Shown: piece after piece, positions 1 through 64,000 of the stretch
Layout: each line of letters starts with the position of its first letter
Position numbering within the stretch: position 1 is the stretch's first letter
IMG/VR virus record: IMGVR_UViG_3300037755_000598
Span: 8,801 to 72,800 of that record
Strand: one strand, 5' to 3'
DNA from: a virus
DNA length: 64,000 nt
Translations under genes and position numbers: made by a program
Notes under the pieces: model-generated
Seen by the model: the letters and a program-made list of their open reading frames with translations, nothing else
The model's database searches: none
Told to the model about the DNA's origin: nothing

Positions 1-170
1 CCATGTTTGCGCATGAATTCAGCTCCCCGCCGAGTGCGGAAAGCGCCAATAACAGCCGCGTAACGCGCGCCGTGAGTTTCATTGGTTGGCGTTCCCGCAT
101 AGCGGAATACTTCGCGCGTGCCATCGGGCAAAAGCCCGACATAGGGGCGGGTATAGCTTCGCTTTTTCAT
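1..170 (-). CDS. small hypothetical phage protein, truncated by window edge (array cassette)
   Basis: ATG at 170, 13 nt from hairpin element with CGAGGG RBS; open frame MKKRSYTRPYVGLLPDGTREVF... runs off the window. Confidence 0.7.
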   Translation of the reverse strand, partial: MKKRSYTRPYVGLLPDGTREVFRYAGTPTNETHGARYAAVIGAFRTRRGAEFMRKH

Positions 171-183
171 ATATCCCTCGTTG

Positions 184-229
184 TGGCGTTCAATCGTGCG
201 CCCGTGATCGGGCGCACTGTTGAGCGTCA
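184..229. repeat. hairpin cassette-boundary element copy 1
   Basis: tggcgttcaat-c-gtgcgcccg-tgat-cgggcgcac-t-gttgagcgtca; tca = TGA stop of ORF 227..637. Confidence 0.95.
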
Positions 230-637
230 GGGAGTGAGAGATATAGTCACGTGCGGGTAATTGCTGAAGATATCGGCAAGCTCCCGCGCACGCCTGGCCT
301 GATTCGCGAATTGCTCCGCCAGGCCTGAAAAGGAAACCGTAGCCAGTGCCTGGCATTCGTCATAGCGGGCCGCCGCATGGCGCAACGCATCGGCAATCAG
401 ACTGCTATCAGTGTCCGTAATGACGGGCGGGACCGGATAGACGGGCGCATGGCCCGAGCCTATCTGATAGCGCGTAATGCGAAACGCGGCCGTATTGTTT
501 GCATGCTCGCCCGTTTTATCGACCAGGGCCACGGCGCTTGCCGCGTCTATCTCGTTGCGGATTATTGCCCATTCTTCCCAGTCACCGGACTCGCGCAACA
601 CTTGCACAATGTCGTGCGGTCTGAATGTATAAGGCAT
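227..637 (-). CDS. hypothetical protein (array cassette), 136 aa
   Basis: ORF bounded by elements 1 and 2; CGAGGA RBS; stop lies in element. Confidence 0.85.
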   Translation of the reverse strand: MPYTFRPHDIVQVLRESGDWEEWAIIRNEIDAASAVALVDKTGEHANNTAAFRITRYQIGSGHAPVYPVPPVITDTDSSLIADALRHAAARYDECQALATVSFSGLAEQFANQARRARELADIFSNYPHVTISLTP

Positions 638-652
638 GTCTCGTTCCTCGTA

Positions 653-698
653 TGGCGTTCAATCGGTGACCCGCGCACGGGTCACCTGTTGAGCGTCA
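653..698. repeat. hairpin element copy 2
   Basis: same outer arms; inner stem ggtgacccg/cgggtcacc, loop cgca. Confidence 0.95.
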
Positions 699-1124
699 CG
701 CTTCAATCAGTTCGTGTCGCGCCTCGCCGCTTTCGTCCTGAATGGCGCACTGCGCGGATTCAATTTCGGATGAGTTATCCGCGCACCATTGCGCCACGGC
801 TGGCGCGAACAGGTCCGCGTTGTCTCCACCGTGTCCCGTGCGCTGCCGATACTGGATTGATTCGGCGCAAGCGCTCATGAATGAAAGCAGCATTTCGAAC
901 GGTTCCACGACAGAGCGGAAGCCTCCCGCCCCGCTTTGCATGTCGTCTATGCGGTATTCCTGGCTCCCGATGTCCAGAATGAAAGCGGGACACATGCGGC
1001 GCATGCGCAGCTTCCCGGTGGAGACGTTCACTTCTGTCATTCCCTCCAATGACAGGAACGCGTCGCCAATGCGGAGCGCGGGCAACAGGCGCGCGCCGAT
1101 GATGAATGGAGCATGTAGTTTCAT
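696..1124 (-). CDS. hypothetical protein (array cassette), 142 aa
   Basis: bounded by elements 2 and 3; CGAGG RBS; stop in element. Confidence 0.85.
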   Translation of the reverse strand: MKLHAPFIIGARLLPALRIGDAFLSLEGMTEVNVSTGKLRMRRMCPAFILDIGSQEYRIDDMQSGAGGFRSVVEPFEMLLSFMSACAESIQYRQRTGHGGDNADLFAPAVAQWCADNSSEIESAQCAIQDESGEARHELIEA

Positions 1125-1139
1125 AGGTGCCTCGTTTGG

Positions 1140-1185
1140 TGGCGTTCAATCGATGGCCCGCGCACGGGCCATCTGTTGAGCGTCA
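1140..1185. repeat. hairpin element copy 3
   Basis: inner stem gatggcccg/cgggccatc, loop cgca. Confidence 0.95.
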
Positions 1186-1206
1186 AAAGGCTTCCAGTTT
1201 GCTCAT
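1183..1206 (-). CDS. 7-aa mini-ORF MSKLEAF, coupled to upstream gene
   Basis: ATGA overlap with stop of 1203..1523; ends on the element TGA. Confidence 0.35.
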   Translation of the reverse strand: MSKLEAF

Positions 1207-1523
1207 ACGCGCGCTCCCACGAGGCGCGCGATTCGGCGGGCACTAGAGGCCGTCACGGTGTCGGGTATGTGGAGCGCGCGCGATTCATTCGCGCCAGTCT
1301 CGAATTCCATCCCGTTTACTATCGTGATCCAGCGTGGGCGCACGCACGGATGCGAATCGGCTTCTATGCATTCCACGCCGTCCACGCGATTGGTTCGCGT
1401 GCGGTTTACAGCTTCGATTGCGTCGCGCAATGTGGCGTCCTGTTCGATGAATCCGCGTTCGCCGTCCTCCGCAGATTCTTGCGTGACAATTTCGAATGTC
1501 ACGCTGAAGCGTGCCTTGTACAT
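1203..1523 (-). CDS. hypothetical protein (array cassette), 106 aa
   Basis: start 15 nt after element 4 with CGAGGG RBS. Confidence 0.85.
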   Translation of the reverse strand: MYKARFSVTFEIVTQESAEDGERGFIEQDATLRDAIEAVNRTRTNRVDGVECIEADSHPCVRPRWITIVNGMEFETGANESRALHIPDTVTASSARRIARLVGARV

Positions 1524-1538
1524 ATCGTGTCCCTCGTA

Positions 1539-1584
1539 TGGCGTTCAATCGTGCGCCCGTGATCGGGCGCACTGTTGAGCGTCA
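1539..1584. repeat. hairpin element copy 4 (identical to copy 1)
   Basis: 46/46 identity to 184..229. Confidence 0.95.
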
Positions 1585-1815
1585 CTTGCCGGAAACCCGG
1601 TCCATGACCTGTGCGGGGATTGCATTCCATGAGGCGTGCATCTTTTCATCAGCGGCAAACTTCGCGGCCTGGGCGGAAAGGATTGCCGCATCCGTATGGA
1701 TGCGCCACCGCTGATTCGTCGCGCCGTAGTGCGCGACGCATGCGGCTTCGTATGCATCGTCCGCACGCTTCGCGGCTTCGTACCCGGCGAAATAGCTGGA
1801 TAGAATTTCAGACAT
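1582..1815 (-). CDS. hypothetical protein (array cassette), 77 aa
   Basis: bounded by elements 4 and 5; stop in element. Confidence 0.8.
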   Translation of the reverse strand: MSEILSSYFAGYEAAKRADDAYEAACVAHYGATNQRWRIHTDAAILSAQAAKFAADEKMHASWNAIPAQVMDRVSGK

Positions 1816-1830
1816 CTGTTGACCCTCGTA

Positions 1831-1875
1831 TGGCGTTCAATCGATGGCCCGGTTCGGGCCATCTGTTGAGCGTCA
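1831..1875. repeat. hairpin element copy 5
   Basis: inner stem gatggcccg/cgggccatc, loop gtt. Confidence 0.95.
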
Positions 1876-2127
1876 CGCGGGGAAGCCATGCTCCCATTGA
1901 TAGTGCAGCAATGAGCCAGGCGGATAAGGTGGCGCACCGTCCGACGTAAACCAGGCCGACACCTGATCCCCGTTCGTGTCATCCGTGCGGAATGTAACCA
2001 TAGCGAAGTCGCGGCCGTTCTCGTCGCCTGTGATGTTCGGGCGTGGCCCGACGTAATCGGCCGGAATGTTCCGCGCGGCAAGCGCCGTTTCCGCGTCCTG
2101 TCGTGTCCCTTTGATGACTAGCAGCAT
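1873..2127 (-). CDS. hypothetical protein (array cassette), 84 aa
   Basis: bounded by elements 5 and 6; stop in element. Confidence 0.8.
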   Translation of the reverse strand: MLLVIKGTRQDAETALAARNIPADYVGPRPNITGDENGRDFAMVTFRTDDTNGDQVSAWFTSDGAPPYPPGSLLHYQWEHGFPA

Positions 2128-2145
2128 GCTGTGACCCCTTCGTTG

Positions 2146-2191
2146 TGGCGTTCAATCGTGCGCCCGTGATCGGGCGCACTGTTGAGCGTCA
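2146..2191. repeat. hairpin element copy 6 (identical to copy 1)
   Basis: 46/46 identity to 184..229. Confidence 0.95.
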
Positions 2192-2371
2192 TGCTTCCAA
2201 TGCGTCAGCCAATTCATTGGCGAGACCATCGGCGCGCGTGTCGCCATTCATCGGCTGAAAGCCCCCAAGAATGCGCCACCGATAATAGTTATTGAGTGCC
2301 GTGACGGCTTCGCCGTACTTGCGCGCTTTAACCGCATGCGACAGTGTCTGTAATGTTGCTTCGGGGTCCAT
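2189..2371 (-). CDS. hypothetical protein (array cassette), 60 aa
   Basis: start reassigned to MDPEATLQ after CGAGG RBS; stop in element 6. Confidence 0.8.
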   Translation of the reverse strand: MDPEATLQTLSHAVKARKYGEAVTALNNYYRWRILGGFQPMNGDTRADGLANELADALEA

Positions 2372-2387
2372 GTGTGCCTCGTTGTGT

Positions 2388-2400
2388 TGGCATTCAATCG
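2388..2400. repeat. degenerate half element (copy 7, one arm only)
   Basis: tggcattcaatcg, flanked by cctcgttgtgt as in copy 9; no inner stem or second arm. Confidence 0.75.
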
Positions 2401-2570
2401 GCTTGTCGGCGCCGCAGACATTCGGGCAGCGATTCGACAATGGGGACGGCGGGGCGCGTGAAGCGCGCGTATGCCGCCATGATTGCGGCGTAACGGTCGT
2501 AAGGGTTCGCGCCCTCTTTCGAGGCTATTTCCATTGCCGCGCGGATGTAGAGCGGGTGTAGCTTGGACAT
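2394..2570 (-). CDS. hypothetical protein (array cassette), 58 aa
   Basis: start MSKLHPLY after GGAGGG RBS; stop falls inside the remaining arm. Confidence 0.75.
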   Translation of the reverse strand: MSKLHPLYIRAAMEIASKEGANPYDRYAAIMAAYARFTRPAVPIVESLPECLRRRQAD

Positions 2571-2584
2571 GGCGCCCTCCTTGT

Positions 2585-2631
2585 TGGCGTTCAATCGATG
2601 GCCCGATATACGGGCCATCTGTTGAGCGTCA
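2585..2631. repeat. hairpin element copy 8
   Basis: inner stem gatggcccg/cgggccatc, loop atata. Confidence 0.95.
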
Positions 2632-2802
2632 CAGCGTGGCAAGCTCAAGGAACCGCGTGTAGACCGCGCGCTCCGTGTCCGGCCATTTGACGAGCGTGGT
2701 ACGTCCGGACGTTGGCGCCGCGACCGTTCCCACCTTGCCGTGCATTGATCGTTCCGGCCCCGTGTATCGGACGTGCTGCTCTGCTTTGAATCGCTTGACC
2801 AT
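2629..2802 (-). CDS. hypothetical protein (array cassette), 57 aa, possible SH3/KOW-like beta fold
   Basis: start MVKRFKAEQ after CGAGGG; stop in element 8. Confidence 0.75.
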   Translation of the reverse strand: MVKRFKAEQHVRYTGPERSMHGKVGTVAAPTSGRTTLVKWPDTERAVYTRFLELATL

Positions 2803-2822
2803 GGTCGTGTCCCTCGTTGTGT

Positions 2823-2868
2823 TGGCGTTCAATCGTGCGCCCGATCACGGGCGCACTGTTGAGCGTCA
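2823..2868. repeat. hairpin element copy 9
   Basis: stem as copy 1, loop atca (reverse complement of tgat). Confidence 0.95.
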
Positions 2869-3060
2869 ATAGCCCAGGGCATCGCGCGCTTCCTGGAGCG
2901 TCTGGACATCGTCCAGCATGGTGAACGGCACGTTATCGCGGTCAATCGCGTGTGAGCCGATTCTCACGCGGTCATTGACGACGTGCGCATGGCAGTCATG
3001 CTGCTCAACGAACCGCGCAAGCGCTTTGAGATTCGCTAATCGACTGGGGGTCTGGTTCAT
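2866..3060 (-). CDS. hypothetical protein (array cassette), 64 aa
   Basis: bounded by elements 9 and 10; stop in element. Confidence 0.8.
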   Translation of the reverse strand: MNQTPSRLANLKALARFVEQHDCHAHVVNDRVRIGSHAIDRDNVPFTMLDDVQTLQEARDALGY

Positions 3061-3076
3061 TGCTCATTCCCTCGTA

Positions 3077-3123
3077 TGGCGTTCAATCGGGAGCACGCGT
3101 TGCGTGCGCCCTGTTGACTGTCA
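3077..3123. repeat. hairpin element copy 10 (diverged)
   Basis: tggcgttcaat-c-gggagcacgc-gtt-gcgtgcgccc-t-gttgactgtca. Confidence 0.9.
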
Positions 3124-3312
3124 CTGCGCGGCCAGCGTGAGCACACCGGCGAAGTCGAGTGCGCGTGCCATCTCGTTTGGGTCACACAGCCCGCGCTCAA
3201 TTGCACAGGGGTCGCTCGCCTCATAGGTGTCATTGGCGATTGCATCGGCGTACCAGGCGCGCATCTGCTCATCAGATACAAGCCGATACTCTGGCCAGAT
3301 AATCCGTGTCAT
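3121..3312 (-). CDS. hypothetical protein, first gene of array, 63 aa
   Basis: start MTRIIWPEY; stop in element 10. Confidence 0.75.
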   Translation of the reverse strand: MTRIIWPEYRLVSDEQMRAWYADAIANDTYEASDPCAIERGLCDPNEMARALDFAGVLTLAAQ

Positions 3313-3723
3313 TTGGTGGGGCCTCGCATTGGAGAGGGAAGCGGAATGCACCCTCTTGCATGCGTCTGGCCGTCAGGGAGAGGGAAGCGACAGCGTTGCT
3401 AAGGCCCGCTATCCCTCTCCCGAAGTCTCAAGTTTTGAAATAACAGCTCAGGGCTGGCCTGAGCATCGGCCTGGGATTCGTGACCGCCTGCGTGCGCGGA
3501 AGCTATCCTCTGGCCGTTACCAGGGTAAAGCCCTGGCGATAAAAGACAAGCAACGCGCGTGCCAACGAACTGAGCCGCAGCGTTATCAGTCACTTAGTCT
3601 TTTGGAGCTGACACAGACGGTCAGGAAGTGACAAATATTCCGTCACTTATGGACGCTCAACGTCACAGTGAGCGCAACGCAGTGCGCTGCTCACTCTTAT
3701 CTATATGCGTGGATCAGTAGTGT

Positions 3724-4221
3724 ATGAATAGCTCGCTCCCCAGACCGCCCAAGGGGGTGCGCTTCGGTGGCCGACAGAAAGGCACACCGAACGTGCTCCC
3801 CGACCTCCGAGCCATGACGCTCAAGGCACTGATGCAGGCAGGCGGGGTGGAGTACCTGGCACGCCAGGCGGAGGAGAATCCCGGACCGTTCCTTGGCCTC
3901 CTGGGCAAGGTGCTGCCTCGTGAGACCCATATGGAGCTGAGCGGGGAGCTGAAGGTGCGAGCGGAGGTGAGGCGCGACCTGGTCGAGAAACTCATTGTGC
4001 TGATGGCAGCCCCCGCAATGGAGCGCCAGGAGCGCACAACACCCGATGCACTGCCCGCTATCACGCACAAACCGGATGCAATGCTCAAAGCTCAGGCATC
4101 ACAAGCCCGCAGTAGCCTTAGCAGGCGAGCCGAGAACGCACGGCGCGAAGGAGTGGCTACCGTAGGGGGAGCGGTACACAGAGCGGCTGCTATGCAGACT
4201 GAGAGCATCACAGACGTATGA
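3724..4221 (+). CDS. terminase small subunit-like protein
   Basis: GGRQKGTPN and GGVEYL...ENP..F..LLGKVLP motifs typical of phage TerS-type proteins. Confidence 0.65.
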   Translation: MNSSLPRPPKGVRFGGRQKGTPNVLPDLRAMTLKALMQAGGVEYLARQAEENPGPFLGLLGKVLPRETHMELSGELKVRAEVRRDLVEKLIVLMAAPAMERQERTTPDALPAITHKPDAMLKAQASQARSSLSRRAENARREGVATVGGAVHRAAAMQTESITDV

Positions 4222-4526
4222 GCGTCATGACGTTCAATGAGTACGTGAGGCAGGCAGGCATCGCATTCAGTGAACACGCGATGAGTCCGACATCCGAAGC
4301 GTGCGAGCTGTGCGGCATCACAAGGATGCAGATTGAGAATGGAGATGCGGGGCTGGCGTGTCCACGCTTCAGGACGCATCCGGGGGCTGAGCTGACACGG
4401 GCGGGATTACGATCCGTGCCCGTCTGGGGATACCTGCCCGTAAGGGCGGCACGGGATGCAGCGGCGGAGCACGCTGGCGGGGACTGGCTGGCTGGGGCTG
4501 ACTGGGCTGACTGGGTGCACTGCTGA
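4218..4526 (+). CDS. hypothetical protein, 102 aa
   Basis: ATGA overlap with TerS-like gene; CxxC. Confidence 0.55.
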   Translation: MSVMTFNEYVRQAGIAFSEHAMSPTSEACELCGITRMQIENGDAGLACPRFRTHPGAELTRAGLRSVPVWGYLPVRAARDAAAEHAGGDWLAGADWADWVHC

Positions 4527-4657
4527 CTGGCTGGCTGGGCAGCTCCCAGCCCCCTCCCCTTGCATACGCTCACCCGTGAAACAATGCATTGCACTGTCTC
4601 ACCTGTGAATCAATAGCATGGTGTGACTTCTGTGTCAGACATCACACTCATGAATGT

Positions 4658-4670
4658 AATCAATGAGTTA
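4658..4670 (+). promoter_or_regulatory. IHF binding site
   Basis: AATCAATGAGTTA, perfect match to WATCAANNNNTTR, in AT-rich noncoding DNA. Confidence 0.6.
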
Positions 4671-4680
4671 GCTGTGATTC

Positions 4681-4701
4681 TGACACGCACCTGACACGCA
4701 G
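4681..4701 (+). repeat. tandem TGACACGCA repeats (11-bp period)
   Basis: tgacacgcac-c-tgacacgcag; same motif as arm-type repeats at 50663. Confidence 0.7.
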
Positions 4702-4902
4702 GACACTGTCATATCCCCCGATTCACCATAATCGTGGCATCCAGGGCCGTCGGGTCCCTTAACTTAATCCCAGACTTGCCATAATGCGTGCCGAGACCCC
4801 CACGACCCCTTATGTAAAGAGGCCGGCCGGCAGGTACCCGCGCCTCCCCACGGGTACTCACATAGTATTTTTTCCATAGCACGCTCTGCATATCGCAGAG
4901 CG

Positions 4903-5130
4903 TCAGGAGCGCCCTCGGGCGATCAGTTCGGGCAGACTTTGGGCAGGCTGGGTGTCCTTCGGCTCAATGGAGCCCGTGAGGGGGAGGTTCCCGGCTTCGG
5001 CCTCGCGGTGATAGACATCCCAGATGTCTTCGGGAACGCCCTCGCCGAGCACGCCGCTGTAAAGACAGGTGAGTTCCCCGGTGTCGGGGGCTTCACGATA
5101 GATACGCAGACAGAAGTCGCGGGTACTCAC
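4903..5130 (-). CDS. hypothetical protein, 75 aa
   Basis: ORF in leftward small-gene cluster. Confidence 0.6.
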   Translation of the reverse strand: MSTRDFCLRIYREAPDTGELTCLYSGVLGEGVPEDIWDVYHREAEAGNLPLTGSIEPKDTQPAQSLPELIARGRS

Positions 5131-5139
5131 GAGCGTTCC

Positions 5140-5352
5140 TTAGTGGGTGGACGAAATCTTGATTCTGATGACGCCCTTCTTCGGGCCGCTGGTCACAGGC
5201 GCAAGGATCGAGTCGCCCGCCATGGTGACCAGCTCCCACGCGACGTGCTCCGGGTCGATGCCGTTGGCTCTCGCGTGTTGCGTGATGATGTCCATCATCG
5301 CCTTCTCGGGGTCCTTCCTGAGCGCCGCAATCTCGTAAGTGGAAGTGCTCAT
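5140..5352 (-). CDS. hypothetical protein, 70 aa
   Basis: ORF in leftward cluster. Confidence 0.6.
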   Translation of the reverse strand: MSTSTYEIAALRKDPEKAMMDIITQHARANGIDPEHVAWELVTMAGDSILAPVTSGPKKGVIRIKISSTH

Positions 5353-5361
5353 GCGTTTCGC

Positions 5362-5625
5362 TCAGCGTTCAGGCAGCTTCCTGAGCTGTCGCTTACTGAT
5401 GCGCCGGGCCTTCCCGACCCGCCCCCGCTGCTTGTAGAGGTAGCAGCGCTTCACCAGTTCGTGAGCCCCTGCGATCTCCACGGAGCAATACTTGTCACGG
5501 TCCCATGCGGTCACGTTGACCAGGCGGATTGGCGCAAGCTTGCCGGGCGCATCGCCCAGCTCTGCAATCGGATAGTCTGTCCACGCTCTCACGCCGGGAC
5601 CCATCTGCTCTGTTGAGGGTCCCAT
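5362..5625 (-). CDS. conserved phage hypothetical protein
   Basis: WTDYP..LGD....API...V..WD.DKY pattern recalled from phage proteins. Confidence 0.6.
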   Translation of the reverse strand: MGPSTEQMGPGVRAWTDYPIAELGDAPGKLAPIRLVNVTAWDRDKYCSVEIAGAHELVKRCYLYKQRGRVGKARRISKRQLRKLPER

Positions 5626-5737
5626 CCAAGGCAGGCCGCGTGAGCGGGCAGCGCGAGCACGGTGCCTCCCTTTCCTTCCGGGTCCACCGGGATGAGGCGC
5701 GTACTGCGGAGCTTCGGCAATTTGTGACCCGGCTCAA

Positions 5738-6136
5738 TCACGCCGGGCCAACCTGTTCGATGACTCCGCGCTGACTTTGTTTCGCAATTCTCGTGAGCGC
5801 TTCCGTGATCTGCGCTTCGGCGCACTGCCCGTCCTCAATGGGCTCGATGCAATCGGGAGACGGGGCATACCAACAGACCCCCCATGGGTCACGCATGCGA
5901 CATCCCACCGTGTCGATGGCGACATACTGGCCCACCCATCGGTGAGTTCGTTCCCACCACAGGAACTTCAGGGGGGGGGTCTCGCACGGCTTTGGGTCGC
6001 CGATGACCGTCCCCGTCATCCCCAGAAGCTGCGGCAGGTACACGCACCTGATGACGCGCACCCGCGTTCCGACCGGATAGAATTTCAACTCTCGTTTCGG
6101 CGCAAAGGCACGCCGGAGGGTCCGGATGATGCTCAT
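5738..6136 (-). CDS. hypothetical protein, 132 aa
   Basis: ORF in leftward cluster; contains a G9 tract at 5971..5979. Confidence 0.6.
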   Translation of the reverse strand: MSIIRTLRRAFAPKRELKFYPVGTRVRVIRCVYLPQLLGMTGTVIGDPKPCETPPLKFLWWERTHRWVGQYVAIDTVGCRMRDPWGVCWYAPSPDCIEPIEDGQCAEAQITEALTRIAKQSQRGVIEQVGPA

Positions 6137-6306
6137 CGGTTCTTCATCAGTTCGGCGATGCTGGATGCCGTGCAGGCCGATGGCTTTGCCTTTCTGTCCT
6201 GACGTTCGGCATCGAGCTTCATTCTGTGCCGCAGCTTCGGGCTCTTGGGTGCCCGCCCGCTCACGCCGTGCTTGTGTGATCCCATGCCGCCGCGACCTTG
6301 TTGCAT
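6133..6306 (-). CDS. basic hypothetical protein
   Basis: fills gap; stop overlaps next start. Confidence 0.4.
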   Translation of the reverse strand: MQQGRGGMGSHKHGVSGRAPKSPKLRHRMKLDAERQDRKAKPSACTASSIAELMKNR

Positions 6307-6319
6307 GATCGACTCCCCG

Positions 6320-6568
6320 CTAGCGCCCGCGCAGCGGGCTGCACAGTTTCCGCAGCGCCTGCTTCTCAAAGGCGGTGTCATCCTGGATCGACGTATCGCC
6401 GCTCAGGTCATAGTCGAGCGCATGGATGATCTCGTGCAGGATGGTGGCCGTCGCCGCAAGCTCCACGGCAAGGCTCGGAAAGCGCGCCTTAACCTGCGTA
6501 TCTTCGGCAACGCGCTCCAGCAGATCACGCACCTGGTGCTCCTGGTAATCCCAGTGTCCGCCGCTCAT
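6320..6568 (-). CDS. conserved phage hypothetical protein (MSGG.WDY start)
   Basis: N-terminal MSGGHWDY pattern common in phage ORFs. Confidence 0.7.
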   Translation of the reverse strand: MSGGHWDYQEHQVRDLLERVAEDTQVKARFPSLAVELAATATILHEIIHALDYDLSGDTSIQDDTAFEKQALRKLCSPLRGR

Positions 6569-6690
6569 GGCTCGCTCTCGTCATCGGAGCTGTGATCGAA
6601 GAAGATCCAGTAGTACACGACCATGCAGGCGATGACGGCGCACGTGACGCAGAAGATCGTTATCAGGTCAATCTGGATGGCGATATTCAC
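6565..6690 (-). CDS. 41-aa single-pass membrane protein (not in ORF track)
   Basis: GTG start after AGGAG; hydrophobic LITIFCVTCAVIACMVVYYWIFF; ATGA overlap with next gene. Confidence 0.55.
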   Translation of the reverse strand: MNIAIQIDLITIFCVTCAVIACMVVYYWIFFDHSSDDESEP

Positions 6691-6744
6691 AAACTCTCCT
6701 TTGATGCAGACCGCTCAGCACAACGCTGAGCACCGGAGTTGAAC

Positions 6745-6942
6745 ATGACTGAGCTTCCCTCTGAAAATCTCCCCGCCCCGAAGGGTGGCTTCCTGTTCCT
6801 GCATCGTGATGCCGATGGCAGCGAGCAGCCCATTTGGTATTGCCTGACCGAGCCGGAAGCGAAGTCTTTTGAAGCCGGAATGAATTACGGCCGTGAACAT
6901 CCTGAACCGGGCTTTCACGGACAGCGCCACCAGCCCGGATGA
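6745..6942 (+). CDS. hypothetical protein, opposite strand to neighbours
   Basis: GGAG RBS before ATG at 6745. Confidence 0.4.
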   Translation: MTELPSENLPAPKGGFLFLHRDADGSEQPIWYCLTEPEAKSFEAGMNYGREHPEPGFHGQRHQPG

Positions 6943-7220
6943 AATGCTCCATACGCCGTGAGGCCCGCGAGCACCGCGATGACGATGCACAGCAGACCAC
7001 GCTGAATATTTCTCACTGTCGTCCTCTTTCGGAGTTCAGGGGGTGCCCCCTCCATGGTGGCGTTATCGATGGCCCACTGCATGAACGTGAGCGGGTGTAC
7101 GTCCCGGCGCAGGGTCAGCGCGATGACGACGCCGACAAGAGCGCTCGCAACCTCCCCGTCCGTCAGCGCGTACTTGCTCTGTAGCTCAGAGACCTCTTTT
7201 ATGTATTCATCGCCCGTCAT
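6915..7220 (-). CDS. hypothetical membrane protein
   Basis: start reassigned to MTGDEYIK; C-terminal TM segment. Confidence 0.55.
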   Translation of the reverse strand: MTGDEYIKEVSELQSKYALTDGEVASALVGVVIALTLRRDVHPLTFMQWAIDNATMEGAPPELRKRTTVRNIQRGLLCIVIAVLAGLTAYGAFHPGWWRCP

Positions 7221-7293
7221 GGTGGCGGCTCCGGCATGCACAGCATCACAACTGCAACGAGTTTCGTCTTCATGGAAATTTCCTCGTGTTGAA

Positions 7294-7605
7294 TCAGGGC
7301 ACCACGTAGATGTGCTGGAATCCTTTTTCGCGCCACAGCGAGCCCGCGTAGCGCTGCGCGATGAGTACCGCATCCTGGAACGCCATGAGTTTGCCGACAC
7401 AGACCGGCTCGCCGTCGCAGCCGGTGCCGGTGCCGATGCGGAATTTCCAGATCGCGACGCCCTGTGGCTCATGGCCGTGGGCGAGCTTGTAGTCGCGGTC
7501 GAAACAGATCACGACCAGGTCAGGACGGCTTTCAGCAAGCCACGCCCAGCTCCGAGCTGTGCTGCTGAGCCCATCCCACGCATCGGCGACGTATATTTTG
7601 CCCAT
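7294..7605 (-). CDS. hypothetical protein, 103 aa
   Basis: start reassigned to MGKIYVAD. Confidence 0.55.
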   Translation of the reverse strand: MGKIYVADAWDGLSSTARSWAWLAESRPDLVVICFDRDYKLAHGHEPQGVAIWKFRIGTGTGCDGEPVCVGKLMAFQDAVLIAQRYAGSLWREKGFQHIYVVP

Positions 7606-7610
7606 CGAGT

Positions 7611-7808
7611 TCAGTGCGCCTTCTTCAGCCTGCGCTCGCGGAACGCGCGCGCGGCGAGGTCCATGGTTGCCCGCAGGATATTGAAGACCTCCTGGTGACG
7701 GGGGTCCTTCGCGAGCCATTTCTGAATTCGTGCGCGTCGCGCATCGCTGCAGCCGTCGTTATCAAGTTCCACGACATAGCGCGCTGCTTTCTTCTGAATG
7801 TTGCTCAC
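7611..7808 (-). CDS. stand-alone FecR N-terminal domain (DUF4880-like) protein
   Basis: AARYVVEL......ARRARIQKWLAKDPRH matches FecR N-terminal AA.W..RL......F..WLA.DP.H; no TM or periplasmic part. Confidence 0.65.
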   Translation of the reverse strand: MSNIQKKAARYVVELDNDGCSDARRARIQKWLAKDPRHQEVFNILRATMDLAARAFRERRLKKAH

Positions 7809-8266
7809 GGCGACTTCATCCTTTGGGCCCCCGCGCGCGCATAGCGCCGCTTGTAGCGCTCCAGATTTCTGGCTTTGCGTTGCGCGATGACGGCCTGCTG
7901 CTCGCGCCGCTTTTCAATCTGGGCGACGAGCGCGAGGAACGGGTACGGCTTGCGTGGCATCTCATCGAGAAACGCACGGAATTCACGCTCCCAGTCCTGC
8001 CATGATTCAATCGTGAGCACTCGCGGCCGGGGATTCTTCGCTTCCTGGTCCGCCCATTCGCGGAATGAATGCCACAGCTTCAGTGCTTCACGCCGCCCCG
8101 CGCCAAGTTGCATGCGCCATCGAATCCATGCCTGTTTCGTGATCGTGGTCTTGCGAAGGGTGACGCGCGGCGGATCGGCCGGCGCGTGTCGTAGCGCACG
8201 GTCGAGTTTTTGGAAGTCGCGCGATTTCAAAGGTGATTCCCCTTCGGCCAGCCGCAGTGTTTGCAC
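7805..8266 (-). CDS. hypothetical protein, 153 aa
   Basis: ATGA-type overlap with downstream gene. Confidence 0.55.
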   Translation of the reverse strand: MQTLRLAEGESPLKSRDFQKLDRALRHAPADPPRVTLRKTTITKQAWIRWRMQLGAGRREALKLWHSFREWADQEAKNPRPRVLTIESWQDWEREFRAFLDEMPRKPYPFLALVAQIEKRREQQAVIAQRKARNLERYKRRYARAGAQRMKSP

Positions 8267-8889
8267 TGATGCGGCATATCGCCTGGTTCAAAGCGATGCG
8301 CGATGACAGTAGAGCCCGCGCGCAACGCGTCGATGCGCGCCTGAACGCGCTCTTCCCTGCGGCGGCAACGATGCCGATACGCCGTGCGCGTCGTTTCCTG
8401 ATTCTCAAATATGCCGGCGGACCATCCGCCCACCATGATGGCCATGGGCACGATGGCCATCGCAATCAGGGTCCAGTACCAGTTGGCGTCCAGTTGCAGA
8501 AGCAGAAGCATTTCACTGAATGCAAGGCTTCCTGCACACAGGGCTTTGAGTGTCCTTTTTGAGCGCAGCCCTCGCGCGAACGCGCAAAATCCGTCGCGGC
8601 TTTTCTGAAGCCGGCTTCGTTCTGCCGGACCATCGGTGAAGCCGATGGGGCCAAATCCCGGAAGCACGACGATATACGTCTGCTCCCAGCCGCAGCGTGT
8701 GTCACGCTCCATGAAGTAGGGCTTGACGACGAGATTTGAAAAATCGTAGTCGTGAATGAAGCAATCGTGCAGCCGCGTCACGTGCTCAACGAGCGCGGCG
8801 CGGTCGTCAAGCTCGACGCAGGTTTGCATTGAGTCATCGAGCGCGAGCGTGCCGCGATGTTCCCGGAATTTCATGGCGCCAACTCCCAA
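8227..8889 (-). CDS. hypothetical protein, possible fusion of two small genes
   Basis: N-half FREHRG..SM...D.RCGW.TYIV...GFTDGP phage pattern; C-half TM plus CxxC. Confidence 0.55.
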   Translation of the reverse strand: MGVGAMKFREHRGTLALDDSMQTCVELDDRAALVEHVTRLHDCFIHDYDFSNLVVKPYFMERDTRCGWEQTYIVVLPGFGPIGFTDGPAERSRLQKSRDGFCAFARGLRSKRTLKALCAGSLAFSEMLLLLQLDANWYWTLIAMAIVPMAIMVGGWSAGIFENQETTRTAYRHRCRRREERVQARIDALRAGSTVIAHRFEPGDMPHQCKHCGWPKGNHL

Positions 8890-9098
8890 AACTCTCGTAC
8901 GGTGGCGGGCATCGGCCTTTCTTCGGGCTCCAGGGCCGCCAGCATCCGACGCATGCCATATTCAGTGAGAAGCTCCTCATACTGCGCATCTGTCGGGTTA
9001 GTGTTTCCGCACCAGATCACACGCTCAATCGGCCAGTCCGCGAAGGGCAGCCCGGAAGCATCCCCGATGAGATAAATGCGATAGACCATCTTCGTCAT
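8871..9098 (-). CDS. hypothetical protein, 75 aa
   Basis: overlapping start/stop with neighbours. Confidence 0.55.
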   Translation of the reverse strand: MTKMVYRIYLIGDASGLPFADWPIERVIWCGNTNPTDAQYEELLTEYGMRRMLAALEPEERPMPATVREFWELAP

Positions 9099-9451
9099 GG
9101 CGACCCCATGGGCGGCACGGTGATTTTGCCGAGCGCCTTATCGATTCGCAGTTGATTGCGCGCCTCGCGCAATGATTCGCGTACCTCAGGTGGCAACTCT
9201 GCTTCTGCGCGCTCATCGAGCGCCAGCACAACCACGCGGGCCTTTGAGTTATCCTGCCATCGCGCGATGGCGACTTCGCAGCGTGCGCACACCATGATTC
9301 GTGTGGCGCACGGATCGCGCCGGGTGTTATCGAGATTGCCGCCGCTGGCAAAGCCACTCATCTTCGTCATGATGTAGCCGCATCCCGGGCATTGCACCGG
9401 CTCCATCCGGTACGGCCCAGGCTTCAGCCGGTCAACGCGCACTGGCGTCAT
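9095..9451 (-). CDS. zinc-finger hypothetical protein
   Basis: CPGC ... CARC. Confidence 0.6.
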   Translation of the reverse strand: MTPVRVDRLKPGPYRMEPVQCPGCGYIMTKMSGFASGGNLDNTRRDPCATRIMVCARCEVAIARWQDNSKARVVVLALDERAEAELPPEVRESLREARNQLRIDKALGKITVPPMGSP

Positions 9452-9897
9452 CGTTTTTCTCCACCGGGAGCTTGAGGAAGGGACTTCTTACAAATCGTCT
9501 GCATGCCGCCCATGCGATGCCACTCGCCGTCCAGCGGCCAGTTGTCGTCACAGGCCCAGCATTTCACTGCGCCTGTGAATTGGGGAAATCGGCGCCTCTC
9601 ATAGAACACGGCCACGTCCGCCAGCAAACTCAGCTCGGCGCCGTCCGGCGAGTCTTTCGCCGGGTCCGAGAGCATTAGCTGCTCGATACGGGTCATCACG
9701 GTTTTGTATGGCTCATCAGGGTGAGGCGCTGGGGCTTTCACTGCGCCTCGGACGCAATCGATGGCGTCGTCCAGTTGCTGCCTGACGTACGCCACGTTCC
9801 ATATCTCACAATGCCCGTGAGAGCCGACGCGGGCGGCACGGATTGCGCGATACCGCGCAGCGTCGTCTGCATCACGTGACGAGGACGGCGGAGTCAT
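9448..9897 (-). CDS. hypothetical protein with HigA-antitoxin-like N-terminal helical motif
   Basis: RIEQLM...SPDGAELSLLADVAVFYERRRFP resembles HigA L....PEGDEL..L..L...YE...P. Confidence 0.55.
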   Translation of the reverse strand: MTPPSSSRDADDAARYRAIRAARVGSHGHCEIWNVAYVRQQLDDAIDCVRGAVKAPAPHPDEPYKTVMTRIEQLMLSDPAKDSPDGAELSLLADVAVFYERRRFPQFTGAVKCWACDDNWPLDGEWHRMGGMQTICKKSLPQAPGGEKR

Positions 9898-9908
9898 TTC
9901 TGTTTCCT

Positions 9909-10427
9909 TCAGTAAGCGATCATCTTGAACACAATGCGCGCCCCGCTATCATTGGCGCGCTCGATGCGGCGACGCATGTCGTCAGTGCCGTTGCCGCCGG
10001 GAAAGCCAAGCGCATGAGTGGGCTTGCCTTTGTCGAGCATTTCCTGATTGCGGATGAAGCCGGCCACCACGTTGTAATTTTCTCCGGTGGGGTGCCGGCG
10101 AACCACGGCGCCCGGAACGGTGATGTCACCCCACTTTGCGGGGTATGGCTCTTCGATGATGCCCTCGTGACGCCACTGTTCGCAGAACGTATGGGCGTAA
10201 TAGTCCGCGCCGATCTTTTTCTTCCGGTTCGCATCGCCGTGGATGATCGTGACGCGATTGAACGGGATGCCGTCCGTGAGCTTAAACAGCTCCTCATGGA
10301 CGAATGCGGAGTGCGGGTAGGTACGGCCTCCGAAGACGAGGATTCGCAGCTCATCTGATATGGCCAGGTCGCCCAGGCGAATGCTTCTTTCTGCGTCTGC
10401 CAGCATGTCATCCCTTTCCGTGCGCAC
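9909..10427 (-). CDS. SLOG family protein (DUF2493/YspA-like)
   Basis: ILVFGGR, IIHGDA..GAD, YPAKW, AGFIRNQEML, FPGGNGT.DM motifs. Confidence 0.8.
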   Translation of the reverse strand: MRTERDDMLADAERSIRLGDLAISDELRILVFGGRTYPHSAFVHEELFKLTDGIPFNRVTIIHGDANRKKKIGADYYAHTFCEQWRHEGIIEEPYPAKWGDITVPGAVVRRHPTGENYNVVAGFIRNQEMLDKGKPTHALGFPGGNGTDDMRRRIERANDSGARIVFKMIAY

Positions 10428-10528
10428 TCTTCTTATATGTGGTGCCAGCGTCCCATTCTAACTTGAGGGCCGCTCAAGGTCATCAGGGCCGTGGCGGGCC
10501 CTTCCAGGTCAACAACTTACGGTGAAGC

Positions 10529-10789
10529 TCAAATCCAAACCTCCAGGATGGCCGGATCGTCTTCCGGACTGCGCTCTAATCGCGCGCAGCCACCCGCAAG
10601 CGCAATCGCCGCCCGCGCGGCGGTGAGATCGTCAAACGGCGCGACTTCTTCGGTCATGCGCTCGCCGTACCAGACGCGCACAACATATTTGGCGTCCTGC
10701 CAGTCGCGCGGCCGATAGTAAACGGTCCACATTGGCGGCAATCCACCCTGCGGGCCGCGAAACTGAAGCGGGGGAGCCTCGCCGCTCAT
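10529..10789 (-). CDS. conserved phage hypothetical protein
   Basis: WTVY..P.D....YVVR.W ... R.PEDDPAILEVWI pattern. Confidence 0.65.
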   Translation of the reverse strand: MSGEAPPLQFRGPQGGLPPMWTVYYRPRDWQDAKYVVRVWYGERMTEEVAPFDDLTAARAAIALAGGCARLERSPEDDPAILEVWI

Positions 10790-11334
10790 CGTTCTTTGCG
10801 CACCAGCGTTGGAGCGCGATAGCTCTTTGACGACGAAACAATCGGCGTCTGGAGCAATGCCCCGGCGCCAATCCTGAGCACCGTGGCAGCTTCGCGGAAT
10901 TCAGCCGCCGATTCGGTCAGGGTGTAGTAGCCCACGTTCTTGCGATATTCAACATTGACCGCGAGTTTCTGTCGCAACCCATGCAGCACGGAATTCACGG
11001 TGGTGCGCGCAAGATTGCTGGCCGTTGACAGCATGCCGGCCGACGCCGGCCCGCTGAATCGCGCAAGACAGCGCCCCAGCTCGGTTTCCAGATAGGTAAA
11101 TTTTGACGGCTTCCCAACGCGCAGCCGCATGCCAATTTCGGTGCGCAGCGTGACAAGTTCCGCATCAGTGATGACGCCACTATCGCGCGCGAGCCCCGCC
11201 ATGCGCGTGAATACGTCTGCCAGAACGTGAATCGTTTCGCGGGTGAGATTTTGCTCCAGAGGGGCGCCGATTTGATCGGACTTTTCTCTGGTGGCCACGT
11301 TCTGAGCTACGCTCAATCTGTAGTCTGCTGCCAT
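10786..11334 (-). CDS. winged-HTH (OmpR/PhoB C-terminal-like) DNA-binding protein
   Basis: TYLETEL...L ... RTTVNSVLHGLRQKL ... VGYYTL; no receiver domain. Confidence 0.55.
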   Translation of the reverse strand: MAADYRLSVAQNVATREKSDQIGAPLEQNLTRETIHVLADVFTRMAGLARDSGVITDAELVTLRTEIGMRLRVGKPSKFTYLETELGRCLARFSGPASAGMLSTASNLARTTVNSVLHGLRQKLAVNVEYRKNVGYYTLTESAAEFREAATVLRIGAGALLQTPIVSSSKSYRAPTLVRKER

Positions 11335-11406
11335 GTCGCCCCCTTCGCTAAAGTAGAGCGTAGCACATGCCCGGACGTTGTACTTCATTGAGAACAAGGC
11401 ACTTAG

Positions 11407-11763
11407 ATGGGTAGTGAAGAATTATTGATGGTGAATTCTTTCGACCAGCAGATACCACCGGACGCGGCGAAGATTCGCCTGCGTCCACATATGGTGGACT
11501 TTGCGCATTCCATGGCGCTCGCCTGCTATATCGCGGAGGCGGCGGACGTACTCGCATATCTGCGATGCCACTATCCGGATAAGCGCCCTGAAGCCCGCGA
11601 CATTGCGCAGCGCTATTTCGGTGTCGATCAGCGCAACGGATGGCGCTCATGGCTCATCTCATTGCGCGCAGCTCCCCTTCTGTGGACTGATAAGCCGGTG
11701 CCCGGCATCGCAGAGCTTCGGCCTCTGCATGAGGTGTCTGGCATCACCCTGCCGCCGGGCTGA
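11407..11763 (+). CDS. hypothetical protein, paralog of N-half of 8227..8889
   Basis: RPH....AHSM ... YFGVDQRNGW ... WTDKP aligns with REH....DDSM ... YFMERDTRCGW ... FTDGP. Confidence 0.55.
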   Translation: MGSEELLMVNSFDQQIPPDAAKIRLRPHMVDFAHSMALACYIAEAADVLAYLRCHYPDKRPEARDIAQRYFGVDQRNGWRSWLISLRAAPLLWTDKPVPGIAELRPLHEVSGITLPPG

Positions 11764-11894
11764 GTGCTCGCAGACCCGTTCCGGCGCCACCAATATCAAT
11801 TCACGACGGCGGGGCGCAGGCGTAACTCAGGATGCAGCAGGAGAGTTCCCCCGAACCCCACGGGCCTGCGAGCGACTAGAGCGTACCACTAGTT

Positions 11895-11909
11895 GCAACA
11901 TTATGTTGC
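11895..11909. promoter_or_regulatory. palindromic operator GCAACATTATGTTGC
   Basis: 7-1-7 palindrome, identical to 56906..56920. Confidence 0.75.
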
Positions 11910-11924
11910 GCTTTTTGTGCAAGC

Positions 11925-12278
11925 TCATGTTGCGGGCGGAATTGCCAGCGCGTCCATTGCCATCAGTGCCACGAGCGCCGCCAGTGCAATGACGAGCGGC
12001 CCGGCCGCTTCGGGATCGCTCAGCACGGTGCGTGGCCATTGGGGCTTCCATGGTGCAAGAGGCAGGAAGTGGGCGATCCAGCCGCAGCCTGTGCATTCCA
12101 TGAATCGGCTCAGTTCAAATTCATGACCGCGCTTAAGCATGGCGTCGATGACACGCCCCGCTTCCGCCCAGCTCGTTGTGAAGCACGGCGCCGTGGGCGG
12201 AGTGCCGGCCATGCCGGCGAAATGCCATAGCTCCAGCCGTTGAGCGAGTTCTTCTTCCACCGCGCGAATATCGATCAT
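11925..12278 (-). CDS. phage ABA-sandwich-like protein
   Basis: PCFTTSWAEAGRVIDAM ... W.A.F ... AGPLVIALAAL pattern. Confidence 0.55.
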   Translation of the reverse strand: MIDIRAVEEELAQRLELWHFAGMAGTPPTAPCFTTSWAEAGRVIDAMLKRGHEFELSRFMECTGCGWIAHFLPLAPWKPQWPRTVLSDPEAAGPLVIALAALVALMAMDALAIPPAT

Positions 12279-12484
12279 GCAGCGCGTGCCTGAACCAGCT
12301 CGATAAGGTCCCGCGTCACGGTCGTCAGATGCAGGATTGCATCGCACTGCGGGCACCAGCGCGGGCCTGCGCTTTGCGGCGGGTACTGGAAATCACATCG
12401 CGGACAAAACACAAGCTGCGCCTGCGGCGGATATCCATCCAGCCGCAAATGCGAAAGACGCTGCTTGTCGGGCTCAAAGTACAT
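12275..12484 (-). CDS. zinc-ribbon protein, 69 aa
   Basis: CPRC ... CPQC; start MYFEPD. Confidence 0.5.
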   Translation of the reverse strand: MYFEPDKQRLSHLRLDGYPPQAQLVFCPRCDFQYPPQSAGPRWCPQCDAILHLTTVTRDLIELVQARAA

Positions 12485-12775
12485 GAGGAGATATTGCCAT
12501 AGACGCACAGCGCACGGCCAGCGAGCGCACAGCGACGCTCTGCCCGGAATGCTCGGCCCCGCCGGGCTCAAGTCACACGCCAGACTGTCCGATGCGTCCG
12601 GCACTGGGCTACCAGGATTACCTGCGCGAGAAATACGCTCGCGGTGATTCGGGCGTGCATCGCCTTCCCGGTGGCCGCTATGAATGGAGCGCGGAGTACA
12701 TCGACCCAGACCCCATTTTCTGAACGCGCCGAACGATAGCCATTCCCAACTTATGAGTTCAATTACGACGCTGCA

Positions 12776-14290
12776 TTGATCGACGAATTCGCCTTGCGCC
12801 AACAGCTCGAAGAGCTGTCGGAGCATGAGCTAGCCGTGGCGTATTGGAAGGCGCGGTGGTTACGGCAGGCCCGCCCAAAACAGCTCCCGCCTGATGCCAT
12901 CGACCCGGACTGGAAAGTCTTCGGCGTATGCAGCGGTCGCGGCTTCGGCAAGACCCTGGCCGGGGCCAACTGGATTGGCCTTGAAGCCGCGCAGCATCCC
13001 AACTCATTCAACGCGGTGATCGCGCCTACCTATCAGGACGCGCGCTATACATGCTTTGAGGGACCCACCGGATTGCTCGCGGTGATTCCGCCGATCCTCT
13101 ACAAGCCGGAAGACTACTCCCGCTCAGTCCCCTCGCTCACATTGTGGAACGGCGCAGTGCTGCGCGGATTTGCCGGCGACTCGCCCGACCGTCTTCGCGG
13201 CCCGCAGCATCACCGCGTATGGGCAGAAGAGCTGGCCGCATGGGCGTACCCCGAAGAGGCGTGGTCGAACATGATCTTCGGCCTGCGCCTGGGTAAACGC
13301 CCCCGCTGCATGTGGACGACGACGCCGCGCCCTACGGGATTCATGCGTGAGCGTATGAACCCCGCGAAGGGCACCGTCATCGTCACCGGCGCCATTCACG
13401 AGAACGCCGACAACCTGCCGGCTTCGACGCTCGAAGAGATTGAGCAATATCGCGGCACGCGTATTTGGGAGCAGGAAGCGCTCGGAAGATTAATCGACCC
13501 CGAAGAAGGCGGCATCGTGAGGCGCTCGCAATGGCAGCTCTGGCCGGTGAATAAGCCGCTGCCGGGATTCCTGTGCATCGTCATGTCGCTTGATACCGCG
13601 TTCACGGAAGATACGGTGGACAAAAAGACGCGCGATACGGACTTCACCGCATGCAGCGTGTGGGGCGTGTGGGAGGAATACGCGCCCGACACGGTTCGCG
13701 CCGGCAGTCACGTCAAAGGCAAGTCCACGCGCCATGTGCTGCTGCTCGATGCCTGGCAGGACAAGCTCGGGTTTCCCGATTTGGTTGCGCGGGTAAAAGA
13801 AGAAGCACAGGGGAAATACGGCGAGACAGAAGAAATCGCGCACCCGATCTATGGCAACGCGCGGCCGAAGAACAAAGGCGGCCACGGCATCGACATGATC
13901 GTCATTGAAGACAAGGGCTCCGGGATCAGCCTGCGTCAGGCGCTGGCACGCGAAGGATTGCTCTGTCACGCGTACAACCCCGGTCGCGCAGACAAGCTCG
14001 CGCGTCTTCATCTTGTAAGCCCGCTGTTTGCCTTCGGCCGCGTATGGGCTGTCGAAAGCGACCGGCATCCGGGTCGCCCGAAGATGTGGGCCGATCCGCT
14101 CATTACTCAGGTGTGCTCGTACTCCGGCGAGGGAACGATTGCACATGATGACTTGCTCGACTCCACAACCGCCGCGCTGCGCGTGCTGAAGGACCAGTGG
14201 ATACCCGCGTTCACTCCCGCGATCAAACGGGACGAAGACGACGTGGTGCGCAAGAAGCCCGGCCCCGTGATTAATCCATATGCAGTGTGA
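12776..14290 (+). CDS. terL: terminase large subunit
   Basis: Walker A GRGFGKT, LRGPQ, W.EE Walker B, TTTP motif III, C-terminal nuclease with D-rich motifs (IEDKGSG, HDDLLD). Confidence 0.95.
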   Translation: MIDEFALRQQLEELSEHELAVAYWKARWLRQARPKQLPPDAIDPDWKVFGVCSGRGFGKTLAGANWIGLEAAQHPNSFNAVIAPTYQDARYTCFEGPTGLLAVIPPILYKPEDYSRSVPSLTLWNGAVLRGFAGDSPDRLRGPQHHRVWAEELAAWAYPEEAWSNMIFGLRLGKRPRCMWTTTPRPTGFMRERMNPAKGTVIVTGAIHENADNLPASTLEEIEQYRGTRIWEQEALGRLIDPEEGGIVRRSQWQLWPVNKPLPGFLCIVMSLDTAFTEDTVDKKTRDTDFTACSVWGVWEEYAPDTVRAGSHVKGKSTRHVLLLDAWQDKLGFPDLVARVKEEAQGKYGETEEIAHPIYGNARPKNKGGHGIDMIVIEDKGSGISLRQALAREGLLCHAYNPGRADKLARLHLVSPLFAFGRVWAVESDRHPGRPKMWADPLITQVCSYSGEGTIAHDDLLDSTTAALRVLKDQWIPAFTPAIKRDEDDVVRKKPGPVINPYAV

Positions 14291-14667
14291 GAAATACGAT
14301 GTGTCCTGACGCTGAGACCATTGCGCTTTTGGAAATTTGTGGCGCACTGCATGAGTTCGACTGCGTGGACGGGGACCCAAAGAGCTATCACACGACCCCG
14401 GACGGTGAAATGTATCGGTACGTAACCCTCGGCTACCGGGGCGCCGAACTTAGCAACGTTTCCGCAGCGCTGCGCGCGGCGCTGCAAACGCTGCGGCAGT
14501 CACTTCGGGGATCGAAGCCGGCGGTTCTGTACCGGCGCAGTGGCCCAGAGATAGAGCGCGATTTCGAGAGCAAGGATTGGAAGATACGCATGCGCCTCGC
14601 AGTCCCCGGCGCGGACTGGTCCAACGTCACCACGAAGCCCGAAGGGCTTCCCCACCCGCAGGCATAA
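14287..14667 (+). CDS. hypothetical protein between TerL and portal
   Basis: fills interval, overlaps TerL stop. Confidence 0.6.
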   Translation: MRNTMCPDAETIALLEICGALHEFDCVDGDPKSYHTTPDGEMYRYVTLGYRGAELSNVSAALRAALQTLRQSLRGSKPAVLYRRSGPEIERDFESKDWKIRMRLAVPGADWSNVTTKPEGLPHPQA

Positions 14668-14674
14668 ATAAATC

Positions 14675-17233
14675 ATGGCTGAAGAAATTGAGGCCGGCTC
14701 CGTCATGGAGCTGGCAGGGAACCCCGTTGCCGCCGATACCGAAGACACCGACGATGGTGGCGCTATCGTCACGATGGCGCAGGATCGGGAGGTTGCTGAA
14801 GAGGAAGGTTTCTACAGAAACATCGCGGACGACATTGACCAGAATGAGCTGAACGCGCTGTGCATGGAGCTGTTACAGAAGATTGACTACGACAAAGATT
14901 GCCGGAAGAAACGGGACAAGCAATATGAAGAGGGGCTGCGGCGCACGGGGCTTGGTGAGGATGCGCCTGGTGGCGCGAATTTTCAGGGCGCGTCGCGGGT
15001 GGTCCATCCGCTCCTCACGGAAGCGTGCGTGGATTTCTCGTCACGCGCTATCCGCGAGCTGTTCCCTGCGGACGGCCCGGCGCGCGATTACATCCCCGGC
15101 GAAGCCACCAAAGCGCGCGTAGCCAAGGCTGAGCGCAAAACAAAATACCTCAACTGGCAGTGCAAGCAGCAGATGCCGGAGTTTCGCTCCGAGCTTGAGC
15201 AACTGCTGACACAGACCCCGCTCGCAGGCGTGGGCTACCTGCGTATCGTCTATGACGCGCAGAAAAAGCGTCCGGTGCCGAGCTTCGTCCCTGTCGATGA
15301 CGTGTATCTGCCGTATGCAGCGAGCAGCTTCTACACCGCCGAACGCACGACTTACGTCGAATACATCACGGAGTATGAATTCGACAAGCGTGTTAACGAA
15401 GGAATCTATCGCGACATCGACCTGAAGCCTCCGGCTATGGCGCCGGAAATCTCAAAGCCCGAGAAGGCCAATCAGAAAATCGAGGGCAAGGAAGAAGAGA
15501 TTTATAACTCCGATGGCCTGCGTGCCATGTACGAAGTGATGGTGTACGCGGAGCTGGAAGACGACGAGGGCATGGGGCCGTACCGCATCAGCATCGACCC
15601 CAACAGCAAGGCCGTGACGGCCGTCGTTCGCAACTGGGAACAGACGGACGAGACGAAGCAGTGCATGTTCTGGATGAGCGAATGGCCCTTCGTTCCGTGG
15701 CGCGGAGGCTCCATCGGCCTCGCGCACATGATTGGCTCGCTTGCGGGCGCGGCGACCGGCGCCCTGCGTGCGCTGCTCGACACCGCGCACATCAACAACA
15801 TTCCCACGCTGCTGAAGCTTAAGGGCACAAACTTCAGCGGCCAGTCCCTTGAGCTGCAAGTAACCCAGGTGACGGAGGTTGAGGGGGGCATCGCCACGGA
15901 CGACATCCGAAAGCTGCTGATGCCGGTGCCGTTCAATCCGCCCTCCGCCACCCTCTTCTCACTGCTCGGATTTTGCGTGGACGCCGGCAAGGGCGTTATC
16001 CAGACGACGTTTGAGAAGTTCAGCGAATCTTCCAACGCGAATATGCCGGTGGGCACGACACTCGCGCTCATCGAGCAGGGGATGAAGGTGTTCAGCGCCA
16101 TCCATGCCCGCCTGCACGAAGCAATGGCGCGCACGCTTGGCATCCTCCACCGCATCAATCGCATGTATCTCGTGGACAACCAGGTACGCAACGAAACCGG
16201 GGAGCTGATGGCGCGCCGGGCAGACTTCGATGGCCCGCTCGATGTCATCCCGGTGAGCGACCCGGAAATCTTCAGCGACGTACAGCGTTTCGCTCAGATG
16301 CAGATTGTTGCGCAGCGCGCGCAAATGAACCCGCTGTATGACCAGCGCAAAGTCGAGCTGATGATTCTGGAGCAGACGCGCATTCCGGATGCGGAAAGCC
16401 TGCTGGTCCCCGCTCCGACCGCCGAGCCCATGAACGCGGTGAATGAGAACCTTGCGATGACCTACGGGCGCCCGGTCGCCGCATTCCCGGATCAGGATCA
16501 CCTTGCCCACATTCAGGTGCTGCTCGACTTCATGACTTCTCCGGTGCTCGGCATGCTGCCGGTGATCGCACCGACCTACCTGCCCGCCGCGCTTCAGCAT
16601 CTCAAGGAGCACGTATCCCTCTGGTACGTGAATCAGATTTACGAAACCGTCTCGGGAGATGCAGGCCAGGACCTGGGTGCCCTCATGAAGTTTCGCGATC
16701 CGCAGACGCGCAAGGATTTGGACAAGACGCTTGCCGCCGCTTCGTCGGAGGTGGCTGCCGTGGCTCCACGCACGTTCGCGGCGCTGCCGGCGATCCTTCA
16801 GCGTGCACAACAGGTGCTGGAGGCTTTCAGCCCTCCGACTCCGCAGGACCCCGCCTCTCAGGCCAAGGTCGCAACGGCGGAGATCGCCGCGAAGAGCAAG
16901 CGCGAGCAGATTCAGGCTCGCTCCGCCGAAGTGCAGGCGAAGCTCGCCGGGGACGCTCAGCGTAGCGCTCAGCAATCGCAGAGCGATGCGCAACGCGATG
17001 CCATGAAGGCAGCGGCGGACACTGAGCGGCAGGAGAAGATGCAGCAGCAGCTCACGATGCGGCAGGCATCGCAGGACCAGAGCGAAATGCAGCGCGTGCA
17101 GGTTGAACAAGCCTCACGCGAGCGCATGAACACGGCGGACAACGTGACCGCCCTCACCATTGCGGAGGCGGAAACGCTCTCCGACAACAAGGCTGCCGTG
17201 GAAACCGGCACCGGCATTAATCCCACTCCATGA
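14675..17233 (+). CDS. portal protein (P22/BPP-1-like podovirus type)
   Basis: 852 aa after TerL; HPLL.EA..F, SDP.IFS..QR motifs; Q/A-rich C-terminal coiled coil. Confidence 0.9.
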   Translation: MAEEIEAGSVMELAGNPVAADTEDTDDGGAIVTMAQDREVAEEEGFYRNIADDIDQNELNALCMELLQKIDYDKDCRKKRDKQYEEGLRRTGLGEDAPGGANFQGASRVVHPLLTEACVDFSSRAIRELFPADGPARDYIPGEATKARVAKAERKTKYLNWQCKQQMPEFRSELEQLLTQTPLAGVGYLRIVYDAQKKRPVPSFVPVDDVYLPYAASSFYTAERTTYVEYITEYEFDKRVNEGIYRDIDLKPPAMAPEISKPEKANQKIEGKEEEIYNSDGLRAMYEVMVYAELEDDEGMGPYRISIDPNSKAVTAVVRNWEQTDETKQCMFWMSEWPFVPWRGGSIGLAHMIGSLAGAATGALRALLDTAHINNIPTLLKLKGTNFSGQSLELQVTQVTEVEGGIATDDIRKLLMPVPFNPPSATLFSLLGFCVDAGKGVIQTTFEKFSESSNANMPVGTTLALIEQGMKVFSAIHARLHEAMARTLGILHRINRMYLVDNQVRNETGELMARRADFDGPLDVIPVSDPEIFSDVQRFAQMQIVAQRAQMNPLYDQRKVELMILEQTRIPDAESLLVPAPTAEPMNAVNENLAMTYGRPVAAFPDQDHLAHIQVLLDFMTSPVLGMLPVIAPTYLPAALQHLKEHVSLWYVNQIYETVSGDAGQDLGALMKFRDPQTRKDLDKTLAAASSEVAAVAPRTFAALPAILQRAQQVLEAFSPPTPQDPASQAKVATAEIAAKSKREQIQARSAEVQAKLAGDAQRSAQQSQSDAQRDAMKAAADTERQEKMQQQLTMRQASQDQSEMQRVQVEQASRERMNTADNVTALTIAEAETLSDNKAAVETGTGINPTP

Positions 17234-17242
17234 AGGTAAATT

Positions 17243-17656
17243 ATGAAGCCCGCTGATTTTTGGGAACGCCACGCGTTCAAATTGATTGGAATTGCATTGA
17301 TTGCGCTCGTGGCCATTTTTGCGGTTCGCATTGCCTATGCCGCCGGCCCCACCGCCACTCTCACGTGGACGCACCCTGTGGCGTTCACCGATAGCTCAGC
17401 GCTCGCCCTGAGTGAAATCAAAGAGACGGTCATTACGTGGCGCCGTCCGAACAGCACCGTGATTGTCGGCAGCGTGCGGGTTCCGGCTCCTGCAACCACA
17501 AGAGTTGTCTCGGGCCTCGCATGTGGTAGTTTCAACTTCACCGCGCAGGCCGTCGTGAAGACGAATGACATTCAGTCGGATGAATCCCCGACGGTGCTAT
17601 ACACCACGGGGGTACAGTGCGCGCCAAACCCTCCGACGGGCCTGGCGGCAAGTTAA
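17243..17656 (+). CDS. secreted/membrane-anchored protein with FN3-like domain
   Basis: N-terminal hydrophobic segment; ATLTW..P ... PNPPTGLA FN3-like pattern. Confidence 0.6.
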   Translation: MKPADFWERHAFKLIGIALIALVAIFAVRIAYAAGPTATLTWTHPVAFTDSSALALSEIKETVITWRRPNSTVIVGSVRVPAPATTRVVSGLACGSFNFTAQAVVKTNDIQSDESPTVLYTTGVQCAPNPPTGLAAS

Positions 17657-17709
17657 GCCTCTGGGCCAGATTCCTGAACTGGTTGCGTTCACTCTTCTGA
17701 GGAAATCAT

Positions 17710-17835
17710 ATGGAGCCACTGCGTCAGCACTACATGCTTGCCACCGGCAAGGGCCTTCAGAAACCACCTGATCCGAATCCGAAACCGGGCACCGTTCGCG
17801 CGGGAACATCCACCGCCCGGCCGCCGAAGAAATAA
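17710..17835 (+). CDS. 41-aa basic protein (not in ORF track)
   Basis: GAGGA RBS; MEPLRQHYMLATGKG..., usual position before GroES-like gene in this phage type. Confidence 0.5.
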   Translation: MEPLRQHYMLATGKGLQKPPDPNPKPGTVRAGTSTARPPKK

Positions 17836-17929
17836 AGGTTTCGCACCCCGGCATGTCCGCACGGTTTCCTCGTTCCCGTGGGATGAATCCCAACCACGCA
17901 TCCCCTTGCCGGGTGTTGCGAAGATTGAC

Positions 17930-18154
17930 GTGTCCAAACGTTCACACGTAAGTTCTGTCATTGACGGTGTATTAGGTGAGTTGAAAACACGTCAAGCTCA
18001 GTTGGCCCGCGCTGCTCTGACAGTGCCAGCCGACAGAACAGAGTTTGAATACGGTCGCGTCTGCGGCCGGTTCCAGACTTATGAAGAGCTTGGTGCCCTC
18101 ATCGAGCACTATCTCAACGAGAGCGACCCATCGGGACGCCACGAAGAGAGCTGA
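17930..18154 (+). CDS. small conserved head-module protein
   Basis: L..P....EYGRVCG pattern upstream of co-chaperonin; start uncertain. Confidence 0.55.
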   Translation: MSKRSHVSSVIDGVLGELKTRQAQLARAALTVPADRTEFEYGRVCGRFQTYEELGALIEHYLNESDPSGRHEES

Positions 18155-18262
18155 TCCCTAGCCCCTGATTTGCGCACGGCCCACGTCGTATGCCCTCGCT
18201 TGTGGAGGACACACGCGTACGCATGTCAGGCGTTTGGACGCTTTTGCGGATGACTCTAACCC

Positions 18263-18700
18263 ATGAATGCGCAGGTTGCGCTCGCGCGACCGACCTTTGA
18301 TTACGCGTCCCTTGAGGATGCGTTCCCCCCCATTGACCCCGGACTCGTGCCTTACGGCTCGCGCGTCCTCGTGCAGGTTCGCCGCGCGAAGACCAAGACC
18401 GCGAGCGGCATCATCATTGCGCCGGAGGCGCGTGGTGTTGAGCAGGACCTGACGCAAATCGCGAAGGTGATCCGGCTCGGCCCCCTCGCCTTCAAGAATC
18501 GTGACCGCGCTGAGACGTGGCCCGAAGGTGCGTGGTGTAAGCCCGGCGACTTCGTGCGCGTCCCGCTTCACGCGCGCGAAAAGTGGGGCGTGCTGATTCC
18601 GAACACGTCCGATGAGTACGCAAAGTTCTGCGTCTTCGATGATCTGGACCTCATCGGCCACGTCACATGCGACCCACTCTCCGTGGTCGCATACATCTGA
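18263..18700 (+). CDS. groES: GroES-like co-chaperonin (Cpn10)
   Basis: P.GSRVLVQ...KTASGIII ... KVIRLGP ... WCKPGDFV ... DDLDLIG. Confidence 0.85.
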   Translation: MNAQVALARPTFDYASLEDAFPPIDPGLVPYGSRVLVQVRRAKTKTASGIIIAPEARGVEQDLTQIAKVIRLGPLAFKNRDRAETWPEGAWCKPGDFVRVPLHAREKWGVLIPNTSDEYAKFCVFDDLDLIGHVTCDPLSVVAYI

Positions 18701-18713
18701 GGAGGCATTGCCT

Positions 18714-19745
18714 GTGGGCGAAGCCGCAAAAAAAGACGACGAAGAGAAATTGATTCCGGTGGGTCCAGGCGCCGAAGGGCTGCCTGAGGCCGACAAGGAA
18801 GAGCCGAAGGTTCGATGGGAGTCCTCCGCCGATAAGGAGAAGGACGAAGACGAACCGGAAGATACGCGGCTTGCGCAGAAGGATGAGGACGCCGATGGCG
18901 AGCCTCATGGAGAGCGCAAGAAGGAGTCCGCCAAGCAGCGACGCGAGCGCGCCAAGAAAGCGCATGCACGCGACCGCCTTGAGCGCGACTTCTTCATGAA
19001 GCGCAATGAAGATTTGGAAAAGCGCCTGATGGCAGTTGAGGGCCGCACGGCTCAAACCGAGACGGCGGCAATCGATCAGCGCATCAACACCATCAACGCG
19101 CAGCTCTCCAACGCGGACCGCGTCATTGCGGACGCGCTGAAGAAGCCGAACGGCGGCGGCGCCGAAGAGTTTATCGAGGCGCAGCGGATTCGGGATCAGT
19201 TGCGGGATCAGCTCGTGGACCTGACCGCGTCGAAGAAGACGCATCAGCAGGCCACGCAGCACAGCCAGCGACGCGAGCCGGAAGGCGCGAAGCCTGATGC
19301 GCGCGTGATCCGCAATGCCCGCGAATGGGCCGGTCAGCATGACTGGTTTGATTTCAACGGCACGGATGAAGACAGCGTAATCGTGAAGGCGCTGGACGAA
19401 GCGGTAGCCGCCGAGGGCTTCGACCCGTCGAGCGACGACTACTGGGAAGAGCTGACCGCGCGCGTGAAGCGCCGGCTGCCAGAGAAGTTTAAGGGCGGTG
19501 CGCGTGAGCGCGCCGATGAGGACGACGACGACAGGGATGACGAAGACAAGCCGCGCCGGCAGGCGGGACCGAAATTCTCTTCCGGTGGGCGCGAGCGTCC
19601 GCTGAAGAAGGGTGAGGTTTACGTCTCGGCGGAGCGAAAGCAGGCGATGAAGGACTACGGAGTTTGGGAAGACCCCGTTTCCCGCAATCGAATGCTGAAG
19701 AAGTATGCCAAGTGGGACGCGGATATTGCCGCGACCAAGTCCTGA
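18714..19745 (+). CDS. capsid scaffolding-like protein
   Basis: GTG after GGAGG; acidic N-terminus, long coiled coil, upstream of capsid genes. Confidence 0.7.
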   Translation: MGEAAKKDDEEKLIPVGPGAEGLPEADKEEPKVRWESSADKEKDEDEPEDTRLAQKDEDADGEPHGERKKESAKQRRERAKKAHARDRLERDFFMKRNEDLEKRLMAVEGRTAQTETAAIDQRINTINAQLSNADRVIADALKKPNGGGAEEFIEAQRIRDQLRDQLVDLTASKKTHQQATQHSQRREPEGAKPDARVIRNAREWAGQHDWFDFNGTDEDSVIVKALDEAVAAEGFDPSSDDYWEELTARVKRRLPEKFKGGARERADEDDDDRDDEDKPRRQAGPKFSSGGRERPLKKGEVYVSAERKQAMKDYGVWEDPVSRNRMLKKYAKWDADIAATKS

Positions 19746-19767
19746 ACGGACAGACCGGAGAAGCGGT

Positions 19768-20331
19768 GTGACCACGACCCAACCGAATTTGGATTCGCGT
19801 CTCAAGCGGAGTGCAGCGGAAACGCGTGCTGATCGACGTTCGCAAGATCGTCCGGTGCGAGAAAACCGCGCGCTATCCGACTCAGAGCGGCGCGATGCCT
19901 ATCGGAAGGCGCTTTATCAGACCCATTTGCCGGATTTGCCTCCGATCAAAGGGTTTCACGTTTGCTGGTTGACGACGACCAATCCGAAGGACTCGATTCA
20001 GGGACGCCTGCGGCTCGGCTATGAGCTGATTAAGGCGGCTGAGATTCCGGGTTTTGAATACGCCAATGTGAAAACGGGCGAATACGTCGGATATGTCGGC
20101 ATCAACGAGATGTTGGCCGCGAAGCTTCCTCTGCAAGATTACGAAGACTTCATGACGATTTCCCACCACGAGCAGCCTCTTGAAGAAGAGGAAGCGATTT
20201 TGTCGGAAGTCATGAAGCAGCAGGAAGCAACAAACGGCCTCATCGGTAACGTGCAGCTCTACGGTGGCACCGCGCAACTGGGGAAAGGTCCCGCCCCTCC
20301 GCGATTTGCTGATGAGTTTGGCGAAACGTAA
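19768..20331 (+). CDS. conserved head-module protein
   Basis: position between scaffold and capsid genes; R...GYE.V/I motif. Confidence 0.65.
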   Translation: MTTTQPNLDSRLKRSAAETRADRRSQDRPVRENRALSDSERRDAYRKALYQTHLPDLPPIKGFHVCWLTTTNPKDSIQGRLRLGYELIKAAEIPGFEYANVKTGEYVGYVGINEMLAAKLPLQDYEDFMTISHHEQPLEEEEAILSEVMKQQEATNGLIGNVQLYGGTAQLGKGPAPPRFADEFGET

Positions 20332-20375
20332 AGAGGACGCGGGAGAACGCATGACCAGCTTGTGGGGTTCTCTCA

Positions 20376-20933
20376 ATGTCTACTGTCAATGCGCCTATGG
20401 GACTGGTGCCGATTTTCCATCCATCGGGCACCGTCACTCCAGTCGCCGGCACGGTACTGAACGGCTACACGTCGAACATCTTTCAGTACGCGCCGGTTCA
20501 GTATGAGGCCGGCAACGTTCAGCTAGCTGCGGCTGCCGCGCGCGCCATCGGTACGTTCCTTGGCGTGCAGTGGACTGACACGCGCGGCCGACGCCAATTC
20601 TCCAACTACTGGCCCGCGAGCACGAGCGGCACCGCCATCGTGTGCTGGATCACTACCGATCAGCTCACCGTCTACAAGATTCAGGGTGCCGCTGCCATCA
20701 ACCAGGATGACATCGGAGAGCAGGCGGACTGGAGCACCAACGACACCACGGCCGGCAATACCACGACGGGCCTGTCGAACGTGACCATCGGCACGCCGGC
20801 CGCGAGTGCGAACAACGGGCTTCGGATTATCGGCCTCACTGAGAGCGTCGATAACGCATGGGGTGATGCCTTCACCTGGGTAAACGTCCAAATCAGCGAG
20901 CACCAGAACGTCGCTGACATTGCGTCGTACTAA
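20376..20933 (+). CDS. capsid-associated (decoration/minor capsid) protein
   Basis: NAPMGL.P N-terminus, directly before MCP. Confidence 0.7.
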   Translation: MSTVNAPMGLVPIFHPSGTVTPVAGTVLNGYTSNIFQYAPVQYEAGNVQLAAAAARAIGTFLGVQWTDTRGRRQFSNYWPASTSGTAIVCWITTDQLTVYKIQGAAAINQDDIGEQADWSTNDTTAGNTTTGLSNVTIGTPAASANNGLRIIGLTESVDNAWGDAFTWVNVQISEHQNVADIASY

Positions 20934-20951
20934 TAAGGAGGCATACCGAAA

Positions 20952-21869
20952 ATGGCCGTGCCAATGCTCAGCACCGACTTCCGCTCAATCGTTGAGCCGA
21001 TTTTGTCGGATGCGTTTGATGGACTCTACGACCAGCGCGCCGATGAATGGCGCCAGGTGTTTAAGGAGCAGACCAACGTTCCCGCGCGCGCGTACCTTGA
21101 AGAGCCCGTGCTCTACGGGTTCGGCGTCGCCCCCCAGGTACCTGAGGGCACCAACTTCACGTACGACACTGGCGGTGTTCTCTACATTCAACGCTATGTG
21201 TATGCCGTCTACGGCCTGGCATTCGCGTTGACGAAAATTTTAATCGAGGATGGTGACCATATCCAGATTGGTACCACCTACGCCAAGCATCTGGCGCAGT
21301 CGATGATCGAGACTAAGGAAACGCTCTGCGCGAACATTCTCAATCGCGCTTTCAATGGCGCGTATCCTGGTGGCGACGGTGTGTCGCTCGTGTCTACGGC
21401 GCATCCGATCATCGGCGGCACGCTGAGCAATCAGCTCACGACGCCAGCGGCTCTGTCGCAAACCTCGCTTGAGCAGATGCTCATTCAGGTCCGGCAGGCA
21501 CAGGACTCGCGCGGCAAGAAGATTCGTCTGAACCCGTTGTCGCTCGTGGTTTCCCCGAGCAACGTGTTCCAGGCGGAAGTTCTGCTCAAGAGCGTGCTGC
21601 GCGCGGGCGCCGCCAACAACGACATCAACCCGGTGAAGAGCATGGGCCTGCTGTCGAAGGGACAGGCGAACCTCTCGCGTCTGACCTCCACCACGGCCTG
21701 GTGGATTCAGAACCAGGTGGAAGATGGATTGAAACTCGTCATGCGTCGGCGCCTTGAGCGCACGAGCGAGCCGAGCTTCAACACGGACTCCATGCGTTAC
21801 AAATCCTCGGAGCGGTATCTTCCTGGATACACCGACTGGCGTACCGTATACGGTACGGCGGGGGTGTGA
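20952..21869 (+). CDS. major capsid protein (HK97 fold, Mu gpT-like family)
   Basis: 305 aa; GFG.A....EG....YD, LS..SLE...I, N.L...TAWW, ERY..G.TDWR. Confidence 0.9.
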   Translation: MAVPMLSTDFRSIVEPILSDAFDGLYDQRADEWRQVFKEQTNVPARAYLEEPVLYGFGVAPQVPEGTNFTYDTGGVLYIQRYVYAVYGLAFALTKILIEDGDHIQIGTTYAKHLAQSMIETKETLCANILNRAFNGAYPGGDGVSLVSTAHPIIGGTLSNQLTTPAALSQTSLEQMLIQVRQAQDSRGKKIRLNPLSLVVSPSNVFQAEVLLKSVLRAGAANNDINPVKSMGLLSKGQANLSRLTSTTAWWIQNQVEDGLKLVMRRRLERTSEPSFNTDSMRYKSSERYLPGYTDWRTVYGTAGV

Positions 21870-21872
21870 ACC

Positions 21873-22844
21873 ATGGCTGCACCCTATAACAACTACACCG
21901 ACTTCCCGAACGGGGTTACCAGCATGGGTATCCCCGTCCTCGGGGGCGGTCCTGGAAAGTTCGTCACGGCGCCCTTCGGCCGTACGTGGTTCATCAATAC
22001 CAACACCTCCATTCCCATCTCCGGCTGGCAGGCGGGCAGTGACGGCTACAGCGGTTCGTCTCCTACGTCTGCATTCCAGACGATGGGGCGTGCCTTCCAG
22101 TCGGTGAACTCCGGTGACGTGATTAACTTCACCGGCAGGATCAACGAACAGCTCGTCACGCCTGTTCAGGTCTTTGATGTGTGGATCAACGGCTGCGGCA
22201 ATCTTCCGCGTCATGCGGATGCGGCGCCGCTCGGCGGCCAGTACGCGGCATCGCAATGGGCGCCGCCTGTTACTGGCGCCGTGGTGGGCCAGGCCACGGT
22301 GCGGGTGCTACAGCAGGGATGGCGATTCACGAACATCCTGTTCACGATGGAGAGTGCCACCGCAGCGGGTATTGAGCTTGTGCGGAATGCGGCGGCGGGT
22401 AATGCCGAGCGGGATGCTTCGCATGCGGCCATTCTCGGCTGTCGCTTCGCGGGTGCCGGCGTGGGTATTCGCAGCGGCGTCGCCGCGTTGTTCACGGAAA
22501 TCCCGAACGATGTCGAAGTCGGGTACTGCACGTTCAATGACAACACGACGGCAATCTCTGACGCCATCGGCACGAACGCGTGGCTCATCCACGATAACAA
22601 CTTCTACCGCAACACCAACGCCATCACGATGATGGCGACGAACCATACAATCAAAGGGAATGTGATTGGGTCGTTCACCACGAATGGAATCGTGCTCACT
22701 GGTGGAACCGGCCTGAATCAGGTCACGTGGAACACGCTGTCGGGGACCTACGGAACCGGCACGGGATATGTGGCCGCCAATGCCAATGACGATTGGTATG
22801 GCAATGCCGCCTCCACTGGCTTTACCTCCGCTGATCCTGCCTAA
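21873..22844 (+). CDS. virion protein with right-handed beta-helix (pectin-lyase-like) repeats
   Basis: TDFPNGVTS N-terminus; Asn-rich parallel beta-helix repeats. Confidence 0.65.
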   Translation: MAAPYNNYTDFPNGVTSMGIPVLGGGPGKFVTAPFGRTWFINTNTSIPISGWQAGSDGYSGSSPTSAFQTMGRAFQSVNSGDVINFTGRINEQLVTPVQVFDVWINGCGNLPRHADAAPLGGQYAASQWAPPVTGAVVGQATVRVLQQGWRFTNILFTMESATAAGIELVRNAAAGNAERDASHAAILGCRFAGAGVGIRSGVAALFTEIPNDVEVGYCTFNDNTTAISDAIGTNAWLIHDNNFYRNTNAITMMATNHTIKGNVIGSFTTNGIVLTGGTGLNQVTWNTLSGTYGTGTGYVAANANDDWYGNAASTGFTSADPA

Positions 22845-22889
22845 ACCGTAAGGCGCAGTCCGCAAAAGGGCTGCGCCTTTGAGGAACTC

Positions 22890-23522
22890 ATGCGCCCTAT
22901 CGTAATTACCCGCGCGCTCGTCGCTGCGGACCCTAATGGTATTGCCGAAGCACAGCAGACGGTTGGCGCGGCGGACCTCCTTCTCAACGGCATCCTGGTC
23001 GCGGCTGGCGTCGCCAATCTCGGCCAGCAACGCAAGGCGAGTTTGTTCTCTTCGGGGAACATCGCGGCGGTGATCTTCACCGTGTACGGCACGGATCAGC
23101 CTGGCAACACGATCACCGACACGGTCACCGGCATCAATAACACCACGGTCTCCACCCTCCTCGATTTCGTGACGGTGACGCGAATCGCCGCGAGCGCGAC
23201 GGTGGGAACCGACGTGATCGCAGGAACAACCGGCGTGGGCGCCTCTCAGCCGCTCCCGCTGGATATGTACCTGGACCCCTTCAACGTCTCCCTGTTTATC
23301 AATGTCACGGGCACGGTGGACGTGACGCTTGAATATACGGGCGACAACGACGTACTGACGAGCAGCGGTCCATTCCTTTGGTTCGCGCATACGGACCTGA
23401 CAGGCGTTTCGGCCGATGACGTGGGAACGATCATCTCCCCCGTCACTGCCGTGCGCCTGGTCACGAATTCCGGCACGGGCTCGGCTGAGCTGATTGTCCT
23501 TCAGTCCGGAGCAGCGCGATGA
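22890..23522 (+). CDS. virion structural protein
   Basis: beta-rich T/V/G composition within structural operon. Confidence 0.6.
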   Translation: MRPIVITRALVAADPNGIAEAQQTVGAADLLLNGILVAAGVANLGQQRKASLFSSGNIAAVIFTVYGTDQPGNTITDTVTGINNTTVSTLLDFVTVTRIAASATVGTDVIAGTTGVGASQPLPLDMYLDPFNVSLFINVTGTVDVTLEYTGDNDVLTSSGPFLWFAHTDLTGVSADDVGTIISPVTAVRLVTNSGTGSAELIVLQSGAAR

Positions 23523-24658
23523 GCGGCATCGAAGGCCCCGGCATTATCGGCGGCGGCGGTGGCGGCGTTCCCGTCACCGCTGAAGTCATCACCGTAGATG
23601 ACGAGACCGCAACGCTCCCGAACTCGCGGCAGTTGCTCCCCGGCACAAACATCACGCTCGATGACTCGACGCCCGGTGAGCTGACCATCAACACAACCGC
23701 GCAGGGAAGCACGGTGCCGGCGACGATTCAGGGCGACACCCTCTACGCATCTGCTGCCAACACGCTCACGGCGCTCGCGAAGGACGCGACCGCTACCCGT
23801 TACGTCGCGAACACCGGCACGGACAACAATCCTGCGTGGGCTCAGGTCAATCTTGCCAACGGCGTGACCGGCACGCTGCCCGTTGCGAACGGCGGCACTG
23901 GCGCGATTGCGATTGGCAACGACGGGCAACTGCTCGGCAATGTCGCGGGCATCGTCGGCGCAGTCAACATGAGTGTGAGCACGAACACACTTACGGTTGG
24001 CAGCGCGGCGACCGGCATCGTTACCGTGGATGCTCCGGCGACGACGACATCCGGCGGTCGTCAAATGACACTTCAAGGCGGTGTTGGGGGGTCCGTCTCA
24101 GGGACTGGCGGAAACATTATCGTCAATGGCGGTGTGCCTACTGATGGCGTGGGCGGGGGCATCGTTCTCAATCCCGCAAACGGCGTTGGTACGGATCGGG
24201 CTGGGGGTAATTTCCTCTCTACTGCCGGCCAGGGCATCGGCAGCGGAATCGGGGGAGCTGTTCAACTCGCCGCCGGGCGCGGCGCTACGGGGGCTGGCAC
24301 TGGTAGCGGTGGACCGGCCTCACTTGCAGGCGGCGCTGGCGGCGGTTCCGGGGGAAATGGGGGCACCGTTACCCTGTTTGCCGGCACCGTAACCGAAGGC
24401 AATGGGGGGAGCGTTGCTCTCACCGCACGGCCCGGCGTTGGCACGAACCGCAACGGCGGCGGCATCACGATGACGGTCGGAGCGGCAACGGGCTCCGGCA
24501 CGATTGGTTCGCTGACGTTCGTCGGGGCCACAGAGACCGGCGCGCAGACCGCGACATTCACTGCAACCAACAAACCCGGCTCCGGCACTACTGCGCCATC
24601 TCTTTGGCTGCGCGTCGTCGTGGGCGCGACCACGTATTACATGCCCATGTGGCAGTGA
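23519..24658 (+). CDS. Gly-rich tail fibre-like protein
   Basis: LPVANGGTG fibre motif, GG-rich repeats. Confidence 0.65.
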   Translation: MSGIEGPGIIGGGGGGVPVTAEVITVDDETATLPNSRQLLPGTNITLDDSTPGELTINTTAQGSTVPATIQGDTLYASAANTLTALAKDATATRYVANTGTDNNPAWAQVNLANGVTGTLPVANGGTGAIAIGNDGQLLGNVAGIVGAVNMSVSTNTLTVGSAATGIVTVDAPATTTSGGRQMTLQGGVGGSVSGTGGNIIVNGGVPTDGVGGGIVLNPANGVGTDRAGGNFLSTAGQGIGSGIGGAVQLAAGRGATGAGTGSGGPASLAGGAGGGSGGNGGTVTLFAGTVTEGNGGSVALTARPGVGTNRNGGGITMTVGAATGSGTIGSLTFVGATETGAQTATFTATNKPGSGTTAPSLWLRVVVGATTYYMPMWQ

Positions 24659-24665
24659 GGACATC

Positions 24666-25346
24666 ATGAAGGGCTTCAGACCGACAGGCTACGGCCCGAG
24701 CGCGGGCTTCAAATTTCCCGCGAGCATGGGCTTCACGGGCTCCACGGGGAGCGTGACAAACGTGCAGCCCTACGTACGTCGCAAGGCGTTCGCGAATGGG
24801 GGCTTCGTGCGGCAGGACACTCCGCGCATGAAGTCCGCGATGGTGGGGGACTCCGGGAGTGCCATGGTTCGCCGTGCTCATTGCACGAACGAACTCGATG
24901 AAGTCTCCGGCGGTAAGACGCCGATCCGCCCTGGGTTCAAGAAAGGTGGTTATACCGGCGGCGGCGCGCTCGGCGCCGAAGGCGCGGGCATGCCGGGCGC
25001 CCTCTCCAACCAGGATCGCAATTACCTGAAGAACATGGCGGCGGCGAATGCGAAGAGGAAGGCGAGCCCAGGCGCAATCAAAGGGAAATTCGCCGCAGCT
25101 CACGGCGGCAAGATGCGCAAGGCCGATGGCGGAAAAGTTGAAAAGCCGAAGTACATGGATGCGGTGAAGGATCGCGTGAAGGATTTGCTCGGAGTTGGCC
25201 CATCCAGCACAGGCATGGCCAAGAAGGCGGCAGACAAACTGGAAGGCCGCAACAAACAGATTGACGATGCCGTCACTGAGATGGAAACGGGCCGCAAGCC
25301 ACGCGATTACGCACGCGGCGGCAAAGCCCGCATGACCAAATGCTGA
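24666..25346 (+). CDS. basic protein with repeated [FYA]xxGG motifs (probable internal virion protein)
   Basis: FANGG, FKKGG, AAHGG, KADGG, YARGG. Confidence 0.65.
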   Translation: MKGFRPTGYGPSAGFKFPASMGFTGSTGSVTNVQPYVRRKAFANGGFVRQDTPRMKSAMVGDSGSAMVRRAHCTNELDEVSGGKTPIRPGFKKGGYTGGGALGAEGAGMPGALSNQDRNYLKNMAAANAKRKASPGAIKGKFAAAHGGKMRKADGGKVEKPKYMDAVKDRVKDLLGVGPSSTGMAKKAADKLEGRNKQIDDAVTEMETGRKPRDYARGGKARMTKC

Positions 25347-25448
25347 ATTGCCTGGCGTAGCAGATACGCACCCCGGCGTTGATGACCCTCCCCGCCGGGC
25401 TTGGGGCAGCGGACGCCCCTTCTTTAATTCACTGGAGCTTCCACTAAC

Positions 25449-26531
25449 GTGGCTGTATCGGGAACAGTCTCCACGACTGTATTCACCACGCGCCAGATTT
25501 GCGATCACGCCTTCAGGCGTTGCCGCGTGCCGACACAGCTCGTCACGAGTGAGCCTCTGCAAATCGCGCAGCAATCCCTCTACCTGCTCATGAGTGAGCT
25601 GGTGAACATGGGTATTCCGCTGTGGTGCATTGAAAAGCAGCTTCTTCCGCTCTACGAGAGCGCCGCAGAAATCACGTGCCCGAATGGCACGGTGGATGTT
25701 CTGAACCTCACCATCAGGCAGTTGCAGCGGCTCACGGGCACGACAAGCGCAAGCGAAGGTACCGCCGATTTCGCCACGGACGGGGATGTGGAGACCGCCA
25801 CCACGCAGACGATTGCGGGCGGCAACATCACGATCACCTATGACGACACGGTCACCATCAGCAATCTCGGCATCCTGCCGAATGCTACGGGTACGTGGAA
25901 TATTGCCGTCCAGACATCCGTTGATGGCGTGACCTATACGACCGTCTGGTCCAATACAGCGTTTGCCGCCGTCAACGGCGAATGGCAATGGATCGATCTT
26001 TACGACACGAGCAACGTGCAGGAAGGTGCGGCGCTCAACGCAATCCAGTATGTAAGGCTTCTGGCGACCGCGCCCACGATCCTCGATGTGCGGGAATTCG
26101 TCGTCGCGAACAGCCCGTCTGAAATCCCACTCGCGCGCATCAATCGCGACGATTACCAGAACCTCCCGGACAAATCCTTTCAGGGACGGCCCGTGCAGTT
26201 CTGGCTCGACTTACAGCGCGACACGCCCGTCATCCGCATCTGGCCGGCGGTTCAGCTTCAGTACACGTTCTATCAGCTCAACCTGACGCGCAAGCGTTAC
26301 CTCATGGATGTGGGCTCGCTCACACAAACGCTGGACATCCCGCAGCGCTGGTACGAGGCCATTGTCACTGAGCTTGCCGCGCGCCTGTCAATGGAAATTC
26401 AGGAAGTGGATATGCAGCTCATCCCCATGCTGCGGGGGGCTGCGGATCGCGCGATGCGGATCGCGTGGACCGGCGAAGGCGATTCGAGCCCGGTGTACTT
26501 CAGGACGAACATCCGCCCCTACACAGCATGA
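25449..26531 (+). CDS. head-to-tail adaptor with inserted beta-sandwich (discoidin-like) domain
   Basis: SGT.....T..QI...AFRRC N-terminus; RINR.DY..LP.K..QGRP.QFW; PQRWYEAI...LA..L; central SVDG..YTTV/YVRL insert. Confidence 0.7.
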   Translation: MAVSGTVSTTVFTTRQICDHAFRRCRVPTQLVTSEPLQIAQQSLYLLMSELVNMGIPLWCIEKQLLPLYESAAEITCPNGTVDVLNLTIRQLQRLTGTTSASEGTADFATDGDVETATTQTIAGGNITITYDDTVTISNLGILPNATGTWNIAVQTSVDGVTYTTVWSNTAFAAVNGEWQWIDLYDTSNVQEGAALNAIQYVRLLATAPTILDVREFVVANSPSEIPLARINRDDYQNLPDKSFQGRPVQFWLDLQRDTPVIRIWPAVQLQYTFYQLNLTRKRYLMDVGSLTQTLDIPQRWYEAIVTELAARLSMEIQEVDMQLIPMLRGAADRAMRIAWTGEGDSSPVYFRTNIRPYTA

Positions 26532-26549
26532 AACCAGCGAGGGCGAGTC

Positions 26550-26867
26550 ATGGCCGGATGGGATGACCCAACGGGATGGCCATTTTATGCGGTGGGCCTG
26601 TGCGACCGCTGCCATCAGCGCTTCCCGCTTCATGAGCTGATTGAAGACGGCAACCTTCCCGGTCTGCGCGTCTGTCGCAAAGACTGGGATGAGCTTGACC
26701 CGTACCGATTGCCCGCGCGGCAAACCGAAAACATCACCCTCCCCTTCGTGCGGCCAGACGTGCCTATCGCGCTGGAGGCCAGTGCCTTGGCGGAAACTTT
26801 CTACATCACCACGGAAGACGAAGACCCACTCATCACTGAGGACGGCGAACACCTTGTCACGGAATAA
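26550..26867 (+). CDS. small Zn-binding neck protein
   Basis: CDRC...FPL.EL ... GLRVC..D.D..DP ... RPD. Confidence 0.65.
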   Translation: MAGWDDPTGWPFYAVGLCDRCHQRFPLHELIEDGNLPGLRVCRKDWDELDPYRLPARQTENITLPFVRPDVPIALEASALAETFYITTEDEDPLITEDGEHLVTE

Positions 26868-26870
26868 GCA

Positions 26871-27911
26871 ATGGCGAACGTAAAAATCTCCGGGTTGCCG
26901 GGTGCAGTGTTGCCACTTACCGGGACCGAGGCCGTGCCACTGGTTCAAAATGGCGAAACGGTGCAGGCCCCCGCTGTGGAGTTTGGCCCAACGCTTCCGC
27001 TGCCCGTCGCGGATGGCGGCATCGGAATTACCAGCGGCACAAGCGGCGGTGTTCCCTACTTCTCCGCATCCGGATCAATCTCTTCCTCCGGCGAGCTACT
27101 CATCAATCGCATTGTGCTCGGCGGCGGCGCGGGAGCTGCGCCAACGGTACTCGGCTCCCTCGGCACCAGCGCAACGGTGCTCCATGGCAATGCCGGCGGA
27201 GCGCCAACGTTCGGCGCGGTGAGTCTCACCGCAGATGTAACGGGCAATCTGCCGGTCGCGAATCTCGATTCCGGTACAGGCGCGGGCGCCACCACTCTTT
27301 GGCACGGTAACGCAACATGGGCTTCCGTCAGCCTCACGGCCGATATCACCGGGACGCTGCCAGTTGCCAATGGGGGCACCGGGCAGACGACGGCAAACGC
27401 CGCACTGAATGCACTACTGCCAACGCAGGCCACACACAGCGGCGAATTCCTGACGACGGACGGAACGGATTCCAGTTGGGCGGCGGCCGGTGGTGGCGGA
27501 ATTGTCGCGGGTTCTTTCACCGGCACGCTCACAGGATTCACAACGCCGCTTACGGGTAGCGTGAACTACCTCATCTTCAATAATGAGTTCGTAACTCTGT
27601 ATGTCAATAACTCCGACCTGTTGGACAGCTCCAACTCAAGCAACAACACAGACATGAATCTCACTGGACTCCCGGTAGCTGTAAGACCTGCTCAGTCAAG
27701 GCGCGCGCAATGTTCGGTGGTAGACAACTCAAATCCTGAGCCGGGGATGGGCGAGGTTGATCCGACCGGCTTCATCAATTTCAAAATTGCGCGTCATGAC
27801 GCGGGTGAAGTACCTCTTGGTACTGTCGTGCTGTATGTCGGCAGCAACTTTAACGCGGCCGGCGCAAATAACGGCCTGCTGAATGGCTGGTCGATTTCAT
27901 ATCCGCTCTGA
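26871..27911 (+). CDS. tail fibre protein
   Basis: ANVKISGLP N-terminus; repeated LPVAN(G/L) motifs. Confidence 0.7.
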   Translation: MANVKISGLPGAVLPLTGTEAVPLVQNGETVQAPAVEFGPTLPLPVADGGIGITSGTSGGVPYFSASGSISSSGELLINRIVLGGGAGAAPTVLGSLGTSATVLHGNAGGAPTFGAVSLTADVTGNLPVANLDSGTGAGATTLWHGNATWASVSLTADITGTLPVANGGTGQTTANAALNALLPTQATHSGEFLTTDGTDSSWAAAGGGGIVAGSFTGTLTGFTTPLTGSVNYLIFNNEFVTLYVNNSDLLDSSNSSNNTDMNLTGLPVAVRPAQSRRAQCSVVDNSNPEPGMGEVDPTGFINFKIARHDAGEVPLGTVVLYVGSNFNAAGANNGLLNGWSISYPL

Positions 27912-27929
27912 CAACGCCACGGATTTCCA

Positions 27930-28577
27930 ATGCCCACTGCAATGACATTCACGTCCCTGCAAGAGGACATGCGTCGCTACCTTGAGCGCGGATATGTGGT
28001 GGATACGACTGTTTACGAACAGCTCCCCGCACTGATTAATCTGGCAGAGCGCGCGATTGCCACAGAGCTGAAATTTCAGGGCTTCATCAACGTTGTGGTT
28101 GCGGCCTTCGTTGCCGGCACGAGCGTCTATCAGAAGCCGGATCGATGGCGCGAGACCGTCAGCATCAACTTCGGCAGCGGGGTGGAGAACAACGTGCGCA
28201 ACGCGCTCTTCCCGCGCTCCTATGAATACTGCCGGGCCTACTGGCCGGATGCATCGGAGCGCAGTACGCCACTGTTCTATGCCGATTACGACTACGAACA
28301 TTGGCTCATCACGCCGACACCCGATGCCGCATACCCATTTGAAATCCTCTACTACCAGCAACCGCCGTTGCTCGATGACACGAACCAGACGAACTGGCTG
28401 ACGGACTACGCGCCGAACGCGCTCCTGTATCGGGCACTCCTTGAAGCTACGCCATTCCTGAAGAACGACGAACGCATCCCGACATGGAGCGCGATGTACG
28501 GGCAACAGATGCAGGCGATCAATACGCAAGACCTGCAAAAGATTGTGGATCGCTCTTCCACACGTAAGGCACCGTAA
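27930..28577 (+). CDS. tail tubular/adaptor protein
   Basis: P..I.LAE..I ... PTPD..Y..EI.YY ... TNWL...AP..LLY..L.EA.PFLK. Confidence 0.75.
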   Translation: MPTAMTFTSLQEDMRRYLERGYVVDTTVYEQLPALINLAERAIATELKFQGFINVVVAAFVAGTSVYQKPDRWRETVSINFGSGVENNVRNALFPRSYEYCRAYWPDASERSTPLFYADYDYEHWLITPTPDAAYPFEILYYQQPPLLDDTNQTNWLTDYAPNALLYRALLEATPFLKNDERIPTWSAMYGQQMQAINTQDLQKIVDRSSTRKAP

Positions 28578-30997
28578 TGACCGTCTACACCGAAATCTTC
28601 GGCGGGGGCACGATCTACCCCGCCGAGCCCACTTTTTTGTCCCTGACGTTCTCCGCGAACGTTGATCTTGTGTGGCCTATCGAACAGTCGGTGGGCGGCG
28701 ATGACATCGTTGCGAAGATCATCGAGCTGCATCCATCGACGACGGGACTGACAGTCTCGCTCGCCGATGCGCGCCAGGTATCCACCGGATACACGGTCGT
28801 CTTCTACAACGCCGAAGCCAGCACCGTCACGATTCTCGACAACGGCGGAAACACGCTGCTCACAGTCGCATCAGGCGAAGCGTGGCAAATCTACCTGCGC
28901 GATAACAGCACCGCAAATGGCCTGTGGCGCACATTCCAGCAGGGCGCGGGCACATCGACCGCCAATGCTGCATCACTCGCTGGCGCCGGCCTCAAGGCCA
29001 TCACCACGACCCTCAATACGAAGATGGAGCCCGAAACCCAGGCGGTCAGCTACGTCATTGTGAATGCGGATCGTGCCACGGTTCAGCAATGGACCGGTGC
29101 ATCAGGCGCATTCACTCTGCCAAACCCCGCAACGGTGGGCTCTGACTGGTACGTTGGCGTGAAGAACTCCGGCACGGGCAGCGTGACAGTCACGCCCGCT
29201 GCGGGGACCATCGATGGCAGCGCATCGCTTGTCTTTGCTGTAGATGAAAGCGCATGGATTTACAGTGATGGCACTAATTACTACACGCTCGGACTCGGAC
29301 AGGCCGTCAATTCGGTCTTCGACTTCATCGTCATCAACGTTTCTGGCTCGGGGAATTACACCCTCGCTGGCGCCGAGCTGAATCGAATCTCGTACGAGTT
29401 GATCGGCATTCTGACCGGCAATCGCAATATCATCGTGCCGGCGAGCATTCAGCAGTATTGGATCGATAACTCCACTACGGGCGCGTTCACTCTCACCGTC
29501 AAGACTCTTGCGGGTACGGGCGTTGTAGTCCCGCAGGGCCAGCGCACGATTCTGTATTGCAACGGCACCGATGTAATCAACGCCGAGACGCTGCTCGTCT
29601 CCACGCCGGTCGTCGTGAGTCAGGGTGGCACGGGACTTACGACGGTTGCGCAGGGAGACATGCTGTATGGATCAGCCGTCGATACGTACTCGCTGCTGAA
29701 CAAGGACGCAACCGCCACGCGTTATCTGTCGAACACGGGAGTTTCAAATAGTCCGGCGTGGGCGCAAGTTGTTCTCACCAATGGTGTGAGCGGCATCCTG
29801 CCGGCGACGAACGGCGGCACGTCCAACGGCTTCACCGCCTTCAGTGGCCCCACCACGACGGTCAAGACGTTCGCGCTGCCCGATGCGTCCGCGACCATCC
29901 TGACGACTAACACGGTTGTTACTGTGCCACAGGGCGGTACCGGCCTCAGCACTGTAGTGCAGGGCGATCTACTGTATGGGTCTGCTGCCGACACTTACAG
30001 CCGGCTTGCAAAGAACGTGACGCCGACGCGGTATCTTGCGAACACGGGGGCCAGCAATAACCCCGCCTGGGATCAGATCAATCTCGCGAACGGCGTCACC
30101 GGCAATCTTCCGGTCGCGAATCTCAACTCCGGCACGAATGCCAGCGCCTCCACTTACTGGCGCGGCGATGAGACGTGGGCGACTCCTGGCGCTGCATCCG
30201 GAACCAGTCTCACGGTTGCGGGCAATCAGATCGGCGTGAACGCCTTCGTCCTATTCGGTTCGCCGGGCGGATCAGGAACGTTCTCCATCGTCATTGCCCA
30301 GGGCTCGATTATCTACGCGCCCGATACACAGACCCCCGCTTTTGATCTGCGCGGCTTCGCAAGCGGCTCCACGATCAACATCACAAACCTCGGCTACATC
30401 CTCGGATGCGGTGGAGATGGTGGCGAAGGCGGTATCTATGTCGATACGACAGATATGTCATGGATTGGCATGACGGGCGCTGCGGGCCACGATGGAGGTA
30501 ATGCGCTGTACGGCCCCGGTGCAGGCATCACCGTCAATCTCACCAATGCCAGTGGCTTCATCTGGGGCGCTGGCGGCGGCGGCGGCGGCGGCGGTGTATC
30601 GGCCGATACCGGCAGCAATGCGAATTATGCGGCGGGCGGCGGTGGTGGTGGCGGTGCCGGCTCGGGCCATGGCGGAATTGTTTTCAGGATCGCGACCGGT
30701 TCGGGCGGCGTGCTTGCGCCTGGGGTGGGCACCAACGCAGGCAGCGGCCCATCCGGCGCGAATGGTACCGGAGGCGCGGGCGCACAGGCCGGAACCGCAA
30801 CAGGCGGCGCGGGCGGCGCGGGGGGTGACTGGGGTGTCGCCGGCAGTGCCGGGACTTCACCGACCGCGCAGGGACAGGACTATGCAGCGGGGACCGGAGG
30901 CGCGGCTGGCAAAGCCATCGAGCTGAACGGCGGCGGAGGCACGTTCAACATTCTCTCCGGCTCGGGCTCGCCGAACATTGAAGGGGCCGTTTCTTAA
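28577..30997 (+). CDS. long tail fibre / receptor-binding protein
   Basis: 806 aa; conserved N-terminus, LTGNR.I.VP, QGGTG repeats, Gly-rich C-terminus. Confidence 0.75.
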   Translation: MTVYTEIFGGGTIYPAEPTFLSLTFSANVDLVWPIEQSVGGDDIVAKIIELHPSTTGLTVSLADARQVSTGYTVVFYNAEASTVTILDNGGNTLLTVASGEAWQIYLRDNSTANGLWRTFQQGAGTSTANAASLAGAGLKAITTTLNTKMEPETQAVSYVIVNADRATVQQWTGASGAFTLPNPATVGSDWYVGVKNSGTGSVTVTPAAGTIDGSASLVFAVDESAWIYSDGTNYYTLGLGQAVNSVFDFIVINVSGSGNYTLAGAELNRISYELIGILTGNRNIIVPASIQQYWIDNSTTGAFTLTVKTLAGTGVVVPQGQRTILYCNGTDVINAETLLVSTPVVVSQGGTGLTTVAQGDMLYGSAVDTYSLLNKDATATRYLSNTGVSNSPAWAQVVLTNGVSGILPATNGGTSNGFTAFSGPTTTVKTFALPDASATILTTNTVVTVPQGGTGLSTVVQGDLLYGSAADTYSRLAKNVTPTRYLANTGASNNPAWDQINLANGVTGNLPVANLNSGTNASASTYWRGDETWATPGAASGTSLTVAGNQIGVNAFVLFGSPGGSGTFSIVIAQGSIIYAPDTQTPAFDLRGFASGSTINITNLGYILGCGGDGGEGGIYVDTTDMSWIGMTGAAGHDGGNALYGPGAGITVNLTNASGFIWGAGGGGGGGGVSADTGSNANYAAGGGGGGGAGSGHGGIVFRIATGSGGVLAPGVGTNAGSGPSGANGTGGAGAQAGTATGGAGGAGGDWGVAGSAGTSPTAQGQDYAAGTGGAAGKAIELNGGGGTFNILSGSGSPNIEGAVS

Positions 30998-31011
30998 TTG
31001 GAGCATTCAGT

Positions 31012-31296
31012 ATGAGCATCACTTTTGCCACGGGGCGCATATCCGTAACAAGCACCGCCACTCTTGTCGTGCCCGCCCGCGCGGGAAGAAAAGAGCTTCG
31101 GCTCTGGCCGATTCAGAGCATCGTCCCATGGTATGGCCCGGATAATACGGTAACGACAAGTAACGGATATGCGGCTAATGGGCCATTTTCTACTCAGCTC
31201 GCGCAGGCAACGCTCAATACAGAAAGCGACGTTTACGCCATTGTCGGCGGTGCTGGCACTCTGGCGCTCATCTACCTCGAAATATACGAAATCTGA
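31012..31296 (+). CDS. small structural protein
   Basis: in structural operon. Confidence 0.55.
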   Translation: MSITFATGRISVTSTATLVVPARAGRKELRLWPIQSIVPWYGPDNTVTTSNGYAANGPFSTQLAQATLNTESDVYAIVGGAGTLALIYLEIYEI

Positions 31297-31301
31297 ATCT
31301 G

Positions 31302-32819
31302 ATGGAATCTCCGATTGTTATCCGCTCGGAAGGGGGCATCAAACGCGATGGCACCCAGTTTGAAGGGAACTTCTACACGGACGGGCTGTGGTGTCGCTTC
31401 AATCGTGGACTGCCGCGAAAGATGGGTGGGTATCGCAGCATCAGCTCCGCGTTCACGGAACTCGTGTACGGCATGTCCTCGTACACACAAAACAATGTGC
31501 AGTATGTCCACGTCGGCAGCCAAAGCATGCTGCAACAGGCGCAGGTTGATAACAACGGCGTACTGATGGGCCTGCATAACCGAACGCCTGTCGGCTTTCC
31601 GCTCGATGCAAACAATCTGTGGCAACTGGATGTGATGAACAACAGTGTCAGTGCCACGGACACAATCGTTATTGCACACGCCGCGCCTAATCTCAATGAC
31701 ATCAGCAGCGATACCGAAACGGACATTTACTACGGCGCGATGACCGGGACGGGCGCGCTCACGGCTACCGCGCTCGATCCCGTAAGTGGTGGTGTAGTCG
31801 TGCTATCGCCCTACCTCATTTCGTATGGCAATGGCGGTCGCGTTGATGTGTCGGAAGAAAATGATGTCACAAACCCTACTGCTGCTTCTGCATTCGTCAC
31901 GGGGCAAAAAATTGTAAAAGGACTTCCTTTGCGCGGCGGCGGCTCAGGCCCTTCCGGACTTCTCTGGTCACTCGATTCCCTGATACGAATGTCATTTTCC
32001 TCCGGAGGTGGCACGCTGCCATTCGCGTTCGATACCATATCGAGCGAGTCCTCCATCTTGTCTTCGCAGGGCGTCATCGAATACGACGGCATCTATTACT
32101 GGGCCGGCGTGGATCGCTTCCTGAGCTTCAACGGTGTCGTGCGGGAAATCCCGAACACCATGAATCAGAATTGGTTTTTCGACAATCTGAACTACACATG
32201 GCGCCAGAAGGTATTCGCTTTCAAAGTCCCGCGCTGGGGTGAAATCTGGTGGTGCTATCCGCGTGGGAGCGCAACGGAATGCACGCACGCGGTGATCCTC
32301 AACGTGCGCGAGGGCACCTGGTATGACACGGAGCTGCCCGGCAGCGGACGCAGCGCGGGCGTTTACGCGAAGGTCTACAGCAAGCCGCTCATGATGGATG
32401 TGGACTCGACGGCCACGGGGTACACGCTGTGGCAACACGAGTTCGGCGTCAATTCAATTCTCGGCGCCACGGTTGAGCCTATCCCCGCTCACGTTACAAC
32501 GAATGAAATCACGATGCTGACCGGGCCGCAGCCCGTGGATAAGGGCCTGCGCTGCGCCCGCATCGAGCCGGACTTCGTCCAGAGCGAGGACTTGTCCGTT
32601 GTGGTTACTGGCCGCGCGAATGCGCGTGCGCCCGAAGATCCAGGCGAAACATTCACTTTCCCGGATGTGGCCACCGGGCCGTCCAATCAGATTGTGAACC
32701 TTAAGCAATCGCGCCGGCTCATGCGCTTCACTTTCTCATCCAATGCTGTTGATGGTGACTTTCAGATGGGCCAGTGCATCGCTCACATTGAGCCGTCTGA
32801 GGGACGCATCACGCAGTGA
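31302..32819 (+). CDS. tail nozzle / head-closure protein (P22 gp10-like)
   Basis: GIKRDGT, RF.RG.P.K.GG, beta-propeller-like composition, EIWW.YP. Confidence 0.75.
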   Translation: MESPIVIRSEGGIKRDGTQFEGNFYTDGLWCRFNRGLPRKMGGYRSISSAFTELVYGMSSYTQNNVQYVHVGSQSMLQQAQVDNNGVLMGLHNRTPVGFPLDANNLWQLDVMNNSVSATDTIVIAHAAPNLNDISSDTETDIYYGAMTGTGALTATALDPVSGGVVVLSPYLISYGNGGRVDVSEENDVTNPTAASAFVTGQKIVKGLPLRGGGSGPSGLLWSLDSLIRMSFSSGGGTLPFAFDTISSESSILSSQGVIEYDGIYYWAGVDRFLSFNGVVREIPNTMNQNWFFDNLNYTWRQKVFAFKVPRWGEIWWCYPRGSATECTHAVILNVREGTWYDTELPGSGRSAGVYAKVYSKPLMMDVDSTATGYTLWQHEFGVNSILGATVEPIPAHVTTNEITMLTGPQPVDKGLRCARIEPDFVQSEDLSVVVTGRANARAPEDPGETFTFPDVATGPSNQIVNLKQSRRLMRFTFSSNAVDGDFQMGQCIAHIEPSEGRITQ

Positions 32820-33052
32820 TTATCGATCCGCGCGGACTCAGCGTCATCGAGTGGACGGACTACATGGCGGATGAGCTTGTGGGATACACGCTCGCCCCAC
32901 GCCTGGATGTCCCGGCCCTATGGCAGTCATGGGCGCTCTCAGTCTGCCAGGCGCAACGTATCGCGCAGTTCAATCCGCCCAACCCGCTTGAATACGCCGA
33001 TTGGTCCGAATGGGCCGAGCGCTTCAATCAAACCGTCGAACTTCGCACGTAG
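32816..33052 (+). CDS. small Trp-rich tail-module protein
   Basis: IDPRG....W ... W..WA ... P.P....DW.EWA. Confidence 0.65.
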   Translation: MIIDPRGLSVIEWTDYMADELVGYTLAPRLDVPALWQSWALSVCQAQRIAQFNPPNPLEYADWSEWAERFNQTVELRT

Positions 33053-33060
33053 GTAACCCG

Positions 33061-34446
33061 ATGACCCCCCCGATTCTGCGCAGTCCGAATCTCGCGGACG
33101 GCGAAGCCGCGCTTGTCGTTCGCGTATACGAAAAGCCGCGTCCAATGCCATTCAAAAACGGCGGCCTTGCGCGCTCGGCCACGCACGTTCGTTCGGCGGG
33201 ACGTGGTGGCGATGAAATTCTGCTGCACATCAATCCGCAGGAATATGAATTTCTGAAGAGCCAGTGGGGTGAGCCCTCCACCAATCCACACACCGGGCTT
33301 CCTGAATACGGGCTGTTTTCCAAGATCAAGAAGGCCCTGAAGTTTGAGGCGTTCAACGTAAAGAAGATCGTCAAGGGGGTATGGAAAAACCCGACGCGGT
33401 TACTCACGGGAGCAGTCGATCCGCTCGGCACGAAAATCTCAAACAAGATGTTTGGGCAGAAGTACGACCCGCTGGTAAACCAGCTCGGAGGCGCGACCGA
33501 AAAGACATTCCAGGAAGCCGAAGCCAAAGGCATGGATACCGGGCTTGCGCGCAATCTTCATAAAACGGCCGGACTTGTCGCTGGCTTCTTCGGCGGCAAC
33601 GCACTCGGCAATCTCGCCTCGACCGGATTGGGCAACGTAGCCCAGGGGCTCCAGAGCACGGCTGCCGCCAACACGCTGTCTCCCATGGTGACGACGGCGC
33701 AAGGCGTAGGGAGCCACATCAGTCCCGTGGTTGTGCAGGCGGGGCAGACCGGCGCGAATGCCGCGAATCTCACCGGCACCATCGCCCAGGCCGGCGCGAA
33801 CGCCGCGAGCAGTGGCTCGGGCGCGCTCGCCAATCTCGGCAAGAAGGCGGTCGATTACGCGAAGCAGCCGAAGAACTGGGGCAACGTCGTCAAGTATGCG
33901 GGCGCACTCGGTGCCCTCGGTGGTGCGGGCGGAGCGCAGGAGGCCGAAGGCGCGCCCGATTCACCGCAATCGCCAGGGCTGAAACAACTTCCATACAACC
34001 GCGCCGCGTCCAACCGGGATTTTGATTGGTACACCTACGGCCAGGGACCGGAGCAGCAGTTTTATTCGGACAACGCCGTGCCCGCCTTCACGCCGGACGA
34101 AGAAGAACCTGTAGGCGCGAAGCATGGTGGGTCCTTCAGCGGCGCTGGCGCTTCTGGCTCGTTTGGCAGCGACACAGATTTCCCGGACAACGAAGCAGAA
34201 ACGCGTTTCGTGCGCGGCCCTGGCACCGGCCGCTCCGACTCCATTGATGCGCAGTTGAGTGACGGTGAATACGTCCTAACCGCAGAAGACGTGGCGCTGC
34301 TCGGTGATGGCTCATCCGACGCGGGCGCCAAACGTCTCGATGAGTTTCGCGCGAATCTTCGCAAGCACAAAGGCGGCGCACTTGCGCGCGGCAAGATTTC
34401 TCCCAACGCAAAGTCTCCAATGTCCTATCTAAAGGGGCGCATCTAA
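33061..34446 (+). CDS. internal virion / DNA ejection protein
   Basis: GR.GD..L.HINP.E, NP.TGLPEY, GPGTGRSDSIDAQLSDGEYV. Confidence 0.7.
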   Translation: MTPPILRSPNLADGEAALVVRVYEKPRPMPFKNGGLARSATHVRSAGRGGDEILLHINPQEYEFLKSQWGEPSTNPHTGLPEYGLFSKIKKALKFEAFNVKKIVKGVWKNPTRLLTGAVDPLGTKISNKMFGQKYDPLVNQLGGATEKTFQEAEAKGMDTGLARNLHKTAGLVAGFFGGNALGNLASTGLGNVAQGLQSTAAANTLSPMVTTAQGVGSHISPVVVQAGQTGANAANLTGTIAQAGANAASSGSGALANLGKKAVDYAKQPKNWGNVVKYAGALGALGGAGGAQEAEGAPDSPQSPGLKQLPYNRAASNRDFDWYTYGQGPEQQFYSDNAVPAFTPDEEEPVGAKHGGSFSGAGASGSFGSDTDFPDNEAETRFVRGPGTGRSDSIDAQLSDGEYVLTAEDVALLGDGSSDAGAKRLDEFRANLRKHKGGALARGKISPNAKSPMSYLKGRI

Positions 34447-35460
34447 ATGGGCGTCGCTGATTTTCTCTTCGAAGGTAAAGCCCCGCCAGCGGTGACGACG
34501 TACGGGAAAAGCTCGGCCGAAATTCCGCAGTTCATGTCGGACTACACGCAAGGCTTGATTAGCCGTGCGAACGCGATTGCGGCGGAGCCCTATCAGCAGT
34601 ACGGCGGCCCGCGCGTAGCCGGGTTTACCGCCGATACGCAGAACGCTTTCAATCAGACACGACAGGCCGCGAACTCCTATCAGGGGCCACTCGCGCAGGC
34701 GCTCGGCCTCACGGAGCAGGCGACCGCGCCCGGGTCAAGTGGGCTTGCACAGGCGCAACCGTATCTTCAGCAGGCATCGCAAACCTTCGGAGCGGATCAG
34801 GCGCAGCAGTACATGGACCCCTACGTGGGGAACGTAATTGATCGCGCGAAGCTGGAGGCGAATCGCAACTACGACGAGAACATTGCGCCCGGTCTTGCGA
34901 ATCGTTTCACGTCGCAGGGACAATTCGGATCATCCGCGCATGCACGCGAAGCCAATCGCGCCGCGCGGGACATGACGGAAGGCTTGCAGTCGAACGCCGC
35001 CGCGCAGCTCTCCGGCGCGTATTCGCAGGCCGGCAATCTCTTCAACGCGGATCAGGCGCGTCAGCTCGGGGTCGCGCAGCAGACCGGACAGCTCGCCGGC
35101 CAGCAGCAGGGCGCGCTTCTTCAGGGTGGCGCGCAGATGGGCGCGCTCGGGCAGGCGCAGCAGCAGATGGGCCTTCAGTCCGCCGCCGCGCTCGACACCA
35201 TCGGGCAGCAGCAGCAGCAGCAGCAGCAGCGCAACCTTGATACAGCCTACGGGGATTTCCAGAAGCAGACGCAGTATCCACGGGAAACCATCGACTGGAT
35301 GTCCTCGGTGATTCGCGGCCTGCCGGCGCCGGTCTCCACTACGACATCTCAGACAGGACCGGCAAACGTGTATCAGCCCTCGCCGTTGTCCCAGCTCGGC
35401 TCGTTTGGCACCGGGATCGCCGGGCTCAATGAACTCTTCAAACAAGGTGGGGGCAAGTGA
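34447..35460 (+). CDS. DNA transfer (pilot/ejection) protein
   Basis: Q/A/G-rich, YMDPY..NVI, GQFGSS; (CAG)8 at 35206..35229. Confidence 0.7.
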   Translation: MGVADFLFEGKAPPAVTTYGKSSAEIPQFMSDYTQGLISRANAIAAEPYQQYGGPRVAGFTADTQNAFNQTRQAANSYQGPLAQALGLTEQATAPGSSGLAQAQPYLQQASQTFGADQAQQYMDPYVGNVIDRAKLEANRNYDENIAPGLANRFTSQGQFGSSAHAREANRAARDMTEGLQSNAAAQLSGAYSQAGNLFNADQARQLGVAQQTGQLAGQQQGALLQGGAQMGALGQAQQQMGLQSAAALDTIGQQQQQQQQRNLDTAYGDFQKQTQYPRETIDWMSSVIRGLPAPVSTTTSQTGPANVYQPSPLSQLGSFGTGIAGLNELFKQGGGK

Positions 35461-36740
35461 TGAGACGGCGCCGTTTTCAGGAAGGCGGCCTTGCCGCGCT
35501 CGCCAGTGATGACCCCGATGAGGTGATGGACCCTGAGGGCGACGAAGAAGATAGCCCCGCTGGCGCGGTGACGGCTTCTGGCGGTCTCACTGCGCTGGAT
35601 ATTCCGGGCGCCGCTGAAGCGTTCGCGCTCATGGCGAAAAGCTCGGCGGATGCGCGCCGCGCGCTTCAACAGGCGCGCGAATCCATCATGTCGCGCAAAT
35701 ACAATAAGGCGCACGCGTTGCTCGCCGCATCGGCTGCGCTCGGCGCGCCCACTCGCGCGGGCTCCACCGCCGAATCATTCGGCGCTATGGCAGGCGCGTT
35801 GCGCGACCCATTGAAGGAACGGGAGGCTTTCGAGCAGGGGCAGACGAAAGATATTCTCGGCATTGATACATCGCTTGCCGGTCTCGATGAGAAGCAGGCG
35901 CAGGCGCAGATCGCGCTCGCCACTCTGCGAGCGAAGCTCCGGAACGACCTGAACAAGGCCCCGCTGGAGAGGGTCATGGAGCCCGGCCAGAAGAATCCTA
36001 TCGGCACGCGGCGAGGGGATGCGGTAGGCAAGCCGTTGTGGGTGCCTGAAGGCACGAAAGTCAGCATCGATCAACGCGGCGAAACGAAACAGTCCGAAGT
36101 TATCAACGAAGGTTACGGCAAAGACTATAACCAAATGCAGTTGGCGGGCCGTGCGGCCCCGGTGCAAATCGCGGAGATGCTGCGCCTCGGCGATTATCTG
36201 GATGGCATCAACACCGGCAAGCTCGCCCCCGCGATCACGGAGCTGCAATCTATCGGCGCATCTCTTGGTATCAAGGTTCCCAATCTCGGAGTGAAACAGG
36301 CGGCGGAAGCCCTGTCGAATGGGCTCGCGCTCAAGTTGCGCAACCCTGCTGAAGGCGCCGGCATGCCGGGCGCGCTCTCCAACCAGGACCGCAATTACCT
36401 GAAGCAGATGGTGGCCGGTATCGGGAAATCGCCAGAAGCCAACAAGCTCATGATCCAGGCCGCAGTGGCGCTTGCCCGGCGCGATCAGCAAGTTGCGCGT
36501 CGCGCGCGGGCCTATCTGAAGAAGCATAAAAAAATGGACGAGGACTTTTACGACGAGCTTGAGGAGTGGAGCGAGGCGAACCCGATCTTCGGTGAGCCGA
36601 AAGCGGCGGCCGCGCCCGATGAGGCGGACGCAGGGACCATGGAGCCCGCCGCCGTCATGTCTGACATTCCATCAGAAGACGACGCGGTTGCGGTCCAGCC
36701 CGGAACAGTTTCCTTCCACAGTTTCCGCAAAAAGCAGTAA
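35457..36740 (+). CDS. internal virion / ejection protein
   Basis: position in ejection cluster; helical; GALSNQD motif. Confidence 0.65.
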   Translation: MMRRRRFQEGGLAALASDDPDEVMDPEGDEEDSPAGAVTASGGLTALDIPGAAEAFALMAKSSADARRALQQARESIMSRKYNKAHALLAASAALGAPTRAGSTAESFGAMAGALRDPLKEREAFEQGQTKDILGIDTSLAGLDEKQAQAQIALATLRAKLRNDLNKAPLERVMEPGQKNPIGTRRGDAVGKPLWVPEGTKVSIDQRGETKQSEVINEGYGKDYNQMQLAGRAAPVQIAEMLRLGDYLDGINTGKLAPAITELQSIGASLGIKVPNLGVKQAAEALSNGLALKLRNPAEGAGMPGALSNQDRNYLKQMVAGIGKSPEANKLMIQAAVALARRDQQVARRARAYLKKHKKMDEDFYDELEEWSEANPIFGEPKAAAAPDEADAGTMEPAAVMSDIPSEDDAVAVQPGTVSFHSFRKKQ

Positions 36741-36743
36741 CGC

Positions 36744-38966
36744 ATGCCGAGCCCAGCACCACAGACTGTCTCCGTCACGATGCCGGACGGGACCGTCGTC
36801 ACCGATGTTCCTACAGACATCACGCAGGAAGAATTGTGGGATCGATACACTGCCTCGCAGAAGGCGGCAGCACCAATCGACAAGGCGCTTGCCGGCGACG
36901 AAGCGGGGCAAGCGGTACATCAGGCGCAGCGACAGAATGAATACGCCGCACGTCAGGCGGCCATCGCGAAGTTTGAGCAGGAGAATCCGCAGGCGCGTGT
37001 GGGCGCCGACATCATGCGCGAGCCCGCGCCGCCCATCGATCCCTACTTGCAGAACCGCGAAAAGCCGCTGCCACCCTCCCCCGTACAGAAGTTCGGCACC
37101 GCATACAAACTCGGTAATGTGGAGGACGAGGAAACGCAGCGGCGCATCATGGCGCGCGACCTGTTTCCGAACGATCCGAACGGAATAGATCGAGTGGGCT
37201 TCCGCGACGGCGTGCCCGTGTACGTCGATGACAAGGGCGAGCTTCAGCAGCTCACCTCCGGACATCAACGCTTTTTCGCGAACATGGCAGCCAATGCGCC
37301 AGAGACCGCGATGGGCATCGCCGGATCGTTTGCTGGTCCTGCTGGCGCGGCGCTCGGCTCTGCCGGCGCGCACGGAATCAAACGTGGTGTCGCGAGCCTC
37401 ATCTTTGATGAGCCGACGACTCCATTGCAGAACCTCGGCGGCATGGCGATTGAAGGCGGCCTGTCACTCGCGGGCGATGTTCCGGGTCGCGCGATTGGCG
37501 CATTCGGCAATCGCGGCACGTTCGTAGATATGACACCGGCTCAATTGCGTGCGGCGCAGGACGTGCAGCGGCGAATCAAAGACACCATGCGCATTGATAC
37601 AGACATCGCGCAGGCATCCGGCAATCGCAGGCTCATCGCGATGCGCCAGATGCTGTCCCGCTATTCGGGTAAGGCGGCCGACACATTCCAGGAGCTGGAT
37701 GAGCGGGCGACGGGCCAGTTTCACGAAGCGACAGACCGCGTGCTCGATGCCATCGCCACCGCGAAGCCTGCGGAGATTGCCGAAGCCGGCGGCGTGAACG
37801 CGGCGGACGCTGCCATCCGCACCGCGAAGCGCGACGTGAGCAACAAGGTACGCCCTCTATATAAAGCGGCGTACGACGCGAATCCCGCGATCACCGATCC
37901 GGAAATCACGAAATTCATGAGCCTGCCATTTTTCCCGGAGGCGTACGAGGAAGGGCAGCGCATTGCAGCGCTGGAAGGATGGCCTGCGCCGAAGCCGAAG
38001 ACCACAACGACAAGAACTCAGCACCCGCTCACTGGCGAATGGGAAACCACGACCGATAAGAAACAGGTGTATGACTTGCGCGGCCTGGATTATCTGAAAC
38101 AGGGGATCGATGACGTAATCTCTCGTCTTGAGCCGGGCGGCTCACCGACGAAACTTTCCGGTGCACTTCGGCAGCAAAAGAAAGATTTTGTAGAAGCTCT
38201 GGATAAGCTGCCATCCGGTGAATACAAGGCTGCGCGTAAACTTTACGGAATACTGTATGCGGCGAGCGTTGCCCCCCTGAAGAATGGCCCGGTTGGCGTG
38301 CTGGCGCAGCTCAAGGATAAGAACGCAGTGGGCGCGGCGGCTCGCGTGTTCGGCGATTCCAACGTGACAGACACGCAGATTTCGCTCGCAAAGAAAGCGA
38401 TTGAGGCCGAGAACCCCGACGCCTGGAATGACCTGACGCGCACGTGGTTGACCGGCGTATTCGACAAGGCCCGCACTGAATCCCAGGCCGGCATTGAAAT
38501 CGCCCCTGGCGGCAAGGCGCGCAAACTCGTGTACGGCACGCCCAAGCTGCGCAAGAAGATGGAGCAGATTCTTCCGGCCGGATCGCACAAGGATTTTGAT
38601 GACCTGATGTTTGCCGCACAGAAGATTTCGAGCACGCCTATCTCGGGCTCCAACACGATGCGCGATGAGGAAATGAAGGAAGTTCTCAAGGGCAACGCTA
38701 TCCCCGTCTTCAAATGGATCACGCAGTTTCGCAAGAAGACGATTGACACCGCCGAACGGATTGCGCTGGAGAAGGGCAGCGAAAAGCTCGCCATCGCGAT
38801 GACTGACCCGACGAAGATCAAACACATTCGCCGCGTCCTGCGGATGAAGCCCTCGACGCAGCAGGCTATCCTGCTCTCAACAATCATCGCCGCGCGCACG
38901 GCCGGCGACGCCGCACGCACCGCGCTCCCCGAAGAAGACTCGATCAACTTCGCGCCTGCGGAATAA
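36744..38966 (+). CDS. large internal virion / ejection protein
   Basis: 740 aa Ala-rich helical protein at end of structural operon. Confidence 0.65.
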   Translation: MPSPAPQTVSVTMPDGTVVTDVPTDITQEELWDRYTASQKAAAPIDKALAGDEAGQAVHQAQRQNEYAARQAAIAKFEQENPQARVGADIMREPAPPIDPYLQNREKPLPPSPVQKFGTAYKLGNVEDEETQRRIMARDLFPNDPNGIDRVGFRDGVPVYVDDKGELQQLTSGHQRFFANMAANAPETAMGIAGSFAGPAGAALGSAGAHGIKRGVASLIFDEPTTPLQNLGGMAIEGGLSLAGDVPGRAIGAFGNRGTFVDMTPAQLRAAQDVQRRIKDTMRIDTDIAQASGNRRLIAMRQMLSRYSGKAADTFQELDERATGQFHEATDRVLDAIATAKPAEIAEAGGVNAADAAIRTAKRDVSNKVRPLYKAAYDANPAITDPEITKFMSLPFFPEAYEEGQRIAALEGWPAPKPKTTTTRTQHPLTGEWETTTDKKQVYDLRGLDYLKQGIDDVISRLEPGGSPTKLSGALRQQKKDFVEALDKLPSGEYKAARKLYGILYAASVAPLKNGPVGVLAQLKDKNAVGAAARVFGDSNVTDTQISLAKKAIEAENPDAWNDLTRTWLTGVFDKARTESQAGIEIAPGGKARKLVYGTPKLRKKMEQILPAGSHKDFDDLMFAAQKISSTPISGSNTMRDEEMKEVLKGNAIPVFKWITQFRKKTIDTAERIALEKGSEKLAIAMTDPTKIKHIRRVLRMKPSTQQAILLSTIIAARTAGDAARTALPEEDSINFAPAE

Positions 38967-38975
38967 GGATAAGTC

Positions 38976-39602
38976 ATGCCTTCCGAAAGCAAGCCGCTGT
39001 CAACGCTGATGGCGATGGCGTCGCGCCACCTCAAGACTGTTAAAACGCGCGGGAGCGCGCAGGGAAATCCCGGCGGCGGCGCGATGAAGCCATCTGGCGG
39101 GGGTCCGGCAACCATGATGGGGCACGCATTGTCCGGCACGCAATTCGGCCAGCCTGATTCGCTGATCCGCAAGGCTCAGGATACTTTCGCCCGCTTCGCA
39201 AGCGGGGGCGCCGTGAAGAAACCCGCCGCAAAGCCAAAAGGCCCCTCGCTGAAGGAGCGTAAGGAAATCCGCGCGCTCATCGAGCGCGGCAAGACCGATG
39301 CAGTGAGCGCGCTGCATGCGACGCGCGATGCGCTTCTCAAGAATGCGCCGTCGCCTCCAGATGTCGATAGCACCCTCGGGCGCTTGCGTGGCCAATTGGC
39401 CATGAAAGACGGCGGAGAAGTGGAGTCTGAAGATGAGGCGCCGATGACCGGCGATCCCGCCGTCATGTACCAGGAATATTCGGAACTGATGGAGGCCCTT
39501 CAGAACCCGAAGATCGATCCTGAGCTGCAAGCAGAAATGATGGATCGAATGATGGAAATTGAAAATTCCCTTGGCATGGGCGAAGAGGCGCAAGTCGAGT
39601 AG
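38976..39602 (+). CDS. hypothetical protein with FASGG/MKDGG motifs
   Basis: ORF after ejection genes. Confidence 0.6.
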   Translation: MPSESKPLSTLMAMASRHLKTVKTRGSAQGNPGGGAMKPSGGGPATMMGHALSGTQFGQPDSLIRKAQDTFARFASGGAVKKPAAKPKGPSLKERKEIRALIERGKTDAVSALHATRDALLKNAPSPPDVDSTLGRLRGQLAMKDGGEVESEDEAPMTGDPAVMYQEYSELMEALQNPKIDPELQAEMMDRMMEIENSLGMGEEAQVE

Positions 39603-39625
39603 TTCACACAACAGCAGAGGTTTTT

Positions 39626-39844
39626 ATGGCTGATGAATCCCCGCCCGTGACCAATGGCTCACGCCTGATGCCATCCAGGTCCACGGTGTTTGGCACTGGC
39701 GGCGGCGTGGCGCTCGCTCCAATCCTCATCTGGATTTTCGGATTGTTTACAGACGTGCAGATGCCGCCCGAGATTGCCGCCGGAATCGGCGCGCTCATTG
39801 GCAATGTAATCGGATATTTCTTTGAAGGAGGCAGAAAAGTATGA
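39626..39844 (+). CDS. holin-like two-TM membrane protein
   Basis: 72 aa, two hydrophobic segments, basic C-terminus. Confidence 0.5.
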   Translation: MADESPPVTNGSRLMPSRSTVFGTGGGVALAPILIWIFGLFTDVQMPPEIAAGIGALIGNVIGYFFEGGRKV

Positions 39845-40065
39845 GAATCGCAATCATCGGAATTATCGCGCTGTCGCTGTGCGGCTGCTCGATCATCATG
39901 CCGAAAGCCGGCCCGCAGCTCGCGAAGGCCGTGAACAAATACTGCGCAAAGGTTTCTCAGGAAGAACGCAAGCTGCTGCGCGATCAGGTCAACGAGGCAA
40001 TCATGCCGAATCAGGCGTGCGTGTACTGCGATGGAGACGAGGCCGGGCGCTGCATTACTCCGTAA
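39841..40065 (+). CDS. lipoprotein (possible outer-membrane spanin)
   Basis: signal peptide with lipobox-like LSLCGC. Confidence 0.5.
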   Translation: MRIAIIGIIALSLCGCSIIMPKAGPQLAKAVNKYCAKVSQEERKLLRDQVNEAIMPNQACVYCDGDEAGRCITP

Positions 40066-41560
40066 GCGCCACGTTCCGGACGCCGATCCCGTACGAATGA
40101 CGCTCGGTATCCAGAGGCACCAGTAACGCACGGCGCTCGCGCCCGGTCGGCGTCGTGCGCAAGAAATCGAAGGCTTTCTGAAGATTCCTTTCCACGGTGT
40201 GCTCAGCACACCCAAGGCGCGCTGCAACCTCTTTGTTGCTCAGACCTTCAGCGCGTAAGAGATAGGCGCGGCGGGGCGCATCTGTCAATTGATTGAACCG
40301 ATTGCGGAGCGCCCGGCGGTCGATGAATTCGTCTTCCGCCTGCTCAAGGATAAGCGATGGGTCTCCGTGGTGCTCAGCGTAGAGCGTCCATCGAATACGG
40401 CCGCTGCCCTGTAGCTCGTCAAAGTCATCCGTGAACGTCGCCCCACGCGACCACTGTGAACGCATCAAATCAATCGCGGCGTTCCTGCATACCGATAAAA
40501 GAAAATACCGCACGTCATCGATTGCTGTTTCTCGCGCTTTCTTCAGCATCGACATGATGCTCTCGGCAATCACATCTTCTCGATCCGCTTCGGTCAGCTT
40601 GCGCCTGAATTTACTCAGGGCAGCCCGCAGTTTTGGGATTGCCGCCAGCGCTTCGGCGGCATAGTCACGCGGAGCAAGCCCCTGCTCAATTTCGCGGGGC
40701 AGCAGGCGCCGCTGAAAGTTTCTGCGTCTGGCGATCACGCGTCGCTCGATCACTTCGCGTGTGGCATTGAAGTCCGAGAAGGGCCGCGCCACGAGCTGTC
40801 CCTCCGCGATGCAGAGCACGTCCCCGCAGGACGCCCTCACGGCGATCCCGTCCGCCAATGGCCCATGCGTCTTCTCCCACAAATAAGCCGTCACGGTGCG
40901 ACCTGATGCCGGCGCGAAATCCTTGTGATTCACGTACGGAATTCCCTTCCCCGCCGTTTTCCCCTTCCATATCACGCAGCCGTTCGGCATCCGCTGGCTC
41001 AGCGCCGCGATGCGCTCATCGACGGTCTGCCCCCGCTTTATCGTCGGCTCTTCCCATGTCCCCATCTTAAGATTGCGCAACCGTCGTTTCTGATATTGAT
41101 TCAGGCACGCGCGGCAGCGCCGTTTCTTTTTCCCGTTCGCGGACACTTTCCAAATGATGTTGTCGTCGGTCCACTGATGAAGTCCCGCCGCACACCGCGC
41201 TTTCTCTTTCTTCCCCGCCTTGGGTCTTGGCATGCCCACCGGGATCTGCTTGCCACGGAAATAACACTTGCGGCAGCGGGGCATCCGCTTGCCCCTCCAC
41301 AACATCAGGAGGATGTTTTCGCCCTCGATCTTGTGGCCGCGCTTGCATACTCCTTTGGTCAGCCTCACGGAGAACGGCTGATTTACGCCGGCCAAGCGAT
41401 CCTTTACGGCCTGTTCAAGCGATCCGCTGCGCTCAACGCGAGCGCGCAATCCCCCGGCGCCGGATAGCTTCAGATAGCGCGCCCACTGAGTAATGCTGCG
41501 GGGGAGATTATCCACGAAGTTCAGGGCCACCCGCGTACGAATCCCTTTGCTCTCAGTCAT
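40055..41560 (-). CDS. ECF sigma factor fused to Zn-finger repeats and degenerate HNH-like domain
   Basis: two C..GH...N....R.CR.C units; GC.IWKG...VRASCGDVLC; sigma2 (REDVIAES...RNAAID.MR) and sigma4 (GLSNKEVAARLGCAEHTVERNL). Confidence 0.75.
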   Translation of the reverse strand: MTESKGIRTRVALNFVDNLPRSITQWARYLKLSGAGGLRARVERSGSLEQAVKDRLAGVNQPFSVRLTKGVCKRGHKIEGENILLMLWRGKRMPRCRKCYFRGKQIPVGMPRPKAGKKEKARCAAGLHQWTDDNIIWKVSANGKKKRRCRACLNQYQKRRLRNLKMGTWEEPTIKRGQTVDERIAALSQRMPNGCVIWKGKTAGKGIPYVNHKDFAPASGRTVTAYLWEKTHGPLADGIAVRASCGDVLCIAEGQLVARPFSDFNATREVIERRVIARRRNFQRRLLPREIEQGLAPRDYAAEALAAIPKLRAALSKFRRKLTEADREDVIAESIMSMLKKARETAIDDVRYFLLSVCRNAAIDLMRSQWSRGATFTDDFDELQGSGRIRWTLYAEHHGDPSLILEQAEDEFIDRRALRNRFNQLTDAPRRAYLLRAEGLSNKEVAARLGCAEHTVERNLQKAFDFLRTTPTGRERRALLVPLDTERHSYGIGVRNVALTE

Positions 41561-41564
41561 TCCT

Positions 41565-42173
41565 CTATTCCCATCGAGTCATCCTGAGCCGCCCCATTTT
41601 CCTGAATCCAAGCTCCACACGATACGACTGCACGACGTGTCGGATTCGCCGATGCATCTTTGAAAGATGATGCTCGACCGTGTTTTCGCTTATGGCGAGC
41701 GCTCGCGCAATTTGCTTCTGCGAATACCCATTCGCTCGCATTACATACAGCTCGCGCTGCCTTGCCGGCAGGGCAGCAATAATTTCCGCAGTGATCCGCT
41801 GTCGCGTTTCGATCAGAGCGTCATTGTGCATTTCCACCGCTGGGTCAGATTCTTCTGGCGCTTCGCAGGTCAGGAGATAATCCGGGAAACCGTTGACCTC
41901 TTCCCCCCGCATAAGCACTACGCGTCTTGGGTAAGACGACCGGCCGAAGTCGAGCATGAGGCGGGATGCGATGGTGGTCATGAACGCGATCATGCTTTCG
42001 GGGGCTTGGGATTTGCACTGCTTGCTGACCCGGATGAGTGTTTCCTGAAGAATGTCCTCCACGTCCCCGCTGTGTTTGGCGTACTTTTGAAATAGCATCT
42101 TCTTTATAGACGGCAGGCAGGCTATGGCTTGGGCCAATGCCTCGTGCTCGCGATCCCGGGTTTGCCGCGGCAT
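41565..42173 (-). CDS. ECF (FecI-like) RNA polymerase sigma factor
   Basis: DVEDILQETLIR; LPARQRELYVMR..GYSQKQIARAL.ISENTVEHHL. Confidence 0.85.
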   Translation of the reverse strand: MPRQTRDREHEALAQAIACLPSIKKMLFQKYAKHSGDVEDILQETLIRVSKQCKSQAPESMIAFMTTIASRLMLDFGRSSYPRRVVLMRGEEVNGFPDYLLTCEAPEESDPAVEMHNDALIETRQRITAEIIAALPARQRELYVMRANGYSQKQIARALAISENTVEHHLSKMHRRIRHVVQSYRVELGFRKMGRLRMTRWE

Positions 42174-42176
42174 TCG

Positions 42177-42701
42177 CTAAAAGCAGAGCGCCTGCGCGAG
42201 CGCCCGCATGCCTTTGCCGAGATGTTGCTCGACGGTGTTTTCAGCAATTCCAAGGTGCGCCGCAATTTCCTGCTGCGTGAGGCCGTACACCTTTCTCAAG
42301 GTGATAACGTGTCTGCACTTTGTTCCAAGGCCAAGCATCGCGCGCGTCAGCAGCGCAATCTCCTGATGGGAGTTTAGAATCTCTTCCACCTGCGGACGTT
42401 CATCGAGCAATTCCAGGCTGTCCATGTCGGCAATCAGGTCAATCGGAACGACCTTCTTGTGACGAATAAAATCTATAGCCACGTTGTAAGACAACTTCAG
42501 AGCTAAGGCACGCGGCGAGCGAATATCGGTAGCGCCGGAGCAAGCCGAAGCCCAGGCCCGCAGCAATACTTCCTGCGACAACTCTTCCGCATCCGCTGTG
42601 TTGCGGACGTAGCGGTAAAGTTTCGCTCTTATCAGGGATGTCATGCCAACATAGACATTAAATATGGCTTCAGCGCTCGCTCTTTCGGCAGTCTTCATCA
42701 T
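42177..42701 (-). CDS. ECF (FecI-like) RNA polymerase sigma factor
   Basis: DAEELSQEVLLRAW; NVAIDFIR; CRHVITLRKVYGLTQQEIAAHLGIAENTVEQHL. Confidence 0.9.
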   Translation of the reverse strand: MMKTAERASAEAIFNVYVGMTSLIRAKLYRYVRNTADAEELSQEVLLRAWASACSGATDIRSPRALALKLSYNVAIDFIRHKKVVPIDLIADMDSLELLDERPQVEEILNSHQEIALLTRAMLGLGTKCRHVITLRKVYGLTQQEIAAHLGIAENTVEQHLGKGMRALAQALCF

Positions 42702-43387
42702 TGACGTTCCACGGCGCGCAACCACGTGACAATGGCGCGCACTTCGGGAAGAAATTTCTCAGCGTGTTCCTTGGTGAAGCACTTCGCAAGATTCTTCGGG
42801 TCATGGTTGCGCATGAACGCCGAAATGTTGCGCAGATACTCGGCGAGTATCTGACGATCTGTTCCGCGAGCGTTGCAGCGCTTCTGATCGCTGAGCCGCA
42901 TCAGAGTAAGTTGACGGCCGGTCACGGACTCTTCGGAATCCACTGCTGCTTCAAAAATATCGAGCGGAATGTGGCCGATGTGTATGGCTTTCGCGGTCAC
43001 CCCCACAGTAAGCCCAGCTTCTCGCGCCACTGCTCGCCGCCCTTTACCGCCTGTGCGCTTTTCGCCCACCGATGGGAATTCCAGCAGCAGTTCTCCCAGG
43101 CGTCGCCAAGCGCGCGCGTTGATCCTGCGCGCCATGATGAGCATGCTTTTGTCCTTCGCCTGTTGCGCGTATGAATTTATCATCGCGGCCATTCCGGTGA
43201 AGCGCTTGGTTTCATCGAATTTTTCGCATTGCTGAAGTGCTGCCACCGCAGTCTGGTAGAACTGCGGCAAAGAGACATCTTTCGAGTCAGCGTTGTTGGC
43301 AATATAGCCGGCAAGCATTTCAGCTTCTTCGCGAGTTAGCTGCTTTGCCTCGGCCTCAGTAAACGGCAGCGCAACTATAGTGTTCAT
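42698..43387 (-). CDS. hypothetical protein with RA.RRLGELL motif and HTH-like segment
   Basis: paralog of 43384..44385; ATGA overlaps. Confidence 0.65.
   Translation of the reverse strand: MNTIVALPFTEAEAKQLTREEAEMLAGYIANNADSKDVSLPQFYQTAVAALQQCEKFDETKRFTGMAAMINSYAQQAKDKSMLIMARRINARAWRRLGELLLEFPSVGEKRTGGKGRRAVAREAGLTVGVTAKAIHIGHIPLDIFEAAVDSEESVTGRQLTLMRLSDQKRCNARGTDRQILAEYLRNISAFMRNHDPKNLAKCFTKEHAEKFLPEVRAIVTWLRAVERQ
43085..43135. repeat. 51-bp exact direct repeat, copy A
   Basis: identical to 44092..44142; encodes MARRINARAWRRLGELL. Confidence 0.9.
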
Positions 43388-44385
43388 TGGCAGCTCTCCA
43401 GTTCCTTTTGCAGATGCAGGAACCACGCGCCGAGCTTCGACGCCATCGCCTTGATTGAATCGGCATCGCCGCCAAAGGCGCGCGACAGTTGCTCGGGCCT
43501 GAACGCGCGCGTGAATTCGGCGAACTCGCCTATCTCACGGATGACCACCTTGCGCATGTTGCCAGGGCCAAGCCCATAGGCTCTGGTGTTGAACTCAGGC
43601 AAGCTCCCGCGCGCGCGCAATAGCTGGTAACCGGATACGGAGCGCTCGCTCTCCACGACGGTGTTAAACAGCTCCAGCGGCAATTCAGCAATCTTTGTGG
43701 CTTTGCGCTGCTCGCCCTTCGTGATGCCGCTGGCTTCGGCGACTCCGCGCTGCGTCAGCTCGCGCGGGATTTGGTCCGGCTTCCTGCGCGGATTGTGAGG
43801 CATGGATGTAACGAGCGTAACGATTTCATCGTCACCCATTTTTCTTGCATCGGCGGATTTGAGCATCACGCCGCCGTTCGGCCCACGGAACGATTCGGCC
43901 AGTCCGCAGTTCACGAGCAACGTGCCGATATGCTTCGCGGCGCTCCCGGGAATGTTTGCCAGCTCGGCAAGCCTGTGGGACAGCATCGGCTTATCCGCGC
44001 TCATGTGCGGCAGCATTGCCCGTGCGTATTCGTGGTATTTGCGTGGGACGCCCGTTGTCGTCGGCCCCATCCTGGCTTGCGGGCACTGATTCAGCAGTTC
44101 TCCCAGGCGTCGCCAAGCGCGCGCGTTGATCCTGCGCGCCATCGCCTCCATGCGATCATCCTTCGCCTGCTTGGCGTAGACGCCGATCATGTCCGCTTTG
44201 CCGATGTACTGTCGGCACTCATCCAGCCGGTCGCAATCGTGGAGGATCATGACGACGCGCGCGTAAAACTCCGGAAGCACGACCTCGCTTGCGCCCGGCA
44301 CCGTGAGTGCCGCCTGAATGATCCCCTGTTCTTCTGCCGTTAAAATCTCGTCCGCCGGAAGCGGACTTCCTTGGGATTTCCCCAT
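43384..44385 (-). CDS. RA.RRLGELL-family protein with inserted Rrf2-like wHTH
   Basis: LAELANIP...KHIGTLLVNCGLAESFRGPNGGVML matches Rrf2 L...GLV.S.RG..GG..L. Confidence 0.65.
   Translation of the reverse strand: MGKSQGSPLPADEILTAEEQGIIQAALTVPGASEVVLPEFYARVVMILHDCDRLDECRQYIGKADMIGVYAKQAKDDRMEAMARRINARAWRRLGELLNQCPQARMGPTTTGVPRKYHEYARAMLPHMSADKPMLSHRLAELANIPGSAAKHIGTLLVNCGLAESFRGPNGGVMLKSADARKMGDDEIVTLVTSMPHNPRRKPDQIPRELTQRGVAEASGITKGEQRKATKIAELPLELFNTVVESERSVSGYQLLRARGSLPEFNTRAYGLGPGNMRKVVIREIGEFAEFTRAFRPEQLSRAFGGDADSIKAMASKLGAWFLHLQKELESCQ
44092..44142. repeat. 51-bp exact direct repeat, copy B
   Basis: identical to 43085..43135. Confidence 0.9.
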
Positions 44386-44482
44386 AGCTCGCCCTCTTTT
44401 TGTGGCTTGCGACTTGGGTAATACTACAGAATGTTATACGGGATTGCGCGTGGGGCCTGCGCAACAACAGCGCTGCATTATT

Positions 44483-45007
44483 TTAAGTCCGGAACGGGAT
44501 GACGGTGCGTTTCCCCTCGTCGTCGGGCTCCTCGGTATCAGCGCGCCTTGGCTTGCGTGCCTGCTCGCGCTCGTACCGCCACTGATTCAGACTGCGGCCC
44601 TGAAGCATGATGCGCTCATGACCGCCGCGCGCCCCCTTCTCGTGACGATGCGTAAGGCGGCCGGGGTTATCCCGGAGAAAGTTATAGATGGATTGCGACT
44701 TCAGGCCGATGAAGTCGGCTGCCTGCTCTACACTGAAGTATTCAAACGCCGCAAGCGGTTCTTTGTGTTCGATGCCATCTTCTGCGGCATCCTCAGTCGG
44801 CGGCTGTGCCGAGCGGGCCTTCCTTCGCGAGGTCGGCGGTGGTTTCGCTGGAACCGGTGTTGGCGGCTCGGGCGTGCTCTCCTTTGTCGCCGCCCGTGCC
44901 GGAGGTTCCAGCAGTCGCAGTATCGAATCTATTGCTTCCTCCGTCTTCTGATTCTCCACAATAGCCCGAATCACGGGCCTCCATCGTCCCGCCGCCTCGT
45001 TATCCAT
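44483..45007 (-). CDS. HTH DNA-binding protein (excisionase/MerR-like HTH)
   Basis: YFSVEQAADFIGLKSQSIYNF. Confidence 0.6.
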   Translation of the reverse strand: MDNEAAGRWRPVIRAIVENQKTEEAIDSILRLLEPPARAATKESTPEPPTPVPAKPPPTSRRKARSAQPPTEDAAEDGIEHKEPLAAFEYFSVEQAADFIGLKSQSIYNFLRDNPGRLTHRHEKGARGGHERIMLQGRSLNQWRYEREQARKPRRADTEEPDDEGKRTVIPFRT

Positions 45008-45072
45008 CGCAGTCTCCTACGTGGGGATATTTTCTACCCGCGATTTGGCATCACTCACTCACAGAAGTTCAT

Positions 45073-45795
45073 TCACCGAAGTAGATTCAGAGCGGCAATC
45101 GCCATGTCCACCGGGTGTAAGAAATTGCGGATGCGCCCCGCCTTAATCTCTACGATGTAGTGGTGCTCAAACTGCAAAAGCCCCTCTCTCGCTCCGCGAG
45201 TCTTCTTGTCCAGCTCCGCGTATGCCGTCTCTTTTTTGGCGAGTGCTTCAAGCAGCGCCGTGTATTGCGCCGCCAGTGCTGTGTACCGCGTTTCATAGTC
45301 GCCCGTTACTTCAGCAATGGAGACGGATGGCGCTGACGACGGGGCCGCGTTCTTCTCGGGCTCGGGCGCATTCTCGTACTCAAATCCCTCGATGGAAATT
45401 CCGTTCGCCTTCAGAATCTCAAGCGCCTTAGCTTCATCCTTACTGTTCGCCTTCAGGCCGCCTGCTCTGAGCATCAGACGCACCTTTTGTCGCGTCCATT
45501 CCTTGTTCGGCTTTGGCAAGAGCTGCGCAAGCCGCTTAATCAGGTTGCTCCTTTTCGCTCCGTGTTTCTTCTTCGTGGCGATGGTTGCCGCCGGACTTGT
45601 CTTTGCTTGCTCCGGCTTGTATTTGCCGATGGATACCCCGGCGTCCTCCAGCATCCTGAGAGCTTTCCCCTGATCGTTGTACGGCGGCGGGTAGTCGCGC
45701 TTCTTCAGGAAATACTTGAGGCGGTTGGGATGCCAGCCAATTGCCCGCGCGAGAGGGCCGGTCCATTTCGAGTGATGCTGCTTCTCAGGTGGCAC
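45073..45795 (-). CDS. hypothetical protein with internal duplication and C-terminal coiled coil
   Basis: two similar units ending KAL..L...G.SI. Confidence 0.6.
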   Translation of the reverse strand: MPPEKQHHSKWTGPLARAIGWHPNRLKYFLKKRDYPPPYNDQGKALRMLEDAGVSIGKYKPEQAKTSPAATIATKKKHGAKRSNLIKRLAQLLPKPNKEWTRQKVRLMLRAGGLKANSKDEAKALEILKANGISIEGFEYENAPEPEKNAAPSSAPSVSIAEVTGDYETRYTALAAQYTALLEALAKKETAYAELDKKTRGAREGLLQFEHHYIVEIKAGRIRNFLHPVDMAIAALNLLR

Positions 45796-45798
45796 TTA

Positions 45799-46083
45799 CT
45801 AAGCTCGCTTTCGTATTTGCGTGACATTGTTTTGGCGCTTTCGCGTGGGTTGCACCACATCAAATTCCAGTGCGTCCGCATTCTTGAAGGTATTTTTCGG
45901 GGCGGCATTAATCAGAAGTACGTCCCATCTGCAAAGGGTGGCATGTCTGCTTCTGCTCCAGGACGGCGTCCTGGCTGCGGCTCTCTTGTCGTAGTTCCGG
46001 CACCGCGCACAGAGCTTGAATACTGAACGGGCAGAGAGAGTGCGTTCGCAGTATGTATTGCCGCAAGCCTTCACATCAGCCAT
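45799..46083 (-). CDS. Cys-containing hypothetical protein
   Basis: start reassigned to MADVKACG; C..C..C..C. Confidence 0.45.
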   Translation of the reverse strand: MADVKACGNTYCERTLSARSVFKLCARCRNYDKRAAARTPSWSRSRHATLCRWDVLLINAAPKNTFKNADALEFDVVQPTRKRQNNVTQIRKRA

Positions 46084-46243
46084 GAGGATTGAACTCCCAT
46101 ATTCCGCGGAAAAATGCCGGCACTCACGATCCGCCGGCATTGAATTGAGGGTGTCCCGGTGTGCGGGGATATTGGTGGATAGAGCGAGCGCGGAGACCTT
46201 CAGAAGTTGAGTGCGTTCGCATTTCGAGAGGCGCTTCCTGCTT

Positions 46244-46462
46244 TTAAGCGCTTGTGACTTCGGCAGCGGATTCGGACTCGCCCGATGGCTCGCCCTGTTG
46301 CTCGCGTTTGATTCGCTCGTAAATCTCTTCGCGGTGAACGGGAACGTTCTTCGGCGCATTGATCCCTATGCGCACCTGATTCCCTTTCACTCCAAGGATG
46401 GTGAGGGTCGTATCCTCACCGATCATCACGCTTTCGCCAGTCCGCCTGGTCAGAATCAACAT
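46244..46462 (-). CDS. csrA: carbon storage regulator CsrA/RsmA homolog
   Basis: [15 protein letters not shown] ... [28 protein letters not shown]. Confidence 0.97.
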
Positions 46463-46534
46463 AAATAGTACCTCCGTGGCACAATTTTCTAAGACCCTAA
46501 GTTCTTCTATGTGTTCTCAATTCCCCTGCGGTGC

Positions 46535-46549
46535 GCAACATGGTGTTGC
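46535..46549. promoter_or_regulatory. operator variant GCAACATGGTGTTGC upstream of csrA
   Basis: 13/15 match to 56906..56920. Confidence 0.65.
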
Positions 46550-46598
46550 GCCCATGCCAAATTTACACCCAGACTTTCCATACAGCAAGAGCCTCCCC

Positions 46599-47033
46599 CT
46601 AGTGCTGGATAATCTCGATTTCCACTCCGAGCTGAGCCTCAAGGATGCGGCGTTTCGTCTCCCAGTCGGGGGTGATGACCCCCTTGCAGTCCATGAGGAC
46701 AAGGCCCGGAACGTGATCCACGTGGCCGCATTTTGAGCAGGAGTGTGGGCGTAGCTTGTTCACCATAAAATCGAGCCGGATGCGCTTTCCGCCGCGCTTG
46801 CCGCGAAGCTGGATGGAGACCTGACGGGCATAGCCCGCGATCACCCCGGCCGCTTCCTCCATGCGAAAGCGCTGGTCGTCTTCGGCTTCAGCTTTGGAGT
46901 CGAAGGTCTCGCCATTGAACTGGGTGCGCACGTTGCCGTATTTGTTGCGCCTCGGTTTCTCAGGGCCGTATTGCTCCTCATACAGCTTGCGCAGTCCGGG
47001 TGGGGCCTGATCCATGGATTTGTAGCGAGTCAC
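46599..47033 (-). CDS. DUF1064-like PD-(D/E)xK endonuclease
   Basis: NKYGN ... FDSKAEA ... QV ... DF.V ... DCKG. Confidence 0.8.
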   Translation of the reverse strand: MTRYKSMDQAPPGLRKLYEEQYGPEKPRRNKYGNVRTQFNGETFDSKAEAEDDQRFRMEEAAGVIAGYARQVSIQLRGKRGGKRIRLDFMVNKLRPHSCSKCGHVDHVPGLVLMDCKGVITPDWETKRRILEAQLGVEIEIIQH

Positions 47034-47055
47034 TTCCTTATTGTACGCTCGGCTA

Positions 47056-47463
47056 ATGATTGTCTCCTCAGACCGCTGGCTCTTCGTTTGCTCCGCGAAT
47101 TACATCCGCTCGCCCACGGCTGAGTACGTGGCGCGCAGGATGGGATTGCTGGCAGATTCCTGCGGCACGATTCCCCGAAGCAGCCTCCGAGGGGGATTTG
47201 TCGTGCAACCGCTTACCGAGCATTTCATCGAGTGGGCACGCGTGATCGTGTGCATGGAGAACATCCACGTCACGCGAGTCATGGATTTCCCGCTCGCGAA
47301 GACGCGGAAGGTCTTCTGTTGGGATTTGCCCGACGACTACCCGCGTCCGTACGAGGAAGCGCTTGTGAACATCTGCACGCGAAAGATGGAGGCGACGCTG
47401 CGTGCGTATATGAGCGGCAAGGGATTGGCCGTCATCGAGGAGATGATAAAGCGGGAAGGGTAA
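47056..47463 (+). CDS. low-molecular-weight protein phosphatase (LMW-PTP/ArsC fold)
   Basis: P-loop FVCSANYIRSPTAE, W.R.I.CME, LPDDY. Confidence 0.8.
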   Translation: MIVSSDRWLFVCSANYIRSPTAEYVARRMGLLADSCGTIPRSSLRGGFVVQPLTEHFIEWARVIVCMENIHVTRVMDFPLAKTRKVFCWDLPDDYPRPYEEALVNICTRKMEATLRAYMSGKGLAVIEEMIKREG

Positions 47464-47582
47464 AGGCCGGGCGCCGCGCTGGCGGCCCCACCGCAGGCTT
47501 GTCAGGAGGAATATCTCACAAGCTACGAGACGCCAGACCAACCGGGAATCTCTTTCGGTCAGTGGGCGCCCGGCAAAACGGG

Positions 47583-48185
47583 CTAGAAACGATACCTGGC
47601 GAAGACGGAGAAGAAACGCAGTTCCCAGTCAACGTCTACATCTTCTACGTCCTGCTCTACTTCGGTTTGCTCGACTTGCGCACCGATGGTGAGATTGTCC
47701 GTGAGGCGTGCCTGTATCCCGATCCCAAAAGTGAAATCGGTGCTGCTGTCTTCAAGCGTCTCGGTCTCGCCGTCAAGCGAGCCCGTAAGGTCCGCGTCCC
47801 AGCGTGATACACCGATGCGGCCAAACCCTTCGACCCCACCCGCAATAGGGAATGTCCCAATGGCAGAGACCTGGAGCACGTCCACATCCAGGGTCAGGTT
47901 CGCGCCGCCGCCGCTCTCGGAAAATTTGCCGGGGTTGTAGTAGCCGGCCTCCAGGGAGAAGTACGGATTCAACTGATAGCCACCAAAGACTTTGAATCCC
48001 GTTTCTTTCAACGTAGCCGAGCCGTCGAACTCCGAGCTGCTCACCTTCAGGCGGGACTGGCCCACTGCCCCGCCCATGTAAAAACCGCTTTCGCTTCCAT
48101 CGACGACACCCGGTATCGCAGCGTGAGCCGCGACAGGAACGCCCCCGATGATTCCCATTACGGCCAACAGAATCGATGCCTTCAT
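47583..48185 (-). CDS. outer-membrane 8-stranded beta-barrel (OmpA-like TM domain)
   Basis: signal peptide, GFYMGG.VG, GYQLNPYF.LE.GY, C-terminal YRF. Confidence 0.85.
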   Translation of the reverse strand: MKASILLAVMGIIGGVPVAAHAAIPGVVDGSESGFYMGGAVGQSRLKVSSSEFDGSATLKETGFKVFGGYQLNPYFSLEAGYYNPGKFSESGGGANLTLDVDVLQVSAIGTFPIAGGVEGFGRIGVSRWDADLTGSLDGETETLEDSSTDFTFGIGIQARLTDNLTIGAQVEQTEVEQDVEDVDVDWELRFFSVFARYRF

Positions 48186-48304
48186 TTCTTTTCCTTAGCA
48201 AAGCGCCCGGTTGGGCGCAGCGGCGGAGTATAGCGACGCTCTAGTGGAATAGCTTTCTCATTAAGGGCGCGGAAATGACGCCCGGCGCAATGATCGTTTC
48301 GCGC

Positions 48305-48763
48305 CTATTCCCGTTTTGACTGCTCCATTCTAAGCGTCTGATAGTAGAACGTGTGCAGAAACCCCAGGTCCGTGCTGTGGCCCAGCGCTTCCATGTACCA
48401 GTACCACAGCATGCGCCCGGATCGCCCGTTGCCATCCATGAAGGGGTGGAGCATTTCATAGTCCACATGGGCAAGCCATGGTGACGAGCCTCCGGTATTG
48501 ATGACCTGAAGCAGTGCACGAAGTTTGGCGCGGATGTGCGGCCCTCCTTCAGGAGGGATGTGGGTTCCCACGCGGACGTTTTGTCCAATACTTTCCCGCA
48601 ACATCTTCCCCGGTTGATACACGTTCACGAACGCCTCCATGTCGGCGACGCTCACCGTCTTCAGTTGCATGAAGCGCTCATACTCCTGAATTTCAGCGGT
48701 TGTCGGATCGCGGTGAATGCCCTCGATGCGATTGCTCTCACGGATTTTTTCAACAGTATTCAT
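48305..48763 (-). CDS. Fic-domain protein
   Basis: canonical HPFMDGNGRSGR. Confidence 0.9.
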   Translation of the reverse strand: MNTVEKIRESNRIEGIHRDPTTAEIQEYERFMQLKTVSVADMEAFVNVYQPGKMLRESIGQNVRVGTHIPPEGGPHIRAKLRALLQVINTGGSSPWLAHVDYEMLHPFMDGNGRSGRMLWYWYMEALGHSTDLGFLHTFYYQTLRMEQSKRE

Positions 48764-48784
48764 GTTGTCCTCGTGGTTCAAAAC

Positions 48785-48861
48785 TGGCGCCCCCGGCAGG
48801 ATTCGAACCCGCGACACCGGGAATAGAAGTCCCGTGCTCTATCCAACTGAGCTACGGGGGC
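48785..48861 (-). tRNA. tRNA-Arg(UCU)
   Basis: full cloverleaf GCCCCCG...TTCGAAT...CGGGGGCGCCA, anticodon loop CTTCTAT, encoded CCA. Confidence 0.95.
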
Positions 48862-48880
48862 GGTGGAGCTGTTCGCAACA

Positions 48881-49525
48881 TCAGATTAGATGAGTCGAGT
48901 ACGGAGAGCAGCCCGCCTGCAACGACTCAATCATGATGGCCGCCTGTTCAAACCGGAACGCGAGATGGGGCATCACATTGCGTTGCCACTGCTCTAGCGT
49001 ATGGGGGTCCGGCGGATTGGCCGCGAACTCACGGTTTACGCGCGCACGCTCGCGCAGCCATGCCGCCATGCCGGCGTAGTCATGCGTGTCCACAGACGCT
49101 GATGTTTTCTGAGCGTTTCGCAACGTTGCGAGACACTCCTGCAAAGCAGCCTCGCTGATATCCTGCGGCTCTGGTTTGGCTTTCAAAGCGGACCGCGCAA
49201 CCAGTGTCGCGTTCTGCATCTCCTGCACTTCGTCGGTCAGCCAGTCGGTGTCGAAATGCTTGACGCCCACGGCGTCGGCGGCATTGGCGAGCCTAAGGAG
49301 CAGCACGGAAAGGTCCGCAGGCGTCTCGGGAGTAGCTATCCCCATCGTCAGCTTCGCAATCCGCGCGAGCAGGCTGCTGATAAGCACGTCCGCTTCGGCC
49401 GCCTCGTATACCCGAACACATGGCGCTGAAACGCGGTTGCTGTGATCACACTCGTGCCGCACGTATTCGTGTAACTCATTCGGCCGAACGGCTTTCGCAA
49501 CAAGTTTTGAGGGAAGCGCAGTCAT
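48881..49525 (-). CDS. hypothetical protein, 214 aa
   Basis: ATGA overlap with upstream gene. Confidence 0.55.
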   Translation of the reverse strand: MTALPSKLVAKAVRPNELHEYVRHECDHSNRVSAPCVRVYEAAEADVLISSLLARIAKLTMGIATPETPADLSVLLLRLANAADAVGVKHFDTDWLTDEVQEMQNATLVARSALKAKPEPQDISEAALQECLATLRNAQKTSASVDTHDYAGMAAWLRERARVNREFAANPPDPHTLEQWQRNVMPHLAFRFEQAAIMIESLQAGCSPYSTHLI

Positions 49526-49968
49526 GCGTGTGCCCCGATCCATATCTCAAAGCCATCGAGCTTGGGATGCTTGTTTCGTGAGACGAAACCATCGCTACGC
49601 GGATACCAGCGCATCCACCAGAATTCCGTATCCGTCTCCGCTGGCACCAGCTTCGGCGGCACGAGCGCAAGCCAATCCTCATCTCCGCCGCGCGGTCTCA
49701 GGGCACGCAGCTCTTCCGGCGCGTCTTCAAATTTCCAGATCATCAGCGCGGGCGGTCCACAGTCCGTCTGCACCACGGCATCCCACACGGCATTGCGCTT
49801 ATCCAGCTCATCGGCGAGCGTGCGTAGCTGCCATGCGCTGATCGCCCCTCCCCGGCTTGAATCTGTGGGCCACCAATTCACATAGCCATCTTCAAGTTCC
49901 CCGAACTCTCCCCGCTCGTTCGCGATCTTCAGCAATCGGGCTTTCGCCTCTTCGTTCGCGTCGCTCAT
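49522..49968 (-). CDS. hypothetical protein, 148 aa
   Basis: WKFEDAP ... GGDEDW ... GAHA phage pattern. Confidence 0.6.
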   Translation of the reverse strand: MSDANEEAKARLLKIANERGEFGELEDGYVNWWPTDSSRGGAISAWQLRTLADELDKRNAVWDAVVQTDCGPPALMIWKFEDAPEELRALRPRGGDEDWLALVPPKLVPAETDTEFWWMRWYPRSDGFVSRNKHPKLDGFEIWIGAHA

Positions 49969-49971
49969 CCA

Positions 49972-50337
49972 TCATTCTCCGGAAGGCTTTTCAGGATTCG
50001 GATTTCTCGCCGGAAGCACCTGACGCAGGCGTCCAAGCTCGGCATACAGCTTTGAGATATTGGCGAATATATCGTGCGCATAGCCCAGGCAAGCACGCAC
50101 CTCGGCATCTGTGACGACAACCGTGGGGCTAAGCCGCAAGTCCCCCGGCGCGCGATTCGTCATCAATGCTTCCAGCACCCGCTCAATTGTGATTTGCTTC
50201 CCCTTCAGATGAGCATGGCCGTGCATGATATGCGGCGCGCACGTGATGAGCGGATGATCGTCCGGGATGGTTCGCCTGCCGATGTCCGTGTCCAGGTCTG
50301 CCTTCCTGCGTCCCGTCGTCAGTGATTTAGTTGTCAC
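49972..50337 (-). CDS. DUF433 domain protein
   Basis: HIMHG...KG.QI.IERVLEAL ... T.AEVRACLGYA. Confidence 0.65.
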   Translation of the reverse strand: MTTKSLTTGRRKADLDTDIGRRTIPDDHPLITCAPHIMHGHAHLKGKQITIERVLEALMTNRAPGDLRLSPTVVVTDAEVRACLGYAHDIFANISKLYAELGRLRQVLPARNPNPEKPSGE

Positions 50338-50629
50338 GGTTTTCTCCCATGTGTGCGAGCAACACTTGTTTGAGAATGCTGGCCGCTGTGTCTTTGCCCA
50401 CGACGCCCGAAAGGTGCCCCACCAAATGCCCAAGATAAGAGCCCCACAGAACGGTGGTAATCCATCGTGACGTAGGAAGGGAGGGCGGCGTCACGTGGGT
50501 AAACATGGCCACAGCGGTTTCGATTTCGGTTTTATGGCGCCGTGCGGTGACGGCGGCCAACGCGGCGGCGGCGGCGAGGTGAACCTCGTGCGTGTAGTCG
50601 TAACTCAAGTGCGCTCCCAAATTCAGCAC
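50327..50629 (-). CDS. hypothetical protein, start uncertain
   Basis: ORF adjacent to att region. Confidence 0.35.
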   Translation of the reverse strand: MLNLGAHLSYDYTHEVHLAAAAALAAVTARRHKTEIETAVAMFTHVTPPSLPTSRWITTVLWGSYLGHLVGHLSGVVGKDTAASILKQVLLAHMGENRDN

Positions 50630-50662
50630 TCAAGTCGGCGTCCTGCTCACGACGACTCTCGT

Positions 50663-50858
50663 TTGACACGCAGTTGACACGCAGTCCCGCGTGTCAACGC
50701 GTAAGTTATTGAATGATCCTGCCGCGCAATGTTGCCCAATGCAACGGCAGGATCGCTAAGTTATTGAAATTCCTTCAGACAATTTCTCCAGGGGATAGGA
50801 AATGATGCCAATCAAAATCAGGCAGTTACGCTAATTTTTGCCACGCAGTTGACACGCA
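50663..50858. other. attP-like region: arm-type repeats and IHF-like sites
   Basis: TTGACACGCAG x2 (50663..50684), inverted copy 50689..50697, TTGCCACGCAG-TTGACACGCA 50838..50858; TAAGTTATTGAA x2 (50702, 50757) flanking a 10-bp stem; next to int 3' end. Confidence 0.7.
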
Positions 50859-52167
50859 TAGCGTGCGGGAGGTCGTCCACAGTCGGCTGGTCCTCGCTAA
50901 TTTCGGTGCCGCCCGCAAAGCGGCGGCCTGTAACGAGCGGGCGCAACGCGTCGTACAGCTTCTCCAGCGCCCCCACGACTGCCCCCATGTACTCAGGCTG
51001 CTTGTCTTTGTAGAACTCCTGTCCCGTCTCAGACCCGTCGTCAGCGTGCCCCATGAACCAGTCCGCAATAGTTTCCGGCACCCCATTCACCGCAAGCCAC
51101 GTGCGGATGAACTTGCGCACGCTCTTGGCACTGCCGCGCCTGATGCCGGCTGCTTTGCGGATGCCGTTGAACATGAGCGCCCCCCGAATCGGGTGCCCGT
51201 TGCCATCGCTTACGACGCGCGCCGCATCCCGCTTCCACGAGCGCAGCTCAGCCACCAGAGTCGGACACAGCGGAATCACCGGCCGGCGCTTGCTCGTGCG
51301 CCGTTTACCTGGCGGGTTCAGCTTCCAGCGCGGCTCCTCTTCGTTACCCACCGAAATTTGCCCCCACCCTGTTTCGATAATCGTCATGAGACGGGCGGCA
51401 TGCGTGGACAGGTTCATATACCGCCACCATGTTTCCTGCTGAGCAGCCGCGTTGAACAGCGCCACCATCTCCGGCAGCTTGTACGCGACGATGTCGTCCT
51501 CGTCCGATTTAATCTTCCAGCTCTTTTTCGGCAAAGCCGCTGGCATCGGCATCAGCAGGCGCGACTCCCGCTCGCAGTGATGCATCGCGCCGCGCATGAT
51601 CCGCGTCATCAGGTCGATGGTGCCGTCCGCGTAGCCGACGCTGCGCAGAATCTTTACGCAGTGCAGTTGCTCAGCCTGTTCAAACGCACTGACCTTCGGT
51701 CCTGCTTCGGGCCACACGCGATTCACGTTCCCGATGGTGAGTTTGAAGTTGTTGCGTTCTTTGCGCGCCGCATTTTGCGCGCATTGCACCTGGAAACGAA
51801 TTCCGGCAATTCTGTCGACATCGCCCCCATCCTTCTCCGCTTTCATGAGCAGCGTTCGCACCTTGTTGATGACTTCATCGTGGAAGGCCGCGCGAGAGAT
51901 GGAATAGATGTTCAGGCATTCCTTCAAATGCATGTCAGTCTTCGTGACCCCCTTGCGCTCACGGACCATCGCTTCCACGTTGGTGAGAACGAATCGCGCG
52001 AGCGCTAGCTCTGCTTCGTCAGGATCGCGCGTGCTAGCGTCGCCGACGCGAACGGTCTGCCGGCCTTTGCACGTGTAGATGCCGATGGTGCCGGCCTTAT
52101 TCCGGTCTCGTTTGGTGAAGTAAGCGCCGTTGGTGTGGAGCCGCGTGGCCCCGGCGTTGGGTTGCAT
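50818..52167 (-). CDS. int: tyrosine recombinase / integrase
   Basis: AAR..., SKRRPVIP, KSVRKF.RTWL, FMGH, FY in catalytic order; 449 aa. Confidence 0.85.
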   Translation of the reverse strand: MQPNAGATRLHTNGAYFTKRDRNKAGTIGIYTCKGRQTVRVGDASTRDPDEAELALARFVLTNVEAMVRERKGVTKTDMHLKECLNIYSISRAAFHDEVINKVRTLLMKAEKDGGDVDRIAGIRFQVQCAQNAARKERNNFKLTIGNVNRVWPEAGPKVSAFEQAEQLHCVKILRSVGYADGTIDLMTRIMRGAMHHCERESRLLMPMPAALPKKSWKIKSDEDDIVAYKLPEMVALFNAAAQQETWWRYMNLSTHAARLMTIIETGWGQISVGNEEEPRWKLNPPGKRRTSKRRPVIPLCPTLVAELRSWKRDAARVVSDGNGHPIRGALMFNGIRKAAGIRRGSAKSVRKFIRTWLAVNGVPETIADWFMGHADDGSETGQEFYKDKQPEYMGAVVGALEKLYDALRPLVTGRRFAGGTEISEDQPTVDDLPHAMRVNCVAKISVTA

Positions 52168-52400
52168 GATGCGTTGTCCCTCGTTTTATTCATGTACGCC
52201 CGAAGCGCCTCTTCCGTGACCTTGCGAATCCGCTGACTGACGGGCACGAAAAGCAGCTCTCCGGTGTCCAGAAGCCGCTTCACAATCCGAAGATCAACCT
52301 CCAGATAGTCCGCGACTTCCTGCTCCGTATAGTGCTTCGGAAGGCCCGAAAAATCGGGGCGATTTGACAGTGAATCGCGTGTTTTTGCCGGTTTCGCCAT
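52005..52400 (-). CDS. excisionase-like HTH protein
   Basis: YTEQEVADYLEV...VKRLL..GEL, overlapping int start. Confidence 0.7.
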   Translation of the reverse strand: MAKPAKTRDSLSNRPDFSGLPKHYTEQEVADYLEVDLRIVKRLLDTGELLFVPVSQRIRKVTEEALRAYMNKTRDNASCNPTPGPRGSTPTALTSPNETGIRPAPSASTRAKAGRPFASATLARAILTKQS

Positions 52401-52465
52401 ACATTTACGCTCTGTCAAGAGCCATTTCATCGAGAACGCCACTTGACTTTGCCCCAAGTCGGCTT

Positions 52466-53317
52466 TCAGTGGGCCTTCTCGGCCGCCGCCTCTTCCTTGG
52501 ACGCCTTCCACCATGACGGCAACCGCCGGCCCCCCGTGCCACCGCCTCCGCGCGCATTGATGATTTCAACCGCCGCAGCGGCGACGCATTGAGCGTGAGA
52601 ATTGCCGGTCTGCTTGTGCAGCACCCGCGCCTTACCGAGCAGGCCATGCACGCCGCCGCGCGTCTCCGACAGTTTTTCGACTGCCATCTTCTCATCGAGC
52701 GCGCCGTTATAGCGCTGGCACAGATGCCCCACGCCATCGATCACCTGTGCCTCAAAGCCCGGATCACCGAACGCATCGCGAATGATGCGCAGCGAACGGG
52801 CGAGCACTTCGCCGTCGCTGCGATTGAAGACGCGCACCAGCGTTCCGACCGCGCGCACAGCGCCTGGGATCTTGTCGCGCGAGATGACGAGGTGTTCCTG
52901 TTTGATGATCTTGTCAATCAGCGATTCGGCCTCGCGCCCCGCCGTGACGCGAACCTTGAATTTGTCGTAAGACGACACGATCAGCACGTTATTCAGGCGG
53001 TCGAACATATCCGCCTCTTCGGCTTCGTTGAGCCCCTGATAGACGCGACACTCGATCTTCTGAATCTCCCACCCCTTCCCGAGCCATTCCTTCAGGGCCG
53101 CGATGCGGTGCTGTCCGTCAATGATGTAGTACACCCCATCGCGCCAGCTCACGACCGGCTGACCGAAGTCGTCCAGGTCAAAGTTCGCAACCAGCTCATT
53201 CACGCGATGCTGCTTCAGATCGCGTTGCACGCGGCGCGAAATCGTCATCTTGCCAATGGGTACTTCCTGGGTTCGATACGCACGGTGGTGCGTGGTGTTG
53301 CGCTTGTTGTTGCTCAT
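52466..53317 (-). CDS. ParB/Srx-like (DUF6551-type) protein
   Basis: VQRDL...V ... VVS.RDG.YYIIDGQHR. Confidence 0.7.
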   Translation of the reverse strand: MSNNKRNTTHHRAYRTQEVPIGKMTISRRVQRDLKQHRVNELVANFDLDDFGQPVVSWRDGVYYIIDGQHRIAALKEWLGKGWEIQKIECRVYQGLNEAEEADMFDRLNNVLIVSSYDKFKVRVTAGREAESLIDKIIKQEHLVISRDKIPGAVRAVGTLVRVFNRSDGEVLARSLRIIRDAFGDPGFEAQVIDGVGHLCQRYNGALDEKMAVEKLSETRGGVHGLLGKARVLHKQTGNSHAQCVAAAAVEIINARGGGGTGGRRLPSWWKASKEEAAAEKAH

Positions 53318-54285
53318 GACATGCAGCTCCGAAGGTATTTACGAACCTTGTTAATGATCCGCAGCGAGGCATCGATTGACTGCAGCCACTCGCTGGCTTC
53401 TTTTGAATCGCACTCGAACCGCTGCCCGGAGACGGTACGAAGCCCCAGCGCAAGCCCCTCAAGTGTGCTCACAGTTTCCTCAAGCACCCGGTGTACTTTT
53501 ATCGCGGGCTTGTGCCCGATGAGCGCATCCGGCAGTCTGATGTTTGCTTCTCGGGCTAATTCGTTGACGCGTTCCTGGCTGATATGAAGGGCAGCGGAAA
53601 TCTGTGCCGAGCGGTTGCCATCCTGGGCGAGCTTGCGAATGGCGGCGACGCGCACCGCTTTGGGCTGGCATCGCGCCGGCACGCTCGGCGCAGTGTCCTT
53701 CACGCGCTGGTAAGCGCCCCACACGTTCAGCTCCCCGGTTTTGATTTTCTCAAACGTTCCCGGATCACGATCCTTGACTGCGCGCGCGTACCGGATATTG
53801 GTGGCGCTGGCCCCCACAATCGCGGCTGCCGTTTCCACCGCCTCCCGCTGGGGCTCCCGTTCCCGCAAATTTGCGGGAACGGGGAGATTCACTCCGCGCC
53901 GCAGCCCGCCCACCTGGCGTTTTTTCGCCTCTTCATGCAGTGCCGGGAGCATTTCCACTCCAATTGCTGAGCGCTGACCATTTGTCAGGTGGCGCCGCTC
54001 GCCGTTAAGCGACCACGCGAACGCGACAGGAGATGCGCCCGTGTACGGACGGAATGCCGGGACAATCCCAAGCTCCAGGCAGGCGCGGTAGCGATTGCGT
54101 CCATCCAGAATCTTTTCATCGCACAGCCAAATCGGCTCATGCAATCCATTCGTGGCAATGTCCGCCTTGAACGCCTTGAATTCCTCTTCCCCGAGCAAGG
54201 GGAAGAACAATGCGGCCGGATGTGCTTCAAGTGTGGTCATCAATTCCTCATGCCCGGTGAGCGCCCGGCGCGCGGCCGTCTTCAT
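53314..54285 (-). CDS. ParB N-terminal domain protein with HTH
   Basis: HPAA..FP ... DI..NGL.EPI ... ILDGRNRYRAC; R.HLT..QR. Confidence 0.8.
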   Translation of the reverse strand: MKTAARRALTGHEELMTTLEAHPAALFFPLLGEEEFKAFKADIATNGLHEPIWLCDEKILDGRNRYRACLELGIVPAFRPYTGASPVAFAWSLNGERRHLTNGQRSAIGVEMLPALHEEAKKRQVGGLRRGVNLPVPANLREREPQREAVETAAAIVGASATNIRYARAVKDRDPGTFEKIKTGELNVWGAYQRVKDTAPSVPARCQPKAVRVAAIRKLAQDGNRSAQISAALHISQERVNELAREANIRLPDALIGHKPAIKVHRVLEETVSTLEGLALGLRTVSGQRFECDSKEASEWLQSIDASLRIINKVRKYLRSCMS

Positions 54286-54316
54286 AGTCCCTTCGACTGG
54301 CGCCAGGCGCTCACCA

Positions 54317-54508
54317 TCAATCTCCGGATTTTTCCAACAGCTTCGTCATGATCTGTATGAAGATCAGCACTGGGACATGGACCCAAAACAGGAAGAACAT
54401 CAGCTCAGATGCGTCCACGCGCTTGAGCACCTGATATTGCAGCCATAGCCCGATGGGCAACGCTAAGCACACGGCCACAATGCCGCTGATGATTTTCATC
54501 GCTTTCAA
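54317..54508 (-). CDS. small two-TM membrane protein
   Basis: two hydrophobic segments. Confidence 0.6.
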   Translation of the reverse strand: MKAMKIISGIVAVCLALPIGLWLQYQVLKRVDASELMFFLFWVHVPVLIFIQIMTKLLEKSGD

Positions 54509-54708
54509 ATGAACACCCCGTCAGTGAGTTGCGTCACCGCGTCCTCAACTTCGTGATAGCCGCCCCCGGTCTCCAGCACTTCACACGGGCGTCGGTCGCC
54601 GAGAATCTTCTGCGGGCGCATGAGCCAGGTCATCGCTTCAAGCGGCTCGAAAATGAGCAGCAGCTTCAGATGCAGCGCATAGATTCGGCCCACTTCCCAG
54701 GGTTTCAT
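54505..54708 (-). CDS. Xre/MbcA/ParS antitoxin C-terminal (DUF2384-like) protein
   Basis: F....A..WL..PQ..LG...P.E.L....G...V...V..L..GVFI. Confidence 0.7.
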   Translation of the reverse strand: MKPWEVGRIYALHLKLLLIFEPLEAMTWLMRPQKILGDRRPCEVLETGGGYHEVEDAVTQLTDGVFI

Positions 54709-54935
54709 TCGACTCTCCGTGCAGCGGCAAGCGCGCAAGAAGCCTGCCCCTGCGAATGGAACACGCATGCGACGGCAACCGGGTCTGCGCCCTTCTCGAT
54801 TGCCTGCGCGGCGCGATAGTCCGCATGCATTGAGCAGGACGTAATGCTCAGGATCAGCACCGCAATGAGCATGGCGCCCATGCGCAGCAACAGCGCCATC
54901 AACGTGTTTGTTCCCATGTCATACGGCTGATTCAT
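54705..54935 (-). CDS. small membrane/lipoprotein
   Basis: hydrophobic N-terminus with ITSC. Confidence 0.5.
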   Translation of the reverse strand: MNQPYDMGTNTLMALLLRMGAMLIAVLILSITSCSMHADYRAAQAIEKGADPVAVACVFHSQGQASCALAAARRVE

Positions 54936-55278
54936 TCGCGTTCTCCGGTTGGGTCACGTCATCTTCGTATACCGCCATCGGCTCCGACATATGCTCGCGA
55001 TAGACATTCCAGCCATGGAGGGAGATGTATTTGACATGACAGAGCGCGGTATAGAGCTGCGTTCCCGTCAGCTCGTCGTCCAGAGTCACCTTGCGCCCGT
55101 CGTCCGTCGTGATGGGTGCTGCACGAATGGCGCGCTCAACTTCCGCAGGATCAGCCGGCCCAGGATGCCCCAGACACCACGAGGCTCCCGCGACGACAGC
55201 CGCGCGACAGCAGCGCTCGTAATAACCGTGCAGCCCCGTGACCTCATTCATGTCTTCGGTGAATTCCATGGCGCTCAT
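54919..55278 (-). CDS. hypothetical protein, 119 aa
   Basis: overlaps with neighbours. Confidence 0.6.
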   Translation of the reverse strand: MSAMEFTEDMNEVTGLHGYYERCCRAAVVAGASWCLGHPGPADPAEVERAIRAAPITTDDGRKVTLDDELTGTQLYTALCHVKYISLHGWNVYREHMSEPMAVYEDDVTQPENANESAV

Positions 55279-55532
55279 GCGGGCACCGATGCGGCTGCCG
55301 CGCGGCGAAGCGCGCGCTTCTTACCTGTCGAATTGAGCCCGAGCCCGGCGGCGCTGCCGAAGTTCTTCACGAACTCGTAAGTCTTCACCGTGCGCTTGTC
55401 CGCCGGATGCGAGCGGATGTGATTGCGCATGCGGCGCTTCTTGTTCGTCGCGGTGCGCATGGGCTGCGCCGCGTAGTAGTTCTTCTGCTTTGAGCAGCGG
55501 CGCAGCTTCAGTCCTTTGCGTTCTTTGGCCAC
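55275..55532 (-). CDS. basic hypothetical protein, 85 aa
   Basis: ATGA overlap downstream. Confidence 0.55.
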   Translation of the reverse strand: MAKERKGLKLRRCSKQKNYYAAQPMRTATNKKRRMRNHIRSHPADKRTVKTYEFVKNFGSAAGLGLNSTGKKRALRRAAAASVPA

Positions 55533-55537
55533 GTGAA

Positions 55538-56035
55538 TTACTCCGGTAACTTCGGATTGCGCAGCGTGAGGCGATTCGCTTCAAGGATAGGAAGATTGGC
55601 TTCCGTGGGGATGTAGATGACTTCACGGTGCTGGCTCGATGCCAGCCGGTCAATCCACAGGTAACGCAGATATTCGTCATTGCCCTTCAGGCCATCGGCA
55701 ATGATCTTATTGGCAGACGCGACGCCCTTGGCGCGTTCCACCTCGGCCTGTGCCAGAAGCGTCGCCGATTCCTGCTTCGCGCGCGCCTCCTGTATCGCAA
55801 TCTGCCGATTCTGTTCGGCGCGCCGCAGCTCGGCTTGCCCCGCGAGACCTTGCTGCCAAACGTTGTAGTGCGGGCATCCGACCATCAGCGCAATGATGAA
55901 CGCTACGGTTGTGATACCCAGATCACGTATGACAGCCCACCAGTCGATCACCTCGACCTCAATCTGAACATGGCCTCCGTGAAGCGATGAATAGTCCGAC
56001 TTCGTGCCTGCGATCTTGCGGATATAGCGCGCCAT
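55538..56035 (-). CDS. conserved phage membrane protein (SPFH/band-7-like C-terminus)
   Basis: TM then AEVERAKGVA.ANKII...LKGN.EYLRYLWI ... IYIPTEANLPILEA. Confidence 0.7.
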   Translation of the reverse strand: MARYIRKIAGTKSDYSSLHGGHVQIEVEVIDWWAVIRDLGITTVAFIIALMVGCPHYNVWQQGLAGQAELRRAEQNRQIAIQEARAKQESATLLAQAEVERAKGVASANKIIADGLKGNDEYLRYLWIDRLASSQHREVIYIPTEANLPILEANRLTLRNPKLPE

Positions 56036-56046
56036 GACTCACCTCT

Positions 56047-56877
56047 TTACGGAATCTGATCGTCAAGCGGTTCCGCGAGCTTCGCGCGGTGCGCGGCTTC
56101 GCCAGCATCGAGCTGGGAGGTTTCCCAGTCGCGCCAGGCCATCTCTGCAATGATCTTTTCGCGCGTCGCCTGTGGCGTGCGCTCGGCGTTGAGAAACCAT
56201 TCCAGGTCCCGCGTCGTCATGACGTTCCACGGAACGTCATAGTTCTTTTTGCCGTAGCCGAAGATGCCGCCGGGACGCATCTGCGCGGGCTTCCCGTCGC
56301 TCGTTCGCTCGGGATCATGGGATGCGCGTGGCGGCGCAGGGGAGCGGGGAGCAGAAGCAGCGTGAGAGGGCAGCTCTCGCTGATGTTCCGCCCGGGATTG
56401 CCGCTGGGGGTCCTGCGCCGCCACAACCTCGTGCGTGTTCGCGTCCGGGTCATCGCCCGTGATCGGAATGCAGAACGTCTGGACGGCGAGATACTTGTAT
56501 GCGGTGGCCATCGCTTTGTTCGTGGCCTTGTCCCCGGTGTCCATCGCCTCCCCGTAGATGGGGCCGATGACTTTGCTCGATCCGTCGATGGGGCAGATGA
56601 ATTCGTAGGTGAGCTTGAGCAGCGCGTGGAAGAGTTTGCCGCCGGCACGCGTCTCGCGTTCGGTCACGTGGTGCTCAAGCACGCTTGGCAGGATGAGCAG
56701 GTTGTTGCGGTTGAGCGATGGCGCCAGCGCGTCCATCACATCGTCCACGCCCCGGTACATGAAGCTCTGCGATTCGTTGCGCTTGAGTTTGCCTACCCCG
56801 ATCTTCGCCATATCGGACATGACGCTATGGATCGCGGCATAAACCTTCTGAACGGCAACATTTGCTGGCTCGGACAT
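56047..56877 (-). CDS. erf: ERF-family single-strand annealing recombinase
   Basis: YRGVDDV...L ... GEAMDTGDKATNKAMATAYKY...QTFCIP. Confidence 0.9.
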   Translation of the reverse strand: MSEPANVAVQKVYAAIHSVMSDMAKIGVGKLKRNESQSFMYRGVDDVMDALAPSLNRNNLLILPSVLEHHVTERETRAGGKLFHALLKLTYEFICPIDGSSKVIGPIYGEAMDTGDKATNKAMATAYKYLAVQTFCIPITGDDPDANTHEVVAAQDPQRQSRAEHQRELPSHAASAPRSPAPPRASHDPERTSDGKPAQMRPGGIFGYGKKNYDVPWNVMTTRDLEWFLNAERTPQATREKIIAEMAWRDWETSQLDAGEAAHRAKLAEPLDDQIP

Positions 56878-56905
56878 TCGCGCACTCCCCGAAAATCCGC
56901 GAAAC

Positions 56906-56920
56906 GCAACATTATGTTGC
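56906..56920. promoter_or_regulatory. palindromic operator GCAACATTATGTTGC
   Basis: 7-1-7 palindrome upstream of erf. Confidence 0.8.
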
Positions 56921-56937
56921 GCCTCGGGGGGGCGCGG

Positions 56938-56966
56938 ACATTAGTCAAGCCCAATATGGTTTGCAA
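56938..56966 (-). promoter_or_regulatory. putative sigma70 leftward (PL-like) promoter
   Basis: TTGCAA-N17-TAATGT; -35 overlapped by operator variant AAACATTATGTTT (56965..56977). Confidence 0.5.
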
Positions 56967-57192
56967 ACATTATGTTTCACCATTAGAGTCGGGCTCTAGT
57001 TGAATGCACGTGAGCAATCACGCGTAAGTCAGGGTGAGATAAAATAAGGTTTCGCGTCAGTAGCACTGACGAAAAGGCCGTCCTGAATGCAGGCGGGGAA
57101 GCGGCCTTCTGGAGCGTACCCATGATCCATCATCGCGCGTCCGTGCTCGCCTGCGCCTTCCGTGCCTCCGGAACTCCCCCGCCGTTTCTTTC

Positions 57193-57768
57193 CTAACGCC
57201 CCGCCACGCTCATTACCGCCTGCCGAGAACTGCGCAGAATGCTTTCGCGCTGGTGCGGCGACGCCGTAACGTATAGCTCCACCACCTTGGTGAGGCTGGC
57301 GCACTCGTATGTGGCCATCTGCCGTGAATTCATCGCGGTCATCACGCAATGAATCAGCAGTGTCAAAGGGCTTTCAGGGGGCAGTTGAGTAAGTTTCGGG
57401 AATCGCCACGACGGGAAAATATCCTGTGGCCGGTTCCGGGGGAACATTACGCACACGATCAGCATGCAGGCGAGCGGGATCGCCCGCGTTCCGTTGAGAT
57501 ATTTGTCCCATTGCTGGCGATGCGGGGAGCCCCCCAAGGGCCTCGCGAAGTTCGCCAGCGTGGCGGAATTGATCCGCTCACGCTGGCCTCGCCTGCCGAT
57601 ATTAGCTTCAGCAAGCACGCGGCGCAGACCAGCGGCGTCGCGCTGATCCACCGCCGGGGATCGTTGAGAGGGTGGTGGAGTGGATGAGCTGCGCGTCACG
57701 GCTTTCCGTTTGCGCAAATTTTTTCGTTCCGCGACATCAAGTCGCGGAGTACGTGAGGTTTTCATCAT
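57193..57768 (-). CDS. CI-position repressor-like protein (XRE-like HTH, no S24 peptidase)
   Basis: divergent from Cro-like gene; RQQWDKYLNGTRAIP HTH tail; start reassigned to MMKTSR. Confidence 0.55.
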   Translation of the reverse strand: MMKTSRTPRLDVAERKNLRKRKAVTRSSSTPPPSQRSPAVDQRDAAGLRRVLAEANIGRRGQRERINSATLANFARPLGGSPHRQQWDKYLNGTRAIPLACMLIVCVMFPRNRPQDIFPSWRFPKLTQLPPESPLTLLIHCVMTAMNSRQMATYECASLTKVVELYVTASPHQRESILRSSRQAVMSVAGR

Positions 57769-57804
57769 AAATGGCCCGGTGTAATAGCCATTAATCGAGT
57801 TTTG

Positions 57805-57833
57805 ATTATAGAGGTAACTTGGGTGCCACTCAA
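57805..57833 (-). promoter_or_regulatory. sigma70 promoter for repressor-like gene
   Basis: TTGAGT-N17-TATAAT. Confidence 0.75.
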
Positions 57834-57860
57834 GACGGCCGACATTCTCCCGTTCAGGAC

Positions 57861-57875
57861 GCAACATAATGTTTG
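57861..57875. promoter_or_regulatory. operator variant GCAACATAATGTTTG in immunity region
   Basis: near-match to 56906 palindrome between the divergent regulators. Confidence 0.65.
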
Positions 57876-57909
57876 CACTCGTGAACGGAGCCCGACTAGA
57901 GTCCGGCCG

Positions 57910-58212
57910 ATGGAGACCGTCAGAGACGCCCGTGAAAGATTGAGCTTTACGCAGGAAGAACTTGCCGAACGCTGCGGATGCCACGCGACCACGATCAGCC
58001 ACATTGAACGTGGGCGGGAGCAGCCGAGCCTTGAACTCTTCGCGCACATGGCGCGAGAGCTGAAGATTACGCCGACGAGATTACTGACCCTGCTCAGAAA
58101 GCCCTCCATAAAACGCGGATCGACTTCAGTGACGGACATCGTGAAAGAGCGTGAACGACGCGAGCGAGAGCGGCGCGAGCGTGAACGCGAGAGTCGAAAC
58201 CCGGATCACTGA
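57910..58212 (+). CDS. Cro-like XRE HTH regulator
   Basis: R.RLSFTQEELAERCG.H.TTISHIERG...PS; ER-repeat tail. Confidence 0.85.
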   Translation: METVRDARERLSFTQEELAERCGCHATTISHIERGREQPSLELFAHMARELKITPTRLLTLLRKPSIKRGSTSVTDIVKERERRERERRERERESRNPDH

Positions 58213-58605
58213 AGCGCGCGGCGCGCGTGTGGGGCGTCTTGTGAAATCCGACTTGTATCGGAGGGGAGGCTTTTGCTTCCCAAAACCTCTTCTGCCTCAC
58301 ATTTCGCGCCATCTCCTACTTGAGTGGCGCTCTATCTTACATCGCCTCTGCTATCCTTCGCCTCACGTCGCGCATAGCCGACGGCATTTGCCGTCACGCA
58401 GGGAGCGCGATGTACTTCGCCAAACACATTCGCGCACTACGCTCGCACCTGGGCTCGTGCTGGTGTCGGGCAAAGTGTTGTCCTTGTGTCCACCGAAAGG
58501 CTGGGCCGGTGTAACTGGGCAACTGTGGGCAATTGGGCAGGCCCGAGCGCGGATCGCCCCGTTCCCCGCCTGGAAACAGGCGGGGAACGTATCGAAAGGT
58601 GCCGC

Positions 58606-58896
58606 GTGACCACGCCGGCATCACAAACCTTCCGGGGCTATCGCGCGATCACTGAGGTGGTCGAGCGCATGACTGCGCTCGCCGATTGGTTCCAGCAATA
58701 CCGCCCCGACTGCAAAGTCATGACGCTCGCGCGTCGTGATCTCGATCTGTTGCAGCGCTGGCCGAAGGCGGCGGCGATTCACCACGTTCACACCAACACC
58801 GCCACGGGCCTCACGTATTGGCGCGGCTTTGAGCTGCGCGCGGATAAAACGCCGCCCCGTTACGACCGGGAGGCAGCCAATGAAGATCACCGCTGA
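58606..58896 (+). CDS. hypothetical protein
   Basis: GTG after GAAAGG; start uncertain. Confidence 0.5.
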   Translation: MTTPASQTFRGYRAITEVVERMTALADWFQQYRPDCKVMTLARRDLDLLQRWPKAAAIHHVHTNTATGLTYWRGFELRADKTPPRYDREAANEDHR

Positions 58897-59083
58897 AGTG
58901 TTGCTCGTTGAAACCATCGGCGATGCCCTGCATCTGCGCTTGCAGGGACGCGCAGCGACAGACTCCGACTGGCGTCCATGGCTCGTACTGAACATTCAGC
59001 TCCCCGACACCGTGCGCACGCGCCGTGCGTATTACGTCGGCCGCAAAGTAATCATCCAGGTTGATGCATGCCATGACCAATGA
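58880..59083 (+). CDS. hypothetical protein, 67 aa
   Basis: GGAGG RBS, MKITAEV start. Confidence 0.55.
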   Translation: MKITAEVLLVETIGDALHLRLQGRAATDSDWRPWLVLNIQLPDTVRTRRAYYVGRKVIIQVDACHDQ

Positions 59084-59258
59084 ACAACTGAGCGTGCTGC
59101 TACAGCTCATGCAGCGGTGCCTTGACAACGAAACGGAGCACTTGGAAGAACAGTTACTCGCGAGAGACATCCCCGAACACGACGTGGAAACCCTCCTGTC
59201 CGGATTCGCGGACCTCGACGTAATTATCGAGCGATCCATATTTGGACTGCATTCATGA
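59061..59258 (+). CDS. acidic hypothetical protein, 65 aa
   Basis: overlapping operon structure. Confidence 0.5.
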   Translation: MMHAMTNEQLSVLLQLMQRCLDNETEHLEEQLLARDIPEHDVETLLSGFADLDVIIERSIFGLHS

Positions 59259-59467
59259 CCAGCGAATACGTCTCCGGCAAGCGCGCCCGCAAGCTGCGCA
59301 TCCGTGCGAATCACGAACGATTGCACCGGGAATTCGATGAGTACGTCACGCAGCACGGCGCCGTGCTCACCTATGAGCAATGGCTCAATCCGCAGATGCG
59401 CCGGAAGGTCGCGCTCGATGAGCTGAGCGCGCAGGCGCAGGAATTGGAAATGGGATACAGGCAATGA
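59255..59467 (+). CDS. hypothetical protein, 70 aa
   Basis: ATGA overlaps at both ends. Confidence 0.6.
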   Translation: MTSEYVSGKRARKLRIRANHERLHREFDEYVTQHGAVLTYEQWLNPQMRRKVALDELSAQAQELEMGYRQ

Positions 59468-60279
59468 GCGAAGAAGATTTGCCAATGATGCCGCTGCTGG
59501 TGAAGGACTGGATCGCCGCCACCGTGCACTGGACCGACGCTGAGCGTGGCGCTTACATGTCGCTGCTCGTGTTCCAGTGGGTCAATCAGAATGTTCCACC
59601 AGATGTTTCACAGCTCGGGCGGATCATGGGGACCCCCCCGGATCAGTTTGAAAGTCGATGGGCCGTAGTAGGGCAAAAGTTCGACGGCGATGCGAAGGGT
59701 TTATTCAATAACCGATTGGAAGTGCATCGGAAAAAGGCAATCACCCTGCGGGATGCGCATGTGCGTGGGGCAGGCAGTGCGAACGCTGTGCGTCGCGCTA
59801 AGCGTCACGCTGAGCGTGGTTCCACGGATGTTCCACGGGATGACGCACAGCGTGACGAGAGCGCAACGCCTACATCTACATCTACATCTCTATCAGAAGG
59901 AGATAAGAGTAAGAGCGCTTCGCTTCGCTCAGCGAACGCACAGCGTGCTCCACGTGGAACGCCGTGGAACGATGACGAGTGGATCAATTTCAAGCTGGAG
60001 TATCCCCATCGCTCCGGCGGGGTTGCATGGGAGCGTGCGAAGAAAGCATGGAAAGCCCGCCTGGCCGAAGGCCACAAATGGAATGAGCTGATCGAGGGCG
60101 CGAAGCGTTATTGCAAATACTGCGACGCTGCGAATAAGACCGGCACCGACTACGTGATGCACGCAAGCACTTTCTGCGGTCCCGACAAAGGATTCACGCA
60201 GGAGTGGGATATCCCCGCCGATGGCGCGCATAGCGAACGCTGGACGCCTGAGCCCGACGATCCGCCTGAGGCTGCGTGA
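59464..60279 (+). CDS. DUF1376/YdaU-like replication initiator
   Basis: LP.MPL.V.DW...T.H....E.GAY..LL..QW; C-terminal F...YP ... H.STF. Confidence 0.8.
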   Translation: MSEEDLPMMPLLVKDWIAATVHWTDAERGAYMSLLVFQWVNQNVPPDVSQLGRIMGTPPDQFESRWAVVGQKFDGDAKGLFNNRLEVHRKKAITLRDAHVRGAGSANAVRRAKRHAERGSTDVPRDDAQRDESATPTSTSTSLSEGDKSKSASLRSANAQRAPRGTPWNDDEWINFKLEYPHRSGGVAWERAKKAWKARLAEGHKWNELIEGAKRYCKYCDAANKTGTDYVMHASTFCGPDKGFTQEWDIPADGAHSERWTPEPDDPPEAA

Positions 60280-60767
60280 TGGATACGCAACGCGACTTCA
60301 AACCGTTCCAGGACCTTATGGACGATTTATCGGCGGCGTTGCGTGAAGGCTTCAAGGCGAGTGACGCGATGGTGCGCGCGTATTTCGATGCGCTGAAAGA
60401 CGTTTCGATCCACGAGATTCGCGCGAACGTGAAGCGAATCATCGCCACCGCGACGAGAGACACGCCGTTCCCCCGTCCGACCTCCCTTCGTAACCGGCCG
60501 CCGCCGTCATCGGCAACAGCGCCGAACGCAGCGCAGGAAAAATCCGAGCGCGATTCGATCCGGCGCTGGGAAGAGCTGCGGAAGACGAATCCCGTTCTTT
60601 GGGAGATTGAAGTGCGAAGCGCGCGCAGCTTCCGCCGGATGCTGGAGCTTGACGAAGATGATCCTGGCTATGCGGAAGTTTTATCCGAGTACCGTCGCTG
60701 GGATATTTTGCGGTACGCTCCGCGCGCCGAGCAGGAAGCGTGCGTGAAACGGTATCTCGGGCAATGA
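60276..60767 (+). CDS. hypothetical protein (helicase-loader position)
   Basis: directly after initiator; YF.AL.D....I ... FP.P motif. Confidence 0.55.
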   Translation: MMDTQRDFKPFQDLMDDLSAALREGFKASDAMVRAYFDALKDVSIHEIRANVKRIIATATRDTPFPRPTSLRNRPPPSSATAPNAAQEKSERDSIRRWEELRKTNPVLWEIEVRSARSFRRMLELDEDDPGYAEVLSEYRRWDILRYAPRAEQEACVKRYLGQ

Positions 60768-61390
60768 AGGACATTGCCCTCTTCCTGTGTGATCGCAGCG
60801 GCATCATGGCCCAGCCGTGGGCTCGCGCGGGATACCTGTGCATTTGCGTAGACACGCAGCATTCGATCCGCAAGGTGCGTGTGGAGCCCGGCGTTGCGTT
60901 TCAATGGGGCGATGTCAGAACGTGGGTGCCCCCGGAGGCTTGCGCCGGGCGCATCGCATTTGTTGCAGCCTTCCCGCCCTGCACTCACGTTGCCGTATCC
61001 GGCGCGCGCGACTTCCGCACGAAGGGAACGGCGATGCTGCGGGACTCGCTGGAGTTGTTCTCGGCCTGCTATATGGCCGCGCGATGGAGCGGCGCGCCGT
61101 TCATGATCGAGAACCCCGTGGGGAAATTCTCCGATCACATGGGGCGGCCGGATTTCACTTTTCAGCCGTGGCAATACGGCGACCTCTGGACTAAGAAAAC
61201 ATGCCTGTGGACGGGTGGTGGCTTCGTGATGCCGCCCCCGATCAACACGGAACCTCCGACAGGCACGACGGAACGCATTTGGAAGATGCCGCCGAGTGAC
61301 GAGCGGGCAGACCTTCGCGGTGAAACACCACCGGGGTTTGCACTCGCAGTCTTCAGGGCGAATGGGCATTCGCTCAGGGCGGCAGCATGA
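60764..61390 (+). CDS. DNA cytosine methyltransferase (short phage Dcm-like type)
   Basis: AFPPCTHVAVSGAR, IENPVG, F.PWQYGD.WTKKTCLW. Confidence 0.75.
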   Translation: MKDIALFLCDRSGIMAQPWARAGYLCICVDTQHSIRKVRVEPGVAFQWGDVRTWVPPEACAGRIAFVAAFPPCTHVAVSGARDFRTKGTAMLRDSLELFSACYMAARWSGAPFMIENPVGKFSDHMGRPDFTFQPWQYGDLWTKKTCLWTGGGFVMPPPINTEPPTGTTERIWKMPPSDERADLRGETPPGFALAVFRANGHSLRAAA

Positions 61391-61461
61391 AGTGGCTGGT
61401 GCTGGGCATCGCATTCTGCATCGCCGCGTCGATTTGCTTCTGGCTATGGGGAAGCAAATGA
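61387..61461 (+). CDS. 24-aa hydrophobic peptide
   Basis: ATGA overlaps at both ends; MKWLVLGIAFCIAASICFWLWGSK. Confidence 0.45.
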   Translation: MKWLVLGIAFCIAASICFWLWGSK

Positions 61462-61766
61462 CAGTTCCCACTCACACGCGCGTCGAACGTGGATTTTTCC
61501 GGCGGTACTACAAACGCACGGAAAAGATTCGCCGTTCTCAAGCCTGTGAGTATTCCAAATGCCGTTACCGCCGTGGGTGGGCCAACTGGCTGATCGCCGA
61601 GCTGAATGCGTACTGGTACGCGGAGGCACGGGGAGCCAGCCCGAAGATACTGCTCTCTATACTGGACTCCCGTCCGACCTCGGACCAATGGATGCGCTTT
61701 GCGTGCGTTGGTCACAGCAGGCATTCGACTGGGAAAAAAGAAACGCCAACCCTATCTATTGGATGA
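61458..61766 (+). CDS. basic hypothetical protein
   Basis: start coupled to previous stop; overlaps next ORF by about 200 nt. Confidence 0.4.
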   Translation: MTVPTHTRVERGFFRRYYKRTEKIRRSQACEYSKCRYRRGWANWLIAELNAYWYAEARGASPKILLSILDSRPTSDQWMRFACVGHSRHSTGKKETPTLSIG

Positions 61767-62020
61767 TGAAACAGGCCGAAGGGGCACCGTTGCCCGGCGG
61801 CGAGGAGGCAATGCAGGACGATGTTTTAGCGCTGGACGGGGCAATTCGTCGGAGTCACGAAGCCGTCTATGCGCTCATGTATGTCTGGTATTGCACGGGT
61901 GGATCAGTGGGGCAGAAGGCGAGCCGGCTTCATAAAAGCCGCTCCGCCCTCTACTCCGACTGGCGCACATATCTAGCGTATCTGCGCGGCCGTCTTCACC
62001 ACCTGGGCTTCCAGATTTGA
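61559..62020 (+). CDS. antiterminator Q-like / sigma4-type HTH late regulator
   Basis: LDGAI ... VWYC.G.SV.QKA.RL..SRSALY ... YL.G; late-regulator position; true start uncertain. Confidence 0.5.
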   Translation: MPLPPWVGQLADRRAECVLVRGGTGSQPEDTALYTGLPSDLGPMDALCVRWSQQAFDWEKRNANPIYWMMKQAEGAPLPGGEEAMQDDVLALDGAIRRSHEAVYALMYVWYCTGGSVGQKASRLHKSRSALYSDWRTYLAYLRGRLHHLGFQI

Positions 62021-62049
62021 TGGGTCAATCAAATACTGAGGTAACGAAG

Positions 62050-62748
62050 ATGGCTTATACAATTGCGATGACTCCGCAGCAACACTGCGGGCAGATTGCC
62101 GATTTTCTGGTTGCGAATCCGGGCGCCTGGATTCGGGGCTCGCTCGCCCGTAATGAATACGGCTACGCTCTTGATCCCGGTCATCCGCAGGCGAGTCAAT
62201 GGTGTTCCATGGGGCTGCTCGACAAGTTCGTGACGGACCTGACGATGCATAAGCGCTGCGAGAAGCTGCTTCACCGCGTGATCGCTCCAATGGAGTCCAT
62301 TGTGTTTTTCAATGACATGAAAGACCGCACGATCAACGATGTGATTCAGGCGTTCCGATGCGCCTCTTACATGATCGAAGAGAGCCAGTTGCAGAAGGAG
62401 CGTGAAGAGGAAGCCACGGTGCCGATATATGCATCCAAGTTCACGTGCTCCACTTACGACATGGCCACCACTAAGGCCCATGACAGCGTCGGCGCCACGT
62501 ATGCGAAGGCCCTTGCGAAGTCCATGGCGGAGGTTTTTGCGGAGAGCTTCAAGGAGAGCGCCGCCTGCACTCAGAAGGTGATCGCGAAGGCGCAGGCGAT
62601 GGCGATATGGAAGCCGGAACCGAAAGATGTCACGGTGCCGAACTGGAACGTGCTCGCCCATGCGCCACCGATCTTCGGCCCAAAGCTCATCAGCAATGAG
62701 TCGTGGTACATCAAACAGAGCGTGGGCCTGCTCAAGGCCGCTGCCTGA
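62050..62748 (+). CDS. DUF6197-like protein
   Basis: AW.RG..AR...G ... WC..G ... I..FND...RT..DV..AF. Confidence 0.55.
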   Translation: MAYTIAMTPQQHCGQIADFLVANPGAWIRGSLARNEYGYALDPGHPQASQWCSMGLLDKFVTDLTMHKRCEKLLHRVIAPMESIVFFNDMKDRTINDVIQAFRCASYMIEESQLQKEREEEATVPIYASKFTCSTYDMATTKAHDSVGATYAKALAKSMAEVFAESFKESAACTQKVIAKAQAMAIWKPEPKDVTVPNWNVLAHAPPIFGPKLISNESWYIKQSVGLLKAAA

Positions 62749-62828
62749 GGGTGTTGCGAAGATTGACTGACTGAACGTCCACACACTTTAATCAGCCAGC
62801 GTTGAATGCCCGTGTGTGGTGTTACCTG

Positions 62829-62858
62829 CCGGCGCGTCACCTGATGCGCCGGTCTTTT
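62829..62858 (+). terminator. putative intrinsic terminator
   Basis: ccggcgc/gcgccgg stem followed by tctttt. Confidence 0.55.
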
Positions 62859-62874
62859 CCAAGGGTCAAAACAA

Positions 62875-63396
62875 ATGAAGCTCATCCAGGCGATGAAGCA
62901 GCTCAAAGAGCTTGCGGTCAAAGCGGAAGACTTGCGCGAAAAAGTCGGCAAGTACTGCGCGGACCTGACGATTCACAATCCGACGTATCCCGATCAGCGC
63001 GCAACCGTTGCGGGCTGGATTCAGTCGCACAGCGACACCCTGAAGCTCATGGGAGATTTGCGGCTCGCCATCCAGCGCACCAATCTCGCCACGCTCGTCA
63101 CCATCGAGCTGGACGGCAAACAGATCACGAAGCCCATCGCGGCATGGATTCACCGCCGCCGCGATCTTGCGACGCTGGAGCACCTCATGTGGTCGAAGCT
63201 CCAGGACGGCGCGCTCAAAGAGGGCGATTTGCAGACGACGCCCGGCGCCGCCGTGACGCAGGTACGCATCCGGCGTTATTACGATCCGGCCGAGCGCGAT
63301 GCGAAGCGCGCGCTGTATCGCTCGGAGCCCTCCTTCATTGATGCCACGCTTGAGGTGGTGAATGCCACCACGGATTTACTGGAGAGTGCAGCGTGA
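62875..63396 (+). CDS. DIP1984-like coiled-coil protein
   Basis: MKLIQAM..L ... L..AIQRTN..T ... ID..L...N.TT.L. Confidence 0.55.
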   Translation: MKLIQAMKQLKELAVKAEDLREKVGKYCADLTIHNPTYPDQRATVAGWIQSHSDTLKLMGDLRLAIQRTNLATLVTIELDGKQITKPIAAWIHRRRDLATLEHLMWSKLQDGALKEGDLQTTPGAAVTQVRIRRYYDPAERDAKRALYRSEPSFIDATLEVVNATTDLLESAA

Positions 63397-63614
63397 TTGA
63401 TTCAGCCAGCGATCAGCGCACGGCGAATAACGTGATGCGCCATGAGTACCGCGTGCTGAGCGATGCCGAGAAGGCACTCATGAAGGATTTCAAAGACAAG
63501 GGGCTCGATTTCGTCGGGGCATGTGACGCGGCCGGCACCAGCCGGGAGCTGTCGATTGCCAAGACGAAGACGGAAGAAGCGGTGATGTGGGCCGTCAAGC
63601 ACATCACGAAGTGA
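63393..63614 (+). CDS. Acb2/Tad1-like cyclic-nucleotide sponge
   Basis: YRVLS.AEK..M...K..G ... RELSIAKTK.EEAVMWAVK.IT. Confidence 0.7.
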   Translation: MIDSASDQRTANNVMRHEYRVLSDAEKALMKDFKDKGLDFVGACDAAGTSRELSIAKTKTEEAVMWAVKHITK

Positions 63615-63733
63615 GCCAGATGCGGCACGGCGTACCCACCGTGACAGGGTTAGTCTTACCTCCGGCTTCAGGCCGGTTCGTCGGAGCTGGCTGGTGACGA
63701 CGAGAGCAAAGATTGCCTTCCGGCGATTTCGAT

Positions 63734-63789
63734 GCGGGATGGTGGCAGTAAAAGGCTGCACTCGTGGAAGTAACGGCCACCCCGCTCCA
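63734..63789 (+). ncRNA. tRNA-like remnant with acceptor stem and CCA
   Basis: GCGGGAT...ACCCCGC-T-CCA; no anticodon arm or TTCG loop. Confidence 0.3.
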
Positions 63790-63874
63790 ATGTTTTTCCG
63801 TGTCCGACGCGCAGAGTAAATAACTGAAACAGACGAACCGTAAGAGGCTCAACGATACGAGCTTCATAAGCCAA

Positions 63875-63948
63875 ACCAACGTAGCTCAGTCAGGTAGAGC
63901 ACCGGTCTTGTAAGCCGACTGTCGCGGGTTCGACTCCCGTCATTGGTA
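63875..63948 (+). tRNA. tRNA-Thr(UGU)
   Basis: D arm GCTC..GAGC, anticodon loop CTTGTAA, T arm GCGGG-TTCGACT-CCCGT; one mismatch each in acceptor and anticodon stems; no encoded CCA. Confidence 0.8.
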
Positions 63949-64000
63949 CGCCCGTAAAGCGTATTGAACGTCAAGGTTCAAGTCGCAAGGTGTAAGGATG

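Follow-up and report, generated by a model that had tools for sequence, protein, structure and literature searches.

A folded element of 46 bases, present as 16 full copies and one half copy, punctuates a single operon of an uncultured temperate phage. From its sequence and setting it most likely acts on mRNA: the stop codon of the gene upstream, the Shine-Dalgarno (SD) site of the gene downstream and the spacing between them are parts of the unit, which indicates a primary role at that level. Specifically, we propose, with roughly even confidence, that it would be a modular intercistronic linker (stop, hairpin, start), the mosaic of genes between its copies being a by-product of recombination. 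It is a new structured cis-element, well supported by covariation across about 90 copies and absent from Rfam and from cultured phages, and it divides an accessory-gene operon into plug-in units.

Organisation of the array

The full copies span positions 5669–11923 of a 73,268-nt contig, of which 64,000 nt (contig 8801–72800) were analysed as the window. All share one orientation within a single leftward operon of minus-strand genes, and a covariance-model scan of the whole contig found no copy outside the array. The nine full copies and one half copy (right arm only) reported in a preliminary description were all found in the window where it had placed them (Table 1), and the two-arm pattern is exact in eight copies against 0 expected from 100 shuffles. 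Its statement that the array continues past the left edge was likewise borne out, seven more full copies occupying contig 5669–8679. The half form, which retains the right arm and the SD, recurs in L050.

Each unit had been described as exactly a ribosome site, one ORF and one element; not all are, three units outside the window containing two ORFs or a split ORF. Beyond the last element the operon runs on, with genes joined by 4-nt overlaps. Compared against PHROGs and Pfam, nearly all of the array ORFs stay ORFans. Such arrays pick out ORFan early or accessory genes, which may serve in host takeover or anti-defence.

Table 1. Features of the array and its surroundings, in window positions.
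Feature	Position	Strand	Remarks
Element copy 1, promoter-proximal	3077..3123	-	Left-arm variant, TGACAG; one bulge in stem; covariance model 57 bits
Element copy	2823..2868	-	Stem as in 184, 1539 and 2146, loop exactly inverted; covariance model 70 bits
Element copy	2585..2631	-	ATGGCCCG stem, 5-nt loop; covariance model
Half copy	2388..2400	-	Right arm GATTGAATGCCA only, SD next; TGA of upstream ORF inside arm
Element copy	2146..2191	-	Identical to copies 184 and 1539; covariance model
Element copy	1831..1875	-	3-nt loop; covariance model
Element copy	1539..1584	-	Identical to 184 and 2146; covariance model
Element copy	1140..1185	-	Upstream ORF stops 18 nt earlier, same frame
Element copy	653..698	-	GTGACCCG stem; covariance model
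Element copy	184..229	-	Identical to 1539 and 2146; leftmost in window
Ten small ORFs with elements between them	227..3312	-	57–142 aa; nearly all ORFans; each with ACGAGG-type SD
Array ORFs, first five	3121–3312, 2866–3060, 2629–2802, 2394–2570, 2189–2371	-	
Array ORFs, other five	1873–2127, 1582–1815, 1203–1523, 696–1124, 227–637	-	
Divergent regulatory region and leader of leftward operon	3313..3723	.	GTCAC/GTGAC inverted repeats
Terminator-like hairpin	3446–3464	-	Inside 3313..3723
Conserved 165-aa gene, divergent from array	3724..4221	+	phrog_11043, function unknown
ERF-family single-strand annealing protein	56047..56877	-	PF04404, 48 bits

Fold and covariation

Read in gene direction, the element consists of UGA-C-NN-UCAACAG, a GC-rich stem of 8–9 bp, a loop of 3–6 nt and CGAUUGAACGCCA, after which come 3–8 nt, an ACGAGG(G) SD site and the start codon. 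Its 45–48 nt form a single interrupted hairpin of about 22 bp, at whose foot the UGA pairs with the 3' CCA. Changes on both sides were seen at 12 of 17 pairs, with 97% of cells paired; the covariation score of 0.44 compares with 0.09 in shuffles and at most 0.04 when slid. The outer pairs covary too, with replacement of C-G by U-A at pair 4/51 and of A-U by C-G at pair 10/45.

The inner stems are perfect or wobble-paired, with bulged (extrahelical) bases absent, and their internal wobbles comprise 14 G.U on the sense strand vs 1 A.C (p=0.0005). Folding of the sense RNA gave z values of -2.4 to -5.1. A 2x2 internal loop, CA/GA, is near-invariant and a 1x1 internal loop is conserved. Of three A.C or C.A mismatches in the outer helix, two are near-invariant and one varies; on the opposite strand, whose fold is 4–14 kcal/mol better, they become G.U pairs. 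The outer arms pair better on the bottom strand, in contrast to the preference of the inner-stem wobbles.

The arm sequences are more strongly conserved than the paired positions. Moreover, conservation of the flanks far exceeds structural need, even across phage contigs that share no detectable protein, and therefore a sequence-specific partner is implied; the invariant CA/GA loop likewise suggests that a specific partner may exist. Neither a U-tract nor sigma-70-like hexamers were found with any copy. An intrinsic terminator was rejected, as the 3' flank is CGAUUGAACGCCA, without a U-tract, and the terminator scan flags 0 copies. Promoter and ECF-promoter readings are both ruled out by spacing.

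Stop codon, ribosome site and a probable action on mRNA

Among 88 copies of the element, 71 have a first triplet, TGA, that ends an open frame of at least 45 codons (baseline 0.33, p=1e-19). Within the window this TGA terminates the upstream ORF in frame at eight of nine full copies, as originally described, the exception being the copy at 1140. The start codon of the next gene lies mostly 13–21 nt past the element, and the window ATGs are indeed placed at the 13–20 nt first noted. An ACGAGG-type SD stands 5–9 nt ahead of the ATG in each of the ten window ORFs. The array genes share an SD of the ACGAGG(G)TCA type; those of the structural genes are weak and varied. Readthrough or selenocysteine recoding of the UGA was rejected because the downstream frames hold stops; in the 2823 copy, for instance, the loop has a second in-frame TGA.

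A ribosome terminating at the UGA would have to open the weak, mismatch-bearing 13-nt outer helix, and the strong inner stem would remain just outside the mRNA entry channel. Opening of the outer helix could transiently free the right arm beside the next ribosome site, and the persistent inner hairpin would insulate adjacent cistrons; it may also protect mRNA ends or serve as a processing or protein-binding site. As the SD lies outside the hairpin and is not sequestered, coupling through its unmasking is only plausible. The linker would stand in for the 4-nt overlaps of stop and start that join other genes of this operon, and any ORF placed between two linkers would then be expressed. The better folding of the opposite strand, through the outer-helix mismatches, counts against an action on mRNA.

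Cleavage of the T7 early mRNA takes place at hairpins that lie between cistrons and have internal loops. The present element could similarly be a processing signal of RNase III type, or for another endonuclease, whose duplex would be cut to give monocistronic mRNAs with hairpin ends, the conserved internal loop setting the cleavage pattern. The helix of about two turns with conserved 1x1 and 2x2 internal loops, the position between cistrons throughout one operon and the sense-strand preference of the wobbles are all consistent with this. So strict a flank sequence is more than RNase III requires, however, and processing alone would leave the fixed position of the stop codon unexplained. We regard this reading as unlikely, though credible; it also places the element on mRNA, and could coexist with a stop-hairpin-start linker. 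The array offers a clean natural case in which to test how coupling, insulation or processing respond to a hairpin lying exactly between the stop of one gene and the ribosome site of the next.

Likeness of the left arm to the promoter region

The regulatory region at the head of the operon contains an inverted repeat, GACGCTCA-N9-TGAGCG, that is similar to the left arm of the element. In both G000 and the relative G001 the promoter-region inverted repeat carries a left-arm match of 10–11 nt, and the CTCACC variant peculiar to G001 is present in its elements as well as in this repeat. This likeness hints at a possible reading at the DNA level, in which the arms (TGACGCTCA and, on the other strand, TGGCGTTCA) would be half-sites for a phage regulator that silences or paces transcription of the operon and also binds the inverted repeat at the divergent promoters.

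Such a ‘stoperator’-like role would suit arms that are conserved more than paired positions and a single orientation relative to transcription, a property of L5 stoperators. The match in G001 is to be read against a raised background, as the left-arm 8-mer is also enriched elsewhere in that genome (7 scattered copies vs about 2 expected). Furthermore, a duplex-DNA site explains neither the covarying stems nor the 14:1 sense bias of the wobbles, variation in loop length would shift the phasing of the half-sites, and the element is found in phages without any shared detectable regulator. Taken with these points, we find the reading distinctly unlikely.

The divergent 165-aa gene on the far side of this region served as the anchor with which relatives were fetched. 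The AlphaFold model of its product is all-helical and of low confidence (pLDDT 70, pTM 0.30).

Occurrence in other sequences

The covariance model detects about 90 copies, distributed over at least ten further uncultured phage contigs. From a looser viral scan, which gave 111 stretches, 77 newly fetched ones were run through the model and a true copy was found only in L071/L119. L171 has just two weak copies, among genes of variable spacing, and one element-free relative, available as a gene table only, has overlapping stop and start codons instead. A metagenome scan gave three short contigs only. There was no match among the INPHARED cultured phages, by megablast with 8 kb or by blastn with the element, and Rfam at a permissive E-value returned only two far sub-threshold miRNA-hairpin matches, on the opposite strand. 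Profiling for a shared trans-factor, on the fragments available, turned up no protein that the phage groups with the element have in common.

A pattern scan of the 185,579 species genomes of GTDB gave no hairpin-bearing match. Its 31 single matches were taken as chance because all lack the inner hairpin; one, borderline and in coding-like DNA, was set aside. A REP/BIME element served by a RAYT was rejected on this result and because a search for the Y1 (RAYT) transposase gave no PF01797 match.

The element variants are genome-specific, which suggests concerted evolution. This, together with its presence in phage groups sharing no detectable protein and its absence from some relatives, would fit a palindromic repeat of MITE or REP type, selfish or neutral, that spreads into the gap between stop codon and ribosome site and is tolerated there. 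However, no target-site duplications were found at the elements and no transposase, the repeat is absent from the species genomes scanned, and neutrality is hard to square with the purifying selection seen on the fold, on unpaired loop bases and on the frame phase of the TGA. A repeat of this kind therefore seems to us very unlikely.

Exchange of genes between elements

Between the same elements, related phages hold largely different ORFs. The ORF families common to six relatives keep a partly conserved order with few swaps, and homology stops exactly at the element in all four junctions tested. On sequence comparison the cassette-like mosaicism is thus real. The covariance-model search proposed beforehand accordingly recovered the same element flanking different, and in some cases reordered, ORFs in relatives. 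Hairpin type is not significantly linked to the upstream or downstream ORF. In G001, left- and right-arm variants occur in all four combinations in a single-site comparison; in whole-arm tables the four combinations were not filled. Contigs from the source run, a DNA metagenome and the only run to contain the phage, break at the identical copies and showed no joints at elements, although this is a weak test.

Homologous recombination from one repeat to another best accounts for the mosaicism, as it does with T4 PeSLs. Each genome offers 10–25 near-identical direct repeats of 46 bp as homology for recombination mediated by ERF or by the host, and the ERF-family protein encoded in the window is a plausible catalyst. 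Such recombination would delete, duplicate or exchange single genes between co-infecting relatives and so generate a cassette-like mosaic; the shuffling logic would be that of the PeSLs, and a dedicated site-specific recombinase would not be required. The arrays let one ask whether short regulatory repeats make phage ORFan regions hyperplastic.

The capture and excision system of integron kind that had first been suggested did not hold up: no integron-type integrase or attI lies by the array, and there is only a weak tyrosine-recombinase-like gene 47 kb off. PHROGs gave a weak integrase match only (window 50818–52167), and a PF00589 search of G000–G004 a single sub-threshold match (12 bits), 47 kb from the array.

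The element might alternatively be an attC-like folded single-strand site at which a dedicated or host recombinase excises and inserts single-gene cassettes. Its left arm fits RYYYAAC and its right arm TTRRRY, and on the non-coding strand the outer arms are fully paired, G-T wobbles included. The ORFs are promoterless and in one orientation, and the mosaic junctions fall at the element, with a few cassettes reordered. Both the loop and the entire core were also seen inverted at the DNA level. Against this, there is no adjacent IntI or attI and no Y1 transposase, and G001 is without a tyrosine recombinase (PF00589) in its 46.5 kb. ATT replaces the invariant GTT, extrahelical bases are absent, the wobbles favour the top strand, and attC has no use for the conserved SD and spacing; known attC sites are longer than 45–48 nt. 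Relatives keep a largely colinear gene order, as homologous exchange predicts, and the joint-free source-run contigs, weak test as they are, point the same way. We consider this reading highly improbable. Integron membership proper was rejected (no IntI or attI, an R' of ATT, no extrahelical bases, wobbles 14:1 for the top strand).

A dual use is also very improbable. Here the element would be a stop-hairpin-start coupler on mRNA and, in addition, a folded ssDNA site of dedicated recombination without a nearby integrase; a specific protein would recognise the coupler through the invariant CA/GA loop and the flanks, and the folded ssDNA reaction would excise and reinsert single genes. If true, this would be a phage-borne functional analogue of the integron, common to phage groups without a shared detectable protein.

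Comparison with known systems

Like attC sites, the elements are imperfect palindromes 3' of promoterless ORFs, in an array of one orientation, with conserved flanks and a variable centre. Of the two boxes, R'' fits RYYYAAC (GCTCAAC) and R' is ATTGAAC vs GTTRRRY, with A in 79 of 82 distinct copies. The present element differs in being shorter, tied to the SD and favoured on the top strand, with no IntI, attI or Pc. The early RNase III sites of T7 likewise lie between early-operon cistrons as interrupted duplexes of about two turns; here, in contrast, the flanks are far more strictly conserved and the element includes the stop codon. L5-type (cluster A) stoperators share the many copies in short gaps, the single orientation and a similarity to early-promoter sequence, but are unstructured 13-bp duplex sites without a covarying hairpin.

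Among known systems, the SAS/ESAS of cluster K mycobacteriophages and the PeSLs come closest. SAS/ESAS comprise a 13-bp consensus, GGGATAGGAGCCC, ahead of start codons, with 17-bp inverted repeats upstream (PMC3203893), and have a presumed translational function (Pope et al. 2011, PMC3203893; PMC12699233). In both systems an SD-containing motif stands just before start codons, often after an imperfect inverted repeat and with a short variable spacer, and there are 10–20 copies per genome, in one orientation, at non-structural genes only, with subgroup-specific consensus variants. The sequences and hosts are unrelated, however, and only here does a covarying hairpin include the stop codon of the upstream gene, in an uninterrupted array with one copy per intergenic gap that coincides with mosaic junctions.

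The analogy to PeSLs drawn at the outset proved apt, as the element bounds ORFan indels and replacements; in both cases repeated regulatory motifs flank small ORFans in hyperplastic regions and delimit such changes between relatives. For T4-type phages, homologous recombination between PeSLs has been put forward as the source of the shuffling (Arbiol et al. 2010, PMC2839356; Comeau et al. 2014, PMC4122927). A PeSL, however, is an early promoter with a stem-loop terminator and acts on transcription, whereas the present element, without promoter hexamers or a U-tract, combines a stop codon, a hairpin and a ribosome site.

Organisation of the repeat array and the phage genome

The window covers bases 8801–72800 of an IMG/VR virus contig 73,268 nt in length. 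The repeat, read on the plus strand, runs from TGGCGTTCAATCG through a stem-loop to CTGTTGAGCGTCA, and the exact two-arm pattern occurs eight times in the window, with none expected from shuffles. A ninth copy at 3077 carries two substitutions relative to this pattern, and a copy at 2388 has a single arm left. The array genes lie on the minus strand. Each copy begins with TGA in gene direction, and in the window the next ATG follows the end of the copy by 13–20 nt, both as the preliminary description had stated. Its view that the array extends past the window edge was also borne out, with 16 full copies in one orientation on the whole contig, and a covariance model run over the genome detected no copies besides these. 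The claim of one ORF per unit held for most units; a few contain two. Nearly all array ORFs are ORFans, and beyond the last element the operon goes on with genes joined via 4-nt overlaps.

Logan contigs of the source run terminate within identical element copies (positions 6756, 9000–9005, 10368 and 10962 of L049), indicating that k-mer assemblies fragment at the repeat. Such arrays are probably under-represented in short-read assemblies.

The phage is temperate and encodes at least one ECF-type sigma fusion. Its OmpA-like gene is likely to be a lysogenic-conversion gene and points to a Gram-negative host.

Features of the phage genome (window positions unless stated)
Feature	Position	Strand	Remarks
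Full element copies	contig 5669-11923		16 copies
First ORF past last element	contig 5362-5649 (left of window; L049)		weak sub-threshold match to Lar restriction-alleviation zinc-ribbon family (PF14354, E=4e-4)
Leader of leftward operon	3331-3464
GGAGAGGGAAGCG, two copies	3331-3343, 3376-3388
Complement of GGAGAGGGAAGCG	3407-3421
Terminator-like hairpin	3446-3464	-	U-rich tail
Inverted-repeat cluster	3587-3675; L012 8341-8387		GTCAC/GTGAC
Large terminase	12776-14290		49% identity to Caulobacter phages RW, RLK, GB2A
501-aa protein	40055-41560	-	C-terminal 190 residues, ECF-type sigma factor (Sigma70_r2 + r4_2); N-terminal 300 residues without assignment
OmpA-like outer-membrane beta-barrel protein	47583-48185	-	PF13505, 78 bits
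tRNA-Arg(TCT)	48785-48861	-
Integrase	50818-52167		weak match
DUF6551/ParB-like nuclease domain protein	52466-53317	-	adjoins integrase region
ERF annealing protein	56047-56877
tRNA-Thr(TGT)	63875-63949	+

Distribution of the element

The element had no match in Rfam and was not found in the INPHARED phages. Screening GTDB with one genome per species returned 31 pattern matches, which were taken as chance since the inner hairpin was not formed, one borderline match aside. A clear relative of the phage under study (G000) is G001, an uncultured phage contig with syntenic structural proteins of 50–90% identity, which carries 10 copies in the same genomic position. A conserved gene of 165 aa that is transcribed away from the array served as anchor for fetching further relatives, which contained approximately 16 (L165), 20 (L169), 10 (L163) and 7 (L164) copies. 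L171 had just two weak copies, and one relative, with overlapping genes in its gene table, was without the element. Between one and four copies each were present in G002, G003/L015/L016, G004, L051, L052 and L071, contigs with no protein detectably common with G000, G001 and the anchor-fetched relatives.

Structure and folding strand

The proposed fold was scored on 82 distinct copies: pairing reaches 97%, 12 of 17 pairs change on both sides, and the covariation score of 0.44 compares with 0.09 for shuffles and ≤0.04 when partners were slid; the alignment, being fitted to the model, favours the structure, but the control scores are nonetheless far lower. Covariation is seen in each of the eight inner pairs and also in the outer helix formed by the arms, where pair 4/51 changes from C-G to U-A and pair 10/45 from A-U to C-G; a variant with bases gained in both arms forms extra pairs, CUGUU with AACAG. 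Conservation is highest at unpaired positions, namely the UGA and an internal 2x2 loop in which 5'-CA faces 5'-GA, retained in 79–81 of the 82 copies, which suggests a putative specific partner.

Full pairing of the outer arms, including three G.U pairs, is available to the non-coding strand only, which folds better by 4–14 kcal/mol in the four copies folded, and the A.C mismatches fixed in the element are not accounted for by folding of the sense strand. Independent evolutionary changes favour the opposite strand, however: of the non-Watson-Crick pairs inside the inner stem, 14 are G.U on the sense strand and one is A.C (p=0.0005). Sense-strand wobbles also occur at several variable outer positions. 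We conclude that selection for folding acts on the sense strand. As the element incorporates translation signals, this strand is taken to be the mRNA.

Translation signals

Of 88 copies from more than 10 contigs, 71 have their TGA as the stop of a reading frame that is open for 45 codons or more, against a random-position baseline of 0.33 in the arrays (p=1e-19); the ORF stops 4–23 nt upstream of it in nine copies and the remaining eight are ambiguous. Across contigs the next start lies mostly 13–21 nt downstream of the copy. An ACGAGG(G)TCA-like Shine-Dalgarno (SD) region is common to the array genes, that of the structural genes being weak and varied, and half copies in the window and in L050 retain the right arm and SD.

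The strong inner stem starts 13 nt past the U of UGA, and this spacing supports a model in which stop, hairpin and start form a linker. Given the geometry of the ribosomal mRNA channel, a ribosome terminating at the UGA would already have opened the weak outer helix, with the inner stem still closed. We propose, with moderate confidence, that the element is a new mRNA-level intercistronic linker, the repetition of which also drives shuffling resembling that at PeSLs, the promoter-early stem-loops of T4-type phages.

Promoter region and leader

G000 and G001 share, in conserved form, the inverted-repeat cluster of the divergent promoter region. Part of this cluster is GACGCTCA-N9-TGAGCG, the first 10–11 nt of which equal the left arm of the element; the G001 counterpart has its own CTCACC variant. 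This recurrence of the left arm within an inverted repeat in both phages is what stoperator-like sites, with the element read as DNA, would lead one to expect. We regard that reading as less probable; the background frequency of the left-arm 8-mer is raised, and a duplex-DNA site leaves the covarying hairpin unexplained.

The leader of the leftward operon carries two copies of GGAGAGGGAAGCG and their complement, followed by a terminator-like hairpin. These segments can pair in alternative ways, which hints at a riboregulator or attenuator preceding the first array gene. Left-arm GCTCA together with right-arm GATTGAACGC (e.g. window 184–229) equals 15 contiguous bases of the 5' domain of E. coli 16S rRNA, and the string GGCTCAGATTGAACGCTGG was confirmed in annotated 16S genes. 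The match is probably coincidence, because diverged copies retain just TGAAC or GATTGA.

Mosaicism and recombination

Only two of the ~20 ORFs in the G000 array have homologues in that of G001, in opposite order. At the four junctions tested (G003 vs L016, G000 vs L050 and two of G000 vs G001), homology of 62–95% on one side of the element gave way to none on the other. Eighteen ORF families recur across the fetched arrays, mostly in colinear order with many insertions and replacements and a few swaps (F1/F2, F2/F7, F2/F16). The cassette-like mosaic is real.

Hairpin type was not co-inherited with either neighbouring ORF, and G001 contains all combinations of left- and right-arm variants at the single-site level. 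The loop alone is inverted at the DNA level in window copy 2823–2868, and in L165:8773–8820 the outer arms flank a core (CAG-hairpin-CGA) that is inverted as a whole; both are small, palindrome-mediated DNA inversions. All these patterns are compatible with recombination inside repeats as well as from one repeat to another. Since the phage encodes an ERF protein and no recombinase adjoins the array, homologous exchange explains them most economically.

Comparison with known systems

The integron-like mechanism suggested earlier is not supported: the array has no adjoining integron integrase or attI, and the element, unlike the cassette site attC, is without the GTT of R' and without extrahelical bases and has the opposite strand preference. 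The nearest architectural analogue is provided by the SAS/ESAS repeats of cluster K mycobacteriophages (PMC3203893), whose function, as a 2025 survey notes (PMC12699233), had yet to be tested. The element differs from PeSLs with respect to promoter and terminator, but its evolutionary behaviour is the same as theirs (PMC2839356, PMC4122927).
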